This document shows positions 1 to 64,000 of a DNA stretch of 64,000 bases, piece after piece. Every line of letters begins with the position of its first letter. Positions within the stretch are counted from its first letter, which is position 1. The stretch is from Trypanosoma brucei (taxonomy: Eukaryota): assembly GCA_000002445.1 (NCBI GenBank), contig CP000068.1, positions 160,001-224,000 on the forward strand. The letters are read 5' to 3'. The position numbers were made by a program, and so were the translations under genes. A model generated the notes under the pieces. It saw nothing but the letters and a program-made list of their open reading frames with translations, was not told the origin of the DNA and did no database searches.

Positions 1-2089
1 GTCTTTCCGCCGATGCGGCGTATTGGTGGTAACATCAACTTCAAACACCCCGCACTACCACCGCAGTGTAACGGATTGTATACACTACTGGCGTATGATA
101 AACAAAGTGAAGTTATCTACAAACTCGCGTACGTATATATATATATATATTTATTTATTTTTGTATATAAGTTCACTCGTCTGACGTCCCTGCAAATGTG
201 AATTTAGAGACTGGAAGGGGTGAAGGTAACCGCTCTATTTGGTTACACACTACCTATTTATTGTCAGTGGTGTTGGCGCTATTTTGCTCTCTTCCTTTTC
301 TCCCTCTAATTATATTTCTACTCCCCGTACTTATTTATCTATTTGTGTTAATGCACACGGATTCCAGGGTAAAGTGCAGTGAAGGCACTAGCAACTGCTG
401 CCACCATTATCATCACAAAGAAGAAAAAGAGGTCAAAAAAACAAAAAAAAACATCAAAAAGAATAGAGGAGGAAAGAAAGAAAAAGTGAAGTGCGTATTA
501 AAAAAAAAGTTTTGCGCCGCACACGTGGAGGAGCCAATTAAGGTGTGATGAATATTTCGATTACAGTCCGTACTGAACAGCGGCAACGGACACAACATAA
601 CGTTTTCAACCGCAGCCTATTGGCGGGAGTAGAGGTATACGGGACAAAAATAAGTGGAAAGGGGGAAAAGGGAAACAGAACGAGAATTCATGCTAACAAC
701 TGACTACAAAGATATGGTACACGCATGTGTTACAAAAGGGGAGGCTAACAAACAGTAACCACCCGTACCACATACAACTTACACTACACGAATGGAAACA
801 CAAAATGAAGTAAAAGAAAGTGAAAGCGACAATGAGGAGCCTCCCCACCCTCATGCGCATACACACCTATCTCCCCTGAATCACTTTGCTCCCAATTACG
901 CGGCTGAACCACATCTCTTTGAAACACCTTCTGAGCACAACCTTCCATCCATGAGAACATACAAATTATATGCATATGTGCTCATCATCGGAAGCTGCAT
1001 TGCATCGGAAGGAGGAAATAGAAATAATAAAAATATCACCACCTATAATCATCATCTCTTTCCCCCTCCCTCAAACTCTTTCTCTGATCACGCAGTCAAC
1101 TGAGCAACTGACTCACGGGTACTTCAACTCACTACATGCTTTCACTTGTCCATATTTCCCTCATGCGAAACATTTCAACTTCGATATTCAATTCCCTTCG
1201 AAACGAAACGGCCACAGGAACAGAAACAGGAAAAAAAACGATAATGGTAACAATTATAATACCTCGTAATTTCACTCGCCTTCCTTGCATTTGATAAGCT
1301 CTACTTGACGTTTTTTTTTCCTTTTTTCCTTTTTTCCTCTTCTTTCTTGTTCCACAAACACACATACCCGTCCCCCACCCCTTAAGTTATTTTTTCATCT
1401 GTTCACACAGAGCCCCTTCACTTAACCGTGAACTAGTGAAAGGATGAGGAGAAGAATGAGGAAATACAACAGGAAAAAAAAAAAGAAAATAGATTTTGTG
1501 GCCGATAACACTCCACTCGTTTTAAGTCACCTAACGCCCAAACAAAAAACATATGCACGTGATTTCAAAAAGTGAAAATTTTTCTTGTTTTTTTTTGTGT
1601 GGGGAGGGGGGGAGGGGCCTCTCCCAACTCCAATCATTCCTTCAAACCGTCACCTTCAAAACTGTTTGAATGCGCCGTTTCGAAGCACCGGTGGTAATCG
1701 CGGTAGTAATAACAGAAGTGAAGAAACCCGAGTGATGAATCAGGGAAAAAAACAACAAAGGGACGAAAGTTTTTTTAAAAAAGAAAAAAAAACAAGAAGA
1801 AATGGCATCACACAAACATATGCGTATATTAACAAATATGCAAATGCGAAAAGCAATGCTGCTCTGTCTCCCTTTTTTGACTTAAAATATTCGCTAATAT
1901 TGCAACAATGATCCCCTCCCCTCCTCTTCATGTCGTACGTCAAATACTTCTCATTTCGGAACAAATACGCACCACACGACTGAAATTATCCCCTCACCAC
2001 CTGTGGTTACAATTCAATAACCATTCACCAATTATAAATGCTACCGTCCGCAAGTAACACCAAACCATCTGTACATTTTACCCTTCACA

Positions 2090-2473
2090 TCACTTCAATG
2101 CTTCAGGCCTTGCAATAAGCACCGTTTCGTAATGGCTGCGGCAATACAAATCCCAATAGAAAAGTCCCCACGTCCAACATCCCACCGCCAATGCTGCACA
2201 ATACAACGGCGTAATGGTCAACAAATTCACAAAATGTGGAATGGCAAATAACCCGCCGAGGTCGAGCTTGCGGACGAGTTCATAATTCATGAAAGCGGCT
2301 TCATTTCTTGCGCCCACTTCTGCGCCTTTAGCACTGGCCTCATATGCATGAGAAGAGCGAACATGCGCATGCATCGGTTGCATGGATGTTTTTGGTTCCG
2401 TCACTGCCGCAGATGAGAGACGTACCCGAGACGGAGCAGTTGCAGTGGCAAGTCGAATGATTGAGCGCCGCAT
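2090..2473 (-). CDS. Candidate small protein (127 aa) with Arg-rich amphipathic N-terminus (mitochondrial presequence-like, MRRSIIRLATATAPSRVRL) and a C-terminal hydrophobic segment; function unknown
   Basis: Only sizeable ORF in an otherwise low-complexity 5-kb spacer; codon composition looks coding-like; N-terminal MTS-like and C-terminal TM-like segments seen in translation. No family recognised. Confidence 0.35.
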   Translation of the reverse strand: MRRSIIRLATATAPSRVRLSSAAVTEPKTSMQPMHAHVRSSHAYEASAKGAEVGARNEAAFMNYELVRKLDLGGLFAIPHFVNLLTITPLYCAALAVGCWTWGLFYWDLYCRSHYETVLIARPEALK

Positions 2474-3198
2474 AATTTTGAAATGGGGCTTTTTGGTTAT
2501 TATATTTGATTTCTAAAACAAAAAAGTAAAAAAAATAAGAAAATAAATGAGTTTTCTGAGCTGATTTATAAGCTGTGATTTTACCAACTACTGCTTTCTT
2601 TGAAAGTTACTTCCTATGTATTCGACCTCCTTCCTGTTGAGGAAATGATACAGTAAGATTGATTTGACGTTGTTTTTCTTCTTTTAAAAATAAAAAAAAT
2701 AAAAACCAAAGCAAAGCGAAGAAGGAGGGGGAAAAAAAAAGCAACATAAACAAGGAATAAATAACAAAACAAAGAGGGAAAACAGGAAGAGAAAAGGATC
2801 AATGAAAGGAAGTTAAGAAATAATATAATATGTTAACTGTTGTGTGCACAGACGAGAATGGGAAAATACAAACAAACACTTCTATTTAAAAAATACACGC
2901 ATTGATATGCCCAATTTTGAACGTCATTCGGCGCACTGCAAATGAAATGAATAAATATACGCGCGACTGCATATAGAAACGCTCAAAGTGCTGCGCATAC
3001 CACACAAAAAAAACAAAATAAAATAAATTTACACGTTTGCGCTTCCCCTACAGAAGATATCGCACACGCCGCAAGAAAATGGAAGAGAGGTGCTTTTATA
3101 AAGTAACACGTAACTGCACTCTACGAGCGTAGTTGCTTGCTTATCATCCTAATCAATAAATAAATAAATGTATAAAATATATTTATGCTCATGTGGAC

Positions 3199-3236
3199 AT
3201 ATATATATATATATATGTGTGTGTGTGAGAGAGAGT
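3199..3236. repeat. Compound (AT)n(GT)n(GA)n microsatellite in low-complexity spacer
   Basis: atatatatatatatatgtgtgtgtgtgagagagag read directly. Confidence 0.9.
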
Positions 3237-4932
3237 TTGCTTATGTTTTCTACTTTTCCATCTTTAAAGGGAAAAAAAAACTTTGCAATAGGGAACAGGA
3301 AGAACTTCAACTAACGCACCATAAACTTTCAAAAAAAAAGTGATAGAGAAAGAGAAAGAGGGAGAACAAAACGGAGAGGAGTGGGGGAGAAAAAAGAAAA
3401 CTAATAAAACTAACTATACGGGAATGAAAAAGAAAAAGAGGGAAGGAGGCACAAAAATTATACGAAATGAAGCAATAAATACAAAGCAAACATATGCGAG
3501 ACGTGATGAATCCCCAACATGTCATTCGCAATTGTGCAAATCACCAAAACAGAATAAGTGAATGGACGCAAGAAGAAAAAAGAAATGGAAGAGGAAATAG
3601 GTGCGCACTACGTTACATACGCTTCCGGCTGTGTGGTGTTTCTTTTTGCTTACCGACAGTACTGTAATCCATCGCATTATTCGGCTCTTTCATAAATTCT
3701 TCTCTCTTTATTTCTTTCTATTTCAATATATTTATTCATATACGTACATGTGTGCATGTGACTTGTTTTGGTTTGATTAGGTTTGGTTTGCATCACTCCC
3801 TTCATTATTTAATCATATTTTTATTATTTCCTCTCACATTGCATCCAAGAAGAAACACACACATACATTCCCCAACATCCATCTCTCTTTTTGATTCCTT
3901 TTCCATTCCCTCCTCTCATCCAAGTTAATTATTCGAAACGACCATTTTTTCGGTGTTAAATTTATCATCATCAATTTATATATATATATTTATATAAATA
4001 TAATTACCGGCAATCCGTCAACTCTAAACATAGCCTTATGTTACAAAAAAAGAAAAAAAAACACAAATTCTTCTTCTGCATTCCCCTGCCGTTTTGTTCG
4101 GTATCACTTGCCGCCTCTCCGTCTCTAACGGCACCGCACGCATTACACCTCAGTGAATATCAATATGCAAAACAGAGCTGCATGTTGGGCTTTATTTTCT
4201 TTTACGGAGGGACGGAAGATTTAAAAAAAACAAAAGAAAAAAAATGCAGGCACAGACACAAGCGCACATATTGTGCAAAAAAAAAAAAAAAGGACAAATT
4301 CCCACGCTGCTCAGCACCGTTCACACACGCGCATCACACGGTAACCCACAATCGTTGTAACTAGCAAAAATGATGATGATGATAATAATAATAATAATAC
4401 AGTGGCAATTGTACTGCCCATTACGACATGCTGCCGCTCGTCATTACTATTTCAAAGGTTTACATCCGCAACATTTTTTCCGTCAACAAAAGTAAAGAAA
4501 GGGACAGAAAGCATCAAGCGTGGTCTGCATCAACCCAACAGCACAATCTGAAGAAAGAAAAACAAAAAGACAGTCCGCCCAAAGAAAACGAAACACACTC
4601 GCATACGTGAAGACATGTACATACCTTCCAAACGGCGCAAATACGGACTAATTGATATAACAAAAATAATAATAATAATAACAATAATAATAATAAAAGG
4701 AAATTCGAGCCATTTAATCGCACAAAAGAAATTTGGAATTAGGTAACGAAACGTTGAAAACAGAACCTGCCGAGTCTTTGCCTAAACTTCCATGAAATAA
4801 TGAGAGCGCGGGAAGGGACCGAGATTAGAAGAACATGACAGGAAAAGAGGGCCGCTAAAAAAAAAAAAAGACTCCCGCATCCGCCTATGCAAAATCATGG
4901 TCCCCTCCCGCCGCGCACTACCTCCACTAATG

Positions 4933-6528
4933 CTACCTAAATCCGCTACTATTATTATTATTATCATCAGAGGTACTATCACTACTGCTATTGTTGTCAA
5001 CGCTATTGCTATCAACGGTACCACCAACACCTGAGCCCAAACTGCTATTCATAATGTTCGGGTCTGCGCCGACTGCTGGCACCTTCGCATCACCAACATT
5101 ACCACCACAACTATCGCTGACGGCACGGAATACAGAAAGTGCCTGAGCTGTAAATGCAGCGGGGTCACTAACCGGCAGCCCTGAACCTCCACCACCAAGC
5201 ACCACAGTATTGGACCGCCGCGCAAGCTCCCCAAACTTCTCAATATATTCCTCCGCCACCCGTAGCGCCACCGCGTCACGGAAACTTTGGGGATTTGGTG
5301 ATGCATTAAATGCATTGGCAACCGTCCCAACACTGCGACCGACCGCATCCGCCTTTAATGCCATCGCCGCCGCCTCCGCCTCTGCGCGAAGAACCGTGGC
5401 ATATTTTTGTGCCCGTGCAGCAAGTCGCTGCGCTCGCCGGAGTCCTCCCGCCCGATTAATCCCCGCCTGCGCCTCACCTTCACTCTGCAATATCAGTTGT
5501 CGCTTACGTCGTTCCGCATCGGCCTGCAGGTCCATAGAGCGCCGAACCAACTCACTGACAGTGATGTCGCGTATCTCATAGCGTTTGCATTCGATTCCCC
5601 AATCTGCTGCTTCACTCCGAAGCACCTCAACGATGTTCTTGTTGAGTGACGCCCTCTCGCGAAACAGAGTGTCAAGGTCAAGTCGTCCAATCTCGCTCCG
5701 CATTGTTGTCTGTGCTAGATTGAGCAAATTGTAAATGGGATTCTCAATGTTGTAGCTGGCCTTGCACGTGTCCACGATGCGAAGGAAGAGCACACCATCA
5801 ATCTCAACCATAACATTGTCACATGTGATGGCTGATTGGTTTGGTATCTCGATACCTTGCTCTTTTACGCTGTACGCGTACCGTATCTTATCCACAAACG
5901 GGATCACAAACCACCAACCGGGGTCTAATGTGCGGTGGTACCGCCCGAGACGCTCCACAACATATTGACGACCCTGTGGGACAATGTTCAAAATAGTGTT
6001 ACGCGGCACTCGCTCAATGAAAGAGGAGGGATGAACAGGGGAACGGAAGGGGCGGGACACAAACGGCAGTCGACCCGAACCAACAGGACCGCCACCACCA
6101 GCGCCACCACCAGCGTTCCCACCGCTACCTGCAGCAACGGCGTTGCTGTTATTGTCGATAGAATAGTTGGGATCACCACTTCCAGCATAATATCCGCCTC
6201 CCATGTAATTCGAGGCAGCACCGCCGTATGGAGACGGAGGCTGGGAGTAGTTGTAACCGCCTGCACCGGCACTACCGGAGTGGTACATTCTGAAGGTGCC
6301 ACCCAACGAAGTGGCACTAACCCCGCACCCGCTTGACACCGACACGCCACATCTGCGAAGTCCGCTACCGACGAGGCTGATGGCTCTCACACCAGCGGCG
6401 GTACAATCAAATGAAGCGGTGGTGCCTCGGGGAAGAGTAGGCGGTGGAGTGTAAACAATACATGTTGGGGCAACATGCGTGCCGGGGAGGGAAAGCGTTC
6501 GAGACGAGTGCACCAAACTACGTAACAT
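4933..6528 (-). CDS. Stomatin-like protein (SPFH/band-7 domain; SLP-2-like, probably mitochondrial) with G/Y/N-rich low-complexity N-terminal region
   Basis: Translation contains a clear SPFH/band-7 core (…IVPQGRQYVVERLGRYHRTLDPGWWFVIPFVDKIRYAYSVKEQGIEIPNQSAITCDNVMVEIDGVLFLRIVD…ASYNIENPIYNLLNLAQTTMRSEIGRLDLDTLFRERASLNKNIVEVL…) followed by the Ala/Arg-rich coiled region typical of stomatin-like proteins. N-terminus MLRSLVHSSRTL is presequence-like. A purine-rich tract (pyrimidine-rich on the coding strand) lies just upstream of the ATG. Confidence 0.85.
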   Translation of the reverse strand: MLRSLVHSSRTLSLPGTHVAPTCIVYTPPPTLPRGTTASFDCTAAGVRAISLVGSGLRRCGVSVSSGCGVSATSLGGTFRMYHSGSAGAGGYNYSQPPSPYGGAASNYMGGGYYAGSGDPNYSIDNNSNAVAAGSGGNAGGGAGGGGPVGSGRLPFVSRPFRSPVHPSSFIERVPRNTILNIVPQGRQYVVERLGRYHRTLDPGWWFVIPFVDKIRYAYSVKEQGIEIPNQSAITCDNVMVEIDGVLFLRIVDTCKASYNIENPIYNLLNLAQTTMRSEIGRLDLDTLFRERASLNKNIVEVLRSEAADWGIECKRYEIRDITVSELVRRSMDLQADAERRKRQLILQSEGEAQAGINRAGGLRRAQRLAARAQKYATVLRAEAEAAAMALKADAVGRSVGTVANAFNASPNPQSFRDAVALRVAEEYIEKFGELARRSNTVVLGGGGSGLPVSDPAAFTAQALSVFRAVSDSCGGNVGDAKVPAVGADPNIMNSSLGSGVGGTVDSNSVDNNSSSDSTSDDNNNNSSGFR

Positions 6529-6564
6529 AAATGAAAGGATAACGGTGCGATACGTATATCTCTT

Positions 6565-6612
6565 TTACAAAGAGAAAAAAAAAAGAAACAAATAAAACAA
6601 AACAAAGGAGAG
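6565..6612 (-). promoter_or_regulatory. Polypyrimidine tract (on minus strand) upstream of the stomatin-like CDS; candidate trans-splicing/polyadenylation signal
   Basis: Plus strand reads aaagagaaaaaaaaaagaaacaaataaaacaaaacaaaggagag immediately 5' of the minus-strand ATG at 6528. In trypanosomatids poly-Y tracts direct spliced-leader addition. Confidence 0.5.
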
Positions 6613-7252
6613 CACTATGGGGAGAAGGGTGATGAGGAAAGGAACAGTATGATATATGCATAGCAACAATAGCACCAACAACCGGAAATTATTTGAGGGA
6701 AAAGGGACGAGGCGTATGCACGCAATTATGTCGGGGGTTTTACCAAGATTTACTCCCAATGTTTGTTTTAATCCCGTTGTGAGGTGTGAGCGTAGATATC
6801 CGTCTATACGAATAGGTAAAAAAAAAAGTGGAAAGAAGGTGAAAATAGGGGGAAACGCTAGTAGATCAACATTAGGGAGAACTTAGAGGAAATAAGCAGA
6901 CCCGTTTGGCGACAACACCAGCATCAGAGTCCCTGCAAATTCATGACAGTAGTTGTCGTGACAACAGGTATAAAATATTTAACAATGTGTCCAAGCAAAG
7001 ACTGAACAGAACGGTTATGGAAGGAAAACAAAAAAGCAAATACAAAAACAAATAGCACGAAAGAGGTCACAGATGTATCAGTCGAGTTGAAAGTATGCCG
7101 TGGCCTCCAGTTATGTGGAAGAAACTCTCCAAGGGGTGACATAATAGGGCGTAACAAGAGTTTGCATACTTTCTTTTCAAATAAACACACACGCATACGT
7201 GCATGTATGCACTATACAAGCGCTGTTGACGACGCTAACATTACAAATTACA

Positions 7253-9238
7253 TCAGACGCTAGTTTTGTTGTTGTTGCTGCCCCCGTCACCGTCGCCGTT
7301 ATTTCCGCCTGCGCTGTTCCCGCTGCTACCGGTGTCGTTATTGTTAGCTCCCTTACCTGAGAGAACGGACTCGTAACCGCGACCCACAATCAGCAGCTCC
7401 CTCAATCGCGTGACAGCAACCGCCCGCTCTCGATCCGTTAAAACATGTTCATAATGCGCGGGATGCACTGGCACACCCGAATCACCACATCCCCCCATGT
7501 CCCCATTGCCCTCACATGCAGATGCGGCTGCGGCCAGACTCTGTTCCTTATGTAGTTCCCGTATGGTTGAAGCCACCGTGCCGTCAGCAATTTCCCTCTC
7601 CCGTACCTCGTGGAGCATTACTAAATGATGTAGTAGCATAGATCTCCCAACGGCATCCAGCACGTAATTAGGAGTGAGACCCAACCGTTCCGCTTCCTCG
7701 TTGCGTCCTGACGGGGGTATGGGCGGCATGCACAAGAGCCGGAAGAAGTGCTCCCAGAAAGCACCACCAACGTAGAACCTGTAGTACCGTAGTGCGAATG
7801 GAAGGCAGAGACTCCGCATAGGATCCTCAGTAAGGTCTCCATGTTGTTGCGCCGCTTGAGCCCGCGAAACAGTTGCCGTCACCTCCTTTGCGAAAACGGT
7901 ATGTGCTATACACTCCGTGATGTATGCAACAGTTTCTGCATCCGCAACACTGCTATAACTACAACTGCCGCTGTTGACGCCATTAGGACAGTTAAGAGAA
8001 CCACCATTGTCGCAGCGGCATGCCTCCACTACACGTTTTAACAGTAACGGCCTGTCATGGGCAAACGTCTCAGCCAGCGGGAAGGGTTCATACCGCTTGA
8101 GTAGTGAACGGTAGTAAATCACCTCCATATCATTTAGTGCTGCCCAGGAGGCAGCAGAGGTGTACAGTCGAAGTCGATCCTGCTGGAGCTGCCGGAACTG
8201 TTCTTCCTTCTGTCCTTCATCTCGATTTGGCTGCTGTTTCGTATCGTCGCTGTTATGGTTGGTACGCGTGTTGCTCTTTGGTGCCAGCAGAGCAGCTAAG
8301 TTCAACAGTGAAGACACCGCCCGCTCATCCTCCCGCATGTTTACCAGCAATGACGCCCTCCATAAGTACAACGACACGATCTCCTCCCGCAGTGCAGCCT
8401 CTTCTAACAGAGGATTCACTCCACCTCCTCCCACAGCGCTTTCACTACCGTACTTCAATGCGGCGGGGCTCACCTCGCAAGCTTCACCACCTGCACTATA
8501 AGAGTAATAGCCACTATCACCACCTCCTCCTCCATTGAAACCAACATGACAGCCAATGCTCGTGGCGCTAGCATCACTGTACTGATGTTGAAGTTGAAAA
8601 GCGCTGCTCAATACGCGACCACCTGCCGCCAAACGAATCTCTGCATCAACTAACTGCTGAATTCCGTGAACAGCCGCCGCCAACCTCTCCTCGCGAGCTA
8701 GTTTAATCAACCCCCGAATTTTCGGTGTAGGGGCATCATCGACTTCATAAGCGAGACGTACTGCAAGCACCTCCGCGCCTTTGGTTATCGGCCGCATGGC
8801 AAAGCAACGGGGGAAACGGCACACGCTACTACCCTTTATAGTCATGCTGAGCATGGAAGCCGCATCACTGGTGCCGGATGTTGTGGTGGAAGTGGGGCCC
8901 ATCTTAGAATTATCAGATACATGGCCGCCGCTTGTGGCCATGTGCGGTCCATCACTCGGCTCAATCCTTTCACAGCAACAGCAGCGCCCGCTGGCACCAC
9001 ACCGATACTGCAGATCAAAAACGGTGTGGCGAATGCCCATCTCCCGATGCAGTGCTTCCGCCTCACTGCTCGCGGGACCGACCGAACCGAACAAACGCCG
9101 ATGCACCACCTGCCGCAACTCTGCTGTAGTTGGAGCCTGTGGGAAGCTTTTGATTAAATCACTGCAGTCGACCTCGGCACGGGGTAATTGCCGCTTCGAC
9201 TTCCATGCGCCCATGACGTGCGAAAAGAACGTCCTCAT
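7253..9238 (-). CDS. Hypothetical protein, 661 aa (alternative start at 9214 would give an MGAWKSK… N-myristoylation-type N-terminus)
   Basis: Long uninterrupted minus-strand ORF in the same orientation as neighbours; no recognisable domain from sequence alone. Contains a CCCC motif and a C-terminal N/G/S-rich tail. Confidence 0.6.
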   Translation of the reverse strand: MRTFFSHVMGAWKSKRQLPRAEVDCSDLIKSFPQAPTTAELRQVVHRRLFGSVGPASSEAEALHREMGIRHTVFDLQYRCGASGRCCCCERIEPSDGPHMATSGGHVSDNSKMGPTSTTTSGTSDAASMLSMTIKGSSVCRFPRCFAMRPITKGAEVLAVRLAYEVDDAPTPKIRGLIKLAREERLAAAVHGIQQLVDAEIRLAAGGRVLSSAFQLQHQYSDASATSIGCHVGFNGGGGGDSGYYSYSAGGEACEVSPAALKYGSESAVGGGGVNPLLEEAALREEIVSLYLWRASLLVNMREDERAVSSLLNLAALLAPKSNTRTNHNSDDTKQQPNRDEGQKEEQFRQLQQDRLRLYTSAASWAALNDMEVIYYRSLLKRYEPFPLAETFAHDRPLLLKRVVEACRCDNGGSLNCPNGVNSGSCSYSSVADAETVAYITECIAHTVFAKEVTATVSRAQAAQQHGDLTEDPMRSLCLPFALRYYRFYVGGAFWEHFFRLLCMPPIPPSGRNEEAERLGLTPNYVLDAVGRSMLLHHLVMLHEVREREIADGTVASTIRELHKEQSLAAAASACEGNGDMGGCGDSGVPVHPAHYEHVLTDRERAVAVTRLRELLIVGRGYESVLSGKGANNNDTGSSGNSAGGNNGDGDGGSNNNKTSV

Positions 9239-11220
9239 TTCCTCCGGTTGAATTTGCGGGACAAGTCACTTACAGCCGTGCGCTGCGGTGTTATCCCTTG
9301 CGTTTTGTGTCCCTTCCCCTCGCTGGAGGTGCAGTACGCACTATTTTTCTTTTTTTCCTTAGACTTCTTCTTCCCTTTATCGTCAGCACACTTCCGCTTG
9401 GCCCTGTCAGGTAACGACTCCCTTCCCCTTATTTTGTTTTCTCCGTTTGGGTGGAAAATGAGTGGGGATGTTTCTTTCGTTGTATGTTTAGAGAGAAAGG
9501 CCCGAATGTTTCCGTCGGGGCACAAAAAGAGATATAACAGTAGACGAGGCAGATGCAAGTGATAGTACAGGCCTCTGGTATGCAAACAAAAATGGCTAAG
9601 CATATGCATCTGTGTAGCTTTAAATACACAATGATGTGTTTACGCACAACAGTAGCAGCCATCCTTCTTGTGTGGATAGTAGCGCGGCAAATCCGAAAGC
9701 GGAGCAAATCACAAACGGAAGGGACTGGTGACAAGTACCAAAATAAAAAGGTAGCACGTGCGTTATTTGCACCGTAAGAGGATGACAAGAAAGCGGAGGG
9801 AAGGACATCCTGTGCGTGTGAAGTTGCACCCAATAGCGAATAGAAGCGAAGCAAAAAGGAAGGAAGAGGAAGAAAAAAAAAAGTCAAATGTGTGACACAA
9901 AACGGAACATCTCCCGGTGAGTTCAAATTCCATCGGGCCTTCCCTGCGCCCTCAGGAATAAGCAGGGGCATTTGAGCCATTATCCTAAATATCTCTTGGT
10001 GTCGAGGCACATCATCTCCCTCTGAACCCTTCAATTCCTTCATCTTGTTTTATCAGACGTGGCGCAAGGGAGGAAAAACACCACAGAATCAGTTCGGAGA
10101 TAGTTTGACTCATGAAGGTAAACAAATGATTCCCAACAAAATGGGTTTCACTCCCAACCCCGACCTGTTACACATGTAAAGGAGGTTTAAAAAATAAATC
10201 TCTCGTCCTCTCCCCCCCCCCTGAGGATACGACGGCTCATGCGACCCCACCTCGTGAAAGCACACGTTACCTTGTTTTTACTTTCTGATTTCCCGTTCTC
10301 TCTCTTCGTTTGTTTGAGCTTTCCCCCCCCCTCCGCTTGCCCTGTTACTCCTCAACCCACTCTTCAAATCCCAATGGAACCTTTTCTCTCTTCACACTTG
10401 AAATTGATGCAGCTAATTGACGGCAGGCCACATATCCTCCTCATTTCAGTTAAGCTCCCCAAACTCCCAACTTAAGTCTTCCTTCCTTCCTTCCTTTTCT
10501 CCTTTCTGCTGCCCCCCTCCCGCTACACCTCCCGTGCGAACATATGAACCCCCACTTCAAACACCGTTAACACGGACAGACACTCAGCAACGGCGATCAT
10601 CATAGTAAAGATGGTAATGAAGAAGAACCTTTAAAAGTGACACCAAACCGATACAAAAGAGCAAGAAAAAAAACAGGCACTCACCAAGAATTCAAAGCAC
10701 GTTGGAGTGGGGTCACAACACCAAACTAATTCAACGCTCACACAACAGTTTGCCTCATGCATTTAGGGAGTCATTTAACCTCAAAGGAAAAGAAGGAAAT
10801 CACAGCAACCCCCCTGCAGATGACACAAGTGTTTAGTTTGGCATTTCACTCATCCATCAGTCACCACCACGTCTTTTCTCACAGTCCCACAACATTTACA
10901 TATATATATATATATATATACCGGCACACCGCAGACATTATCGGCAGGGCCAATAAACGAGATAATGCAGATGTGCAACAATAACAATAACAGCACGAAT
11001 GAATGAATGAATGAAGCGGAAGGGAACGAAAGTAAAGCTAAAGGCCAAGCAAGAAGGCAAGGAAACAGCGCTGGTGTGGATGATGCTCAGAAGCCGTGGG
11101 AGCCTCAACCTCAACAATAATAGTGCGAAAGAAATTATGCACGCACGTATGTGCACATAAGCGCAACCGCACGGAGGAAAGATCAAAAAAAAAAAAAGGA
11201 GATTCGTCTCCGCGGCCTGC

Positions 11221-12372
11221 TTAAAATATGCTCACGTACTCATCTACGCGGTGCATCATCCCCTGTGCGATGCAGTCGGCAATCCAGTGCAAATTACTAA
11301 CCTCAAGCTCCTTCAGTTTGGCCCACGCGTAGAAAACACCATATTGAAACTGTCGACTGAGAGCATCTCTATACAAGGCCACAGTCACCTCCACAAACCG
11401 CCGTTCCAACGAAGAGGCACCTGCCGCAGAAGCTCCAGTTTGGCCAGATGCAGCGCCACTAACGGCATTATTGCCCCTGTTGTTGTTACCCCCCTTAGCA
11501 GAAGAAGAGGAAGTAGAGTTGTACCGGCTGTCATCAAGCAGTTCATGCATGAGTCCAAAACGCCGGACTCGCTCGCGAAGCTGCTCCACGCTCTCAGCCT
11601 CCGCGATATCGTCGTGGATGTCGACCAGTGACCCAAAACTCGGGAACAGCCGCCGCCTGTCAGTTGCATGGATGTCGGGAACGCCCATTGTGTTCACAGT
11701 ACTCCTTAGCACTGTCAGGTCTGCTTCAAGCTCCAGTAGTGGACACATTACTTCCGCAGTTGCGCCACCCAGTTCACAACAGAGATCGTAGAACTGTTCA
11801 TAGTAGTTCTTCATTAGCATGCCCTGGATGTACTCCACAGACAGCTCATCCAGATCACTCTCCAGGCCACCGTTGGCGTTGAAGAAACGACCGACTGGAC
11901 TGTCAATCAGAACCACCTCAAACATTTCACGCACGTCAGCCGCAGCGGTTAAACTGGCAAGTTCAGGGAACCAGCCGAGAGGATGGCAGCGGGTCAACAA
12001 CTGCATGCCGTCACGCCCACTGCGCTTTGCGATGATGAGCTTCAGCACGTTTGCGATCATGTGTTCGTACGTGATGAAATCGAGGAAGTGGGATAGCGGT
12101 GGCGCCGCCCAAGACCTTAGCTCACGCAACTGTTTCGCATAATGTTCCTGTGCACGCTCGACAATAACTCGGGCGCTCAACTGTGCCTGCCCATCATGCT
12201 GCAGGAAATTACCATAATCTGTGACCTGCAACTGTGACTTCATGTCACCCAGTGAGTCACACTGGACCAAACTGGCGTATTCTTCTGGACGGAGAAACCC
12301 GTCCTTGTAGCCGTGGACAATGGCCTCGAGGGAACCATCATACACGTTGAAGTTCAGAATTCCTCGCCCCAT
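11221..12372 (-). CDS. V-type proton ATPase subunit d (V0 complex, AC39/Vma6 family)
   Basis: N-terminus …FNVYDGSLEAIVHGYKDGFLRPEEYASLVQCDSLGDMKSQLQVTDYGNFLQH… aligns by eye to the conserved V-ATPase subunit d N-terminus (…FN.DDGYLEGLVRGFK.GLL…Y.[24 protein letters not shown]…). Length 383 aa fits after allowing an S/G/N-rich insertion. Confidence 0.85.
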   Translation of the reverse strand: MGRGILNFNVYDGSLEAIVHGYKDGFLRPEEYASLVQCDSLGDMKSQLQVTDYGNFLQHDGQAQLSARVIVERAQEHYAKQLRELRSWAAPPLSHFLDFITYEHMIANVLKLIIAKRSGRDGMQLLTRCHPLGWFPELASLTAAADVREMFEVVLIDSPVGRFFNANGGLESDLDELSVEYIQGMLMKNYYEQFYDLCCELGGATAEVMCPLLELEADLTVLRSTVNTMGVPDIHATDRRRLFPSFGSLVDIHDDIAEAESVEQLRERVRRFGLMHELLDDSRYNSTSSSSAKGGNNNRGNNAVSGAASGQTGASAAGASSLERRFVEVTVALYRDALSRQFQYGVFYAWAKLKELEVSNLHWIADCIAQGMMHRVDEYVSIF

Positions 12373-12914
12373 TATAATAATATAGTGTAGCTACTGACGT
12401 ACCTGCCTCTTTTCGCTAGTTTTCCTCCAGGGGCACTGACACAGTATTAAAGAAGAAAGCAGCTACAAACAGAACGCTCAGATCGATGTCGTTTCCAACT
12501 CCTACCAGCCTTCTTCGAACCTCCTTTCCCGTACCTGTCTAGAGTGTTAACGGAACCTTCTCCACCCACGTCACCCAATACTAAATAAAAGCAACTCTGT
12601 CTGTGTATCACCTGTTCTCTACCCTTTATTTGCGTATTCCTTCCCTTTAACAGCAACACAAGCGAACAAGTCAAGCGATGGGGGGAAAAAGCAACAATAA
12701 CAACAATAAGCGAAAGTAGGAAAGCAAATGCATAAGTGCGTGCGCCCGTTGCTTCGTTATGAGAGGTATGTCATTTGTCGCTGTTGTGACGGTGGTGATT
12801 AAATAAAGAGCTCCCTTACCGGGCGAATTTAAATACGAACGCGTTAAGGTGTGTGCACACACTCTCGCAAGCCGCACCCGCACAAGAACAGTGCACGTTT
12901 AATTAAGCAAGCAT

Positions 12915-14432
12915 TTACCATTTATTCCCCGCACCCGTTCCCCACGCCTCCTCCCAGCACTTGGGCCTCCATCGCGTTGAGACGGGTGGAGGCTGAAATG
13001 GCTCCCGGGCGCCGTCCTTGTCAATGGGATTGCGACCTTCCCTAATGTCACCTAAGTCCGTCAAACCCAACTCCTTCCGAATCGCCAGCCGCTCGTCTTC
13101 TAACTGATCAGCCTCAATTCGGAGCCGCTCCAGCTCCGGAGTGGTGAGGTCCGGAACGGCATCATGGTATGGAATACCCAGGTCTGTCCTCTCCCAGTAG
13201 TGAGCAAATGGCTCACCATCTGGGTCATTTGGATCATCTGACGTGGGCTTGCGTACAGGGTGCTGCTTCTTATTCATCCGCACTTGACGTTTGTACTCAA
13301 GCTCTTGCCACGCCATGTTACGGAAAACGTGGCCCAACTCAGTCCGCATCACTTCAACTTCCTCTTCATTGTAAAAAAGATCCCCACGAACAAAGCCAAG
13401 GGTCCACGTAGCACCGCTCTTCGCCTTTTGAGTGTACTCGGTTTGTGGGTTGTGCTCAGTTTGTCGCAATGGTTTCGTGGCCCTGTGGGCATCCCCGTAA
13501 ACCTGATCATCATCAAGCTCCTGAAAGGTTTGTTGCGAGCGGTTCATGTGGGCCATTATGCGCATGAGTGCGTCTTCCACCTCCTCATCATCTAAGATCA
13601 TGGGACCGAAGTACGACTTCTTGTAGCTGCGACTATGCTCCTCCTCTGCCACACTGGGTGGGTCTCCGCGGTGACCGCGCATCCACCGCTCCCATAACCT
13701 ATCGTCTGTGGCCAGTGTCCCATACGGGAGGTGCTTCTTGTTGCTATCTTTGCGATACATGCGACGCTGTTCCTCCCGCCCCTTTTGGAACTGCCATGTG
13801 ACGGTAAACTTATTACCAAATCGGTCCTTCGCGATGAGGCGTTCCTGCGTGAAAAAGAAGCGGATGTAATTCCAGTAGAGCAGCTCCCACCACATAATGA
13901 TGCGGTTGTCAGCTAGCCCCGAAAAGGAATGCTGTAACTTTACACTTTTGTCACCAAATGCGTCAACAGAACGAGTATATGGCACACTAGTGTCCGACTC
14001 TTCACGGATGCGCTGCCGCGCAGCAGCGGCAACCTCAGGGCCGGAAGTTTGCTCCAACTCCGTTGTGTATGCCTCCAGCTTGCGCTCCTCCCGCTGCTGC
14101 AACGCTTCCTCCTCCAACTGACGCTTGGCTTTGGCGGCTAATAGCTCCTTCTCCTTAATTGCCCACGCTACTGCGTCCTCCTGCCTGCGTTGAGCATAAA
14201 CCAGCTTTGATGTGATATCACTTGTCTCGTCTGCCATGCCTCGGATATTCGAAAGAACGGTTGCTATTGTCAAGCGGTGCCTGCGGCTGACACAGTAGCA
14301 ACCACTCAAAGGCAGCGCAGGATGGCTTACAGCCGTCAACTCTGACGGATGCACAGTGGTCGCCCACACCAATGGGGATAGATGATATTTCCTCATTTGT
14401 GGCCGTTGCGCGTGCTTCTCACTCACCCCCAA
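12915..14432 (-). CDS. Hypothetical charged protein, 505 aa as ORF; an internal ATG at 14237 (MADETSDITSKLVYAQ…) is an alternative start
   Basis: Long minus-strand ORF with coding-like composition and E/K/R-rich coiled regions; no family recognised. Confidence 0.55.
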   Translation of the reverse strand: MGVSEKHAQRPQMRKYHLSPLVWATTVHPSELTAVSHPALPLSGCYCVSRRHRLTIATVLSNIRGMADETSDITSKLVYAQRRQEDAVAWAIKEKELLAAKAKRQLEEEALQQREERKLEAYTTELEQTSGPEVAAAARQRIREESDTSVPYTRSVDAFGDKSVKLQHSFSGLADNRIIMWWELLYWNYIRFFFTQERLIAKDRFGNKFTVTWQFQKGREEQRRMYRKDSNKKHLPYGTLATDDRLWERWMRGHRGDPPSVAEEEHSRSYKKSYFGPMILDDEEVEDALMRIMAHMNRSQQTFQELDDDQVYGDAHRATKPLRQTEHNPQTEYTQKAKSGATWTLGFVRGDLFYNEEEVEVMRTELGHVFRNMAWQELEYKRQVRMNKKQHPVRKPTSDDPNDPDGEPFAHYWERTDLGIPYHDAVPDLTTPELERLRIEADQLEDERLAIRKELGLTDLGDIREGRNPIDKDGAREPFQPPPVSTRWRPKCWEEAWGTGAGNKW

Positions 14433-15654
14433 AAAAAAAAAAAAACTGCTACCGCCCCCGCCGATACGTGCCCTTCTTCTATTTACGTACTTGTTTACGC
14501 CTTTACCGCTCTACTACCGTTGTGAATGTCCCGTTCTCACGCTACGCACCTTAGCAGCTCAAACTACACCCCAGCTGTACTATGTGGGACTATTGTGCAT
14601 GAATTCAGAAAAATGTGTGGGAGTTGTAAACAACAGCACTACTTCACTCGCACCAGAAAGTACCAACTGCAACTCTCTACACACGCACACGTCTGACAGT
14701 TGTTCGAGCTGACCGTCGAATTGGAAAGGAAGGGACGCATTTATATGCATAAATGGGGGACGATGAGGGGAGTGAGCAAAGCACGGAGCACAATAAAAAC
14801 GTCTAACGCACGGAGGTGATCACTTCCAATTGTAAAAGAGGGGGAGATAACCGCACACAAACGTACGTGGCGTGTTGTGCTCACTTCAACTTTCTCAGCA
14901 ACTCCTTTTGCCTGCTCACCTCCCTTGGCCTGACGCCCAAGCAGCCGAGAAACTGTTTGGGCCACGTGCACTTCACTCGTTGGAGAAAAACAGCAGCGAT
15001 AGCTTTTAAAAAGAAAATAATTTGGGGGCTCTATGGATCCTTTTGACAACAGCAGCACAAACAAGAATAAGCAATGGAAAAGAGGGACAGGAAAAAGTAA
15101 GAATGTGAAACGTTCAAACGGTACGAGTCACATTAATACAGTTTCGTTTGTGCTTTTACCATTATGGGGGCAACGAACTCTTATGGTCATCCGTTCACTC
15201 AAAACTGCACAATATGTACCCGTGGAGTTTTGTCTTGCATTGGCCCTTTACACGCACCATATACGAACACCTTCAGGACCTTTTGCGTTTCTTCGTGTCA
15301 AATGCCCGGCATATCTATGTTGCATTCCATAGGAATGCGATGCAAATACGTATCTATTTCACCGTCATGTAACCTCTCACGCAAACGTACGTGCTGCAAC
15401 GCCATGCCCCACCCTACCCGACGATCTGCACAACCCTATCGATATCTCACTTTTTTTCTTTATGGGTACTGCTTGACCCATCCTCTTTTAAAGGAAAAAA
15501 GACAGCAGAACAACACTGCCCGCGCAGAGCCCAGACGAACAGCCACCACAGCGGCACAAAGGTAGACTAAAAGAAGAGCAGCATACTTCATAGCGCCGCC
15601 ACCCTCTCGACTTTAGTTCTTCGTCCGCCTCAGGGGGGTAAACGAAGGGGAACG

Positions 15655-18600
15655 TCAGAACTCATCCCGTTTCCCCACCTTTGTCCGAGCTACAACATCT
15701 AGCAGCTGTTTTGAATTAGCACCATGGGCGTAGTCGTTAACACCGTACCCTAACGAGCTCACCCTGCGGGTGGGCGTCACTGTTGATTGCCTTTGGTGGT
15801 GCTGTTGCTTCAATATCCCCCTCAATCCTCCGCCATCGCGTGCACGCGATGGCGATCGAGTGCCAGAGATAACTGGTCTCGCGGGGCCGCGCAGCGACTC
15901 TTCACGTTCTAATCCACGAAAAAAGAGCCCTTGCGCCTCATTGCCGATCTGGCGCCGGTCGCGGCCGCGGCGCGAAGCGTCTGTATCCCCAACATCGGGG
16001 TACGCGGCGGTACTGTCCGGTGAAATAACGATGGAACTACCGGTGTTATGCAAGGAACTCATATGCAGGGTGTAGTCTTCTTCATTACTGCTACGAGGCC
16101 GGGCTTGTCCACCGCCAGCTGCATACGACTTTCCTGACACGGTGGTGCGAACAGACAGCGAGCCACCGGGGGACCGCTTGACGTTTTCACAGTAACGATC
16201 TCCAGTGGTGCCGGGCTTCCGGTTTCGGGCGCGCTGTCTACTGGCTACCACCGCAGCTGGCCGGTTCGTGGATTTCAAGACCCCAGATCCATGGTGTCCC
16301 TTTGGCTGGTTTCCACAAACGCAGTCATGGTATGCGTGATAATTGGCGTAAAGGCCATCCATCAACTCTTCCATCCCGTCCCGATACTTCCGGGAGTGTG
16401 GCGAAGAACGACGAATTGGTGCTGCTGCCGTTGGCGCTGCAGCATTTGCCGATGACAGTGAGGACGGTGACGCAGCCACCCTGACTGGTGTTCGAGGGTT
16501 TGCTTGGGGCGACTGACCACGTAAAGCCGCTGACAGCGATGGAGGTGTCCGGGTTACAGGGGCCCGAGTCGCGGATGTCGTCCTCCTGCCGTCTGACTTG
16601 GTTTGCAGGCCACCAACCATATCGCTGACAGCGCCTCCTCGGGAGCGACCGGCATGCCGCTGCCTGGTGGACACATCACGCTCGTGGGCATTCACACCTT
16701 CACTGTGTGATCTGTAGTGTTGGGTAGATGGAGCGCGGGTTGTGTACTTCGTCCCCCCAGAAGCTAAGACAACTGTGTCTCTTGCTGCTGGTGAGTGTCT
16801 TCCTTCGTCGTAGGATTGAATGATGCCCTGAGGTCGCTGCTGTATCTGCAGACCTTGTGATGGTGGTTGGAAGGACGGGGGCGATGCACTCATCTCACCC
16901 ATGGGGGACAGCTCCTTATTACCTGAACGTGGTGGAGTGGTGGGAGGAGCGAAAGATGGAGAACTCTTGCCATATTGCATGGCATTTCCTTTTTGCTCCC
17001 TCACCAAGGGCGCCCCTGCCGTAGATCCCCTTGTTGCAAGACCCCGTTGAAATGCGGCAGTGGAAACAGAGGCTCCACTATAAAAATCACTCTCAGTATC
17101 CATCATAACCCTTCGCCTTGAGCCTTCCGACGCCGTTAGCGTTTTCGATGTAGAGTCCAGAACTGTTGCCACGGGAGGGTAAGATATGTCCGAGCCACGG
17201 CGCCCACAAACACCACGCAGCTCGTCAGTCAATTCCTTCATTACCTCTGCAACGTGCAAAAGAGCGTCGTCCCTACCAGGAGCAACAGCACTCGGCGGAG
17301 GAGCCCGGCCCACGCCGGGGTGAATGCCTTCATCATCTATGGTGATGGTTGTGACTGGAGACGGTGACACCGGTCTTTCTAACCCGCTCGGCCTCTTCTC
17401 CTGTTGATGTTGTTGAACTATGGGCAGCGGGGGCGGTGGTTGAAGCTGATCATCTGGCACATGGTGTTGCCTCCTCCACCGTCGGAGCTCAGCGCGTGAC
17501 ACTGCAGCTTCGGATAAAGCCTTGTCCCTTCCCTGTTCCGCAACAGCGACACTCTCGCGTAGAAGTTGTAGCTGCTCTTCTAGTTGCTGTGTTCTCTCAC
17601 TGTTGCTACCACTGAGAGAAAGAACCTCTTGTGCCACTTGAAACATATGGGCGATTACTTTAAGCACGATGTCATCCTTCTTGAAATGAGACACTTTTGG
17701 GCGGGAATGGCCAGGTGGAAGCGGTGGTTTCGGCACCTCCTCCCCTGAATCACGAACATCTTCAACCTCAAGTTCATCCCGTGCATCGCTGCACCTATCG
17801 CAACTCTGGTTACCATGTGGCTGCAACTGATTTCCCTCAACTACAGACATCACCTCCTCTTCTGCAACAACATCCTGGCGAATGCAAGCAGTCAAAACAT
17901 CTTCTGGTAAGGGATGAAGGGAAGTGATAGTAGCTCCAGTTGTATCCACCCAATTAACATACATAGCACAAATATCCACCACGTCATCAACTAATTCACG
18001 CAGTTCTGCAGCTGTTTCAGTGCGTTTGTGAAGCTTTTCCAGGATGCCGATGAAGCCACTACTTAACTGCTCAAGGGCAGCTGACCAAACGCAAGGTCCC
18101 TCGCCACCCACGCGACTGAAGAAGTAGCACCCGCGTTGCCGCTTAGCACGTTCATGGATAAGTATGTAAAGTTCACGAAGCATTTCGGGGTCCTGACCAA
18201 AGCCTCGCTTCACATCGAGTTCAATGTAATACTTGAGCATTTCAGCGATGAAATGCTGCATCGATTCCGTGTCCTTTTGCAATAAGATGGCGGCGAGCTT
18301 GTAATCGGTACTAAACTTCGCCAAAGCCTGGTAAACAGCGGTCACGTTTGACTCCACTATGCGGAGAAGCTTTTCGTCAGACACATAGGTTGCACCATCA
18401 CTTCCCTTCGACTCTATGTTAGCCGCAGCCCCTGAGCCGCTGTTATGATCGCCTTCAATTCCAGCAGTACCCTCCTTGCTACCTTTCCCACCAACGGCCC
18501 GCAGCGTATTGAGATCTAGTTCAATATAGTCATCGTCACCGAACCCATCAGCGAAGACCAATTCATCACTGTTTCCACCGCTGCCCCGGTTTCCGACCGC

Positions 18601-21600
18601 AACAGGGATGGCTAAGTAGCGTACACTTAACAGACCGGAGACCATTGTGCGCAACTTTCCCACCATTTCGTACAGTCGTGTAATTCGGTGGTCTGCGGGA
18701 AGAATACGATCAGCGGGCGCATTCTGAAGCAACAGCGACATCACCTCATTTCGCGCATCCGCATCATCCTTCTCACCGGTAACTGTTCTACATGCTTCAC
18801 TATCACCGGTATCAGCGCTGCTTTTTCCGCTGTTAAGAATGTTCAGTAGCGCTTTATTACCACAACTGGTAACTCCGGTCCTCTTTTTTCTCTTGGACTG
18901 GGCGGCGTCGATGGCACGATCGAGAACCGGTAATATCCCATCAGCGAAGTGCATGAGTGTTGTGTCGATGTCCAGAAGCGCTTCGGTGCATGAATCTAAA
19001 TTTGGGGGAGCCACATTTGCGTTGCAAAAGAACCGGTGAACAGCAGCGAAGTATTTCACCAACTTTTTCTGAGTGTGCAGATGATCCTCAGTCGTCTCAT
19101 GCAGCCGAGTAGCCCATCTACCAAACTTCCGAAGCAGCACAGCCAGCGCCTCCTCATTCACCTCCTGTTGCTTCTGTAGACGCTCTTCGTCGGCTCCGTT
19201 CCATTCACTGTCTGGGTCACCGCCATCGCCTTCGTCTTGCCGTTGCTTTAATCGGCTTTTATCATCGTCACGGCATTCCTGCTCCCGCAGCACCGTCTCC
19301 ACCACATCGTCCTCTGCACACTCATCTGTACCCAAGAGATAAAGTGACCGCTTGATCCGCTGCCCCGCTTCTGCCAGCCGCTGCAAAATTACCTGAATAG
19401 CCTGACGGAAGGTCACCACTTCCTCGCGCCACTGCTTGCGCTCCTCCTGCAACAAGAGTAGTCGTGACTGCTGACTTACACGATCACAGAGAGCTGTATT
19501 ATCTTTGAGCCGCGATTCAACGAGCTTCAGTGCCTCAAGCAACTCCCCGTCAGTAACCGACTGCCCCGCATCCGATTTGGTAAGGTCAGCCCGGAGTGTT
19601 TGCTTGAATGCCGAAGCCACAGCAGCAGGTGAAGTAGTATTAGATGCGGATGCGGTGGGAGCAGAGGGTGATTGCAGGGACTCTGGTCGGCCATCATGCT
19701 CAAGGCGAAAAGCGAGCTCTTCAACACCCACGGCACGGCAAAGCGCCCCCACTGTATTGCATATGCGCGCCCAACGCTTCCCACGAGGGATATTGGACTG
19801 AATTAGATTATCGAGCCGCACCTTGTTTGCTTCGTAGGCATGCTGCAGCCGGTGGTATCGCGTTTTGATGAGTTTCATGCGCTCGTCCAGGTCCCGAAAT
19901 ACGGTAGTCGCCAAAGTTATCGAATGGGCTCCAGTACTCCCCTGGTTATTACCTGGTGCTGCATCGACTGCGCAGTCTTTCACGGCGGGGACGTCATCCG
20001 TGAGCTCGTCAGAAAGGGCATTGATAACGGCCTCAGCCTCCACAGAGTTAGCTGAAATGAGTAGTATCTCCTTGCACCGCTTAACGAGCTGTTTCCCACC
20101 CTCCCGCACGATTTCCTCCAAGCGGGCCTTCTCCATTCGGCTATTTGCACCTGAAGCCTGATGTTTGTGTTGTTCTTGAACCCACTGTTCCTGTCGCCTT
20201 TTCAGCAGCTGCACCATTTCCAGTAAGTTATTCACAGGGGGCTCAATTTCAACAGCTCCTTCACACGAACTGGGCGACGTTCCCGTAGGAAGTAGCTGGG
20301 CCAACTCGCACAAACACTGCTGAATCAGCGCGTTGTCCGCAGAGGAACGGGTGTCACAACGCTCCCCCAGTACCCATCGCCGCAGTTGGTCCACTGTGCT
20401 GAGGAGTGTTGTCATCGTTGAGTCGTCAATGCACTGAACATTTCCACATGCAAGACTGTCAGCTAGCTGAGAAACATTGGTACACAACTCCCTTATATGG
20501 GGTACAAGGGTGTCTGGAACATTTGACTGCGCGGCGAAGCGCTGCACAACAGATTCCACATATCCCGCTAATGCGTCCTCATCCTGCGGCGCTTTGGTCG
20601 GTGACAAACACGTTGGGTCAGTATCCCCCTGCGACGAACCATCACCATCAGGCAGCCAGCGGAGAATTCGCATCAGTATCTCCCTCATTTTCTTTCTGTA
20701 ACCCTGCAAAGACTCCTGGTTTACATTCTCCTCTTTCTTGAGCTGGTGATCTACCAACAAACCCAAATGCTGAGCCATCTCGATAGCAGTGCTGTGCCCA
20801 CTTACGACGGTGTCATCTGACAGCTTCCTCGAGAATCTATCGTCACTGCACTCGCTCGCACTGCGGTCGTCACTGTGCCTTAGTTTTCGTGTTATTTCGG
20901 CCAGCTTTGACCGAACCTCCTGCTCCCTCTCCGCTAGCGCAGCTATCATATCCCTAGCAGACTCGAGAGACGTGCGCATATGGTCGAAAACAACCTCGGC
21001 TGAAGAGCTCGTTGGCCACCCCCTAAGATGATTTGGGACGATGTTTAAATGAAAACGTTGATTTACTTGTGTCATAATGGATATCACATCTTTGAATTCC
21101 CTTTCGATCCACTGATCGTTAGAAGAAACGCTTACATTAGGTCTGTCCGACAGCAATATTGCCCGTTCCTGCTCCACTGTAGGCGGCGACACAACGCCGC
21201 ACGAGCTAAATCGGGACATTGCAGCCTTCTCATATTGGTGAAGAAGAGCAGAACAGGTATGAACGTCCCTTCTAGCAAATTCTAAGTCCTTCGTCAGCTT
21301 TAGCGTCAGGGAAGGTGCTTGGCCTACTGGGACCCCTGGGGATGCCCCAAGTATGTCCATAACTTGTCGTAACGTCTCCTTGTTATCCTCATCTATGGTT
21401 CGTTCCACAGCACAGGGTCTGCAAGAGCTCATCATATCAAGTATTTCCCCCAACGATGACTCGCTATCATAACTTTTGCATATCCCATTCCTCTCCGCAA
21501 GTTTCCGCGCGGTCTTCTTACATTTCTCAACCTGCATGAGAACTTTGAGGAAAGGGCTCTCATTGACGTCATCAAAGTCTTTGCCCGTACTAGCACCCTC

Positions 21601-22038
21601 ATTCACATGGCCAGATACTTTCCTTCCGGTTAGGTGATACAGAGTTTCGCCAACTATGTCAGCTACTCTAGAACTTGTGATCGCAACCTCGCCACCTCTC
21701 ATCTCTATCCGCTTCTTCAAATGCATAATCGCCCCCAACAAATCGCGCATGGGAGAATCCACTCCCTCATTTTCCAACAGCCAAACGATGCGGGCTTCTA
21801 GCTCTTCGGTAAATACAGGTTCATCAGCTTTTCCACGTCCCATTGCCTCTGCTAGAACTGCCGTTGTGATATCACGAACAGCAGCAGAGTTTCTTAGATG
21901 AACAGAAGGAGCTGTCGGTGAAGAGTGCATGCGGATATCCCCCCTGGCAGTGGGTGTATCGTTGCTCTCTTGTGACTTCTTAAATGAAGTCCATAACCGG
22001 GCATGCGCATTCGCCCAGTCGTACTTTTGCCCTTCCAT
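15655..22038 (-). CDS. Large hypothetical protein (2127 aa) with extended alpha-helical/coiled-coil N-terminal two-thirds and an S/P/R/T-rich low-complexity C-terminal ~550 aa
   Basis: Single 6.4-kb uninterrupted ORF on the minus strand; antisense and overlapping short ORFs inside it are chance ORFs. No domain recognised by eye. Confidence 0.7.
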   Translation of the reverse strand: MEGQKYDWANAHARLWTSFKKSQESNDTPTARGDIRMHSSPTAPSVHLRNSAAVRDITTAVLAEAMGRGKADEPVFTEELEARIVWLLENEGVDSPMRDLLGAIMHLKKRIEMRGGEVAITSSRVADIVGETLYHLTGRKVSGHVNEGASTGKDFDDVNESPFLKVLMQVEKCKKTARKLAERNGICKSYDSESSLGEILDMMSSCRPCAVERTIDEDNKETLRQVMDILGASPGVPVGQAPSLTLKLTKDLEFARRDVHTCSALLHQYEKAAMSRFSSCGVVSPPTVEQERAILLSDRPNVSVSSNDQWIEREFKDVISIMTQVNQRFHLNIVPNHLRGWPTSSSAEVVFDHMRTSLESARDMIAALAEREQEVRSKLAEITRKLRHSDDRSASECSDDRFSRKLSDDTVVSGHSTAIEMAQHLGLLVDHQLKKEENVNQESLQGYRKKMREILMRILRWLPDGDGSSQGDTDPTCLSPTKAPQDEDALAGYVESVVQRFAAQSNVPDTLVPHIRELCTNVSQLADSLACGNVQCIDDSTMTTLLSTVDQLRRWVLGERCDTRSSADNALIQQCLCELAQLLPTGTSPSSCEGAVEIEPPVNNLLEMVQLLKRRQEQWVQEQHKHQASGANSRMEKARLEEIVREGGKQLVKRCKEILLISANSVEAEAVINALSDELTDDVPAVKDCAVDAAPGNNQGSTGAHSITLATTVFRDLDERMKLIKTRYHRLQHAYEANKVRLDNLIQSNIPRGKRWARICNTVGALCRAVGVEELAFRLEHDGRPESLQSPSAPTASASNTTSPAAVASAFKQTLRADLTKSDAGQSVTDGELLEALKLVESRLKDNTALCDRVSQQSRLLLLQEERKQWREEVVTFRQAIQVILQRLAEAGQRIKRSLYLLGTDECAEDDVVETVLREQECRDDDKSRLKQRQDEGDGGDPDSEWNGADEERLQKQQEVNEEALAVLLRKFGRWATRLHETTEDHLHTQKKLVKYFAAVHRFFCNANVAPPNLDSCTEALLDIDTTLMHFADGILPVLDRAIDAAQSKRKKRTGVTSCGNKALLNILNSGKSSADTGDSEACRTVTGEKDDADARNEVMSLLLQNAPADRILPADHRITRLYEMVGKLRTMVSGLLSVRYLAIPVAVGNRGSGGNSDELVFADGFGDDDYIELDLNTLRAVGGKGSKEGTAGIEGDHNSGSGAAANIESKGSDGATYVSDEKLLRIVESNVTAVYQALAKFSTDYKLAAILLQKDTESMQHFIAEMLKYYIELDVKRGFGQDPEMLRELYILIHERAKRQRGCYFFSRVGGEGPCVWSAALEQLSSGFIGILEKLHKRTETAAELRELVDDVVDICAMYVNWVDTTGATITSLHPLPEDVLTACIRQDVVAEEEVMSVVEGNQLQPHGNQSCDRCSDARDELEVEDVRDSGEEVPKPPLPPGHSRPKVSHFKKDDIVLKVIAHMFQVAQEVLSLSGSNSERTQQLEEQLQLLRESVAVAEQGRDKALSEAAVSRAELRRWRRQHHVPDDQLQPPPPLPIVQQHQQEKRPSGLERPVSPSPVTTITIDDEGIHPGVGRAPPPSAVAPGRDDALLHVAEVMKELTDELRGVCGRRGSDISYPPVATVLDSTSKTLTASEGSRRRVMMDTESDFYSGASVSTAAFQRGLATRGSTAGAPLVREQKGNAMQYGKSSPSFAPPTTPPRSGNKELSPMGEMSASPPSFQPPSQGLQIQQRPQGIIQSYDEGRHSPAARDTVVLASGGTKYTTRAPSTQHYRSHSEGVNAHERDVSTRQRHAGRSRGGAVSDMVGGLQTKSDGRRTTSATRAPVTRTPPSLSAALRGQSPQANPRTPVRVAASPSSLSSANAAAPTAAAPIRRSSPHSRKYRDGMEELMDGLYANYHAYHDCVCGNQPKGHHGSGVLKSTNRPAAVVASRQRARNRKPGTTGDRYCENVKRSPGGSLSVRTTVSGKSYAAGGGQARPRSSNEEDYTLHMSSLHNTGSSIVISPDSTAAYPDVGDTDASRRGRDRRQIGNEAQGLFFRGLEREESLRGPARPVISGTRSPSRARDGGGLRGILKQQHHQRQSTVTPTRRVSSLGYGVNDYAHGANSKQLLDVVARTKVGKRDEF

Positions 22039-22290
22039 CAGATTAACCGAAGATAACGTTCAATAAGGGGATAAAAACGACGACCTTCCCACTAAATGCT
22101 ATCGTTGATTAAAAAAATGCATAAAGAGTGGAACGTGAAGGTTGTGGAAGAGCACCGCTTTTCCCTTGTGAATAAACACACAGTACAACTAGACAGCAGC
22201 ATTGGGGCCAACCAAATGAAAATAGTGCATAATAACTGAGTTAAAAAGACATAAACGCGGACGTTAAATTTTCTTAACCTTTGCCATCCA

Positions 22291-22698
22291 TTAAGATTGC
22301 TGCTGACGTCTTTGGATTTGTGAGTGCTTCGCCTGCATCTTCCGGAATAGTTCCTCAGACTTTTGTTGCCCGCTGCGTTGCTTGTTCTCTAGGTCAGCAA
22401 TAGCGGCGTCCGTCCTTTTGAGCTCCCCATTGATGTACTCAAGACGATTCTGTACAATTGCCTTAGCATCGCTCTGGTCCTGTGGAATTAGTGCCGGTCC
22501 GATAAGCTTGTATACCTTGGAATCTGGTTCTAGTCGGTTGATTTCATCCCTTACTATTTCGTTTTCAGACTTTTGAGCACCAAGTCGTTGGCGCGCATCA
22601 ATTAGCTTCGCCTTCTTTTCTCCGAGCTCCTGGTTTTCCTTGAGAAGCATTTGAAGCTGATCGCTCATTGCCTTAATCTCGGGTGGAACCTGCTGCAT
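22291..22698 (-). CDS. Prefoldin subunit 6-like (prefoldin beta-class)
   Basis: 135-aa coiled-coil protein; …NEIVRDEINRLEPDSKVYKLIGPALIPQDQSDAKAIVQNRLEYINGELKRTDAAIADLE… matches the beta-hairpin region of prefoldin 6 (…NIVKEELALLDGSNVVFKLLGPVLVKQELGEARATVGKRLDYITAEIKRYESQL…). Confidence 0.75.
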   Translation of the reverse strand: MQQVPPEIKAMSDQLQMLLKENQELGEKKAKLIDARQRLGAQKSENEIVRDEINRLEPDSKVYKLIGPALIPQDQSDAKAIVQNRLEYINGELKRTDAAIADLENKQRSGQQKSEELFRKMQAKHSQIQRRQQQS

Positions 22699-23104
22699 GC
22701 CCTCTCAGCGCGTACAGATGTAGGTGAGTTTGGTCGCGGTGGCGCAGTTCACGTGGTATAAGATCCTTCCTTCTATTTACTACAAGCTATATAATATAAC
22801 GCTATAGCTAAAGCCGCTCACTTCTGAGTGCATACAGATGTGAAAAGAAAGGCGTTAAGGATAAATCAAAGGTAAGAAACGCTTCATCCGGGTAAGCCAC
22901 AGGGAGTCGTAAGTATGACACGACAGTGCCGAAAAGACGTAGTTAGATGGAAACAACCACTGCGTATGCCGCCGTATGCGTCACTAGTACGCATGTCTGA
23001 CTTCCGTTGATCTCCACTATGTGGTGTCGCGGGAATGCACCTCAAACAGTGCTGAAGAAACCTCGTAAATACATATCCAAGTATGTCGACGGTATTCATA
23101 AACA

Positions 23105-24316
23105 TCAAGCTTTTCGCTTACGATCAGCTTCAAGATTTCCCTTATTCACAATTGGCCATGAATCAATCTGTACCAAGAAGGGCAGGTACATGTATACCTT
23201 GTCGCGGTACCTCTTATCTTCTTCAATTGGGTTACGCTCAAGATACACGGTCTTCAAAGTGCTTGTGAAGCCACTTAACTTTCCTACCTCTTCCCAATCT
23301 GCTATATTTCCATCAGTGAGCCAAAACTCCTCAAGTTTGGGCATGGTTTGCGGATTGATCTCTTCAGCGTCGATTGAACATATCGAGTTGAAACTAAAAT
23401 CGATAATTTTGATTGTTGATAGGTGTCGCACGTTCCCAACAGAAGTAAGGCCGTTCTCGGACAAGTATACTTCCCTCAAATTAGGATTGGCCTTTGCTCC
23501 CAAGAAGTTTTCCGCATCAACAGAGGTAATTCGGTTTGCCTGCAAACTAAGGATCTCTAGCGAAACCAATTTGTGAAGCGCGGTACCAATGGAACTTATC
23601 TTATTCTTGCCGAGCCACAACTGTTTCAACTTCGTCAACTTCTCCAACCCGGAACCGATGGCACGTAAACGGTTGCCCCCTAATTCAAGTAACTCAAGGT
23701 TCACCAGAGAATCAAGATTTTTAACCTCTTTAATTTTATTTTCGACCAGATAAAGCTCTCTCAGCGTACCCCCGATGGAATCGAGTCCACCGATTTCACG
23801 AATCTGATTGTAACTTAGGTCCAATTTCGTGAGACATTTGTATGCGTTGGGGAGTGTTTTCGTCGTGGGCGGGTCACCAGGGACTGTTACTGTCTCGAAA
23901 AAATCGTTCAGCTTACGAATTTTGTTGTCGAAAAGATCCAACTCATCAAGGCGATCGGCGAGGTCCTCAGGAAACGGAATAAGATCATGCAAGAGATTCT
24001 TGCGCAAGGAAAGGGATGTGCATTCAGTCAACTTGTCAAGCTCAATTTCAGCCACTGAAAACAGGCGAATATTATTTATCTCTATGATTTTGCTCTTCGT
24101 ATCAATCCTAAGAATAGCCTCCGCCACCTGACGGTATCTATCTTCATCTCGAGTAATGCTTGGAGGCACTTCCTCGCCGTCACTTTCAATGTCCGTGCGT
24201 TTCTCAGAAGGTATCTCTTGAGCACAGAACATGGCCTCAAGGCCTAGCCTTAATTTTTGGTTCCGTTGCTCTTTTTCGTTGGCGTCCGGTTCTGATTTCC
24301 CACCCTCCTGTGACAT
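23105..24316 (-). CDS. Leucine-rich repeat protein, SDS22-like (protein phosphatase 1 regulatory subunit 7 family)
   Basis: At least 10 consecutive 22-residue LRRs of the SDS22 type (LxxLxxLxxLxLxxNxIxxIxx: …LTKLDLSYNQIREIGGLDSIGGTLRELYLVENKIKEVKNLDSLVNLELLELGGNRLRAIG…) plus a C-terminal LRR cap. The track ORF extends to 24508 but the N-terminal 64 codons are hydrophobic and low-complexity; ATG at 24316 (MSQEGGKSEP…) is the likely start. Confidence 0.75.
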   Translation of the reverse strand: MSQEGGKSEPDANEKEQRNQKLRLGLEAMFCAQEIPSEKRTDIESDGEEVPPSITRDEDRYRQVAEAILRIDTKSKIIEINNIRLFSVAEIELDKLTECTSLSLRKNLLHDLIPFPEDLADRLDELDLFDNKIRKLNDFFETVTVPGDPPTTKTLPNAYKCLTKLDLSYNQIREIGGLDSIGGTLRELYLVENKIKEVKNLDSLVNLELLELGGNRLRAIGSGLEKLTKLKQLWLGKNKISSIGTALHKLVSLEILSLQANRITSVDAENFLGAKANPNLREVYLSENGLTSVGNVRHLSTIKIIDFSFNSICSIDAEEINPQTMPKLEEFWLTDGNIADWEEVGKLSGFTSTLKTVYLERNPIEEDKRYRDKVYMYLPFLVQIDSWPIVNKGNLEADRKRKA

Positions 24317-24507
24317 AGTTGCGACTTTTTTTTTTAGAAGAGTACAAAAAGATGGTATAGATGTCAGCAGAACCAAGACGACGGTGATAAGCAGCAGATG
24401 TAAATGCAACAAGGACGGGAAGAAGTACAATTTATTATTGTAGATCACAAGCCTCTTGACCTCCCGTTCATACAACCAATAGCGCGTCTCGAACGTCCTC
24501 GAGCGCA

Positions 24508-24891
24508 CTATGAACTCGCATGTCCCCGGGTAGGGTCGGAATTCCCCGCCTGTTTCCTCTTCCTTTCGGCGTGTCTTCGCCGAATGCTCTTAACTCCGTG
24601 AATGATTTGTTTGCGCAGCTGTTTGAATCCCTTCTGTCTCTTATTGATCACATGCGGGAACTGAACAGCTGCAATTTGTTGTGCTAATGGTTTCTCAGCG
24701 ACGCGTTTAGTAACGGGCCCTAGTCCCATAGACTCCTCCAGCTTCAGCTGGTCGTCGTGCTTCTGCTGGAACCTCTTGCGTTTTATTTGGCGCGACCCCC
24801 GAAGACCCCGTGGGGTTTTCTTGCCTGTATTTTTACCCTGTGCGTGTGTCACGATGGCAACCCTCAGTCCTCTCCCGAATCCACGGCCCAT
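24508..24891 (-). CDS. Small very basic protein (127 aa from MGRGFGRGLRV…; K/R-rich, possibly nucleolar or ribosome-associated); function unknown
   Basis: ORF 24508..24981 in track; the hydrophobic junk N-terminus suggests the internal ATG at 24891 as start. Composition very rich in K/R/Q; no confident family match. Confidence 0.45.
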   Translation of the reverse strand: MGRGFGRGLRVAIVTHAQGKNTGKKTPRGLRGSRQIKRKRFQQKHDDQLKLEESMGLGPVTKRVAEKPLAQQIAAVQFPHVINKRQKGFKQLRKQIIHGVKSIRRRHAERKRKQAGNSDPTRGHASS

Positions 24892-24999
24892 TGAACCCGG
24901 ATTTCGTGTAGATGAATTAATACGTTCAGGTTCCCTCCAGTCCAAAAAAAAAAACAGTGTCGAGAAAGAGACAAAAGTCAATATGCAAACGCAGACGCA

Positions 25000-27900
25000 A
25001 AAGAAAGTTCAAGCGGACAAATTAGATCGGAACAAAATCTGCTAAAGCGTAATCCATTATAATCATGTGAAAAGGAGTGACCTTTCATCCAAAGGGGAAC
25101 TCTTAGAAATGAAAAAAAATATGTAAATGTTGCTTAAAATGGTGACCACGCGTGGCCGGTGGGCGTATTTCACCCCATTTGGGTGCCGAGATAATATGAT
25201 TCAAATTGCGATAAAGCGAATATGTGCAACTGATACTAGTGGATGTTCGTTGCTGCATCATCAGTGAGCACAGACAGATGCAAAGCGTACCAGACTTATA
25301 ACCCTTTCAAACAAAAAGATATCTCACAGCCGTGGAGAAATAAATAAATACCTCAAACGCAACACAAAATGAAACATAGGTTCATAACGAAAAACTTTTT
25401 TTTAATCCTTGTAAAAGAGCTTATTCATTCTGCAGGTCACAGAAGTAGAAGAAGTGCGGGTAGGGGAATAGGTCGAAACTGACGGCTGTCCCACAGTAGC
25501 TCTCCTGCATTAACAGTGGAGCTGTTGCTCAAATTCAAAAACTATTTGATGGTACAAACGAGCAGGAAGAACGATGAAGAGCCACGGATTCAGCCTATAA
25601 TACCATCTTCTTGCACGTCAAGCGCCTAACACAAAGCTACAGCACGACAACCCATTGAGCAGGATGTGGTCCAGTGCGAAACAAACGGTCGTTGAATTGT
25701 GGCACCAGCGCTTTGAGCTGTAGACAACGGAATTCTTCATCGCAAACACACCTGCAGTGAGAAGGGCAGTAAGAGACAGAGTTGCAGCCAGGTGAAGAGG
25801 GAATCACAACGTTCAAAGAGACAGAGCAGTTAATCCATACCGAATAACTCATCGCCGGTCTCACCGCCTCGCAGTACCGTGCATCAGACAAGACAGTTGA
25901 CAGTTGAAACAAAAAAGGAAGACAGGCACGAGAAACCACTTGACTGCCACCAGTCCGTCATTCCGAACACGTAGAAGGAACGCCGTTGAACTGAAAACGG
26001 CACCAGGTCATTTGATTTAACTTGCAAGCATCCACAGCTCAAGGGTATCAAAGACTTTTCGCGAAGATAACACAGCTCATTCCTTCATCGGGCCCTCCTG
26101 AACAATTGGAACACACAAAAATACCTCCTCAGAAGGGCTTTCAGGAAAACATCAGCACCGAATCAACATGGAAACACAAAAATAATTTCGGGCCATCTAG
26201 TTTAATCTCACGAGTTCGCCCCATTCACGGTGTCATGAGCAACCCTCACGGATTATCAAAAGATTAAAGTGCATATCGAATAAAATCGAGAAACGCTTTA
26301 GATGTAAGGCACCCCTGCTACACATAATAAACACAGTGCGAAAACCTCTCCCGGCCAAATCCCCTCCCTTCGTGTACGTGCCGCACCTCTGGAATACAAA
26401 GAACGATCGCGGCAAATATAAAAAAAACCGCTTCGGAATGCTGTACATAACCATGGACCACACAAACACACAAAAAACACGACAAAAAGCGAACACCCAT
26501 CGGGGCGGAACAGAAATGATCAATCCGGGAAACGCAAACCACCACGAAATGATCCGTAAAGCAAAAAAGAAAAAAATGGCGCTACACGGCAAACCCTCCG
26601 CCACCACTGCCCCTCCGGTAGCACACCACACGCGACCAAACACCCACCATCGTTTCGGCGTGTACCCCGTCAACATGGCTCCACCGCCCAGCACTTCACC
26701 CGGGGGGGACTGGGCAGCTGTATGCATCCAACCCCTTAGTGACCGGGGCTGTCGGTCGGCTGCTGGTTGCTGGAGCAATGGGGGGAAGTGGCAAATTGGC
26801 TCCCCGGTGTGGGAAGTGATATCCTTACGGCCCTCCCCACGCTCTTGCACGTTCCCGTGGGCGCGTAGGGGCAACTTCTGCCATGGGAACGCACCATAGA
26901 TAGCGGTACTCCACTCATCGCTGCATCGTAAGGGACCATCTCACCGAAGTGTCCTTGTATTAAAGGGAGTTTGCTTCCGCATTTTGAGGGAGACACATCC
27001 ACGCGACGAAGAAATGAAATGCAAAATGATACCCGTATTTCCGGAGCACTGGAAGAGCAAACCCCTTCAGGAGTTGATGAGTGTTAAAGCCGGAACAGGG
27101 CGGGATGGCCACAGTGCGGGGTTCTACAAAGGTAAGAAAGCGCGGGAGAGTGAAAATTTGGCCAACAGCCGAAAAGGGGCCGCGGGTAGTACCCGCGTCG
27201 ATACATTTACGAGGGTTAGAGGCAAAAACAAAACTGGAACTCAGCAAATTGCGCCCAGCGAAAGTCGCGCCGCGCGTACATGTGAGTATAAATTGGCGTG
27301 GCTTAGGTTAGTGTCCACGCACCCGGCTACACAGCGGAGGATACTGTGTTGTAAAACGGCGCTTGGAAGAACTCTTGATTAGAAAAAAAAAGCAAAAAAG
27401 GGAGCTCCACGGGAAAATCTCCAGACTGCAAGCGAGCTCCAGCACCAGGCCTAGCCATCCACGGGGAGTGTGGTGTCAAGCTAGATCCCGACATTGAATC
27501 CAACCGGAAGGCACGATTAGAATACGATAGAAACAGGCGTCGACGTGGATGCTGCTCAAATTAGTTCTTACAGCCATCACCACACACTACTCGAATGGAA
27601 TAGAGCCGATTGAGCGGCTTACCAATGAACTTGCGTGCCTTGGCTGGGAAATTCTTTACGAGGATATGTCAAGAAACGTCAGGAGCTTCGAAGAGGGAAT
27701 TACCAGAAGTGAGGGCCTATGAACCCAAATTACTGACCATGGGAGCGCCGGAATTACCAACAGCTAAATTCTGCACAGGAACCGCGCCTGTGGGAGATAT
27801 TGTATGCTGAGAAGGAGTGAAGAGGCTCTGTAGGAAGAAGAGGCACCGCTTACTGGGGTTATATTTCACCACATGGAACACACTGTGACGCCGAAACTGC

Positions 27901-30900
27901 AGAGAAAGGGTGTTTTAATATCAGCCTTGAAGGCACACGAGCCTGTAATAAAGGTGGCATCACTCCTGCAATTTACAGTACGAATACTTTCTACAAGTCG
28001 ATGGAAAGAATGGTTGTCAGGATCCCGAAAGATCAACTGCGTAGCCTACTTCACCCACAACTGCCAAGGACTCATGCCCTCAACTGCAAGGGTTAAAGCA
28101 CGTTTGTTTAGTGTAATAATTGAGGCAGAATAGTCTGCACCTTACCTACTCCTACATATAGAAGAGATTTATGATAAAAGATATAATTAATTAAATGACC
28201 AATCTTAGGGTATCCCGGTAAGCTTTTTCAATGTAGATAAAACTCCCAATATTAAGACAATGAAAGAAACAAAACACTTACGATAAGGAATTGGTGAAAG
28301 CGTTCTCATCCCGCCTCCCGCGCTCCCTATCACAAGTTCCACCCTTTCGCTAAGTCCGATGGAAAAACTGCCCTCCTCCGTGAGATACCATCAGCGAAAT
28401 TCGCTAATGAAACAACATAGTCTCAAAGAGCCTCGATGCCTTCCTCCAGATAAGCATGATCTATTAAACTTACTTCTTGAACCGAAGCATCGGAGTGTGT
28501 GTTACCTTTTTTCGTGACATGCATAACTGTAGTATTATCCACACATACGTGAATATTATTAAGCAGGCTGCCCTGAAAAGCTCTCAATGCCAATGTCACT
28601 GCTCTCGCCTTGGTATGAGAGATACAATGTGGAGGTTGTTCTCACTGGCCTCCTGAAGCCCATACTTTCCCGCTGTCCTTAAAAAGTAAGGCTCCCCAAC
28701 CGTGTATAGAAGCATCGGTAACCGATGTTGCAGAAGTCAGTAATTACCTTGACGGCTTAACGGGTTCTTTTTCGATCAACCCGCTTAGTCACTCCTGCCC
28801 CATGCGGATTGCCTGGAGGGAAAGCCGTGCCATGTCGTTCTGCGCCAAGACACACCTGTTGAGCTCCGACAAGCGCCGTCTTACCATCTTTAAGAAAAAA
28901 TAATGTCGGAACAGAGAATCTCCCCGCACCCCCGCCGCATACATCATTCGGGATACTATGCTCTCCAAATTGTCAACAGTAACCCTCTCAGTGGGATAGC
29001 CTCCCTGAGCTTCCGCACCGTTTTTTTGCTCAATGGCACCATCTTTGAACCATGACCAAAGTGGACTCCAATGAAATCATATAGTGCGGTGATGGACTTG
29101 CTTTTCCATGAAGTTGCGCCGCGCTGTAACATGTTTCTTCTAATCACCTTGTTCCATCAGTTTACAACTTCCCGTGGACTGCTAATACGAATATTATCAA
29201 TCCACACATGTACTTTTAGCTACGAAGGCGCTGCATATTCAGCTTTCACTACTGCAGAGTCCCCGGCCAATACACACGGGGCCGTGTGTAAGACTCCCGG
29301 GCCACACTTGTAACCCATAGGAAGTCGGGCAAGTTCCACGAGCTTTCCACCTGCCGTCCGGCATAAGAAACCTGATCGGGTGTCCATCAGCAAGCCCGCT
29401 TTTAAGAAAACGAAGCTTTTAAATCACAAAGCGCTGCACCCTCATCATGGACAGCATCCAGGTAGCGTGGCACGTGTCCCAGAGGAACAATAGCTTCATA
29501 ATCGTCCTGTGCATTCTTAGACTTTGGCCATGTAATGATTCGCCCTCGACAACCCGTTGGCTTCTCTTCCAGCACCGTGAAGGGCACCACCCAACCCGTG
29601 GTAGGGTTGTTGGACACTTTCTGAATTGTACCCTCTCTTTCCACGGTGATAGTATTCTGGTCTGAAATCGTCAATTTTGGCTCGTATTCCCGACCTTCTT
29701 TCCTGGCCGGTCTGCGCATGGTCTCCCAAACATCATTGAAGAGCTGTAAATATTGACTATTCAGTCGTTGCTTGATCCATTTTAGCGATAAAGTCTCCAC
29801 ATTCATCTGTTGTTACGGTAACTCCTGTTGCTCAGTATCCGAGGCGACCTTGGTTTGATGGGTGCGTCGGAGAATGTTGTGTCTCTGAAATAAAGGTCCT
29901 GTCCTATTATTTTTATCGTTGGATTCTGAACCTTCCACAGTAACGTGGCCCACTCACCCTCCGTTTCTACATGAGCGCTGTTAGATTTACTGACTTGTTT
30001 AGCACAGCCACCCATGGCCCTAAATACCTAGTGGTGCTCCGACGAAATTCCATGGGGTCCGCGTGTTTTCCCATCTTGGCCAGAATGCGTGAGTCGAGGT
30101 CGTTTTCTATCACCGCTACGGTCGCATGAGGTAGAGACCCTCTTTTTTATAGAATGCATCGTCATTCCGTAAGGTTTCAGAATGTTTTCCATGTCCCTTC
30201 TGCTGATGGTGGTTAGTTTTTCTTCATCCGCCCTCCACCTTACGACTTTCTTCAACTTTTTGGCGTCCTCGCCCGCGATGACGACATTTCACGCTGCTCT
30301 GTGGGGATCTAACTTGGATGTCTTTGGGATGCCCCCCAGTCGACGATTAGTGCCTCCTCGTCCTGAGGATGAGCGACAAAATTTTCCTTTTGCGGCGACG
30401 CAATCTCTCCCCAACGACTGGCAGTGACCCAAGCCAGACGCATGGCCACTCGCTCCCTTTCCTGTTCCATTGTGTCGCTTATCATGTCCAGTTCCCACAT
30501 CTCCATGGGGCAGGCCTGCTTTATTGGTGGTTCTGCCACTTTTCTCTGCAAACCTTTCAAAAGGATTCTTGTTGGTGCCTTTTCCGCTGTCAGCATCACA
30601 AAAGAGTTCTTGTATACTGCACAGCGTTGCTTTTGGCCAGCTGCAAGCTCACAATGAAGACGGGAACATTCCCCTCGCTTGGCTCCACGTTGTGCTTTGC
30701 CACAGACTCGCAGAATCTCCTGAGAATCGACCCCAACTGCTCCCATATTGACTGTGTCCAAATTCTTTTTGCGATGTGATTCGCTTTTGAAGCCCACGCC
30801 ACCATAATCGTATCGTGGGTGGTTTTATAATGATAACTTCCTTTGCCGGTGTTTTCGTAGGGCGCAAAACTGGGGATGCCGTTTCTCTTGCTGGCTCTCT

Positions 30901-33900
30901 TCCCTCTGTGTCCTCCTCTACCATGAGACCTTTCCCCGGCAAGTTTTCCGTGGCATTTCTCCATTCGCTATTACCCACTTGTGGGTCCTTGGCCCCGTAA
31001 CCATGGACACGGATTCCAATATTTTCTCGGCCCCGAAGCTTACTGTTTCCGGGGCCGACATTCGCTTTTTGGCTTCCACGGAACCTTGGCATCCTTAACG
31101 AAGCATGACGTACTGTAGTGCCACAACTTCCCACATCGGAAGCATCGTATTCTGCTAACTTGGGAAGTCGGTTTTTGAACTTTGGGGTATGCTTGATGGT
31201 ATGGATCCTCGTCCCTCCTTGAGTCATGTACTGCCTTTGCAAACGCTTCCACTCGCACCCCCGAGTGGGCTCTCTCTGTTTGCAAGACTCGAAGATAAGT
31301 GTGAATCGACCTCCCGACTGTTATCCCACCTTCTGAGAGGCCTTCCAATCCTACTGCATTTATCCACGCCGCAAATTGCTCCCAGACGCATTGTAACCCG
31401 TGATCCGATTTTTGTGGTAATGGGAACAATTCTTTGTACGCAGTTAAAAAACTGTTCCGGTGATGTCTCTGTCATGTATTCGATTTCCCCTTCAAACGTC
31501 CGCATATTTTCTTCAGGGCGAAAACCCTTGTCCACAAAGTTATTTTTTAACCGCTGAATGCCTCTGATTCCCACCTTGGGGTTCCTTACATATTTACCGC
31601 TTGATTTCTGAGTAAACTGTGATTTGTATGACTCAAAAGTGAACTTTATTTCTATTCTACCTTTTCCTTTCGATCTGATTCATTCTTCACTCTCTCTCTT
31701 GTTCGACAACTGGATCCGTTTTATGTGTGGCGTCCGTATTTGCTAATATATTTCAGTGGTGTAATCCAGCTGTTATCGATTCAATGACAGCTTCCAACCC
31801 ATTGATATGGAAGAGCACCTGTTCCATTTCCCCTCTCAAAGCACAATTTTCTTGCATGAACCTTTCAACTTGCCCATTCAGTTCCATCGACTGGTTTTGC
31901 ATTCTCCAGTGCTCATCATTCATCTGTGCTCTTGTCATTTCGTACTGTTGGTATAAATTAGACTTATTTGCCTCTAGTGCTAGACATTCGTTACGAAACA
32001 TCTCTCTATTTTCTTCGAACATAGGCAACAATTCAATGTTTTAGGGCATATTGAAGGAAACAAACGAGGTCCGTAAATCGGCGAAATTTACCTGCCCATT
32101 GTCAAAAGTCACTCGAAGCTCTCCATTGTCAAACCTCGGAAAACCGTCTACATGTACCGCTGAATTTCCAAAAGGGGGACAATAGTTGAATGAAAATGTG
32201 GTCCGACCGCACTGTTTCACAAAAGTCCTTATTTCTTTCAAACTTATTTCCCATTCGGCATCCGATATAGTTGGAGGGGTTGTCGTTAGCATCTCTCAAA
32301 ACTTACAGCGATAACTTACTTTTTAAAAAATTACTTACCCTTTTAAAAAACTTTCCTCCGTAATAGTTTTTCTATGCATATATAAGAAAGGAAAGAACGA
32401 ATAACAAAGAAAGTGGTAAAGATGGACCATTCCTTTCGCAAGCTCCCATTACAAAAGAAAAAAGGCAGAGCAGGCATTTGTGGATTATGCAAGAGCGTCC
32501 GAGTCAGTGGATCGTGTGTAAATCACTGTGGCGCTAAGTCGCTGCAAGTATATTCTCACCTAAAGAGGTGAATGGGACGGTTCCTGTACAGTTCAAACCC
32601 CAGAGTGAGGACAAACAAGACCTTGTCAAACGCTAGTTCCCCAACCTGCGGGGTGCCGCAACGATCCGCTGCCTGGATCAATGCTGCTCATATTCAGAAT
32701 GGACCTCCTCAGCCTAAAGATAAGTAAAGCATCAGGAATTAGAAACAGCTTCCTTGCAAACAACCTAATCATCATACGCGGAGACACGGGTCTAAAAAGC
32801 ATCTGTAAAATGTCACAACAAGGAATCGGCTGCAATGCGCGGTGGCCCATAAAACCATGTGATGACGTGTGTGTGAATGTGTGCTGGAAAGAAAGTGCAC
32901 ATGCCTCGGGATCATGCATGCTAGTACCTTTTAATTCCGTGAAAACAGCAAGAAGATAAAGGAAAACAAAAGATGTGGGGCCGCCAGATCTAACACTTCG
33001 GTCATGTGAGGAAGCAGAGAGGCACAAAAAGGGCAACGGGGGGTTCACAAAAGGGACCACCAAAGTTGCAGGTCATCTCATCCATTTGTCCCAAAGCGTC
33101 CCCGCCACGGGGAGCAATACGAGACAAAGATCTGCTTTACCTGCATATTTCGCCTACGTTATGCAATCGCGCCGCGGCTCAGTGGCTAACCTAACGATAA
33201 AAGCGCATCAATGGGAAAGGAAAGGAGCATGGAAAGCACCCCAAACAGGGAGCAAAGCACAGACAACGTACAGAGGGAACTACAGCCGCCATATATCTAT
33301 GGTAAAATGTTTGAACAAAGGCAATCACTATGGGAACGCATGCCGCGACGTGTCTCGGGTAACCTCCAAGGCGGTTCTTTAGAAGCGAAAAGGAGACCTG
33401 TCTGAGGAAGCGGTGGAGAGCAAAGAAAGGAAAAAGATTAAATTGGCCCTTTCGTCTACCGACCGTACCGACTGGGTGGGCGGTTGAGGAAACGCAACGA
33501 CACGGGTCGCTCAAAGCGCGGCAGGAAGAAAATTTCTCCGAAAACCCACAGGACAAATCACCAGGAAAATAAGGCATGGAGGTGGAATGTCAAATGTGCC
33601 CGAGGAAGTTGCAGAGAAAGGGGGAATTGGCAGGCTACAAGTGCGACAAACCGAATCACCGTGTCAAAAACCGATGACATGGTCATGCGAACAAGCTGAA
33701 AACAAAGTTCCCCATTCACCGCAATAAATGCTGTTCGCACTGTGTAACAAGACACGGCCGAAGGAGTACCAGCGCCAAATTGTAAAAAAAAAAAAGAAGC
33801 GCATAAACAATTAAAGGGCTGATTATGAAAACGAAGCGAAAGGAAAAAGAGAATGGCAAAAAGGAAGACAGCAAAAACATTGAACTTCCTGAGGGATCAG

Positions 33901-36900
33901 GGCAGGCATTGCAAAAGTCACTGACTGAAACGCAGAGTAGAACACGATACGAAAGAGGATGGTGCGATTATTAGCGTGTTCATATGTCGAAACCCATTCT
34001 TTACACAGGGAACAAACACTTGGTGGAAGTTGGAATGAAAAAAGATACAAATGATGAAGCATCTCTGGAATCAAAGACAGCTCCAAAGACCATCCAACGC
34101 TCGCAGGACAAAATGCGTGCAACAAAGTCACATCACTGAACTCATGCAGTGGAAGGGCGAATGCAAAATAGGAAAAAAAGCACAACACTGTAAAATGTGG
34201 GTACTACTCACCTTCCCCAAAACCGTCACAACACCCCTCCCCAGGAAGCGCTCCGTAGAGAAAGCGGTCGAAAATGCCGCAAACAGATGGTTGCCGTTTC
34301 GCATGCAACTGGCACGTTTTCTATGCAAGCTATTTAACCAAAGGGGTTTGAGCTAAACACAGAGGAGCGCCAACAGACTCAAGATAACTGTCAAAGGAAT
34401 TCACACTGAAACGACCATGGGTTGGGAAAAAGGAAAAGGGGGACTACTTCGCCGACGGCCAAGCCTACCTACATTCCGCCACGCCATACTTTGAAGAACC
34501 CGGCGTGTGAGTGCTGCTTGCGGCCGAGGGCACACAACTCATTGGTGCAAAAGGTGACAGTCACGCGGCGGTGTGGAACCGCAAGACTCGATCAGATACT
34601 AGGGGAATAACTTTACTGCGGCGCCATGTCGGTAAGTAGCTTTGGGCCAACAAAAAACTGGCGATAGCACCAAGTGTGCGTGCCAACATCGGGAGCTCAC
34701 ACCTGATGCGTCACCCCTCAAGGGAAGTGCGGGGCGCACCAGTGGATGTCATAGAACTTCACCGAGCAGTGATGGTCAACATCTCCTCGATATGAGTGTG
34801 TGGAACGTACGGGGTGAGCCCATTCGCCAACAGCTTCTCTGCATTCATAGACCAAATCCACACGGAGAAATTTTCTCAGGACAGCCGACGAACTCTGACG
34901 GAAGAATTGGAACTGGTGGAACGTGCACGAATTGGAGAAATGTCTGAGGTGCGGTATCCGTGTTGCAACCGCAGGGGTCGTTCCTTGAATCACAGCCACA
35001 CCACAACACTCAACACCTCAACTTACTAAACTCGATAAGGGGATTGCGAGGTGTCATCGCTCATTGAATGGGGGAACTGGTCGACATGCAGAGGTAGCTT
35101 CCAGGCCGCATGACAAATGAAGGGTGTTTCGTGCCGTTCTGAAAGCACAAGGCTCCGGTCCGTTGCAACTGGTGCGTCAAGAAAGTGTACGCGTCGGGGC
35201 CATTCAACCTCCTGGCGGCTATATGAGACGGTGCTCCAAAACCGACTACCGGCAGGAGAAACATTTCGTTGATCCCTACGCGCCCCGGGCAACAGATTAC
35301 TTATCCTCGCCCTTAAGGCATTCGACGTGAGTTTATGGAATGGAATCGTACCTGCTGCACGGGAGAGTTATCAATAATTTCCATACAGAAACACCCTAAG
35401 AAGGCGGAGCGTTTGGATGTCCACGAGGCGGTGAAAGCGATGAGTTGCGCGCGCAAAGCCATCGAGAACATCGTTGGTAATGGAATTGGGGACTTTATGG
35501 GGGAGGGGCCCACACTAGAACCGGGATTTCGGCCGGGTCGCCCCACGCTAAGGCTGCTTCAGCGCTTCCAGATGGCCCTTGGTCACCCGTCGCCGTCGCA
35601 CATGGGAGCGGCATTCATAGTTTACGCGAATGCCTTGGATGTCACACGGAAAGCGGCTGATGGTTTTATTTTACAGCAGAATGAAAGGAACAAAAGTTGG
35701 CAAAACACTGTTAAACAGCCGGACGCTTGCAAGAGGCATAAAGCAACTGCATCAGAGCGCACTGTGCCCCTCAGCCTCGGACTCGCAGAGCCAACTCTTG
35801 GAAGCATTTCCGCTATCACATGACGGCTTTTTTGCGGATAATTTGGCGCTATCGGCGCGATACACGAAGAGGGACCCCGAAGACCGCACACCGCAGGGCA
35901 GCCCCGGCGTTGTGATACAATGGCAGCAAAAGTGACTTATGTACGCCCGCACGCCGGTGACGAAATGCAAACTGCTCAGTTACATTGAACACTTATCGTC
36001 AATGTAACATCACGGTGGGGCTCGGGCTGGGGTTGGAAAAGTACCGAAGATGTTTTGGGACGGCGCGCTGCGCAAACACAGCGAATAGCAAGCCGCAGGG
36101 CGCTGAAAATAGAAACCGTTTGGGCGACGGCGTATCACCCAGATGAGGCGTTGCGTGCTTTACACTTCCGGTTTTTACAATTACGTGACACGTGCAGAGC
36201 TGATGTGTGGCATTAGTGCGTCTCAGAAGGTATTCGAGAGGCGACCGGAGCGGAGCGGCACAAAGACAGCCAAACCATCGAGGACGTATCGCACGCGCAC
36301 TATACAACCCCACCCGTAACTTCGTGCCGGGACGGAAGCCGCTGATCCAAACTTCTCCAACGCCTTCCTTTTCAATGCAACAGGGCCTTCCGCGGGAAGA
36401 TAAGGCCCGTGTGCGCAAACTGTCCCGGAGAGGCTTAGATCGGCGAATGGACATTCTTAAACCAGAGGTCCGGCCAGACCCTCAGCCCAAGTGAGGACGA
36501 AAAAACGATACATCAGGTCAACAAAAGCGGCGGCGCACTTGCACTGGCGGTGGGCCTGCGAAAGGCACCGAATCCCTTCTTAATTCACAAGGCGGTGCTG
36601 CCCAGCCTCTCGATATACCCGCTTTCGTTCTCCACCATGCCGGAGGCGAGCGCAGTTACCATTACTGACCCGTCCCTGCACAAATTGCGGTGGTCAGCTG
36701 TGACAATACCGGGCAGGAACAATTGCATTAGACCACAGTTTGTACTCCCCTGCTGCGGCGTGGCATTGAACGAAGGCGCGCGGCGAAATTGCGAAGAATG
36801 TCGCTGGCATGTCACAGTTGCCCGACCGGGGGTTTGCAGACACCGCGGCCTATTCGAAGCGTTTGTTGTGATCTGGGGAAATATACTCGGGGGCCCACCG

Positions 36901-37900
36901 GGACACATTTCACGACCAAATGCAAAGAATGGATGCGCGGGCCGACAGCGTTGGCTGGCACTGCTGGTGGTCGCCGCACAAAATCAACTCATGGGTGGCC
37001 CGTTCCACCGGTGGCAGGAACCGTAATTTCCACTGGCGACGCTTGCACCCCAACCAATCCCAACGACCACGACCTCGGTGTTAACAACCTTCTTTCACGC
37101 TGAGGGACAAAAAAGGTGTACTAATTGCGGTGCGATATGGCAAACACCGAACGAGTGCAGTGACGAATATGGCGGCGGATCTTCTGGCGTAGGCGCGTTC
37201 TTTTGAAAAATTAAATGCGGTGATGCGTCGCGTCCAGCGTATGATCCATCAGAACCCATGCAACCGCGGCCCGTACTGGCGGCTTCGCGAGTATCAACAA
37301 CAGCAAGCCTCAACACTAAACATTCAAAGGCGTCACGACGGCACCACCTTCGCAGCCACATTTGTGATACAAAGCAATCGGTTCGCGAGCTAAACAGGTC
37401 TTGAATTGAAAAGCAGGATGCAAGATGTAAAGCAATAACTACAAGACAGCGCATCTACCGCAAGAAAACATTGTTTTACCCAACAAGCTACCATGCCCCG
37501 GAGGCAACATAGCCAACACCAAACGACACCGCCATCCTGCAGAAGTTCTGCTTCTCGGGTCGCCTTGAATAACTTCAACTCACCACAAAACGACTCCAGA
37601 GCTTGACGCCACTCTTAACTACGACTATTGAAAAACAGGGTAAACAGGAACCAAAATCATACAGCACCCCCATTAACAAGAGAATAGACAGAAAAAACTA
37701 AGCAACAAACAAAAAAGTGGAAAAGTCGGCATGTCAGCAAGTCTAACATCTAGCATCGCCTCCTCACCCTCCAACAAACACACACCCAAAAAACAAAACT
37801 AGCACAAAATTTTTTTCACATCAGCAGAAAAAAAACCAAAAATACAAAATAAAGAAAAAAACAACATTTATCAGCGGTGGAGAGAACGGTACAACTAGGG
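25000..37900. other. Gene-poor, sequence-complex zone with only short, mutually overlapping ORFs on all six frames; interpreted as degenerate pseudogene/retroelement debris
   Basis: Unlike the trypanosome intergenic spacers elsewhere in the window (low-complexity, homopolymer-rich), this 13 kb is compositionally complex and GC-balanced, yet no frame stays open for more than about 215 codons. Chains of same-strand ORFs separated by frameshifts are visible. Confidence 0.45.
28950..32300 (-). mobile_element. Degenerate retroelement-like pseudogene chain (frameshifted minus-strand ORFs) including a CCHC zinc-knuckle gag-like remnant
   Basis: Ten successive minus-strand ORFs tile 32292→28956 head-to-tail with frame changes (32041-32292, 31753-32031, 31224-31574, 31040-31429, 30649-31242, 30309-30797, 30028-30255, 29803-30015, 29402-29806, 28956-29147). 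ORF 31040-31429 ends in …RCFRCGKLWHYSTSCF… which is a CX2CX4HX4C zinc knuckle. No intact RT motifs could be confirmed by eye. Confidence 0.4.
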
Positions 37901-37978
37901 AAAAAATTAAGAATTGAACAAAACACAATAAACAAACACAAAACATGCTGAAACCAGCGACAAATGGGTATGATTGTG

Positions 37979-39813
37979 CAACACTGTTTTTGCATAATCA
38001 TACGCATGAATGCGTATTTGACGTGAAAATACGCAATAATGCACAATTTGTGAACAAACATGCAACATTGTGCAGGTTGTGCAAGAATGCGTGTTTTACA
38101 CCAAAAACACCTTACATGTTGCATTGCAACACTGTTTTTGCACAATCATACGCATGAATGCGTATTTGACGTGAAAATACGCAATAATGCACAATTTGTG
38201 AACAAACATGCAACATTGTGCAGGTTGTGCAAGAATGCGTGTTTTACACCAAAAACACCTTACATGTTGCATTGCAACACTGTTTTTGCACAATCATACG
38301 CATGAATGCGTATTTGACGTGAAAATACGCAATAATGCACAATTTGTGAACAAACATGCAACATTGTGCAGGTTGTGCAAGAATGCGTGTTTTACACCAA
38401 AAACACCTTACATGTTGCATTGCAACACTGTTTTTGCACAATCATACGCATGAATGCGTATTTGACGTGAAAATACGCAATAATGCACAATTTGTGAACA
38501 AACATGCAACATTGTGCAGGTTGTGCAAGAATGCGTGTTTTACACCAAAAACACCTTACATGTTGCATTGCAACACTGTTTTTGCACAATCATACGCATG
38601 AATGCGTATTTGACGTGAAAATACGCAATAATGCACAATTTGTGAACAAACATGCAACATTGTGCAGGTTGTGCAAGAATGCGTGTTTTACACCAAAAAC
38701 ACCTTACATGTTGCATTGCAACACTGTTTTTGCACAATCATACGCATGAATGCGTATTTGACGTGAAAATACGCAATAATGCACAATTTGTGAACAAACA
38801 TGCAACATTGTGCAGGTTGTGCAAGAATGCGTGTTTTACACCAAAAACACCTTACATGTTGCATTGTAACACTGTTTTTGCACAATCATACGCATGAATG
38901 CGTATTTGACGTGAAAATACGCAATAATGCACAATTTGTGAACAAACATGCAACATTGTGCAGGTTGTGCAAGAATGCGTGTTTTACACCAAAAACACCT
39001 TACATGTTGCATTGCAACACTGTTTTTGCACAATCATACGCATGAATGCGTATTTGACGTGAAAATACGCAATAATGCACAATTTGTGAACAAACATGCA
39101 ACATTGTGCAGGTTGTGCAAGAATGCGTGTTTTACACCAAAAACACCTTACATGTTGCATTGCAACACTGTTTTTGCACAATCATACGCATGAATGCGTA
39201 TTTGACGTGAAAATACGCAATAATGCACAATTTGTGAACAAACATGCAACATTGTGCAGGTTGTGCAAGAATGCGTGTTTTACACCAAAAACACCTTACA
39301 TGTTGCATTGCAACACTGTTTTTGCACAATCATACGCATGAATGCGTATTTGACGTGAAAATACGCAATAATGCACAATTTGTGAACAAACATGCAACAT
39401 TGTGCAGGTTGTGCAAGAATGCGTGTTTTACACCAAAAACACCTTACATGTTGCATTGTAACACTGTTTTTGCACAATCATACGCATGAATGCGTATTTG
39501 ACGTGAAAATACGCAATAATGCACAATTTGTGAACAAACATGCAACATTGTGCAGGTTGTGCAAGAATGCGTGTTTTACACCAAAAACACCTTACATGTT
39601 GCATTGTAACACTGTTTTTGCACAATCATACGCATGAATGCGTATTTGACGTGAAAATACGCAATAATGCACAATTTGTGAACAAACATGCAACATTGTG
39701 CAGGTTGTGCAAGAATGCGTGTTTTACACCAAAAACACCTTACATGTTGCATTGTAACACTGTTTTTGCACAATCATACGCATGAATGCGTATTTGACGT
39801 GAAAATACGCAAT
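37979..39813. repeat. Tandem satellite array, 148-bp unit × ~12.4 copies, 62% AT, nearly identical units with a few recurrent SNPs
   Basis: Exact periodicity of 148 bp seen directly (caacactgtttttgca at 37979, 38127, 38275 …). The six-frame track shows the same 81-aa and 65-aa ORFs repeating every 148 nt on both strands. Unit GC counted by hand is 56/148. Confidence 0.95.
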
Positions 39814-42800
39814 AGTTTGCATTTTATGCTTTAATGTTTATGTTGCTCATGCTTTTTTTCAATTTGCATATTTTGCGTGAGAAGGGTTGTTGTAATTAGA
39901 CTTGTTTTCACCTGATCGATGTATTAATGGATATGAAATGGGAAAGGTGTCATGATGTGCTGCCGTGTAAGTGTGAAAATTAATTTTTTTAGTTTTTTTG
40001 TTTGCCGTGTTCTAAAGCAGTGTGTTGTTGTTTCTTTTTGATGCTGTCTTTATTTTTTTGTAGCGATTTTAGCGAAGCGGATGGAAATGTTGAGTTTGTG
40101 ACATTCTTTTTTTTTTTTAGTGTGTCCTGTTTTCGCGAGAGCAAATGTTTAGGAATACCGAATTTGTTGTATTGTTTTCTGTTTTGCTGTTAATGGCGAG
40201 GGGTCTTTCATGGAAAGTGTTTTCGAGACCCACAAGGGTTTATATTGCTTTACAAAGTGTACCGGAATTGCTTGGTGCCACGAAAGGGGGACGTGATTGT
40301 AAGCGAAATAATGTGCCACGTAGTTGCACGGAATAACGTGATGGTAGGAAAAATCTGCGAAGAGGGGGGTCATACGAGGAGCTGCGTACGGAAGGCGATT
40401 GGGACCTGTCGCAACAATTTCACTACTTAAAGGCCAGTCTTTTTATGTTGCCATTTACTGCCGGCTTGGGCGCCGTGAGAGCGGGGGGGGCAGGGGACGT
40501 TTAGCGGCAGATGAATGGTTCGAAAAGGCATAATTTGCTCAATTTCCATCAAAGCAGCGAAAAGTGAAACATATTCGATAAAGCCAGTCTGCGCCACTCA
40601 CCAATGACAATGCCAATTTTTGTTTTTAATGTGCCGTTTCGTCGATCACATGACCGGGCACCGCCACTTTATGGAGATCCTGTTGGGATATATATATAAA
40701 TATATTGTGCGTCCTTTCGAGCTGTTGGCGACATTTTCTCATGCTCTAGGTATTAAGTTCCTGTGAGTGACGCTGCATACCTGCTTGCAGCTCGTTGTTC
40801 TTTTATTAAGCGTTAGCGCTGAAACGGGCCTCGCACAGTGTTGTTATTGTGGTTTGAGGCGCCAACGAATAACTGCAGAGCCGTTGTCTTTCGCAATCCT
40901 GCATGAAGAAAGCCTCCCGCGAACAAAACGCAGCTGTTCCAAAGAGGCCGTATGATGCGGTTTTACCTCATGTACAACCTGACGGAACGTTGGGAACGCC
41001 TTCGGCCATTGTGAACAAATCGCAAAACCACGTCAAGGCAACCACCTGTCCTTACCAGTGTGCGTGAGGTTGCCATAATTTGCATCATAAATTGCTCCCC
41101 GTAGATGCCGATGGATCTTTGCGGTTGCTTCATCCATGCAGTGACTCGCATGTGAAATGCATGACCATCCTATTGTTTGGTTGCAGAACACAGGCTGGAG
41201 TGCTAAACGCATCCTTCCCAAGCCTCGACGCGTCGTCCGCCGCAACAGAAACGGTATCCACGGCTTCAACACTTTTCCGCAACCGCCCGCGTCCTGAACC
41301 GCCAGTGTGCTCCTCTTGCCCGACCTCCCTTTTCTTTTTTTAAAAGTTTCATCGCGTCCGATTAACTGCTGCTCTCCGTTCTTACGCTTCGTGGTGGTCT
41401 CTTAGTTCTCAACCCATCTCACTTTCCGCGCAGTATAGGACTGTGGCACCGCGCAATCAACTGATACGCATATTTGAACAGGCTTTGCAGTAGCTTTAGC
41501 TTCATCCAATGCCAAGCCGTCAGTATTTTCCCTATTCCCCTTCTTTCCAGCGATGGTGGCTGGAAACTCAGTTATATGAATGTGTTCTTAACCGCGGAAG
41601 CGAAAAGAAGCAACCTTCAAAAACTTTCCTCCCTTTAAATGTTTCATTCCGCAGCCAAACCTTTGTTAGTGAGGGCATTCGTCTTGTTTCCTTCCTGACT
41701 TAATGCATATCCAACTTAGCTTCGTCACTGGCATTCTCTGCACTCCTGCATGTTCCACCCTCATTTTTTTTTCTTCTTCCAAACCCATCACTATTTATCC
41801 GTTTCATGACACACACGCATATATGTATTGTCCATGCGCCATTTGGTCGTCGTCTCCGCATTCCTTCGGCAAACGTTTACTTTCATTATCTTTTAAGAAT
41901 TTCCTTTTGAATAATTAAATGTGTATAAGTAAAAAACTTGACGGAAGAGATAAGGGAGTGAGATGAGGTGCAATGACGCCAATCAGTTGTTACCTCCCAC
42001 CCCCAACGCACGGCCACGCGCATGCGGTGCGTTTGGAGCAGGTGTGAAGCAAAAGACAAAAGGAAAGTTATAATTTAGCAATTTCTGCCCACTGATCGCG
42101 TGCGAACGCACTGTATTAACCTTAAACCCGTGTGGTTGGCGGGAAAGATTATCTTTGACGCGTGATGGAAAGGGGGGGGGGGGAGCGGCGCGGGCGGGCA
42201 CCACATACATCTCTGTGTGTTGTCGTCTTTTTTCTTCAAATACTGCTTTTCTTTTCTTTTCTTTTCATTCCTTTTTAAAACCCGCAGCTCACAACGAACT
42301 AATTTCGCAAACTAAATACACCCCGTGAATTTCCCCCCTTGCTCCTTGCGCGTTGAGAGGGGTACTTCCGTTATTTCCCTCATGGCCGTTTCTTTTTTTT
42401 TTCCCCTTAAACTTCTTTTCCCCTTTTAATTCATTAAGAAAGAGGAATCAAAACGCACACCCGCAATTCTCGCTCGTTTTTTTTTTGCGGCCATAAGGGC
42501 GGTTTTTTTTTCAAATTTATTTATTTAAAAATAAATAAATATATATATATAGATAGAACGCTGAACGTGTAGGACTGTTTCCCCCCTTTCCCACCTCACC
42601 ACCATTAACTCGCTTTTTTCCTTTTTTTCGTAATACATGTCATCTTATTCCCTCAACTTTCCTTTCCATCATGTCATGGGTTTTAAAATAAAGGGAAGCA
42701 CAAACAGACAAACTCAGCACCACTGGAACATCCCTGATATACCAAAAGCAAAAGAAAAAACTTGTATAGATACGTTGGAATATGAGTTTTGTGCTGATGA

Positions 42801-43428
42801 TACGAAACAAAAAAACAACAAACAAAAGCAGGAGGATGACGCAACGCCATGAACAAAAATATGTTTCAAGGAAAAATGTTTGTATGAAATGCCGTCACCC
42901 TCCCCACGCATTAGTCATCAGTCAAAGCAATCAAATATGCTAATCAAATTAATATCAATGATTTTTTTTAAAAAAAAGTAATTTCTATTTTTACTTCAGA
43001 CAAAAAATGAGAAGGCGGAGCCAAAATTATAAAAATATTTATACCTGCATAAGCTCATAAGAATATATATATATATATAAATACCATTAAATATAAAAAA
43101 GAAAAAAGTCAACATATGACCCTTCTCGCTATTTCTCCCTCATTCCTTTTTATCTTACAAAAACCCATTTCACCAATTTACACCAGTGAAGCGGTCATAT
43201 GTTGGGGGAGGCGAACTCCCGCCCCCTTTTCTCTTTTTTTCCCTTAATTTTGTGTCTTCTCCATTAATTTCCAGCTAAAAATTCTTTCAGTTTCCTTCTT
43301 ACTGCTGCAGCTTCCGATGAAAATATTACCGCAGACGTGAGGTGAAGAAGAAGAGGGAGGGGGAGGGGGGAGGAAACAAATAACGCATTGGCATAAAAAT
43401 TTTGGTGCATGTGCATATGTGCAAAATT

Positions 43429-44715
43429 CTAAAGAATATTACCTTCTAAGACGTCAGATCCCAACTCCTCCTCCTTCCCTTTCTTTTCCACCTGTCCTTC
43501 CACCTCATCCCTTTTTTTCATGTGCCACCTGAGGAGGAGAAACAAAAGTATCAGCAAAACGAGCGGGACAACAATCGCAACGACCAAAACGGCTACGCTA
43601 ATTCCCAATGGCGCAGTATCACGTGCCTTCTGGATAAGTTCTTCCTCTTCCTCAGTATTGTTGGGAAGTATAATTTCACGGGAAATATCAACATCATGTT
43701 TTCCATTTTCCCCCAAGACAGTGGTGCGTTCCAATTTGTCCTTCCGTTGCTTAACGAATTCGGTTACGTTTCGAAGAATTGATTTTGGCGTCTCCTCATC
43801 AGTTTCAAGCAAGGTGTAGATTTTGTAAAGCACCACCAACTTTGTCTCGGCGACGTACACGGCGCGTTGTGCCTTCCTCAACTCCGTCACAATCGCATGA
43901 GTTTTGGTCATTGCCCTTTTGTAATCGCCTAACCATCCTTCCCAAGCGGTACAGATATCCGGGCCGCTGTACTTGCTCTTATCTTCACATGGCGGCTTAC
44001 CACTCTTTGCTTTTGGCTTATGTTTATCCCATTTATCCAACGCGAGCTTCATCTTCGTCCCAGTCACGTTTTGGTAAGGCGTACTCTTTCTCAAACCATC
44101 GCAGTGAATGACATTCCTCGCACCATCGGAGTAATCTCTGCGCCGCCCGATAACATAACAATTGTGGCTATAAGGTGATAACTTCAGCCCTCGCTTAATA
44201 TCTCCACCGCAATGCCAGTTCAGAACCTTTAAGAGACCTGTGGCTTTATTATGGTCCTCAATTTCGTCTTCACCCAACGCCTGTGCCGCCGCTCCCTTCG
44301 CTCCATCGATTGATCCTTTAATCTTTTCAGCGACCTCTTGCGCTGTCGCCTCTCCTTGGTCAATGTCTTTCTGAGCTGCCTCGCACTGCTCGCGCAGCTT
44401 AGCCGCGACTGTGGCATACGAGTTGCTTTTTTCATCCAGTCGGGGTCCAATGTATTCAAGATAATAACTCACCCTCTTTTTATCATCAGCCAACAATGCG
44501 GCCAGCCGGTCAGACTCTTCTACAAAATAATCAGCCGATTCTCCAGAAACTTTGGTGGAATAATCCGTCATCGCGCATAGGGCTCTCCCGGCGGCCACGT
44601 CAAGTTTCCTTTCTGCTTTGTAATGCGATTTTCCATAGGATTCCTCATCAGCAAATCCACCTGAGCAACAGACAAGCAGCACGAAGCCGAGCCCAAGCAC
44701 AATAGTACGCGACAT
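43429..44715 (-). CDS. Type-I membrane surface glycoprotein, invariant-surface-glycoprotein (ISG65-like) family paralog A (428 aa)
   Basis: N-terminal signal peptide (MSRTIVLGLGFVLLVCCSG), Cys-containing ectodomain with motifs shared with the two paralogs (…NWHCGGD…, …CTAWEGW…), several N-glycosylation sequons, a single C-terminal TM (ISVAVLVVAIVVPLVLLILLFLLL) and a short Lys-rich cytoplasmic tail. This architecture and size are typical of T. brucei ISG65-type proteins, not GPI-anchored VSGs. Family assignment is from architecture, not alignment. Confidence 0.7.
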   Translation of the reverse strand: MSRTIVLGLGFVLLVCCSGGFADEESYGKSHYKAERKLDVAAGRALCAMTDYSTKVSGESADYFVEESDRLAALLADDKKRVSYYLEYIGPRLDEKSNSYATVAAKLREQCEAAQKDIDQGEATAQEVAEKIKGSIDGAKGAAAQALGEDEIEDHNKATGLLKVLNWHCGGDIKRGLKLSPYSHNCYVIGRRRDYSDGARNVIHCDGLRKSTPYQNVTGTKMKLALDKWDKHKPKAKSGKPPCEDKSKYSGPDICTAWEGWLGDYKRAMTKTHAIVTELRKAQRAVYVAETKLVVLYKIYTLLETDEETPKSILRNVTEFVKQRKDKLERTTVLGENGKHDVDISREIILPNNTEEEEELIQKARDTAPLGISVAVLVVAIVVPLVLLILLFLLLRWHMKKRDEVEGQVEKKGKEEELGSDVLEGNIL

Positions 44716-44920
44716 TTTCGTTTATAGTAACGTTGATGGTACCCAGAAAGTTAGTGCCAAAGCTCTGGTCAGCCGAAAAGCAAAAAATAAAAGATAAAAA
44801 AGGGTAAAACGGAGGAAATCGAAGGGAACAAATACAACACATCACTTGGTTAAAGTTGGGGGGCACCACACACCACCTCACGAAATGACTTAACGCTTGG
44901 CACAAAACCCACCTTTGCTT
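44660..44920. repeat. ~255-bp block (5' UTR plus first ~50 nt of CDS of ISG-like paralog A) duplicated identically at 50325-50585 upstream of paralog C
   Basis: Direct comparison: …ttcgtttatagtaacgttgatggtacccagaaagttagtgccaaagctctggtcagccgaaaagcaaaaaataaaagataaaaaagggtaaaacggagg…cacctttgct is identical at both sites and diverges immediately outside. This explains the duplicated spurious ORFs 44648-44995 and 50271-50570. Confidence 0.9.
44771..44837 (-). promoter_or_regulatory. Polypyrimidine tract (minus strand) upstream of ISG-like paralog A; candidate spliced-leader acceptor region (duplicated upstream of paralog C at ~50436-50502)
   Basis: Plus strand gccgaaaagcaaaaaataaaagataaaaaagggtaaaacggaggaaatcgaagggaacaaatacaac is purine-rich, hence pyrimidine-rich on the coding strand, about 60-120 nt upstream of the ATG. 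Confidence 0.45.
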
Positions 44921-46604
44921 CCATTTAAGGGGGGGGGATTGAAAAAACTTACCGTAAACGCCGTTGAATGATGCCACAAACGGAAGCTTCATCACTGATG
45001 ACGCGACTGCATATCCTCTTTATTCATTTTTAGACGTTGCGAGACAAGTTTCCCATTTCAACGACTTCCCACTGGCCGCATTTCCCAACACACACACATA
45101 CAGAAAACTTACGCAAGATATCGCGAAGAGAGGCGCCTGCAATCACACAAACATTTCAATTCACCTCATCAACCATACAGTGAGCGGAATTACCATCGGG
45201 GAACCTTTCGTTGGTTTAAAGATATGACACCGCCTTTTCACTGGGTTACTTCCACAACTACCTACACCAAGAGCATGCGCACAAATGTTTGTATGTTTTA
45301 ACCTTCCTTAATTCGCTTTTGTACGAGACATTTTCATGTCCTCACTTAAAGCTATTTTCTTCCACAAAAAATATATGCATCATATATGTATTTCTTTTCT
45401 TCAGGACAGGGAAACTTTTAAATATATAAATGAAGTAACGTGTGAACGGCAGGCAAACACACAAAAGAGGTGACGGGAAGGGGGAATCCACTTCCTATTA
45501 CCACAATCTCGACCACAAAAATCTCTGAAGCGAATGAGGGAGGAAGGAAACTTAATGCCACGGCCATGTACATAAAATTTACCATACGATTCAAGTGCTC
45601 AAATATTAAGATTTCCCCCTTCTTTATATTTTTTGTTTTATTTTTTTTCCCTTCCTTTCTTGTCTTTAATGCACTCACCTTTCTTATACTCTACCACCCT
45701 CTGCCGCCACCAGGCATTTGGTGACCAAACCAATGAACGGTTACATTCGGTGTAGCCGATCCGCTTTTGAGTTTCATAAGAGATTAGAGAATGGCCAGTT
45801 GCAGCACAGGATGAGGTTGTTAAAATATTAACCGAAGTCGCTCTCTGCAATGCATGAGCGGACAAAACCAGAGCCAAACCAAAACGAAAAAGAAAAAAAA
45901 AGGGGCGAAGTCGGAAGCGTATGGGACCGAAATAATCAACCAGACACATCACAACAACTCTCCAACCCCTCCGAAAATAATGGGTAGGAAAAAATGAGAC
46001 TAGTTAATTTATTATTATTATTTTTTAATTTTTGAGGAAAGAGAAGGAAAAAAACAAGAAGTTGTGGTGTTGACATTACTGTCTACACTCATAACGGTAT
46101 ATGTGCAAATAGAAATGATCGGAAAATTTCCGAACTTGTGTCTTATTTTTTTTGTCATTTCAATGGTTTCCCTAAAATTTCCCGCACCTATTTATTACTT
46201 AGCTTTACCCTTCATTACACCTTTTGCTCTCCTAGCTATTTTGAACTCCCTCTCCCGCTTAAGTCACCTCTTTTCTTTCTTTCAAAAATACGATTGAACT
46301 ACTCTTCTAAAATACCAAAAGCATGTTACTTTAAAATTTTTCTCAAACGAATTATGGTTTCATTACATTCATCCCTTTAGAAAACAACAACACGTACACG
46401 CACATGTATGCTGCACGAAATGTATAAGACATGTGTTTATACCCTTTCCTCGATATGTTTCATCATGTGTGGCATTTTTTCGGCAGACGCGTATATAGAC
46501 TCATCCCCATGCTGTTTTTTTCCTCGAATTTCCGTGTGTTTTAAAGTGCAAAGCGCGGTCACGGAGGGGAGAAAACGATTGGTACGCACTTGAAAGCATG
46601 GCCT

Positions 46605-47870
46605 TCAGATTACCTTGTCTCCCGGTAGCGTTCCAGCCATGCTTTCTGCATTGCTGGCATCGGCACATTTGCGCTTTATCACTATTATCGTTACCGCCAC
46701 GACAAGGATCAGCACAGCTCCAACAGGGATGAATATATACATCATCAACTTAGCGAAGTTAGCGGCCGCAAAATAATCGCGCGCCTCGTCCACATGTTCG
46801 CGTTCCGTCTCATTTACCTGGAAGTCTTCATCAAGAAGCGTGTATTGTGTGAGGTTGTTGCCCACACTCTTATTCTTTAGACGCGATTTTTTCGTCTTAT
46901 TGATGTTTTCTAATACTTCCGGAAGGGGCCCCACAGTCTCGGGGTTCCGAAGTGCTTCGAAGAGTTCGTACAGCACCCATAGTTGTGTCTCCCCGTCGTA
47001 ACGAATTCTGTTGAGCTTCTTTATGTTGTTTCGAAGCTCTTCCATCTTTTCCATTGTCTCTTCGTAGCCGGTCACCCATCCTTCCCATACGGTGCAGGAG
47101 TGTGGAGAATGGTACTCACCATCTTTGCAGATATCCTCGCCCACCCTCTTTGGCCTTGCTTCAAACCACCTCGACAGGTAGCTCTCCATTTGTGTCACAG
47201 TGACATTTTCGTGAGGTATAGTCTCTCCATATTCATCTTTCCACTTTTTGCAGGATATGACATTCCTCTGACCCGCTGAGAAATTCTTTCGGAATCCAAT
47301 CACATCACAACTCTGACTTCCTGCGTGAACCTCCCCAATTCTGTCACCACCGCAGTGCCAGTTAAAAACTTTGAAGATACCATCGGCGTTGTCGTGGTCC
47401 TCAAGTTCGTTCTCATCACCGAGTGTCTTCGTTGCTGCATCCTTCACAATTCCAGACACCCTTCTGATCTTCGCCACTGTCTGATCTACTTGGTCTCTGC
47501 TCTTTTTATTTGCGTGCGCTTTGGCCTCTTTACACAAACTGTCGATCTCGTTACTGTCACTCTCATTTATCTTTGCATCCTCCCTTCCGCTTTCCTTAAG
47601 GCTCCGCACCCGCTTAACATAGTAATTGATGGCGTCCATGTCCGTCTTGAGGCTTTCCCCCATCTTTTGGACTTCTTCGACGAGGTAGTCCGTGGTTTCC
47701 TCGGAAATGTTGGTGAGCACATCCCGCAACTTGCACAAAGCTATGGCACCTTCTTTGTCAAGTTTCCGGTCCGCTTTGTATCTGTCAATTTTGTAACTCT
47801 CTTCGGAGGCGGAGGCCACTGCTGAGAAAACAAGTAATATATGACCAATGCAAAGGGCGTTGTATGACAT
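46605..47870 (-). CDS. ISG65-like family paralog B (421 aa), divergent from A and C
   Basis: Same architecture: signal peptide, …FNWHCGGDRIG…, …CTVWEGWVTGYEE…, TM (IFIPVGAVLILVVAVTIIVI) and KRK… tail. Roughly 25-35% identity to the neighbours by eye. Confidence 0.7.
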   Translation of the reverse strand: MSYNALCIGHILLVFSAVASASEESYKIDRYKADRKLDKEGAIALCKLRDVLTNISEETTDYLVEEVQKMGESLKTDMDAINYYVKRVRSLKESGREDAKINESDSNEIDSLCKEAKAHANKKSRDQVDQTVAKIRRVSGIVKDAATKTLGDENELEDHDNADGIFKVFNWHCGGDRIGEVHAGSQSCDVIGFRKNFSAGQRNVISCKKWKDEYGETIPHENVTVTQMESYLSRWFEARPKRVGEDICKDGEYHSPHSCTVWEGWVTGYEETMEKMEELRNNIKKLNRIRYDGETQLWVLYELFEALRNPETVGPLPEVLENINKTKKSRLKNKSVGNNLTQYTLLDEDFQVNETEREHVDEARDYFAAANFAKLMMYIFIPVGAVLILVVAVTIIVIKRKCADASNAESMAGTLPGDKVI

Positions 47871-49174
47871 AGTGGCTTATATATCAACGCCAAGGGATAC
47901 TTCCTTTTTTGTTGAGGCGTTTACTATTAGAGCTTTGACCGACCAGACTAGTAAGGGGAACGGAGATTGGGGAGACGGAACGAACGATGATTTTATAGCA
48001 GGAACCAACAACATGATAGTTGGGGGGTGAAGATGCAACGAGACGCACAAATTTCAACCATCACCGAGGGGGAATATTCCCCCGCTCTGTCCGTAACTTT
48101 AACAAAATGTGAGGGGCCGACTCAGCGTTTTTACCACTGTCTTCCTCTCAGGTTATACCCATACACATTATGAAAAGCATCAACATGCAACGGAATATAC
48201 ATCACCTCTAATGACGTTTGCTGAACAATGGGAGGATGTGAATATTCATACATGTGTGCTGCGCCCCCAGCTGCGAAACAGACCACTTTTGTGTTCATTT
48301 TCCGATGAGTGTTGAGTCGTCTGCCTCTAATCTGTTGTCAGTTTCCGTACCGAAAAAAAGGTGTAACATAACGACATTTATGCCAGAAGCTAGAGGCTAA
48401 GCATAAAAAAGATGGAGGAGAAAAGGGTGTTGCGAAGAAATATTGCCTCCACAGCATGTCATAAGGAAAGAGGTGACGAGAGTAGGCGGGATGTAGCGGC
48501 GAGGCGCTTCCACATCCAGAGCTTGTTGCAGCTCGGTCGAATGAATCAGATCACTAGCAATTTTTTTTCTAGACAAAGACGAAGCTTCCTTTCGCAGAGC
48601 ACCGTGATTTAATTCTGAAAGGAATTTCCAGAAGAAACCGAAGGATAAAAAATATTCCTCCCCTCCGCTTTTAGATGGAAGCGCAGCTCCCGTTCTCTGT
48701 AGATCAGCAAGCAAAAATATTACCTTTATGTGGCCTCCCACTGGCCACTTGAATAAAGGTATACGTATAATGATGGTAGGCGCTGTTCAAAAAAAAAAAA
48801 AGCAAAACAAAAACAACACATAGAAAGGTAACGAAAAAGCAAAAAAAAAAAGCAGAAAACGAGACGGAAATGCGAACTTAAGCGTGAATAGTGTGCCTTC
48901 CGAATACAGACTGCCCTCCTTCAATGAGAGGCAGCTGCACCAAAGTCTTTTTGCCCGTCGTTGCCAATAAGTAAGCAATAGTATTGTAACATTGTCCGAT
49001 ACACACAAAAAACAACCCTCCTCCTCTCGCTTATATAGATTATTCATTCTTTCACGCATTCTTTCTGGTTTTTCTGGATTCTTTTGGCTTCACTCACGTA
49101 CTTCGCACGAGGCGGAAGGTCCCCTACATTAATTTTAATTCAACTTCCACCTATGTTTTGTCTCAACCATCCGT

Positions 49175-50380
49175 TTAAAACGGGTCGATGTTTGTCGACG
49201 GCATTCCCTTGCCTTGGTGAACGCTACCGGAGGCCACATCTTCCTTCCTATCCTTTTTGCGGGCTCGGAAAATACAGAACAGTACCACCCCGATCAACAC
49301 AACAAGAAGAGGGATACCAACGTACATCAGCAACTCGGGTATCGTCAACGGAAATATAAAATGATCTCGTGCCCCGCTGAGCAAGTCATCATTGCTAAGG
49401 CACCTGGAGCTGTTTTTGCCCTCTTCCGGACAGTCGGTATCATTTCCTTCCAGCCTCGATTTGGCCTCCTGCAGAGCTTCACCAGCTGTTTTGCCGTCCT
49501 TGAGCATTTTGTAGGCCAAATACACTGAGGTGAGCCTCTTTGCCCCTTCACGGGTCGCGTTTTCTATGTGATGTCCGTTCTCCTCGAGGGTACTTAAACT
49601 TACATTCAGTTCTTCATAGTTTTCTTTCCATCCTTCCGACACGGTGCAGGGGCTCGAGCTGTTTTCGGCGGCGGCTCCACACTTCAAATTACCACCCGCT
49701 TTCTTCGGTTTCTTGCTCTCCCACTCATCAAATGCTTTGTGTAGACGTGCTGAAGGCGATCCGCGGTGATGGGTATTGTCTGTGCCGCAGGAAATTGTAT
49801 ACTTTCCACCGTCAGATTCGTTATTGTATACATCAGTGTCGCAGTGTTGACTCGGTGCTTTGTTCTTACCTTGACTTTCTCCACAGTGCCGGTGCAGAAC
49901 TCCGGAGAGTCCCTTGGAGTCGGTACCTTTCGCTTCTTCTCCCAATGTGGCCTTTGCCGCTTCCTTACTCTTTTTTGCGTCCTTTTCAATTTCGGTATAT
50001 AGCTCTTTGGCATCCCGTAAGTCATCCCTCGTTTCATTTTCCGCCTCTTCGCAAAACTCCTTAAGTTCTTTTTTAGCGTCGTCATCCGAATCTGGATCGC
50101 CACGGCCAGAAAGTGAGATCACCTGACTGCCAAAATATCCTACCCGCTTCCGGTAGTCCTTGAGATGCGTCACATTGTCTTCAGCCTTCTTGACGAGGTT
50201 GTCTGCTCCTTCTGTTCCAATCTTTTGTACGGTTTCTTTCAGTGCACACAACGCATTGGCGCCGTCTCGGCTAAGCTTTCCGTCTGCTACGTGTTGCGCA
50301 TCGCTGCTCGACTCCGCGAGTTTGCCAGAGTAACAGACAAGCAGCACGAAGCCGAGCCCAAGCACAATAGTACGCGACAT
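49175..50380 (-). CDS. ISG65-like family paralog C (401 aa); N-terminal 16 aa and 5' flank identical to paralog A
   Basis: MSRTIVLGLGFVLLVCYSG… signal peptide, …LHRHCGESQG…, …CTVSEGWKENYEE…, TM (LLMYVGIPLLVVLIGVVLFCIF) and RARKKDRKED… tail. Confidence 0.7.
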   Translation of the reverse strand: MSRTIVLGLGFVLLVCYSGKLAESSSDAQHVADGKLSRDGANALCALKETVQKIGTEGADNLVKKAEDNVTHLKDYRKRVGYFGSQVISLSGRGDPDSDDDAKKELKEFCEEAENETRDDLRDAKELYTEIEKDAKKSKEAAKATLGEEAKGTDSKGLSGVLHRHCGESQGKNKAPSQHCDTDVYNNESDGGKYTISCGTDNTHHRGSPSARLHKAFDEWESKKPKKAGGNLKCGAAAENSSSPCTVSEGWKENYEELNVSLSTLEENGHHIENATREGAKRLTSVYLAYKMLKDGKTAGEALQEAKSRLEGNDTDCPEEGKNSSRCLSNDDLLSGARDHFIFPLTIPELLMYVGIPLLVVLIGVVLFCIFRARKKDRKEDVASGSVHQGKGMPSTNIDPF

Positions 50381-50585
50381 TTTCGTTTATAGTAACGTTG
50401 ATGGTACCCAGAAAGTTAGTGCCAAAGCTCTGGTCAGCCGAAAAGCAAAAAATAAAAGATAAAAAAGGGTAAAACGGAGGAAATCGAAGGGAACAAATAC
50501 AACACATCACTTGGTTAAAGTTGGGGGGCACCACACACCACCTCACGAAATGACTTAACGCTTGGCACAAAACCCACCTTTGCTG
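50325..50585. repeat. Second copy of the duplicated ISG-like 5' UTR/signal-peptide block (see 44660-44920)
   Basis: Identical sequence to 44660-44920 read directly from the window. Confidence 0.9.
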
Positions 50586-53500
50586 CAGTCACCGGTGACA
50601 GACACACGCAATTTAACAAGGCGTAAACGAAACTCTCGTTTATGAGCACCCAGTCATAGAGCTACAGAAATAATTCCCCGAATGGCCCTATCTGGAGCGA
50701 CTGCACATACATCATCATCTGTTGTTAACAGGAGACGCGGCTCAGAGCACACAGTTTTGCAGAGGAACATTTCCCGTCGACGAAAAATGGCGCAAATATT
50801 GAAGCGTCATCACGATGAAGAAAGTAACGTGCCCTAGTAAACAACAATATGAATCCGCCGAACGCACGGGATGAATTATGTGCATGCGACGGCTAACGGT
50901 AAGCAGCTTTCACGGCATTTCATACCGTAGCAACACTCGACCCATAACTGAGTTGGGGATCTTCGGACGATTGTACACGCCTGTAAAATGTTTTCCATGC
51001 TCTTCGCTACATTTTTGAATATGTGGTAAAGAGGTGATGCAAACGTATTTTCAATGTCCCCAGTGGTGACTCATAACAACTGGTGCCAGACACATGGTTG
51101 CAGCGTTTGCGTGAAGCGGAGTGCTGAATTTTCCACAACACAGCGCGTTGCGAATGGAGTCCGTGGGTCGATCGTGTTTGCTACAGACGGGGAAATGATA
51201 ACACGGTAATCGATTCCGAAGTAGCAGACATACCCAAGCGCATGTGCAAAGGAGGTGTGTGCAAATAATGAGTACTCCCGTACAAGCTTCAGATTACGGG
51301 AGAAACGCTGTAACTTTATTTAACCATCCCCTCCTTCTCAGCTATCAAAAGAAGCAACTTAAGATATACATTCGCATGTTGACTAGACCATAAAAAGCAT
51401 AACTTCGAAAGGCATAGTCGTATCCACAAATATTAAAATACCTCCAACTAACTGCATCACATTCGGAACAGTAGTAATAAGCTATGTAAGTGAACCCCCT
51501 CGAATCAGACGACATGACTAGTTCGTCCCACTCTTATTTGAGTCGACTTACCTTTTTTTTTTTGGGTTGCCATCTCTTTTTTTTTTAAAAAATGCAAAAT
51601 TAATGATGTAGTCATTAGCAACGACTCATGCTGCAGTTGGCTACCGAATACCAACATAAAAACACAAACGTCACCAACAAAACGTTTGCGAAAGAAATGA
51701 CACTTTTGAAGCTTCCATCGGCGAGTAGATGAAAGCAATATACATTATCTGTTCACTATCTTAATAGTAATAAATAACGCTCACTCCTATCTCCACGTGA
51801 TTAGCAACGCAACGGGACAATACTTCATTTGCTTCAGCAATTCATCCAGCAGAGACATGCCAGAAGAATTTCCCTTCCAGATATCACTGCATTTTACCAC
51901 TGGTACTGAGGTGGGTTATCCACAACAAAATGTTCAATTTTGTTTTCTTTTGTTCACTTATTTCATCAGTCTGATATCAACAGCTTTACCAATCTTGTTT
52001 CTTTTCGAAAAGCCAAATATTCTTCCTTAATAATTACTCCAGTTTCTGTTGACGTCTGAACATTATAGTGGTCAGGGCTGCTCGGACATGCGATGCATTT
52101 TCAATCCGCGTTTAGCAGGGTTGGCATACCAAAGCACATTGGAACTAAGCGCCTCCAGGCCAATGAAATACAATACACCTATATGTAATATTGAACGGAG
52201 ACTAACGGCAAAACAAGCGACGAGAAGCAAAAATTCGCATTCAAAGATACAACCACAACTTACAAACATTTTATTTTTGAAATGCATGTAGCGCGTAAGT
52301 CCGTGTACATCACTACCAATGCGTATGACGACTATTTTTTTTGCTTTCCTTTTTGAGAAGTTTCGAAAGACCAAGACAAGACAGAGGGTTTGCCAGTCAT
52401 CGACGTCATCTCGGAATTCTTCAAAAGGGATCAAGAAGAACAAAATTTCCCCTTGAAGATGAAATTAAAACAAGTTACATGACTCTAAACCACCCCCATT
52501 TACACAACTCCATCATACAACAGCAACCAAAACACTAAAACAGTGGATATCTGTGCACTGACAAAAAAAGAAGGGAGGTGCGAAGCCCAAAGATAAAACA
52601 AACAACACCAGAGAAATTCAAGAGAAACTTGCAAGAATTTGAAGCATAACATGAATTTAGTTTCTTTACCTTTGAACAAATAATTACTATCCCCGCTCCT
52701 GTGGTTAATGCATAGCAAAGCAACTGAAATCCCAAAGTAATTTGGAAGAAAAATACATTAGAAAAAAAAATACAAAAAGTCGGGTTACAAACGAAAAGTT
52801 AAGTACAGCATAGAACACGTATTTTTGTCGTCAAAAAACAGAGTACTTTAGCGCGTAAAAGTATCACAATATCCAAAAAAAAAAACAACAAAGCTGGGCA
52901 ACACCCCTCTCCAGGAAAACAATTCTACAGCTGATGCTAACACCGAAAAAAAGAAAATCAAATGCCACACACACAAAAAAAAATACGTGACAGGATCACA
53001 AGCGAGTTTCTCTGTTCTCTTGCCGCACTTTTTTTCCGCCAATCTTTGATTCGGAAAAAAAAATCAGCGGCAATATCCCACATGATAACCATTCATTTCC
53101 AACGGAAGGTGAGAATACCCAACACTTTATTCGGTATTATTTTCCAAGCAAACATACTACCCACGAATAGTAAAAGCGATAGACAGCTACAAGTGACTTC
53201 TGTGCGTTGCCTAGACAGCGACAACAGAGTAAACCAAGGAAAACGTGGAGCAAAATACCGGATAAAAATACATTTAATTGCAGGAACATAATAATATTCA
53301 TAGCGGTGGTAACAAGGCAGATAACGTATCTACTGTTTATTGTTCCAATCCAGTTATACAGTTATTTCACCGCAAGGACATGTTAAAGCGAATTATACGC
53401 TATCACTTAACAGCATATATATTCGTTTACGGAATCTATCGAATATTATTTTCTACTTTCGCACAAATTTTTGAAGGGAAAATGCAAAAAAATAGGAGAA

Positions 53501-54052
53501 AAAAGTACACATGAAACGATGTAACTTCGCTGTGAAATTTGCCAAGCACCAGCAACTTCTCCCTTAAAATCAAGAAACTTAACAAATATAAAATGCCGGA
53601 AACGTGCAATTCAGACATTTAACAAATCACCAAAGAGGACGAGACAGAAAAAGACAACAACAACACCCACGCTAGCAAATAACAACGTTACGGCACTTCC
53701 TGTCAAGAAAAACCACGCGCAGTCTTTACAAACAGTGGGCCACACCAAACGAATGCAGGATTCTGAACGGAGGGTGCAAAAGCATCCCACGAACATGGAG
53801 GACGCCGACGCACCCAAGCGGGCCGCGCCTCCGGGCCCTCAACGCGGACACGTAAAGGTCCGAATCCACGGAAACGAAGTTCCCATACAAAAGCGTGGGG
53901 TCGAGACACGCAACCGGGGAGTGGTAACAACCAGCAACCCGGTCCCCTCCACTGCAGCATAAAGCCGTCACACGCACACGAAAGCACGGCGACCAGCGGT
54001 CCACGCCTGCTACTAGTCACTTCTGTGCTGTAGGCAACTCGCACCGCTGCCC

Positions 54053-54074
54053 GTGTGTGTGTGTGTGTGTGTGT
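54053..54074. repeat. (GT)11 microsatellite inside the GC-rich island of the divergent strand-switch region
   Basis: cccgtgtgtgtgtgtgtgtgtgtgtagcc read directly. Confidence 0.95.
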
Positions 54075-56761
54075 GTAGCCGCACTGTTTTTATAACAGCG
54101 ACTCAAAGGCGGAGCCGGGCAAACCACCCGCTGCTGCCTCCCGCTTTGACTCCGATTACTGCCTTTTCCAAGCCTCTGGAGGCGTTTCAGCCGCTCGCAG
54201 GCTGCTGGGGCACACTCACTGGGAGGTCATAGCGCCCCGCAGCATGCCGCGCAGACGTCCCCGTTGGCAGCAGTGGCGCGCTAACGCCACCAAGGGGCGG
54301 GATCATTACTTGGGGCTTACGCGCTCAAGTTCATCAATGCTCCTGGTGGCACCGTTCTCACCAACCCCGGGCAAACATATTGAAAACCCTGGAAAAAAAA
54401 AGGAAAAATCACTTCTCTACTGCACCGCCGAAAATCGGCTGACGGTGAAATCTTCTGGAAGGATTCCCCACAAAGCCTGGTGCTAACTGTCCGAGTAGGG
54501 CCGGTGTAAGTTCCAGGCGCAGCGATGTGCGGGCAGCCAGCGTCTTCCGCACAGTGGAGAATGTGAGGAACCGGACCCGCCTTCTACTAGGGGGTGTCCT
54601 GAAGTATGATTCGATTTAGTGTTAGTGGAGCATCGGTACCTTGCCCCACTGAGAAACCGAATTTTCGATTTCGGTTCCAGCCGGGGTTGCATGGAGACAT
54701 AGTACCCAACGAAATGTGGGATACCATGGTAGTAGAATAACAGCGGGTGCTGGTTTCTCCGATGCATCACAAGTCACTGGCGTGGATGGCGCAGTTGGAC
54801 AACAACACCTTTTTGTTTTGCTTTGCGGGAGTTGCCTTTGGTCAGCTCGGCGGAACTTTGTTTGTAGAGAGGACTGAAACGGCGACTGTAAAATGGAGCA
54901 GTCAACGTACGTTCGTACTCCCACGAGGCGTTTAGTTGTACTGCACAACGGAACGAACGACAATCTCCTGGCTGGAGGTTCTGAAAAACCGGATTGCTGT
55001 TGAGTAGTTTACTTGGCAGTCGGCGGCACGAACGTTTTTATTATCCATCGGGACGTAAATGACAGTCATGCTCTTTCTTTAGTTTAGTTGGCACCATCTC
55101 TGATGAGGGCAAGTATGTGGGGCATAATCTTTCGGATGAAGTTCAATATTTCTTCTTGTCGTGGCGCATAAGGGTGAAGTTTTTTTTTTTTTGACCAGTG
55201 CCATGGACTAGGGAAGCATTATCGATAGCTTTAGTGGAAACCCAATTACTTTTCTGAGGAGACTGATTGCTAACACGAAGGCTACTGGACACAATATTTT
55301 CCCTGCGTCTGTATCTCCTGAATGACTTGTCTTACAATTCTTAGGAGTGAATAAGCTCAGTTATGGAAGGCAAGTTATCCAAATCTGAGTGGAACTGACA
55401 CTACATTGTTTTCTGTAACGCGGCTGCGTGGGATACTAGGACGTTGGTGTTCCAGTGCACGTAAGAAGTCGCCCTTTCTACCGCTGATTTTTTGGACCAA
55501 TTTTCGTAATCGGTGTGTGCATAAGGAAGAGTGCAGCTACTGGCCATTATGAAGCGGTTATTCATGAACTTTCAGTGTTACCTTTTGGAGGGTCCACACT
55601 AAAGACCTCAGGGGGATTAGGCCACTGCGTTTGTACTGACAAATGAAGATCTTTTGATAAAATTTTATTTGCTACCTGGGATTTCAGTTTCAACCCGGTG
55701 GCTTCGCCGGTTTCCAGCAGTTAACTGAACAGCACTTTGTCTTCCGAATATATGCTCCAATGTTCTCGCGACAGGACAGGTTTGCGACACGGAGAGTTAG
55801 TTGCATTATGTTGTGTATTTTTAGGAGGATGTTTTCCTCTTTTTACGCTATCAATAATACAACTAGGGTTCGCTTAACCTGCAAATGGTCACAGGGTTGA
55901 TTTCTGCTGGAGAGTAGCGGTGATTTAACTGCAGAGTGATAATGTAAGAAGCACTAAAAGCCTCTTGACCAAACCGAAAAGTTAGGCCGCACCCCACAAT
56001 CAGGGACACTGCCTGCATATGAAAGATACGCAGCATTTATATCTACATGCTGGGGCACAATTATTTTGCTGAAAGAATTCATTACAAGGATCTCGCTATC
56101 CAAAGTGGCGCATGCGGGACGGACCCCCGAAGATATTCGTTTCCCCGGCGTACACAAAGACATTCGTGGGTACAGATACGTAGGAGAGTACACGTATCCG
56201 TTACTGGAGTTGGGTCCAGTTACTGGTGGCAACACCTTTGGTTGTTATGTTACTACTTACGGCACTCCAGCCACTTTTAATATCGGAGGCAGCTGCGACA
56301 ATTCGGCTTTGGCAGACTGAACCACGAGTCCGTAATTGTTTCTGTTCGTTGGATTGTTTCACACACGTTTCCCTTTCACCACCGAGGTAACTCAACGGAT
56401 GCTTCATGAAGTTAGAACGAGCGCTAAGACTAGGTAGGGGATTACTTTCCAGATGTGGGTTCCCCCAGCCAAAAGAAAGTTATTATGATATGGGGCACGG
56501 TGGTAGATTTGTTTTCTTTGCCTACTCATTGATTGCTTTACCACACATTCATTTTGCGTTGCATCGCCTTGTCATCAAAGATAGCAAAGAACTGCCGAGA
56601 CATATATTCAGGGTAAAGAAAGAAGTTTTGCACTACTTGTTTTGTCAGGTTGCAGCATCAGTGATGTATACATGATATGAAGTGTGAAGAGGCAATACCC
56701 ACTCTTCCCACTTGACTTCGTGGAGCCGAAAAGATACTAATAACCTGAATATACGTGACTC

Positions 56762-56795
56762 GAGAGAGAGAGAGAGAGAGTGTGTGTGTGTGTGT
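56762..56795. repeat. Compound (GA)9(GT)7 microsatellite
   Basis: gagagagagagagagagagtgtgtgtgtgtgtgt read directly. Confidence 0.95.
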
Positions 56796-58969
56796 ACAGT
56801 TATATTCTTTTCATTCATGGCGTTGGACAATGGAACATCAGATGGAGGATGACCGTTTCGCTTAAGAAGATGTGCAGATTCGACGCAGTGTTTGCCTTGG
56901 CTTCTGTTTCGTTTGTGGGAAAGGTATATAATAAAAATAATGCCAATGAGATTAATAGAGTCCTTTACAATCGCGAACATGGATTACTTTTTAACCGGCA
57001 CTTGGTTAGAAGTTACGGGAAAAGGTTCGATTTATGCAATCGCACAAGCACTGGACCGTTTTTGGAATTGGAGCCACGAAAATTCAGCCGTTTATTTTTC
57101 CCACTAAGTTGCTACGCTCAGCTCTGTTTTTTTCTTCCTTCCACATTTCCGATATGGCTTGCAATTGCTTGAAAGGCCTGCCATTTGCTTTTAGGTTCTT
57201 TTCATATATGTGCTCGTATTTTTTTTGATGGAGGTGGTTCCCACCTTCCGAAAGTCGTGTTTGCCTTCACTGAGGCCCCTCCGCCATCTAACGCACTTCG
57301 AATGATGGAGCTAGTGTGGTGAATATGTAGGTTAGCGTTTTCCACTCCTTTACTGTTGGCTAGGTGACGAGAAGTTGGGGGTTACATGCGCGTTTGTCCT
57401 TTCGTTAAGACAATGTAGTTGCGACATTGAGAGATCTTTTTGTCATAAGCGATACCGTCATCCTTGGTAGTCAAATGGTTGGGATTCCTTCACAACACGG
57501 AATTGGGACGCCCCGGGACAGACGCGTTCTCGGAACAAGACTAGGATTCTGCATGCCATGTTTAGCGACTGCGTAGTGCTACGGTATTTGGGTGATCGTT
57601 TTTGAAACTGCCCCTACTTAAATTTTGTTGTGAGGGTGTCGTTCCTAGTTGGAACATACACTAGCGGCTGCTAGGCTTCGAAAGCTTTAACAGGAGGGGC
57701 TCATGCTAAGGAATTGCTGTTTAGAACAGTCTCCTGTACACTGTACAGTGCACAGAGGCGTGTTTAGTTCCAACCAGACATATGTGAGGAGGGCAGTGTG
57801 TGGATAGTCTGCCCCCGCCTACTGCGTGTGAAGTATCATATCAAGAATGCACGGCTCTCCCCACGGGTTACCTGACTGCCACTCCGTTGGGATCTTTGAC
57901 CATGATGTGATAACCCTTCGATGCACGAACAACATACATCGCCATAGAAATCGCATCAGAACTTGTGACAGTGTTGTGTGAGCACCAGTGAATGATGTTG
58001 CCTGTATGCGTTGGTTTGTCCATGTCGCTGTGCACTTTCCTTTACACACAACACTTCAACACCGCATGCATGTTCGCCTCAACGAGGTGTCCTTTGCACG
58101 GTCGGGTCACGTTTTGGCATCTCGATGGGCTACTTTTTCTGTCCATTTCAACTCGGTCAGCTGGTATTTTATGTCGAAAGCTGTTAGAGAGGGATTGTCG
58201 GGTTTTAAGTCGGGAGGAAGGAAAAAAAAAAAACAGACAAACGTACACCGCTTCTTCCGTATCGATATGTTGGCTTCCTCCAGGCTGCCCGCTGGTTTGT
58301 TGTACCCGAGGGCAGACACGGTGATTTAAAACTCGCAAACGCATAGTACGACGAACCAAGAGCCAAGTAAGGGTGGTGTGAGGAATAGGCAAAAGTAGTT
58401 CACTTTCGCTGTGTCTACTTCCGAAGCTTCTGGGTGCGTTGAATCCCCTCAGTTTTTTCCTTTATTCGTGTGACCTGTTTGCCCACCCCCGTAACACACC
58501 TGATTAGGCAGTTAATGTAATACCTACCTCATCCTTTGGTCGAGCCTTGGGCACTCTGCAACAGATGTGGAACTTTATCAGAGCATATTTAGCTTACTAA
58601 GCGCTTCAGGAACAATCGTATTTGCTGTCACACTGTTTGCAACAGTCGTGAATACTGTCGACATTCCTCCTGGGGGCCGACCTCACAGTATGTGCGATTC
58701 TGAATATAACCAAAATTCACTTACCTTTCCTATGCACAGTAACCATAAGGCGCAGCCCACATGGTCCTAACTTGGGAGGGCTACCGTGAAGCTGCCGTCG
58801 GTCTTTGTGTTGTATACATATTTCTTCCTGCTACTGACTATGTTTTACTTCACCTTCCGATTCTTTTCGTTTTACGGCGCAACATGTGAAAGTGTTGGGA
58901 ACTCAGCTGCTGGCCTATACCATTGTGAGGAGTGTATAGGCTAAGTGTGAGGACTGTGGCGGAGAATAT

Positions 58970-61420
58970 ATGAAGCGCCTGCCTGTACGCCCCTGTTGCG
59001 TCACCGGGGAGGGTTCGTTTTCTGCACTAACATTTTCGTTTTCATTGTATGCATTACTTGTGCTTTTTGCTTTGTTGTACTGCTGTGACCTGGTGTCCTC
59101 CAAGATCTATGAGAGGACGACGCGTGAGGTGTTTCTGGAAGGTGGCCGGTGGGTGAGGAAGAGTGAATGGGAAAAGGGCAGTTGGAAAACCTCCCCCGAG
59201 TGGAACGCCGGCTATGAATGGTGGGCGTGGTGCATGGACTCGGTTGCTAAAGAAGCTAAGGGAGAAGTTTGCCGCAAGGAGTGGCTTTCTCAGAGGAAGA
59301 AAGGATACACGCTGGTGCCGAGGACGAAAGTTCCATTTAGGGAGAAAAATGGAACGCAGTGGATGCGCAACGTTCACTCTTTCCGTGTCCCTTCGTTTGT
59401 TGAAATTAGTGGGGTATTGGTGGGCATTGCCGACGTACGGTACATTTCATCTGCTGACTTCACCTTCACTGAGACAGTTGCCAAGTACAGTGCTGATGGT
59501 GGGGATACTTGGAAGACTAAAGTCATCATTGAGAACAGTCGTGTTAACACTAATTTTTCCCGAGTTGTAGATCCCACAGTCGCTGTCAAGGGAAACAATA
59601 TATTCGTTCTCGTGGGAAGGTACAACACTTCCAGTAAGTATTGGACGTGGCAACATTACGGCGAAGACTGGGATATACTCATGTACAAGGGTACTGTCAT
59701 CAAAGAGGAAAAGGACGGTAATGTAACTGCGAGCATTACATTTGAGGCTCCCCAGAACCTGAAGTTTCTCTTAGCAACGGTGCCCTCACCAGGTGGGCAC
59801 CCCCCATCCCAATTTCTCGGTGGCGTAGGGAACACTGCTGTAACGCCGGACGGTGCCATTGTATTTTCTGTCCAGGTCAAGAATACTTGGAATCAGGTTG
59901 TGGGAAAACTTTTGTATTCGACGGATGATGGCAAAACATGGCACTTTTCTGCAGGGGAAACACCGGTCGGTTCAACTGAATCTTCTGCCGTTTGGTGGAA
60001 AGATAAACTGCTGGTGAATGCCAGAACAGATGAGCATATAGGTTGCCGCAGGGTATTTGAAACGAGTGACTTAGGGAATACATTAAAGGAATCCATCAGG
60101 ACTCTTTCCCGAGTAATAGGCAACTCGCCGCTTCGTAACCAGCCTGGTAGTTCAGGAAGTGCTATTTCCATAACTGTGGAGGGCATGGATGTCATGCTAA
60201 TTTCTCAGCCAAAAAATACGAAGGGACGTTTCTCACGCGACCGCCTCCAGTTATGGTTAACGGACGGTACTCGTGTTTTCATGATCGGACAGATATCTCA
60301 AGGTGACGACAACAGTCCATACAGCTCCTTACTGTACACGAGCGATGGCAAACTTTACTGCTTATATGAACAGAACATTGAAGAGGTTTTCACTATTTAC
60401 CTTGCACGTCTTGTGGATGAGATGAAGATGATTAAATGGGTTGTGTTGTTATGGAAGGCACAGGATACTCTGTTGGTGGGTGACTGCCTTTCATCGGCTG
60501 GAGGAACAGGACCTTGTAGGGGGATACCAGTTGGTGGCCTTGCCGGGTTGCTTTCGGGACCCGCAGTTGGACATGTGTGGCCTGACGTGTACAAGTGCGT
60601 GTATGCTAGTGTCAGCGGTGCCGTGGCTAACAAAGATGGCGTGGTATTGGGCGGAACCGGTAAGGACCGTGTGGTGTGGCCGGTTGGTGAGCAAGGGCAA
60701 GACCAACGGTACTACTTTGCCAACACCCATTTCACAATTGTGGCGACGGTGCAGTTTGGTGTGGTGCCTCAAAGGGACACTCCATTAATTGGGTTTGTGA
60801 ATGGAGAAAAGAATGCTAATAAAACCTTAATGCTTTCGATCAAGAATAAGAAATGGTTTCTCACGTACGGGAGGATACGCAGCGAAGGTTCTCCGGTGCC
60901 GTCAAATTTGGAAGGGTCTCACCAGATTGCACTGACATTGCAAGATGGCTTGGTTACTGCATATGTTGATGGAAAACTAGCGGTTGCGGCGATTAATGTG
61001 AGAAAATTCGGTCGTGTCGGCTTTCTAAACATTAGGCGTTTTTTCGTTGGAACTCCAGTGTCTATTAGAACTTCAAGTCACACGACCGTAACCGTACACA
61101 ATGCACTCCTGTACAACCGAAGGTTGAGCGAAGGGGAACTACAGTTGGTGTTCACCAACAGAGAGGTGATTCGTGCAGCCAACCCGACGACGCCGCCTCC
61201 CACGCCTTTTGAGTCTAGTGCTGGGGGCGATGAGCAGTCACACGATAGGGCGGGTTCCACGTTTGGTGTTCCTTTTCTTTCAGGAGGTTCGATGTATTGT
61301 GAAGGGGACGCGTTGGAGCGTGTTTACATTTTATTTATTATTACTTTATGTGCACTGGCACTTTTTATGTTAGTGTTGGTCTTTCAAAAGCAGTGGGACG
61401 GGGATTCTACTATAATCTGA
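58970..61420 (+). CDS. Trans-sialidase/sialidase family protein (816 aa) with N-terminal signal/anchor, beta-propeller catalytic-type domain with Asp boxes, C-terminal lectin-like domain and hydrophobic C-terminus (GPI-signal-like)
   Basis: Asp-box motifs SxDxGxTW (SADGGDTW, STDDGKTW, plus degenerate TSDLGNTL and YTSDGKLY), a FRIP-like FRVPSF near the N-terminus of the catalytic domain, and overall length and order typical of trypanosome trans-sialidases. Hydrophobic C-terminal ~25 aa. Catalytic residues could not be verified without alignment. Confidence 0.8.
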   Translation: MKRLPVRPCCVTGEGSFSALTFSFSLYALLVLFALLYCCDLVSSKIYERTTREVFLEGGRWVRKSEWEKGSWKTSPEWNAGYEWWAWCMDSVAKEAKGEVCRKEWLSQRKKGYTLVPRTKVPFREKNGTQWMRNVHSFRVPSFVEISGVLVGIADVRYISSADFTFTETVAKYSADGGDTWKTKVIIENSRVNTNFSRVVDPTVAVKGNNIFVLVGRYNTSSKYWTWQHYGEDWDILMYKGTVIKEEKDGNVTASITFEAPQNLKFLLATVPSPGGHPPSQFLGGVGNTAVTPDGAIVFSVQVKNTWNQVVGKLLYSTDDGKTWHFSAGETPVGSTESSAVWWKDKLLVNARTDEHIGCRRVFETSDLGNTLKESIRTLSRVIGNSPLRNQPGSSGSAISITVEGMDVMLISQPKNTKGRFSRDRLQLWLTDGTRVFMIGQISQGDDNSPYSSLLYTSDGKLYCLYEQNIEEVFTIYLARLVDEMKMIKWVVLLWKAQDTLLVGDCLSSAGGTGPCRGIPVGGLAGLLSGPAVGHVWPDVYKCVYASVSGAVANKDGVVLGGTGKDRVVWPVGEQGQDQRYYFANTHFTIVATVQFGVVPQRDTPLIGFVNGEKNANKTLMLSIKNKKWFLTYGRIRSEGSPVPSNLEGSHQIALTLQDGLVTAYVDGKLAVAAINVRKFGRVGFLNIRRFFVGTPVSIRTSSHTTVTVHNALLYNRRLSEGELQLVFTNREVIRAANPTTPPPTPFESSAGGDEQSHDRAGSTFGVPFLSGGSMYCEGDALERVYILFIITLCALALFMLVLVFQKQWDGDSTII

Positions 61421-63740
61421 TTTTCTTATCGCTTCGTTATGCGTGCCATCGCGATTGGACAAAATTTCAAAACCCCTATCGTACTGCGACTATAGGCGGT
61501 GCATTCGCGGCAAATGAACACTGGAAAACGTTTCTTTTCAACATTCTAGCGGATGTTAGTGTCCAAACAAATAAGCCCTTTCCTCCACGCCGCATGCAAT
61601 GAATTCGCTGCTCTACCACTCATTCCGGCTTTGTTTTTCTTCGTGTCCGCTCTGCCGGTGAAGCCAACCCGTAAGTACATGCTAAAATGTGCACTGGCGG
61701 TTATTTGCACCATGGGCATGCGGCTGGGTGAAAAGGTGTGGAAACACGGTAGCCACTGCGATCAGGTTGCGGTAATGATTAATGTGATACACTTGGTGGC
61801 TGGTCGATGGGTAAGAGTTTTCGTTGGTTGGCCGCGGTCGATGCAGGTGCGCTTGTGTGGTTCCGCCGGTGCGTCCGTTGGTGTATCCGCTGCTGTGCCA
61901 TGTGGAGCTAAAAGCACCGTTTTCTTTGTTCTAGTTGTGAGGGCCACTCGACGCATCGGGCAGTTGTGTCGAACCTTCAGCTGACTTTTTTACATTTCCC
62001 GTCACTGAAGCAACGTTAGGCGGGCCGACGGTTGCGACTTCCGTGACCCGTAACACTGAGAGTCAATGTGGGCAGCGGACGCCACCGTTTGCATTACGCC
62101 AACAGTTCATACCATACCATACCATATCATATCATTCAGCAGCACTGTTATCCAAACAGGAAGTCTTGTGGTTAATTTGTTACTCCGTCACGTGTGCACG
62201 CGGCTTGCAGTCATGCGCGCAAATTGTGCCGACCTTCAGCAGCTGGTTCCGCCCCGACTTCTCACGTTATTTTTCCCTTCGCCCTATTCTATCGGTGTTG
62301 GGAAATATACCGCGTTGGGTGTGCTGCATAAGCACTATCTCATTTACCGATTCATGCCGAACAGTGACGTAATGCGACCGGGCTCGCAAAAGGAAAAGAG
62401 CTGGAAAGGCGTTTTTTGTTCACCGCACGGTGGTATCTCTTGGATGTGAACTGCTGCGCTGCCCCGCTCTGTTTTTGTCCTTGAGGAGGCTCCTCCTTTA
62501 TTTGCTTTGCATTTCTTCACGAACAGGCTGTGGATCCCTTCACACACGGAAACGATGGGAAGTACGGCTTTTGATGTTCCCTCAGGGACACAATGGGAAG
62601 TGACACCGTTCCATATGCTCAACGTTGTTTGGCAGTTGTGCCCATACCTAATTAACAGATAACCACGAAACTTTTTTTACTGACTTCGCAATGGCATCGA
62701 TGATTAGGGCATTAGATTTCCCTTGGTGCTGCACTATCTCTAAAGGGGTTGGATGTTGCTGTGCCACTCCAAGCAGTTTGTGGTCTACACTTGCTAAATG
62801 TAGCGGGCCGTTTGCAGCATTACTATTATTGTCACGGTTATTATTGCCTTTACGATATTTCTGTGTGACTTTTCATGCCACTGTTGACCACAGGACGTAA
62901 AAGTCTAACTACGAAAAGAATGAGCGTCTTTCTGCCATCTCCTCAAACATGTTTTCTTGCCATTAAAAGTTTTGGTACAAGGGTCCCGCAGTCGTGGGTC
63001 TCATACCCCAGCAGGCACATGCACACACATATATGAATATGCATATGCATTAATTCGCTGACAGGGGCGCCGTTTTATTTTTCCATTGTGGTGGGACCTA
63101 ATTGGACCGTAAGAAGCTTTATTCAGAGGTGTGCGATGAGTCGTTACGTCCCGCATTGGGGAAGGGCCAAATCCTTGTTTAAATACGTAGGCATTTTAGG
63201 GTTAGTCGTGGAACCCCTCTGCGTCCGGGTTCCCTACAGGCGCGTTCTATCTTGTGAGACGCCTTTTATGGCTCTTTGTGTGTGTGACTTCGGCGATGCG
63301 TTGTCCCGCTCCGACAAAGGCCTCGTTCGCCCTTTCAGTTTGCGCTGTTCCAGTTTTCTGCATACTTTTTTCTACCCCATCATTTGTTTTTTATTTTTTA
63401 ACGAAGATCCGTATTAACAGTTGCGTGGTTTGCTCGCTTTCCCCTCTATCCGTGCTCCATGAGGAGCCAGTCGGTTTGTTCTTTCTCTGATTGTTGCTTG
63501 CAGGCGTGGCGTTTCTTCGCCACCGTGCCCACCAACACTTGCCATGTGACACTTATGAACAACTAAGTACCACCTCACCCTTTTTGTGTACCGCTCTCTC
63601 GTTTCCTGAAGGCTGAAAGGTGATTTGGCTAGCGCTGCCCGCTCATGTTTCTCCTTTCCCGCACTGCTTCACGGCCAGAGAGTAGTGGCGCTAACTCAAA
63701 AGCTGTGGTCGACGCTACTTCGCCCGCCACCCGGCACTCC

Positions 63741-64000
63741 ATGCGGCTTATCGTGCTGTTTTTGCTTTCGCTGTTGATGGTGGCACCAGTGGTTTGTGTA
63801 GCAGATAATGTTACGGTAAAGGTGTATTCCCTGTTGTACGACCCCTTTCTTCCTGATGTCTACAATAATGGAGTGAACGCCGGTCTCCACGCCTCGTTCG
63901 CAGCGCGCCAGTGGTCCACCGCGTCGAACGTCAACGTTGAGGTTATCCACCCCTTATCGTACGAGGTCCCGCCCCCTGAGCTCTTGCAGTCCATTATTGA
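63741..64000 (+). CDS. 5' end of a gene for a secreted/surface protein (signal peptide MRLIVLFLLSLLMVAPVVCVA…); continues beyond window end; product unknown
   Basis: ATG at 63741 opens a frame with no stop to the window edge (86 codons), same strand as the trans-sialidase gene. The N-terminus is a classical signal peptide. Not in the ORF track because it lacks a stop codon inside the window. Confidence 0.45.
   Translation, partial: MRLIVLFLLSLLMVAPVVCVADNVTVKVYSLLYDPFLPDVYNNGVNAGLHASFAARQWSTASNVNVEVIHPLSYEVPPPELLQSII

What the first reader, a model, noticed from the sequence alone, without database searches (positions are those of the whole stretch)
28950..32300. Frameshifted retroelement-like ORF chain carrying a CCHC zinc knuckle
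Ten minus-strand ORFs tile 3.3 kb with successive frame changes, the pattern of a once-continuous long ORF now degenerate. One carries a clean CX2CX4HX4C knuckle (CFRCGKLWHYSTSC). A gag-type knuckle followed by ~3 kb of pol-like coding capacity resembles the VIPER/DIRS-like or SLACS/CRE ORF1 layout more than ingi. Vestigial VIPER-like elements have been reported in T. brucei but are poorly catalogued. The surrounding 25-37.9 kb may contain further decayed copies.
Basis: partly seen in the sequence, partly recalled or inferred. Interest (0 to 1): 0.5.

Follow-up and report, generated by a model that had tools for sequence, protein, structure and literature searches.

The report
Dead VIPER retrotransposon beside a centromere
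The flagged stretch is one decayed copy of VIPER, a known trypanosome retrotransposon that uses a tyrosine recombinase. It sits next to the chromosome 5 centromere repeats of Trypanosoma brucei, so it is an ordinary genomic fossil of a family already catalogued in this species.

Summary
The only CX2CX4HX4C knuckle in the whole 64-kb window lies at 31144-31103 on the minus strand, inside a chain of frame-shifted minus-strand ORFs. The window is T. brucei brucei TREU927 chromosome 5.

Frameshift-tolerant comparison shows a single, nearly full-length but dead VIPER element (DIRS order, VIPER-like subgroup) spanning at least 32292 to 28121.

- **ORF order:** it is colinear with an intact T. theileri VIPER copy: gag-like ORF ending in the knuckle, then tyrosine recombinase, then reverse transcriptase/RNase H.
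- **RT/RH:** the stitched sequence hits T. grayi and T. theileri VIPER proteins at E down to 4e-170.
- **Recombinase:** it hits their (mis-named "trans-sialidase") VIPER recombinases at E 1e-77. The family profile and a pLDDT-90 model match Cre, Xer and integrases.
- **Decay:** the copy carries at least 8 frameshifts and at least 12 premature stops. No terminal split repeats could be found.
- **Age:** it is orthologous in T. b. gambiense.

VIPER remnants in T. brucei are published: Lorenzi 2006; Ribeiro 2019 lists two degenerate chromosome 5 copies; a 2025 survey counts 76. The finding is therefore already known.

Side notes: the copy lies 5.7 kb from the 148-bp centromeric array, and its RT segment is unusually divergent between subspecies.

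The parts
28121..32292 (-). Minimum extent of the degenerate TbVIPER copy, from the gag-like start codon to the end of the 3' tail. The 5' untranslated part and any A1 repeat upstream of 32292 could not be delimited.
   Evidence: Colinear tblastn hits of T. theileri gag, YR and RT/RH and of T. grayi RT/RH, all within 28285-32292. The 3' limit comes from where similarity to a second copy ends.
31040..32292 (-). gag-like ORF1 remnant: an N-terminal domain, a coiled-coil segment and a C-terminal CH-box. It is broken into three frames, with in-frame stops after FNMP (32043-32041) and after GLHH (31755-31753). The original stop, after RPRKQ, is at 31042-31040.
   Evidence: The 421-aa T. theileri gag-like protein (L001:5603-6868) aligns from residue 1 (MLSTT.. 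against MLTTT..) to residue 421 (..RPRKQ in both). Weak coiled-coil Pfam hits. No hit in the large protein database.
31103..31144 (-). CX2CX4HX4C zinc knuckle (CH-box), CFRCGKLWHYSTSC.
   Evidence: Unique in the window, against 0.03 expected. It aligns with CYRCGRIGHYSSTC of T. theileri gag, which passes Pfam zf-CCHC at 21.2 bits against a cut-off of 20.8. The window's own knuckle gives only weak zf-CCHC_5 hits, E 0.12-0.99.
29967..31176 (-). Tyrosine recombinase ORF2 remnant, spread over frames 0->2->1->0->1, with stop codon 29969-29967 after LTALM. Codons for the conserved positions survive:
- Arg in AWVTASRWGEI (30434-30402)
- Lys in PKTSK (30327-30292)
- HSIK(K)RG, interrupted by a 1-nt insertion in an A-run (30159-30123)
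- KH in MGKHADP (30074-30054)
- Tyr in TTRYLG (30035-30018)
   Evidence: The stitched YR hits T. grayi and T. theileri 'trans-sialidase' (VIPER YR) at E 1e-77 and 6e-75. HSP chain. The N-terminal extension matches T. vivax P0026 (31176-31000). Coordinates. Fold evidence for the family.
28285..30364 (-). RT/RNase H ORF3 remnant. Its N-terminal extension overlaps ORF2 in another frame, as in intact copies.
- RT core, about 29899-28990: motif VPFTVLEEK (29587-29561), motif A CDLKASF (29428-29408), motif B RLPMGYKCGP (29327-29298), motif C VWIDN (29207-29181).
- RNase H, about 28722-28378: TDAS (28722-28690), catalytic Glu changed to Lys in HTKARAV (28617-28597), VDNTT (28545-28525), NFADGISR (28404-28378).
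- Lesions: two frameshifts and nine in-frame stops in the core.
   Evidence: T. grayi 'TcC31.12' E 4e-170, 55% identity, 100% coverage; T. theileri proteins carrying PF00078 and PF13456. Alignment A4. HSP and stop counts. Coordinates. The profile hits Ty3 and caulimovirus RT/RNase H in the PDB.
28121..28284 (-). Non-coding 3' tail of the element.
   Evidence: The first 92 nt of a T. equiperdum scaffold are 94.6% identical to 28212-28121 and then continue into unrelated sequence. This suggests a second copy whose similarity ends at 28121.

Best explanation
The interval is one pseudogenised, nearly full-length copy of VIPER, the tyrosine-recombinase retrotransposon of trypanosomatids (DIRS order, VIPER-like subgroup). 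It lies in T. brucei brucei TREU927 chromosome 5.

Shown here:
- Three ORF remnants lie on the minus strand in the canonical order: gag-like protein with a C-terminal CCHC knuckle, tyrosine recombinase, then an overlapping RT/RNase H.
- Each remnant is homologous and colinear with intact VIPER copies of other trypanosomes.
- The copy is inactivated by at least 8 frameshifts and at least 12 premature stops.
- It has lost the RNase H catalytic Glu and has no detectable terminal split direct repeats.
- The same copy, with shared frameshifts, is present at the syntenic site in T. b. gambiense. It therefore inserted and died before the subspecies split.

Inferred from what is established for DIRS-type elements, not tested here:
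- When active, the element was transcribed.
- The gag-like protein bound the RNA through its knuckle.
- RT/RNase H copied the RNA, using the split repeats to form a closed circular double-stranded DNA.
- The tyrosine recombinase inserted that circle by Cre-like site-specific recombination, without target-site duplications.

Today the copy does nothing autonomous. It is neutral filler in the 13-kb gene-free, retroelement-rich stretch beside the chromosome 5 centromeric 148-bp array.
For: - **Organism and locus:** exact matches of flanking proteins to TREU927 chromosome 5, Tb927.5.5xx-6xx.
- **RT/RH:** E 4e-170 to T. grayi; E 1e-150 to 3e-136 to T. theileri proteins, two of them carrying PF00078 or PF13456.
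- **YR:** E 1e-77 and 6e-75.
- **Layout:** T. theileri locus L001 shows gag 5603-6868, YR 7001-7960 and RT 8203-9153 on one strand. That contig interval is listed as a VIPER copy in Ribeiro 2019's supplementary alignment.
- **gag:** end-to-end alignment, including the knuckle.
- **VIPER rather than TATE:** the window's YR core scores 245 against T. cruzi Dm28c VIPER and 357 against T. theileri VIPER, but only 24-53 against TATE. The RT/RH scores 484 against T. cruzi VIPER.
- **The YR family is a true tyrosine recombinase:** the profile hits Cre at E 2e-8, aligning the catalytic Arg, Lys and HSxxxGA boxes. The AlphaFold model has pLDDT 89.6. The top 37 Foldseek PDB matches are all Cre/Tre, Xer or integrases at probability 1.0.
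- **Lesion counts:**
- **Orthologue in T. b. gambiense:** present, with shared YR frame breaks.
- **Literature:** VIPER is reported in T. brucei and only degenerate copies are known.
Against: - No split direct repeats (A1 ... B1-A2-B2) could be found. The 5' boundary and the target site therefore remain undefined.
- Pfam does not recognise the window's own fragments above threshold. The best hits are RVT_3 at E 0.033 and zf-CCHC_5 at E 0.12, so the domain calls rest on homologues.
- The gag-like region has no relatives in the large protein database. Its homology rests on two T. theileri ORFs at 30-39% identity.
- Direct DNA-level comparison with the T. cruzi type element or the Repbase TbVIPER consensus was not possible.
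Confidence: 0.95

Rival explanations
1. It is a remnant of TATE, the sister tyrosine-recombinase retrotransposon of kinetoplastids, rather than VIPER.
For: TATE has the same three-ORF layout and the same VWIDN motif C in its RT.
Against: The recombinase core is clearly VIPER-type: AWxTASRW, PKTxKxDPHR, HSIKRGA, KHxDP. It scores 245-357 against VIPER and 24-53 against TATE. Surveys find no TATE in T. brucei.
Confidence: 0.02
2. It is a decayed non-LTR element (SLACS/CRE ORF1 plus pol, or ingi/DIRE) whose zinc knuckle merely mimics a gag.
For: T. brucei centromeric zones are reported to hold DIRE/INGI elements. SLACS/CRE copies may carry zinc-finger-like structures.
Against: A tyrosine recombinase lies between the knuckle and the RT. 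The RT/RNase H groups with VIPER and, at profile level, with Ty3 and caulimovirus RT/RNase H. No spliced-leader RNA gene or any other Rfam family is present in the window. No endonuclease or non-LTR RT signal was found.
Confidence: 0.01
3. It is a domesticated, VIPER-derived host gene or set of genes that is still expressed, like the VIPER-derived gene reported in Leishmania (Viannia).
For: A VIPER-derived gene exists in L. braziliensis. The locus is conserved between T. b. brucei and T. b. gambiense.
Against: Every ORF is broken: at least 8 frameshifts and at least 12 stops. The longest ORF on the homologous path is 162 aa. The RNase H Glu is lost. Divergence from T. b. gambiense is equal to or higher than in the non-coding flanks, with further lineage-specific indels. 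None of the ORFs is annotated in TREU927.
Confidence: 0.02

Closest known systems
VIPER of Trypanosoma cruzi (type element; potentially active copies in strain Dm28c, e.g. MBSY01000735.1)
   Same: - Same ORF order: gag-like, then YR, then overlapping RT/RH.
- CX2CX4HX4C box in the gag-like ORF.
- Same recombinase boxes.
- Same RT motifs, including VWIDN.
- Same RNase H boxes.
   Different: - The T. cruzi copies have intact ORFs (446, 338 and 945 aa) and 173-bp and 219-bp split direct repeats. The window copy has neither.
- Protein identity is only about 34-42% in the conserved blocks.
- No SIRE-like short derivative is seen in the window.
VIPER copies of T. theileri (NBCO01000001.1:184039-200881 = locus L001; NBCO01000004.1 = L002) and T. 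grayi ('TcC31.12')
   Same: These are the closest relatives found: 55% (RT/RH), 60-61% (YR) and 30-39% (gag) amino-acid identity. They are colinear from the first to the last codon of each ORF.
   Different: They retain long open ORFs, whereas the window copy is shattered. Database names for them ('trans-sialidase', 'TOR kinase', 'TcC31.12') are annotation carry-overs, not functions.
TATE (telomere-associated transposable element) of Leishmania and other kinetoplastids
   Same: Same architecture and proposed mechanism. It is the sister group within the 'VIPER-like' subgroup.
   Different: It has a different recombinase clade (MMWxxAARxxD, PSxRKGA, GHxxxxTLxRYLG). The window's YR scores near background against it. 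TATE is absent from T. brucei.
DIRS1, Ngaro and PAT elements, and Cre/Crypton-type tyrosine recombinases
   Same: - They integrate by a tyrosine recombinase instead of a DDE integrase.
- They lack a protease.
- Their RT/RNase H is of the LTR/pararetrovirus type.
- The YR family has a two-domain Cre-like fold with the Arg, Lys, His, His and Tyr positions.
   Different: - VIPER-like RTs carry WIDN in place of YxDD in motif C.
- The recombinase has HSIKRG where Cre has HSARVG, so Lys sits at the position of Cre Arg292 with Arg next to it.
- ORF order and repeat structure differ from DIRS1.

Membership tests
VIPER (DIRS order, VIPER-like subgroup) | Three ORFs on one strand in the order gag-like, tyrosine recombinase, RT/RNase H, with ORF3 overlapping ORF2 | tested here: met
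   The colinear HSP chain runs 32292->31043 (gag), 31176->29970 (YR) and 30364->28285 (RT/RH). The RT/RH N-terminal extension overlaps the YR in another frame. The T. theileri reference locus has the same layout.
VIPER (DIRS order, VIPER-like subgroup) | RT/RNase H homologous to VIPER RT/RH | tested here: met
   E 4e-170 to T. grayi, whose sequence appears as Tgr_1414 in Ribeiro's RT alignment. Local score 484 against T. cruzi Dm28c VIPER RT/RH. The conserved motifs are present.
VIPER (DIRS order, VIPER-like subgroup) | Recombinase of the VIPER clade rather than the TATE clade | tested here: met
   Scores 245-357 against VIPER YRs and 24-53 against TATE YRs taken from the published alignment.
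VIPER (DIRS order, VIPER-like subgroup) | ORF2 is a genuine tyrosine recombinase (fold and catalytic residues) | tested here: met
   At family level: the profile hits Cre at E 2e-8; the model has pLDDT 89.6; Foldseek top hits are all Cre, Xer or integrases; R, K, H, H and Y are near-invariant. The window keeps these codons, but in different frames.
VIPER (DIRS order, VIPER-like subgroup) | gag-like ORF1 with a CX2CX4HX4C box (present in Trypanosoma and Leptomonas VIPERs) | tested here: met
   The knuckle at 31144-31103 aligns with the T. theileri gag knuckle. The motif is described for VIPER gag. It is unique in the window.
VIPER (DIRS order, VIPER-like subgroup) | Split direct repeats: A1 at the 5' end and B1-A2-B2 at the 3' end | tested here: inconclusive
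   No repeat of 20 nt or more links the 5' and 3' flanks, and only chance-level matches (E >= 1) appear in a sensitive blastn. The 5' boundary is unknown and the copy is old. The literature finds these repeats only in a few young copies.
VIPER (DIRS order, VIPER-like subgroup) | Insertion without target-site duplication | not testable with these tools
   The element ends cannot be fixed to the base without other T. brucei copies or an empty site.
Autonomous (potentially active) VIPER | Three uninterrupted ORFs | tested here: not met
   At least 8 frameshifts and at least 12 in-frame stops, and the RNase H Glu is changed to Lys. This copy is a fossil.
SLACS/CRE site-specific non-LTR retrotransposons | Insertion in a spliced-leader RNA gene, a non-LTR RT with a restriction-like endonuclease, and no recombinase | tested here: not met
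   No SL RNA or any other Rfam family in the window. The RT is VIPER-type. A tyrosine recombinase is present.
ingi/DIRE non-LTR retrotransposons | AP endonuclease plus non-LTR RT in a single long ORF, with a poly(A) tail | tested here: not met
   No such domains on the minus strand of 28121-32292. All homology is to VIPER.

The most novel reading that the evidence does not exclude
VIPER remnants may be a shared, ancient component of trypanosome centromeric domains, not random debris. In T. cruzi, the regions needed for mitotic stability on chromosomes 1 and 3 contain degenerate VIPER/SIRE. Here a VIPER fossil lies 5.7 kb from the T. brucei chromosome 5 centromeric array, whereas published descriptions of T. 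brucei centromeres mention only DIRE/INGI.

Together with the mosaic, roughly 10%-divergent RT patch between subspecies, this could mean two things:
- VIPER's recombinase once targeted centromeric chromatin.
- The dead copies still exchange sequence by ectopic gene conversion, perhaps during repair of centromere-proximal breaks.
Probability: 0.1. Interest if true: 0.45.

Novelty: already known. Interest (0 to 1): 0.15.

Why it matters
The practical value is for annotation. About 4.2 kb of unannotated 'ORF noise' in the gene-free stretch next to the chromosome 5 centromere can be labelled as a TbVIPER pseudogene. The 'hypothetical protein, unlikely' ORFs called there in T. b. gambiense can be discounted.

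It also documents that the pericentromeric retroelement zone of a T. brucei chromosome holds a tyrosine-recombinase element, as in T. cruzi, and not only ingi/DIRE. This is a small addition to the picture of trypanosome centromeres. It opens no new question by itself.

Tried and rejected
- **Pfam on the ten individual ORFs:** nothing meaningful. On the stitched domains, only sub-threshold RVT_3 and zf-CCHC_5 hits.
- **Large-database search with the stitched gag:** no hits.
- **Seven-sequence YR profile (alignment A1) against the PDB:** only spurious hits.
- **First AlphaFold run with a six-sequence alignment:** failed at pLDDT 35.6. It worked after the alignment was deepened with the representative search.
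- **Search for terminal or split direct repeats:** none.
- **Flanks 24.5-28.3 kb and 32.3-38 kb:**
  - X-masked plus-strand frames of part of the 32.3-38 kb flank gave no Pfam hit. The 24.5-28.3 kb flank and the minus-strand frames of both flanks were not scanned after the refusals.
  - blastn and tblastx found no similarity to the rest of the window.
  - A by-eye non-LTR RT candidate gave no PDB hit. 'DIRE in the flank' therefore stays unverified.
- **Exact-sequence look-up of the VIPER ORFs:** not annotated anywhere.
- **Look-up of the 2127-aa neighbour for a third Trypanozoon locus:** nothing on record. The T. equiperdum scaffold found through the LRR protein ends inside the element.
- **Exact 20-mers of the element in Ribeiro's sequence supplements:** none found; that file is truncated in the library.
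- **Literature search for 'TcC31':** unhelpful.
- **Rfam and tRNA scans of the window:** empty.
- **Explanations considered and rejected:** TATE, SLACS/CRE, ingi/DIRE and a domesticated gene (see rival explanations).

Full report
**Where the window comes from.** Eight of the long ORFs in the window are identical to annotated proteins of Trypanosoma brucei brucei TREU927 on a 1,608,198-bp contig (chromosome 5). They include a stomatin-like protein, Tb927.5.540, V-ATPase subunit D, two acidic phosphatases, an ISG-like protein and a trans-sialidase. The flagged interval lies in a 13-kb stretch with no annotated gene. That stretch runs from an LRR-protein gene ending at about 24.3 kb to a tandem array at 37977-39814.

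**Checking the observation.** The peptide CFRCGKLWHYSTSC is encoded at 31144-31103 on the minus strand.
- It is the only CX2CX4HX4C match in all six frames of the 64-kb window. Block-shuffled sequence yields 0.03 matches on average.
- The minus strand of 28.3-32.3 kb is covered by short ORFs in alternating frames.

**What it is.** Pfam saw nothing in the individual ORFs and only sub-threshold hits in stitched translations. Homology searches were decisive.
- **RT/RNase H.** A 492-aa conceptual protein stitched from three frames (29806->28333, ending at LAKGWNL) matched T. grayi 'TcC31.12' at E 4e-170 with 55% identity and full coverage. It also matched several T. theileri, T. melophagium, T. 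vivax and Leptomonas proteins, some carrying Pfam RVT_1 or RVT_3. More distant matches came from Diplonema and metagenomic proteins with RT_RNaseH domains.
- **Recombinase.** A 285-aa stitched middle segment matched proteins mis-named 'trans-sialidase' in T. grayi and T. theileri at E 1e-77 and 6e-75.
- **Reference locus.** In T. theileri the 319-aa 'trans-sialidase' lies between a 421-aa ORF and an RVT_1-bearing ORF on the same strand (locus L001). That contig interval (NBCO01000001.1:184039-200881) appears, with the same recombinase sequence, among the VIPER copies in the supplementary alignment of Ribeiro et al. 2019.
- **gag.** The 421-aa ORF is the gag-like protein. It ends in a CCHC knuckle that passes Pfam zf-CCHC. 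By tblastn it aligns with the window from its first codon (32292) to its last (31043), with knuckle on knuckle and RPRKQ-stop on RPRKQ-stop.
- **One copy only.** All tblastn hits of these relatives fall inside 28285-32292.

**VIPER, not TATE or a non-LTR element.** I compared the window with sequences printed in Ribeiro's supplements.
- The window's recombinase core scores 245 (42% identity) against T. cruzi Dm28c VIPER and 357 against T. theileri VIPER. It scores only 24-53 against TATE recombinases.
- The RT/RH scores 484 against T. cruzi VIPER.
- The RT/RH profile also reaches Ty3 and caulimovirus RT/RNase H in the PDB.
- No spliced-leader RNA gene, tRNA or other Rfam family is present in the window. 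This, with the homology results, disposes of the SLACS/CRE alternative.

**Is ORF2 really a tyrosine recombinase?** Sequence evidence from single proteins is weak: Pfam Phage_integrase reaches only E 0.069. I therefore collected 578 relatives with an exhaustive profile search and aligned 51 of them.
- The profile hits Cre recombinase at E 2e-8. It aligns the AWKTASRW box with Cre's catalytic-Arg box, the KT with Cre's Lys201 region, and HSIKRGA with Cre's HSARVGA.
- An AlphaFold model of the T. theileri protein built on this alignment reached pLDDT 89.6.
- Its best 37 PDB matches by Foldseek are all Cre/Tre, Xer or phage and transposon integrases at probability 1.0.
- The near-invariant residues are the expected Arg, Lys, His, His and Tyr. 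Lys (followed by Arg) sits where Cre has Arg292.
- The window keeps all of these codons, but they are now scattered over four frames.

**State of the copy.** Relative to intact relatives:
- The gag region is split over three frames and has two in-frame stops.
- The recombinase is split over five segments, and one break is a 1-nt insertion in an A-run inside HSIK|RG.
- The RT/RNase H core is split over three frames and has nine in-frame stops.
- The total is at least 8 frameshifts and at least 12 stops.
- The RNase H catalytic Glu is Lys (HTKARAV).
- The RT motif C reads VWIDN rather than YxDD. This is the norm for the whole VIPER/TATE clade and is visible in the published alignments, so it is not a lesion.
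- No split direct repeats could be found between the 5' flank and the 3' end.

**Age and other copies.**
- T. b. gambiense DAL972 carries the same element at the syntenic position (locus L003). The recombinase frame breaks are the same, and there are a few lineage-specific indels. The insertion and most of the decay therefore predate the subspecies split.
- The flanks are about 99% identical between the two genomes. Identity falls to 81-93% in a mosaic block at about 28500-30050, within the RT/RNase H region. The likeliest cause is gene conversion from a paralogous VIPER copy. An assembly chimera or an old polymorphism cannot be excluded.
- A T. equiperdum scaffold reaching this locus starts with 92 nt that are 94.6% identical to 28212-28121. 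It then runs into unrelated sequence, followed by an N-gap. This looks like the 3' end of another copy and suggests that the element ends at about 28121.

**How it worked.** By analogy with DIRS-type elements (established knowledge, not tested here), an active VIPER is transcribed and its RNA is bound by the knuckle-bearing gag-like protein. RT/RNase H reverse-transcribes it into a circular double-stranded DNA with the help of the split repeats. The tyrosine recombinase then inserts that circle without target-site duplication (layout and lack of duplications as summarised). This copy can do none of that any more.

**Comparison with what is known.**
- VIPER was reported in T. brucei and T. vivax by Lorenzi et al. 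2006 (cited).
- Ribeiro et al. 2019 found 36 recombinase and 58 RT/RH tblastn hits, and no gag hit, in TREU927. They classed all analysed copies as degenerate. Their list includes two chromosome 5 copies: Tb927_05_v5.1_239065_255241 and 115202_131660. The first spans 16,177 bp. If that listing includes roughly 6-kb flanks, an assumption I could not verify, about 4.2 kb is left, which fits this copy. I could not confirm the identity.
- A 2025 survey counts 76 RepeatMasker VIPER copies in T. brucei and no TATE.
- The CH-box in VIPER gag is described in the literature.
- The finding is therefore a correct recognition of an already known, already catalogued element.

**Context.** The 148-bp x 12.4 array at 37977-39814 is the chromosome 5 centromeric repeat of Obado et al. 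2007 (148-bp unit, 62% AT, between Tb927.5.600 and Tb927.5.610). It is also known as CIR147.
- The VIPER fossil lies 5.7 kb from this array.
- Published descriptions of T. brucei centromeric zones mention DIRE/INGI elements. Degenerate VIPER/SIRE is noted at T. cruzi centromeres.
- The rest of the gene-free stretch could not be classified.

**Verdict.** It is a single dead copy of a known family. Interest is low. The only mildly new points are its place beside the centromere and the divergent RT patch.

Noticed in passing
window 37977-39814: A tandem array of a 148-bp AT-rich unit, 12.4 copies with 99% matches. It matches the chromosome 5 centromeric repeat of Obado 2007 (148 bp, 62% AT, between Tb927.5.600 and Tb927.5.610), also called CIR147, which is a known siRNA source. 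The assembly almost certainly under-represents it, since restriction mapping suggests 50-75 kb.
   Followed up: yes
window 28500-30050 versus L003 (T. b. gambiense) about 13530-15090: Inside the VIPER RT/RNase H region, identity between T. b. brucei and T. b. gambiense drops to 81-93% in a mosaic block, while the flanks are about 99% identical (143 mismatches in the three 500-bp bins spanning 28500-29999). The likeliest cause is ectopic gene conversion from another VIPER copy. An assembly chimera or an old polymorphism is also possible.
   Followed up: partly
L004 (T. equiperdum CZPT02000067.1) 1-349; window 28212-28121: The scaffold begins with 92 nt that are 94.6% identical to the 3' tail of the VIPER copy. 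It then has 247 nt of unrelated sequence and a 10-N gap before the orthologous sequence resumes at window 28180. This probably represents the 3' end of a different VIPER copy with its own flank, misplaced during scaffolding. The assembly breaks inside the element.
   Followed up: partly
window about 35335-36300, plus strand: By eye there are motifs reminiscent of a very degenerate non-LTR reverse transcriptase (…EPGFRPGRPTLRLL…AAFIVYANALDV… and …GFFADNLALSA…). They lie in a GC-rich segment (33-37.9 kb) that is A-rich on the plus strand. This could be the DIRE expected at T. brucei centromeres, but Pfam, PDB and self-similarity searches gave nothing.
   Followed up: partly
window 33191-33577 (minus strand) and L003 gene calls: T. 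b. gambiense DAL972 annotates many short 'hypothetical protein, unlikely' ORFs across this gene-free stretch. One is 100% identical to a window ORF, and several lie over the VIPER remnant. These are almost certainly spurious gene calls on retroelement debris.
   Followed up: partly
window 23105-24316 (minus strand): A 403-aa leucine-rich-repeat protein gene lies near the edge of the gene-free centromeric stretch (one short, uncharacterised ORF at 24508-24981 lies between them). Obado 2007 also drew an LRRP gene next to the chromosome 1 centromeric domain.
   Followed up: no
proteins P0022, P0023, P0024 (T. grayi and T. theileri) and P0002, P0006, P0010: In public databases, VIPER recombinases are named 'trans-sialidase' and VIPER RT fragments are named 'Target of rapamycin (TOR) kinase' or 'TcC31.12'. 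These misleading annotations propagate between trypanosome genomes.
   Followed up: partly
alignments A3 and A4 (VIPER-like YR and RT families): Two features hold across the whole clade. RT motif C is WIDN rather than YxDD. The recombinase has HS-I-K-R-G where Cre has HS-A-R-V-G, so Lys sits at the Arg292 position. Both are visible in published alignments, but the papers I could read do not discuss them.
   Followed up: partly

What the first reader, a model, noticed from the sequence alone, without database searches (positions are those of the whole stretch)
37600..40200. 148-bp palindrome-rich AT-rich satellite array with mirror-image base-skew flanks: candidate centromere-type repeat
Seen directly: 12.4 near-identical 148-bp units (62% AT) at 37979-39813. 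Each unit contains several short perfect inverted repeats (ATACGCAT-ga-ATGCGTAT, TGTTGCA-t-TGCAACA, CACAA-t-TTGTG). Units differ at a few recurrent SNPs (gcattgCaac vs gcattgTaac in units 6, 10, 11, 12), hinting at higher-order structure. The ~350 bp to the left is strongly A/C-rich on the plus strand and the ~400 bp to the right strongly G/T-rich, so base skew inverts across the array. Immediately to the left lie 13 kb of degenerate pseudogene/retroelement debris. Established knowledge: in T. brucei, centromeres of several megabase chromosomes map to arrays of AT-rich ~147-bp repeats embedded in degenerate ingi/DIRE retroelement sequence. The unit length, AT bias and genomic context here match that description, but the array (1.8 kb) is far shorter than mapped centromeric arrays (tens of kb), so it may be collapsed in assembly, a pericentric outlier, or unrelated.
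Basis: partly seen in the sequence, partly recalled or inferred. Interest (0 to 1): 0.7.

Follow-up and report, generated by a model that had tools for sequence, protein, structure and literature searches.

The report
Known Trypanosoma brucei chromosome-5 centromere repeat

Summary
There are 12.4 near-identical 148-bp units (62% AT) at 37977-39814, and the flanks carry the most extreme, mirror-image G+T/A+C skew in the 64-kb window (-0.41 left, +0.40 right). Exact protein look-ups place the window on T. brucei brucei TREU927 chromosome 5 (Tb927.5.520-.640). Obado et al. 2007 list this array in their Table 1: chromosome 5, 148-bp unit, 62% AT, between Tb927.5.600 and Tb927.5.610, at the etoposide/topoisomerase-II cleavage site. 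Every unit contains the published canonical CIR147 target TTGACGTGAAAATAC. Published work also shows KKT2 kinetochore protein on the chromosome 5 repeats, DCL2-dependent siRNAs from CIR147, and 50 and 75 kb of DNA missing from this locus in the assembly. I found the same shortfall: a PacBio-based T. b. equiperdum chromosome 5 has at least 43.5 units and 24.7 kb more between the same anchor points. Minor unreported details: 3.5 kb of the left flank is duplicated beside another CIR147 array that runs in the opposite orientation. The switch lies at a TGCAA microhomology. No periodic higher-order repeat was seen. The count of short palindromes is not above chance.

The parts
37977..39814 (+). CIR147 centromeric satellite array of chromosome 5: 12.4 units of 148 bp, 62% AT. 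This is the assembled remnant of a much longer array.
   Evidence: TRF; unit analysis; 13 exact copies of the published CIR147 target TTGACGTGAAAATAC; Obado 2007 Table 1.
37964..37981 (.). Left junction. An 18-nt fragment of a unit in reverse orientation (ATGGGTATGATTGTGCAA) is followed directly by forward units. The two orientations overlap in the 5-nt microhomology TGCAA.
   Evidence: Inverted-repeat pairs I15-I18. Junction alignment shows the identical junction in T. b. gambiense DAL972, whereas another CIR147 locus (L002) continues in reverse orientation from the same point.
37200..37976 (.). Left flank, strongly A/C-rich on the + strand, which means G/T-rich on the - strand. Keto skew falls to -0.38 to -0.41.
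39815..40300 (.). Right flank, strongly G/T-rich on the + strand (keto skew up to +0.40). The right junction (…aaaatacgcaata|gtttgcatttt…) is conserved in T. b. equiperdum IVM-t1 and T. equiperdum OVI.
34468..37981 (+). A 3.5-kb GC-rich (0.52-0.58) block next to the array. It is present in a second copy beside another CIR147 array elsewhere in the genome. It contains degenerate non-LTR reverse-transcriptase-like motifs (GFRPGRPT…AAFIVYANALD near 35.5 kb; FFADNLAL near 35.85 kb). Probably the DIRE/ingi remnant described for T. brucei centromeres.
   Evidence: 97.7% identity to L002 9134-12675. 98.4% identity to Logan contigs that share only 34468-37507. Motifs were seen by eye. No Pfam or PDB support. 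Composition.
24509..34467 (.). Gene-poor, stop-riddled stretch between the leucine-rich-repeat gene and the duplicated block. A possible CCHC knuckle lies near 31.1 kb on the - strand. It is collinear in T. b. equiperdum chromosome 5 at least as far as 32042.
   Evidence: (zf-CCHC_5, E = 0.083, below cut-off).
43429..44715 (-). First gene to the right of the array: 'acidic phosphatase, putative' (AAZ11176.1). This is Tb927.5.610 of Obado's Table 1, inferred from accession order.
12915..14432 (-). Probable Tb927.5.560, the probe used to show Topo-IIalpha-dependent centromeric cleavage of chromosome 5. The assignment is inferred from gene order between Tb927.5.540 (9429-10043) and the 2127-aa gene.
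   Evidence: Inference only: the exact sequence of my ORF call was not found in the collection.

Best explanation
The array is the assembled part of the centromeric CIR147 satellite of Trypanosoma brucei brucei TREU927 chromosome 5.

Shown by others for this locus or repeat family:
- It is the single site on chromosome 5 where etoposide traps topoisomerase-II, and the cleavage depends on Topo-IIalpha.
- The kinetoplastid kinetochore protein KKT2 occupies the CIR147 arrays of chromosomes 4 and 5.
- Both strands are transcribed by RNA polymerase II, and the transcripts are diced by nuclear DCL2 into AGO1-bound siRNAs.
- The true locus holds about 50 and 75 kb more DNA on the two homologues, within or immediately next to the array.

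Shown here:
- The locus identity and the sequence identity to canonical CIR147.
- Both junctions are conserved across subspecies.
- Assemblies break or gap at the array.
- A long-read assembly carries a much longer array.

Inferred:
- The satellite works as a regional, repeat-based centromere on which the KKT kinetochore assembles and where sister chromatids are finally decatenated.
- The 1.84 kb in the window is what Sanger assembly could build in from the two edges.
- The mirror-image G/T skew of the flanks has the polarity of coding-strand or GT-rich promoter-type sequence pointing away from the array on both sides. The array therefore sits in a compositional divergent strand-switch.
For: Organism and chromosome: nine window proteins are exact matches to T. 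b. brucei TREU927 proteins on a 1,608,198-bp record, including 'Tb927.5.540'.

Published table entry: 'chromosome 5, 2.3 kb, 148 bp, 62% AT, Tb927.5.600 - Tb927.5.610', associated with Topo-II cleavage (PMC1868937). My values are 148 bp and 62.2% AT.

CIR147 identity: the target TTGACGTGAAAATAC is present exactly once per unit, 13 times, against 0 expected by chance (PMC12975129). The array is 92.6% identical to another CIR147 array, in line with the published '>90% identity' between chromosomes 4, 5 and 8-11. A ~29-bp sub-repeat signal fits the published ~30-bp sub-repeats.

Function, from the literature: Topo-IIalpha-dependent cleavage on chromosome 5 with probe Tb927.5.560 (PMC3035458). KKT2 and 147R-TALE ChIP enrichment at centromeres 4 and 5. 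siRNAs from CIR147 (PMC3447711).

Collapse: the NotI fragment is 80 and 105 kb instead of the predicted 31 kb (PMC3292466). DAL972 has a 100-N gap at its array. The OVI contig stops inside the last unit. IVM-t1 chromosome 5 has at least 43.5 units and still runs off the locus. The span between anchors is 42,438 bp there against 17,776 bp here.

Flank polarity: GT-rich coding-strand sequence drives directional Pol II initiation in T. brucei (PMC5579346).
Against: - Nothing contradicts the identification.
- Obado's table gives 2.3 kb and the array here is 1.84 kb. Their figure may include the AT-rich flanks or come from an earlier assembly version.
- I could not align against the full published CIR147 consensus, because it is in a figure that is not held.
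- The DIRE/ingi element said to accompany every T. brucei centromere could not be confirmed with Pfam, PDB or a homology search.
- Only 6.4 kb of the IVM-t1 array was actually read. The other ~20 kb of the extra span was not seen.
- The genes immediately to the right (43.4-50.4 kb) are on the - strand. Any outward + strand transcription from the right flank would soon meet convergent transcription.
Confidence: 0.97

Rival explanations
1. The array is a short non-centromeric or pericentric outlier copy of the 147-bp family, and the real centromere of the chromosome lies elsewhere.
For: Only 1.84 kb is present in the window. A second small CIR147 array with a shared flank exists elsewhere in the genome.
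Against: Published mapping finds one array per chromosome and places Topo-II cleavage on chromosome 5 at exactly this interval. KKT2 ChIP covers the chromosome 5 CIR147 array.
Confidence: 0.02
2. The array really is about 1.8 kb long and the assembly is correct.
For: The TREU927 sequence is contiguous across it, with no N. DAL972 shows a similar 14.9 copies.
Against: Restriction mapping shows 50 and 75 kb of missing DNA at the locus. DAL972 has a gap at the array. The long-read IVM-t1 assembly has at least 43.5 units and 24.7 kb more between the anchors. Short-read contigs end at the array.
Confidence: 0.02
3. For the flanks only: the mirror-image skew is the footprint of a replication origin in the array, produced by leading- versus lagging-strand mutation bias, and not of transcription.
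For: The sign change, from negative on the left to positive on the right, has the polarity seen at origins in other organisms. From my own knowledge, not checked here, T. brucei centromeres are reported as early-firing origins.
Against: The skew is confined to about 450-750 bp on each side and is very strong (0.4). That looks like local sequence type (T- and G-runs as in T. brucei intergenic or GT-rich promoter sequence) and not a broad mutational gradient. The same left flank lies beside another array in the opposite relative orientation.
Confidence: 0.08
4. For the flanks only: the two skewed flanks are a divergent pair of GT-rich promoter-like or coding-strand-like elements that start or once started Pol II transcription away from the array. 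They would define the centromere as a divergent strand-switch region.
For: The G/T-rich strand points outward on both sides, with the most extreme values in the 64 kb. GT-rich coding-strand elements of 210-416 bp drive directional Pol II transcription and H2A.Z deposition in T. brucei. Centromeres lie between directional gene clusters.
Against: No transcription data were examined. The right-hand neighbouring genes are on the - strand. Ordinary T. brucei intergenic sequence also has this bias, though more weakly (-0.06 to -0.19 in this window).
Confidence: 0.3

Closest known systems
CIR147 centromeric repeats of T. brucei chromosomes 4 and 8 (and the related ones on 9, 10, 11)
   Same: Same family: ~147-bp unit, 59-62% AT, more than 90% identity, the same TALE target sequence, siRNA production, and Topo-II and KKT2 association. 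It is 92.6% identical to the array in L002.
   Different: The chromosome 5 units in TREU927 are 148 bp because of one extra A in CCAAAA(A)CACC. Relative to a shared 3.5-kb flank, the array runs in the opposite orientation.
~30-bp and 120-bp AT-rich centromeric repeats of T. brucei chromosomes 1, 2, 6, 7 and 3
   Same: Same genomic role and setting: one array per chromosome between directional gene clusters with retroelement remnants, at the Topo-II cleavage site, and bound by KKT2. The 148-bp unit has an internal ~29-bp periodicity.
   Different: Different unit length and sequence. Those arrays give no siRNAs.
Human alpha-satellite centromeres
   Same: AT-rich tandem satellite of roughly nucleosome length, with arrays of tens of kb or more that collapse in assemblies, and Topo-II cleavage within the array.
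   Different: No CENP-A or CENP-B system, because kinetoplastids use KKT proteins. No divergence gradient. No periodic higher-order repeat was seen in 43 units.
Fission-yeast pericentric outer repeats
   Same: Centromere-associated repeats transcribed by Pol II on both strands and processed into siRNAs.
   Different: In T. brucei a role for these siRNAs in heterochromatin or centromere function has not been shown. Here the repeats themselves are the kinetochore-bound DNA.
T. cruzi centromeres (GC-rich strand-switch regions of degenerate retroelements)
   Same: Lie between directional gene clusters with degenerate retroelements, and show Topo-II cleavage.
   Different: T. cruzi has no satellite array. 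T. brucei adds the AT-rich repeats.

Membership tests
T. brucei CIR147 centromeric satellite | Tandem array with a ~147-bp unit and about 59-62% AT | tested here: met
   Period 148, 12.4 copies, 99% matches, 62.2% AT. Orthologous arrays have period 147.
T. brucei CIR147 centromeric satellite | Sequence identity to the canonical CIR147 consensus | tested here: met
   The published 15-nt target within the consensus, TTGACGTGAAAATAC, is present exactly in all 13 unit copies, with 0 expected by chance. The array is 92.6% identical to another CIR147 array. The full published consensus (a figure) was not available for alignment.
T. brucei CIR147 centromeric satellite | Complex unit built of degenerate ~30-bp and ~48-bp sub-repeats (Obado 2007) | tested here: inconclusive
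   The strongest circular autocorrelation peak is at 29 bp (41% identity) and then 71 bp. The 48-bp shift is unremarkable at 32%.
T. brucei megabase-chromosome centromere (Obado 2007 definition) | Single array per chromosome at the published position (chromosome 5: between Tb927.5.600 and Tb927.5.610) | tested here: met
   Exact TREU927 chromosome 5 proteins flank the array: Tb927.5.540 is named, and the first gene to the right is AAZ11176.1, an acidic phosphatase. Table 1 of PMC1868937. Only one such array is present in the window. The whole chromosome was not available.
T. brucei megabase-chromosome centromere (Obado 2007 definition) | [quoted passage not shown] | tested here: inconclusive
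   No Pfam, PDB or database homologue supports reverse transcriptase. Only motifs seen by eye (GFRPGR…, FxxYxxAxD, FADN) in the + strand at 35.4-35.85 kb, and the fact that the 3.5-kb block is repeated elsewhere. The literature states it for chromosomes 1-8.
T. brucei megabase-chromosome centromere (Obado 2007 definition) | Etoposide-mediated topoisomerase-II cleavage focused at the locus | not testable with these tools
   Published for chromosome 5 (PMC1868937; PMC3035458 with probe Tb927.5.560).
T. brucei megabase-chromosome centromere (Obado 2007 definition) | Kinetochore (KKT) protein occupancy | not testable with these tools
   Published: YFP-KKT2 ChIP-seq covers the CIR147 arrays at centromeres 4 and 5 (PMC12975129).
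siRNA-producing CIR147 loci | DCL2-dependent, AGO1-bound siRNAs from both strands | not testable with these tools
   Published for CIR147 on chromosomes 4, 5 and 8 (PMC3447711).
Higher-order-repeat satellite (alpha-satellite type) | Periodic multi-unit higher-order repeat | tested here: not met
   The window's T variants sit in units 7, 11, 12 and 13, which is not periodic. In 41 IVM-t1 units the variant types form local runs (for example seven consecutive 148-bp units) and not a fixed period. TRF's 440-bp period scores no better than 147 bp. Collapsed and PacBio-error-prone assemblies limit this test.

The most novel reading that the evidence does not exclude
The array edges are not passive. 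The same 3.5-kb flank adjoins CIR147 arrays on two chromosomes in opposite relative orientation, and the switch lies exactly at a TGCAA microhomology inside one of the unit's palindromic segments. This suggests that whole centromeric arrays, or their edge blocks, are inverted by fold-back or template switching at the unit's inverted repeats. In addition, the extreme outward-pointing G/T-rich flanks may act as a divergent pair of promoter-like or boundary elements that delimit the kinetochore domain and feed the bidirectional Pol II transcription that yields CIR147 siRNAs.
Probability: 0.12. Interest if true: 0.4.

Novelty: already known. Interest (0 to 1): 0.1.

Why it matters
As a discovery it does not matter. 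The chromosome 5 centromere of T. brucei was mapped in 2007, its under-assembly was shown in 2012, and its kinetochore and siRNA associations have been published since. The result is useful as a calibration: a reader with no tools correctly recognised a kinetoplastid centromere from sequence alone and correctly suspected assembly collapse. The small unreported details are the duplicated flank with the array in the opposite orientation, the microhomology at the junction, and the symmetric extreme skew at the edges. They could be of modest use to people studying how these arrays evolve and what bounds the kinetochore domain.

Tried and rejected
- Pfam on ten ORFs of the gene-poor region, and on ten stop-free segments at E up to 10. 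The only hits were leucine-rich repeats in the 23105-24508 gene and sub-threshold noise, with no reverse transcriptase or endonuclease.
- A PDB sequence search with the RT-like segment found nothing.
- A homology search of the same segment returned only one cluster of near-identical Trypanozoon 'hypothetical, unlikely' ORFs.
- Rfam and tRNA scans of the whole window found nothing, so no rRNA genes lie beside this centromere within 64 kb.
- A long inverted repeat between the two flanks was looked for and not found. The mirror symmetry is in composition only.
- A higher-order repeat was looked for and not found.
- Two attempts to fetch the left side of the IVM-t1 chromosome 5 array through exact window ORFs failed.
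- The Logan contigs fetched through the 36550-37023 ORF carry the paralogous copy of the flank and stop about 470 bp before any array. They could not be used to test the junction.
- I did not use the representative-library search or structure prediction, because neither bears on a non-coding satellite that is already identified.

Full report
**The observation.** Tandem Repeats Finder reports one large array in the window, at 37977-39814, with period 148, 12.4 copies and 99% matches. I read the sequence directly. Cutting it into units gives a consensus with 62.2% A+T. Only five sites differ from it:
- C>T at 37995 in unit 1.
- The same C>T change (gcattgCaac to gcattgTaac) at 38867, 39459, 39607 and 39755.

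The unit numbers differ by one only because the site sits on the unit boundary. DNA on either side shows no periodicity (23-34% identity to the consensus).

However, the number and summed length of such short perfect hairpins is reached by 10-23% of dinucleotide-preserving shuffles. The unit is therefore not demonstrably 'palindrome-rich' by that measure. The whole unit does fold as single-stranded DNA more stably than shuffles (z = -3.17, 1 of 200).

(G+T-A-C)/N is -0.406 for 37600-37976 and +0.404 for 39815-40200. No other 400-bp window in the 64 kb reaches 0.40 (mean -0.04, sd 0.11). The two flanks are not reverse complements of each other.

**Where the window comes from.** Nine ORFs of the window are exact matches to annotated proteins of Trypanosoma brucei brucei TREU927 on a record of 1,608,198 bp. 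One of them is named Tb927.5.540. The accession order AAZ11167-AAZ11179 follows the ORF order in the window. The window is therefore chromosome 5, roughly Tb927.5.520 to Tb927.5.640. The first gene to the right of the array is the acidic phosphatase AAZ11176.1.

**What the array is.** Table 1 of Obado et al. 2007 (PMC1868937) lists for chromosome 5 an AT-rich repeat domain of 2.3 kb, unit 148 bp, 62% AT, between Tb927.5.600 and Tb927.5.610. It is associated with the site of etoposide-mediated topoisomerase-II cleavage. Unit length, AT content and position all match.

A 2026 study designed a TALE protein against TTGACGTGAAAATAC 'within the consensus CIR147 repeat' (PMC12975129). That 15-mer occurs exactly once in each of the 13 unit copies, and not at all in shuffled sequence. 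The array is 92.6% identical to a CIR147 array at another locus, in line with the published '>90% identity' among chromosomes 4, 5 and 8-11. Circular autocorrelation of the unit peaks at 29 bp, which fits the published description of degenerate ~30-bp sub-repeats.

**What it does, according to published experiments.**
- Topo-II cleavage on chromosome 5 was shown again with probe Tb927.5.560, a gene that by order lies inside this window, and it depends on Topo-IIalpha (PMC3035458).
- YFP-KKT2 kinetochore protein and the CIR147-directed TALE are both enriched on the arrays of centromeres 4 and 5.
- CIR147 repeats are transcribed on both strands by RNA polymerase II and give DCL2-dependent siRNAs, about 8.6% of small-RNA reads (PMC3447711).

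The mechanism is therefore a regional, satellite-based centromere on which the kinetoplastid-specific KKT kinetochore assembles and where sister chromatids are finally decatenated. What recruits the KKT proteins to the repeat, whether sequence, chromatin or transcription, is still open in the literature. Nothing here addresses that question.

**The length problem.**
- Echeverry et al. 2012 (PMC3292466) predicted a 31-kb NotI fragment for this locus and found 80 and 105 kb. That is 50 and 75 kb of extra DNA on the two homologues, mostly within or next to the array.
- A T. equiperdum OVI contig matches the right flank at 99.8% and stops inside the last unit, at window 39756.
- The T. b. gambiense DAL972 chromosome 5 record has 14.9 units and a 100-N gap at the array.
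- The PacBio-based T. b. equiperdum IVM-t1 chromosome 5 has the same right junction, followed by at least 43.5 units (6.4 kb) that run off the end of the fetched locus.
- The left side of that chromosome is collinear with window 5628-32042 at 98.5% identity.
- The distance from the start codon of the 2127-aa gene to the right junction is 42,438 bp there against 17,776 bp here. That is 24.7 kb more. Only 4.5 kb of the excess was actually seen to be array, and the rest is inferred.

The assembly collapse is therefore established.

**Higher-order structure.** The T variants in the window are not periodic. In IVM-t1 the unit variants occur in local runs, for example seven consecutive 148-bp units near the right edge among 145- to 147-bp units. 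TRF's 440-bp period is no better than 147 bp. The difference between 148 and 147 bp is one A in the run CCAAAA(A)CACC. PacBio homopolymer errors and the collapse limit this test, but there is no evidence for a higher-order repeat.

**The surroundings.** From 24.5 to 37.9 kb there is no intact long ORF. Pfam finds only the leucine-rich-repeat gene at 23105-24508. Relaxed Pfam, PDB and homology searches give nothing for the rest.

By eye, the + strand at 35.4-35.85 kb carries motifs typical of non-LTR reverse transcriptases (…EPGFRPGRPT…AAFIVYANALD… and …FFADNLAL…), split over two frames. The 3.5-kb GC-rich block 34468-37981 exists in a second copy in the genome. [quoted passage not shown] My tools did not prove it.

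No rRNA, tRNA or other Rfam family lies in the window.

**Details that I did not find described.**

Junction and orientation:
- The last 18 nt of the left flank (37964-37981, ATGGGTATGATTGTGCAA) are a piece of the unit in reverse orientation. They are followed directly by forward units.
- DAL972 has the identical junction, so it is real and not a TREU927 assembly artefact.
- In the IVM-t1 record CM010675.1 (locus tags DPX39_04…), the same 3.5-kb flank, 97.7% identical, runs through the same 18 nt into a 14-unit array that stays in reverse orientation. That array ends at an assembly gap.
- The two arrangements part exactly after TGCAA, which both orientations of the unit share.
- The gene beyond that gap is orthologous to a TREU927 protein on a 2,481,190-bp record, so which chromosome this second locus belongs to is uncertain.

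Flank polarity:
- The skewed flanks have their G/T-rich strand pointing away from the array on both sides.
- In T. brucei the coding strand is G- and T-rich, and GT-rich elements of 210-416 bp drive directional Pol II initiation (PMC5579346).
- The array therefore sits in a compositional divergent strand-switch, even though the next annotated genes on the right (43.4-50.4 kb) are on the - strand.
- Whether the flanks are active promoters, boundary elements, origin footprints or merely old intergenic sequence cannot be decided here.

**Verdict.** The object is the known chromosome 5 centromere of T. brucei, so its novelty is nil and the interest score is low. The residual novel reading, array inversion at unit palindromes together with functional divergent flanks, is possible but weakly supported.

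Noticed in passing
window 34468-37981; L002 9134-12675; L012 4371-7435: The 3.5-kb block next to the array is present in a second, 97.7-98.4% identical copy elsewhere in T. brucei genomes, with the same left boundary (34468) in a chromosome-scale record and in several short-read assemblies. In the other copy it adjoins a CIR147 array in the opposite relative orientation.
   Followed up: partly
window 37964-37995: The left junction forms a 12-bp inverted repeat (ATGATTGTGCAA … TTGCAtAATCAT, perfect in DAL972) around an 8-nt spacer. The orientation switch falls at a 5-nt TGCAA microhomology, which is the signature expected of fold-back or template-switch inversion.
   Followed up: partly
L002 14742-14841 and beyond: In T. 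b. equiperdum IVM-t1 record CM010675.1 (locus tags DPX39_04…) the reverse-oriented CIR147 array ends at a 100-N gap. The gene after the gap is orthologous to a TREU927 protein on the 2.48-Mb record, which does not have the size of chromosome 4. This may be a scaffolding join across a centromere or a numbering difference.
   Followed up: partly
window 23105-24508 (-): [quoted passage not shown] Obado 2007 also drew an LRRP gene beside the chromosome 1 centromere.
   Followed up: no
window 43429-50380 (-): Three tandem paralogues are annotated 'acidic phosphatase' / 'invariant surface glycoprotein', all with precomputed Pfam ISG65-75 hits. A 260-bp segment upstream of the gene is repeated at 44660-44919 and 50325-50584.
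   Followed up: no
window 50381-58969: A second gene-free stretch of 8.6 kb. Keto skew changes from strongly negative (52.2-53.8 kb, down to -0.31) to positive (from 54.4 kb). This is the expected divergent strand switch between the - strand cluster and the + strand trans-sialidase gene (58970-61420).
   Followed up: no
window 42500-43110: A very AT-rich low-complexity patch (GC 0.27-0.33) with (TA)n and TTTA runs that form imperfect inverted repeats 510 nt apart, just downstream of the acidic phosphatase gene.
   Followed up: no
window 31043-31471 (-): A stop-free segment with a CCHC zinc-knuckle-like motif (RCFRCGKLWHYSTSC; Pfam zf-CCHC_5 E = 0.083, below cut-off). It may be a remnant of a gag-like retroelement ORF distinct from the RT-like remnant at 35.5 kb.
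   Followed up: partly

What the first reader, a model, noticed from the sequence alone, without database searches (positions are those of the whole stretch)
43429..50585. Tandem triplet of divergent ISG65-like surface protein genes with a gene-conversion/duplication mosaic at the 5' end
Three type-I membrane glycoprotein paralogs sit head-to-tail on the minus strand. A and C are only about 30% identical over most of their length, yet share an identical ~255-bp block covering the 5' UTR/poly-Y tract and the first 16 codons (MSRTIVLGLGFVLLVC). Identity stops sharply on both sides, and paralog B in between has an unrelated N-terminus and flank. A sharp-edged identical patch inside otherwise diverged paralogs is the signature of recent segmental gene conversion or promoter-proximal duplication, and would give A and C identical trans-splicing/UTR regulation while their ectodomains diverge. 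Established knowledge: ISG65 is an abundant bloodstream-form surface receptor (reported complement C3 binding) encoded by small tandem arrays. Diversified ectodomains with conserved Cys scaffolds (NWHCGGD, CTxWEGW) and Lys-rich tails (ubiquitin-dependent turnover) fit that family. Family membership here is inferred from architecture only.
Basis: partly seen in the sequence, partly recalled or inferred. Interest (0 to 1): 0.55.

Follow-up and report, generated by a model that had tools for sequence, protein, structure and literature searches.

The report
Gene-conversion patch between two ISG-like genes
Three old, very different copies of a known trypanosome surface-protein gene family sit in a row, and the first and third share a 253-base identical stretch at their starts because DNA was copied from one to the other; it is real, but an ordinary kind of event in already known genes.

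Summary
The window is Trypanosoma brucei TREU927 chromosome 5. The three minus-strand ORFs are Tb927.5.610 (A), Tb927.5.620 (B) and Tb927.5.630 (C). C is AcP115, published in 2000 as an "acidic ecto-phosphatase". All three match Pfam ISG65-75 (E 1e-88 to 1e-100). An AlphaFold model of A best matches solved ISG65 and ISG75 structures, and no phosphatase domain is detectable. The literature already calls them "ISG65-like" or "distant ISG paralogs".

A and C share an exact 253-nt block (44667-44919 = 50332-50584). It covers 155 nt of splice-acceptor region including the polypyrimidine tract, a predicted 49-nt 5'UTR, and 49 nt of coding sequence. Outside the block they are 28% identical in protein and 33% at third codon positions, and the longest other exact run is 10 nt.

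The block is present, with copy-specific SNPs, in three other assemblies, so it is not an artefact. A groups with B and a T. congolense protein rather than with C, so the block is a later non-allelic gene-conversion tract. Two polymorphisms shared across the paralogs suggest conversion has recurred.

Conversion tracts covering UTRs and start codons are already documented in T. brucei tandem arrays. This is a new example of a known kind, of low to moderate interest.

The parts
49175..50380 (-). Gene C = Tb927.5.630 = AcP115 (401 aa). It is an ISG65-75 superfamily type I membrane glycoprotein and the first gene after the divergent strand switch.
   Evidence: ORF. Pfam PF11727, E 4.6e-88. Exact match to XP_844737/AAZ11178, in one 90%-identity cluster with AAF44723 'acidic phosphatase'. 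Gene id and AcP115 identity from PMC4003530.
46605..47870 (-). Gene B = Tb927.5.620 (421 aa), an ISG65-75 superfamily member. It lacks the shared block.
   Evidence: ORF. PF11727, E 1.4e-100. Exact match to XP_844736 'invariant surface glycoprotein'. The gene number is inferred from its position between .610 and .630; it was not looked up. Its upstream region does not align with the block.
43429..44715 (-). Gene A = Tb927.5.610 (428 aa), an ISG65-75 superfamily member annotated 'acidic phosphatase, putative'. It is the last gene before the centromeric region.
   Evidence: ORF. PF11727, E 1.2e-96. PDB ISG65 hits at E about 1e-13. Exact match to XP_844735. Model and fold search. Obado 2007 Table 1 names Tb927.5.610 as the ORF flanking the centromeric repeats.
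44667..44919 (-). Copy of the 253-nt identical block at gene A: splice-acceptor region, predicted 5'UTR and codons 1-16.
50332..50584 (-). Copy of the 253-nt identical block at gene C.
   Evidence: The T. equiperdum OVI contig L009 starts exactly at its upstream edge.
44775..44830 (-). Polypyrimidine tract inside the block (A copy; the C copy is 50440-50495). It is followed by the first AG at 44766-44765, the predicted trans-splice acceptor, which gives a 5'UTR of about 49 nt.
   Evidence: Read from the sequence. The acceptor position is inferred from the general rule of the first AG downstream of the polyY tract. It has not been mapped experimentally here.
44826..44826 (-). Polymorphic site shared across the paralogs (partner site 50491). 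It is C in both copies in TREU927 and in the A copy of OVI, and G in both copies in T. b. gambiense and T. b. equiperdum IVM-t1.
   Evidence: Alignment A3, column 123.
44666..44666 (-). Codon-17 G/A polymorphism at the 3' edge of the block (partner site 50331). It segregates in both paralogs. A is TGC in 927/IVM/OVI and TAC in gambiense. C is TAC in 927/gambiense/IVM and TGC in OVI and in AAF44723.

Best explanation
The region is the known T. brucei chromosome 5 array Tb927.5.630 (AcP115), Tb927.5.620 and Tb927.5.610. These are three anciently diverged members of the ISG65-75 superfamily of three-helix-bundle type I surface glycoproteins. They appear to form a short minus-strand transcription unit between a divergent strand-switch region (about 54 kb) and the chromosome 5 centromeric repeats (38-39.8 kb).

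A 253-bp module was copied non-reciprocally between the non-adjacent genes C and A. This is non-allelic gene conversion or patch replacement, and the direction is unknown. The module holds the polypyrimidine tract and splice-acceptor region, the predicted 49-nt 5'UTR, and the first 16 codons of the signal peptide.

Once the patch existed, it was the only stretch of homology between the two genes. Later conversion events have therefore been confined to it and keep it homogeneous, while the ectodomains stay about 28% identical. The consequence, which is inferred, is that the A and C mRNAs carry the same trans-splicing signal, 5'UTR and signal-peptide start.

Shown: the patch, its edges, its presence in four assemblies, the discordance with the gene tree, and the shared polymorphisms.

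Inferred: the mechanism, the splice-site position, the transcription-unit layout, and any regulatory effect. The patch is most likely neutral or nearly so.
For: Identity of the genes and family:
- Exact protein matches to the TREU927 chromosome 5 products; gene ids from PMC4003530 and PMC1868937.
- PF11727 matches and sequence matches to PDB ISG65.
- The AlphaFold model (pLDDT 66.6, helical core 80-90) has as top Foldseek hits ISG65 8ovb_C (E 2e-7, TMt 0.71) and ISG75 8rd2, then mISP, HpHbR, FHR and GARP. No phosphatase appears.

The patch:
- 253 nt are exact, against 33% third-position identity and a longest exact run of 10 nt elsewhere.
- Self-blastn of 42-59 kb finds no other A/C similarity.

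Not an artefact:
- The same block with the same edges is in T. b. gambiense DAL972, T. b. equiperdum IVM-t1 and T. equiperdum OVI.
- In gambiense and IVM-t1 the two copies differ by copy-specific SNPs.

Not ancestral retention:
- In an NJ tree, A, B and T. congolense CCD14571 form a clade with 100% bootstrap, and C falls outside it.
- B lacks the block.

Recurrent conversion:
- Site 44826/50491 is C/C in one haplotype group and G/G in the other.
- The codon-17 G/A polymorphism segregates in both paralogs.

Precedent: Jackson 2007 (PMC1855330) documents conversion tracts that cover UTRs and span start codons in T. brucei tandem arrays, including one of 206 bp.
Against: - No donor or recipient direction could be established. 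The T. congolense and Tb927.5.310 N-termini are unrelated to either gene.
- The flanks have no detectable DNA homology. The founding event therefore cannot have been classical homology-driven conversion between sequences as they are now. It needs microhomology or template switching, or an older event when the flanks were more alike.
- Evidence for recurrence rests on only two sites in four or five strains. With regional 927-gambiense divergence of about 0.7%, zero differences in TREU927 has a probability of about 0.17 without further conversion (Poisson, 0.7% x 253 nt).
- The splice acceptor and 5'UTR are predicted, not mapped.
- The draft assemblies vary in quality. IVM-t1 shows homopolymer indels.
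Confidence: 0.8

Rival explanations
1. A single one-off copying event with no later conversion. A non-homologous or microhomology-mediated patch insertion or 5'-end duplication occurred once. The two sites that look shared between paralogs arose by parallel mutation or sequencing error.
For: Only two informative sites exist. Zero A/C differences in TREU927 are compatible with no further conversion at about 0.7% background divergence. In gambiense, A and C differ at 3/253, similar to the orthologous divergence.
Against: Two independent sites show the same base change in both copies, or the same polymorphism in both paralogs, within 257 nt that carry only about six variable sites in all. Parallel identical hits at two of so few sites are unlikely.
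Confidence: 0.12
2. The block is kept identical mainly by selection. It would be a functional 5' module (splice site, 5'UTR, signal peptide) that A and C must share, for example for co-regulation or co-translocation of partner proteins.
For: A and C show similar bloodstream-form up-regulation, 3.9-fold and 3.7-fold (Jensen 2009, PMC2771046). The block coincides with a natural RNA-processing and targeting module.
Against: Selection alone cannot hold 204 non-coding nt and all synonymous sites at 100% while third positions elsewhere are saturated. B works with an unrelated 5' region. The block has no unusual RNA structure, z = +2.0. Stage regulation in trypanosomes is generally 3'UTR-driven (established knowledge).
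Confidence: 0.05
3. Ancestral retention. The block is the last undiverged remnant of the original duplication, an 'island' that never diverged.
For: All three genes descend from one ancestor. B's upstream region keeps a faint CCCCCCAAC motif like the one in the block.
Against: A is closer to B and to a T. congolense protein than to C (100% bootstrap). The A/C split therefore predates that speciation, and a neutral 204-nt non-coding stretch cannot stay 100% identical for that long. B, the sister of A, lacks the block.
Confidence: 0.02
4. An assembly artefact: mis-joined or collapsed reads in the reference.
For: Short-read assemblies do break at this repeat. OVI contig L009 starts exactly at the block edge. 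In the Logan short-read assemblies only gene B was recovered as a complete gene.
Against: Both copies are present in four independently produced assemblies. In gambiense and IVM-t1 the A and C copies carry different SNPs, which a collapse or mis-join would not produce.
Confidence: 0.01

Closest known systems
Gene-conversion tracts in T. brucei tandem gene arrays (Jackson 2007, BMC Evol Biol 7:54, PMC1855330)
   Same: These are short non-reciprocal tracts between tandem paralogs that often cover UTRs and span the start codon, with CDS and UTR histories that disagree. Examples are a 206-bp tract in array Tb17 and an event spanning the start codon in Tb62.
   Different: Here the partners are non-adjacent and extremely diverged (28% aa, no flanking DNA homology), so the patch is an isolated island. 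The array Tb927.5.610-630 is not mentioned in that paper's main text.
ISG65 (Tb927.2.3270-3320), the complement C3 receptor; solved structures 7pi6, 7zgj, 8ovb
   Same: Same Pfam family (PF11727). Same predicted three-helix-bundle ectodomain, type I topology and Lys-containing tail. Up-regulated in bloodstream forms.
   Different: Only 20-25% identity, and a separate clade. C3 binding has not been tested. C is reported instead as an acid ecto-phosphatase and runs at about 110 kDa because of heavy N-glycosylation.
AcP115 acidic ecto-protein phosphatase (Bakalara et al. 2000, J Biol Chem 275:8863; AAF44723)
   Same: Gene C is this gene. It differs from AAF44723 at 16 of 401 residues and falls in the same 90% cluster. 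Tb927.5.630 is named AcP115 in PMC4003530.
   Different: No phosphatase domain or fold is detectable. Reviews note that it lacks homology to known phosphatases (PMC3095255). The shared 5' block with Tb927.5.610 is not mentioned in the papers I could read.
ISG75 array (Tb927.5.350-400) and ISG64 array (Tb927.5.1390-1430) on the same chromosome
   Same: Tandem arrays of ISG65-75 superfamily genes on chromosome 5.
   Different: The array-wide divergences tabulated by Jackson 2007 are Ds 0.15 for ISG65 and 1.19 for ISG75, the latter with one divergent terminal copy. By contrast, A, B and C are saturated at third codon positions. The block is absent from the sampled ISG75/Tb927.5.410-430 and Tb927.5.310 loci.

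Membership tests
ISG65-75 superfamily (Pfam PF11727) | Full-length match to the family HMM above the gathering score | tested here: met
   A scores 323.6 bits, B 336.6 and C 295.5, against a cut-off of 25.1. The matches cover profile positions 1-281.
ISG65-75 superfamily (Pfam PF11727) | Elongated three-helix-bundle ectodomain like the solved ISG65 and ISG75 structures | tested here: met
   The AlphaFold model of A has pLDDT 66.6 and pTM 0.62, with long helices at 80-90. Top PDB hits are ISG65 8ovb_C (E 2e-7, TMt 0.71), 7pi6 and ISG75 8rd2. The model is of moderate confidence and was built from only three sequences.
ISG65-75 superfamily (Pfam PF11727) | Type I topology: N-terminal signal peptide, one C-terminal transmembrane helix, and a short cytoplasmic tail with lysines | tested here: met
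   Read directly from the translations. The tails have 5 (A), 3 (B) and 4 (C) Lys. Zoltner 2015 lists a TM at 349-372 and 4 Lys for Tb927.5.630. No dedicated topology predictor was run.
ISG65-75 superfamily (Pfam PF11727) | Expression in bloodstream forms and surface or endosomal location | not testable with these tools
   Literature only. Tb927.5.610 is 3.9-fold and Tb927.5.630 3.7-fold up in bloodstream forms (PMC2771046). Tb927.5.630 is up in BSF (PMC2443814). It is reduced on TbVdu1 knockdown (PMC4619645).
ISG65 sensu stricto (complement C3 receptor) | Orthology or close paralogy to Tb927.2.3270-3320 | tested here: not met
   20-25% identity to ISG65/ISG64. ISG65 and ISG64 form their own 100%-bootstrap clade away from A, B and C.
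ISG65 sensu stricto (complement C3 receptor) | Binding of C3/C3b/C3d | not testable with these tools
   This needs a binding assay.
Acid phosphatases (the database annotation of A and C) | A recognisable phosphatase catalytic domain or fold | tested here: not met
   Pfam finds only PF11727. No phosphatase appears among the fold-search hits. A review states that it lacks homology to known phosphatases.
Acid phosphatases (the database annotation of A and C) | Phosphatase activity of the protein | not testable with these tools
   Reported for recombinant AcP115 by Bakalara 2000, as cited in PMC4003530. Never reported for A in the papers I read.
Non-allelic gene-conversion tract | A segment far more similar than its flanks, with abrupt boundaries | tested here: met
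   253/253 identical, against 44% nt and 33% third-position identity in the rest of the gene and 24% in the upstream flank.
Non-allelic gene-conversion tract | Phylogenetic discordance between the segment and the rest of the gene | tested here: met
   The rest of the gene gives (A,B,Tco CCD14571) at 100% bootstrap with C outside. The block groups A with C and excludes B.
Non-allelic gene-conversion tract | Reproducible in independent assemblies or strains | tested here: met
   TREU927, DAL972, IVM-t1 and OVI.
Non-allelic gene-conversion tract | Concerted evolution: polymorphisms shared between the two copies | tested here: met
   Two sites, 44826/50491 and 44666/50331. There are only two sites, so support is modest.
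Non-allelic gene-conversion tract | Identified donor and recipient | tested here: inconclusive
   No outgroup carries a related 5' end. The T. congolense locus is not syntenic.

The most novel reading that the evidence does not exclude
The patch may not be a neutral by-product. It could be a selectively maintained shared 5' module that gives AcP115 (C) and Tb927.5.610 (A) identical RNA processing, translation start and ER targeting because the two act together, for example as a heteromeric surface receptor. Meanwhile their ectodomains, C especially, diversify under host pressure. C differs from the AAF44723 AcP115 sequence at 16/401 aa, and T. equiperdum OVI carries a form that is 14-18% aa divergent. 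On this reading the 'acid phosphatase' label hides an uncharacterised ISG-type receptor pair.
Probability: 0.07. Interest if true: 0.5.

Novelty: new member of a known kind. Interest (0 to 1): 0.25.

Why it matters
It matters modestly, in four ways.

- **Evolution.** It is a clean natural example of a homology island. A 253-bp tract shared by paralogs that are otherwise saturated shows how conversion can persist in, and be confined to, a tiny patch.
- **Read mapping.** Short reads, SL-tags and 5' probes that fall in the first ~250 nt cannot tell Tb927.5.610 from Tb927.5.630. Short-read assemblies break at the block.
- **Genome stability.** Direct 253-bp repeats 5.7 kb apart could drive deletion or duplication of AcP115 and Tb927.5.620.
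- **Annotation.** The work underlines that the 'acidic phosphatase' annotation of two ISG-fold proteins rests on a single biochemical report.

None of this overturns current understanding.

Tried and rejected
- **Homologue search.** The search for homologous proteins with A returned only its own cluster, because the candidate cap was saturated by low-complexity words. I replaced it with a full HMMER scan of representatives.
- **Non-coding RNA.** The Rfam and tRNA scans of the whole window found nothing.
- **Centromere-flanking ORFs.** The ten longest ORFs in the ORF-poor 27-43 kb region have no Pfam hit.
- **Flank homology.** blastn (word size 9) of 42-59 kb against itself found nothing at the A/C flanks, so the conversion direction and the founding mechanism cannot be read from the flanks.
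- **Polarising the direction.** The N-termini of T. congolense CCD14571, Tb927.5.310 and Tb927.5.410 are unrelated to MSRTIVLGLGFVLLVC. The T. congolense locus is not syntenic; it sits among VSG and RHS genes.
- **Other TREU927 paralog loci.** Look-ups by exact protein were not on record. I used the gambiense and IVM-t1 orthologues instead. The block is absent at seven other chromosome 5 ISG-family genes.
- **Structured RNA in the block.** Rejected; z = +2.0.
- **More strains.** Lister 427, T. evansi and T. b. rhodesiense could not be reached with the tools. In the Logan short-read assemblies only gene B was recovered as a complete gene.
Full report
**What is there**

The window is Trypanosoma brucei brucei TREU927 chromosome 5. 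The three minus-strand ORFs at 43429-44715 (A, 428 aa), 46605-47870 (B, 421 aa) and 49175-50380 (C, 401 aa) are exact matches to XP_844735, XP_844736 and XP_844737 on a 1,608,198-bp contig.

C is Tb927.5.630, the AcP115 'acidic ecto-protein phosphatase' of Bakalara et al. 2000. The gene id and the ~110-kDa heavily N-glycosylated, bloodstream-specific protein are described in PMC4003530. A is Tb927.5.610. B lies between them, so it is Tb927.5.620 by position. In the databases A and C are annotated 'acidic phosphatase, putative', and B is annotated 'invariant surface glycoprotein'.

**The observation**

- A 260-nt direct repeat is found at 44660-44919 / 50325-50584 at 99% identity.
- Base-by-base comparison gives an exact run of 253 nt, 44667-44919 = 50332-50584.
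- Read on the minus strand, the block has three parts:
  - 155 nt of upstream sequence, including a 56-nt polypyrimidine tract (44830-44775) and the first downstream AG (44766-44765);
  - 49 nt up to the ATG;
  - 49 nt of CDS, which is 16 codons, MSRTIVLGLGFVLLVC.
- Beyond the block there is no similarity:
  - the upstream 250 nt are 24% identical;
  - the rest of the CDS is 43.9% identical in nucleotides, 33.2% at third positions and 28% in amino acids;
  - the longest other exact run is 10 nt.
- B has a different N-terminus and upstream flank.
- Self-blastn of 42-59 kb finds only the block and a 67-nt A/B stretch.
- The window holds no third copy of the block.

The only correction is that the motifs NWHCGGD and CTxWEGW are in A and B but not in C, which has HRHCGES and CTVSEGW.

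**Family**

- All three proteins match Pfam PF11727 (ISG65-75) over the whole profile, at E 1e-88 to 1e-100. No phosphatase family is hit.
- A matches solved ISG65 chains 8ovb, 7zgj and 7pi6 at E about 1e-13.
- An AlphaFold model of A, built on the A/B/C alignment, has pLDDT 66.6 and pTM 0.62, with long helices at 80-90.
- The best PDB matches of that model are ISG65 (8ovb_C, E 2e-7, TMt 0.71) and ISG75 (8rd2). Next come the other trypanosome three-helix-bundle surface proteins: mISP, HpHbR, factor H receptor and GARP.
- A full HMMER scan of 1.8 billion representative proteins finds only 26 relatives. The ten I looked up by name are all T. brucei-group or T. congolense proteins.
- In an NJ tree, A, B and T. 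congolense CCD14571 form a clade with 100% bootstrap. C lies outside it, weakly grouped with Tb927.5.310. ISG65 and ISG64 form a separate 100% clade.

The genes are therefore distant ISG65-75 superfamily members, not ISG65 itself. The literature already says so:
- 'ISG65-like' (Koumandou 2008, PMC2443814);
- 'acidic phosphatase (ISG65-like)' (Jensen 2009, PMC2771046);
- 'distant ISG paralog' (Zoltner 2015, PMC4619645).

**Is the block real?**

It is present with the same edges in three other assemblies:
- T. b. gambiense DAL972 (L001);
- T. b. equiperdum IVM-t1 (L010);
- T. equiperdum OVI (L009).

In gambiense and IVM-t1 the A and C copies differ from each other at two or three positions. An assembly collapse would not produce that.

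Short-read assemblies do break at the block. The OVI contig begins exactly at its upstream edge.

**What it is**

A is closer to B and to a T. congolense protein than to C. Third codon positions between A and C are saturated. Together these mean the 100% identical patch, most of it non-coding, cannot be an ancestral remnant or the product of purifying selection alone. It is a later non-reciprocal copy between two non-adjacent paralogs, that is, a non-allelic gene-conversion or patch-replacement tract.

It predates the separation of the sampled Trypanozoon haplotypes, because all of them share its edges. In gambiense the A and C copies differ at 3/253, while regional 927-gambiense divergence is about 0.7%.

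Two sites suggest that conversion has recurred since then:
- Position 44826/50491 is C in both copies in TREU927 and in the OVI A copy, but G in both copies in gambiense and IVM-t1.
- The G/A polymorphism in codon 17 (44666/50331), at the 3' edge, segregates in both paralogs.
  - A has TGC in 927, IVM and OVI, and TAC in gambiense.
  - C has TAC in 927, gambiense and IVM, and TGC in OVI and in the AcP115 sequence AAF44723.

As a result the identical run is 253 nt in TREU927 and 257 nt in OVI. This is modest evidence, since it rests on two sites. It fits a simple mechanism: the patch is the only homology between the genes, so later conversion is confined to it.

The founding event cannot have used flanking homology as the sequences now stand. 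Microhomology-mediated repair or template switching is the likeliest origin, but that is inference. Donor and recipient could not be determined.

**Consequence (inferred)**

Both mRNAs would use the same polypyrimidine tract and AG acceptor. They would carry the same ~49-nt 5'UTR and the same signal-peptide start.

The block has no unusual RNA structure (z = +2.0). It does not occur at seven other ISG-family genes on chromosome 5.

A and C show similar bloodstream-form up-regulation, 3.9-fold and 3.7-fold. Stage control in trypanosomes is usually 3'UTR-based, however, so I regard the patch as probably neutral.

Two practical effects follow:
- reads and probes in the first ~250 nt are ambiguous between A and C;
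- direct 253-bp repeats 5.7 kb apart are a substrate for deletion or duplication of C and B.

**Comparison with what is known**

Jackson 2007 (PMC1855330) showed three things about T. brucei tandem arrays:
- gene conversion in them frequently affects UTRs;
- tracts can span the start codon or be about 200 bp long;
- CDS and UTR phylogenies commonly disagree.

The present case is one more example of that kind. It is unusual only in how diverged the partners are. That paper's main text does not mention this array, and I found no paper describing the block.

The 'acidic phosphatase' annotation is not supported by any domain or fold evidence here. It rests on the biochemical report of Bakalara 2000, as cited.

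**Context**

- A 148-bp tandem array lies 3.6 kb downstream of A, at 37977-39814, with 12.4 copies at 99%. It is the chromosome 5 centromeric repeat that Obado 2007 placed between Tb927.5.600 and Tb927.5.610.
- Upstream of C there are no ORFs of 200 aa or more until a plus-strand trans-sialidase-family gene at 58970.
- The cumulative GC skew turns at about 54 kb.
- C, B and A therefore appear to form a short transcription unit between a divergent strand switch and the centromere. This is inferred.

**Verdict**

The genes and their family are already known. The conversion patch is a new instance of a documented phenomenon. Interest is low to moderate.

Noticed in passing
window 37977-39814 (ORF-poor region about 26.9-43.4 kb): A tandem array of 148-bp units, 12.4 copies at 99% identity. 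It matches the chromosome 5 centromeric AT-rich repeat that Obado 2007 placed between Tb927.5.600 and Tb927.5.610. The ISG-like triplet therefore lies 3.6 kb from the centromeric repeats. The ten longest ORFs in the surrounding ORF-poor region have no Pfam hit.
   Followed up: partly
L009 (T. equiperdum OVI) 602-894 and 1478-2150, corresponding to window 50156-49864 and 49842-49175: The OVI contig holds two forms of gene C, separated by N-gaps. One is like TREU927. The other is 9-12% divergent in nucleotides (14-18% in amino acids; 48 nonsynonymous and 35 synonymous codon differences). The divergence is confined to the CDS, and the downstream intergenic region is nearly identical. This is either a very divergent allele or an extra copy of AcP115.
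   Followed up: partly
window 49175-50380 (gene C) compared with A and B: C (AcP115) is much more polymorphic between strains than its neighbours. TREU927 and AAF44723 differ at 16/401 aa, whereas A and B differ at 2-3 aa between strains.
   Followed up: partly
window about 50.6-58.9 kb; ORF 58970-61420 (+): There are no ORFs of 200 aa or more upstream of gene C. The cumulative GC skew has its minimum near 54 kb. A plus-strand trans-sialidase-family gene (BNR_3 + TS_C) starts at 58970. This looks like a divergent strand-switch region, which would make C the first gene of its transcription unit.
   Followed up: partly
L010 (T. b. equiperdum IVM-t1) 7503-8736: The reading frame of gene C is broken into several ORFs in this assembly, and the C-run inside the block is 14 C rather than 6. 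These may be homopolymer indel errors or a genuine pseudogene.
   Followed up: no
L011 (T. congolense IL3000) 10001-13107: The closest T. congolense relative of A and B (CCD14571/CCD14572) is present as two identical tandem copies 1.84 kb apart. They are flanked by a VSG gene and RHS genes, so the locus is not syntenic with the T. brucei array.
   Followed up: no
window 43429-44715 and 49175-50380: The database annotation 'acidic phosphatase, putative' for A and C has no support from domain or fold comparison. Only ISG65-75 is detected. The label appears to be propagated from the single AcP115 biochemical report.
   Followed up: partly
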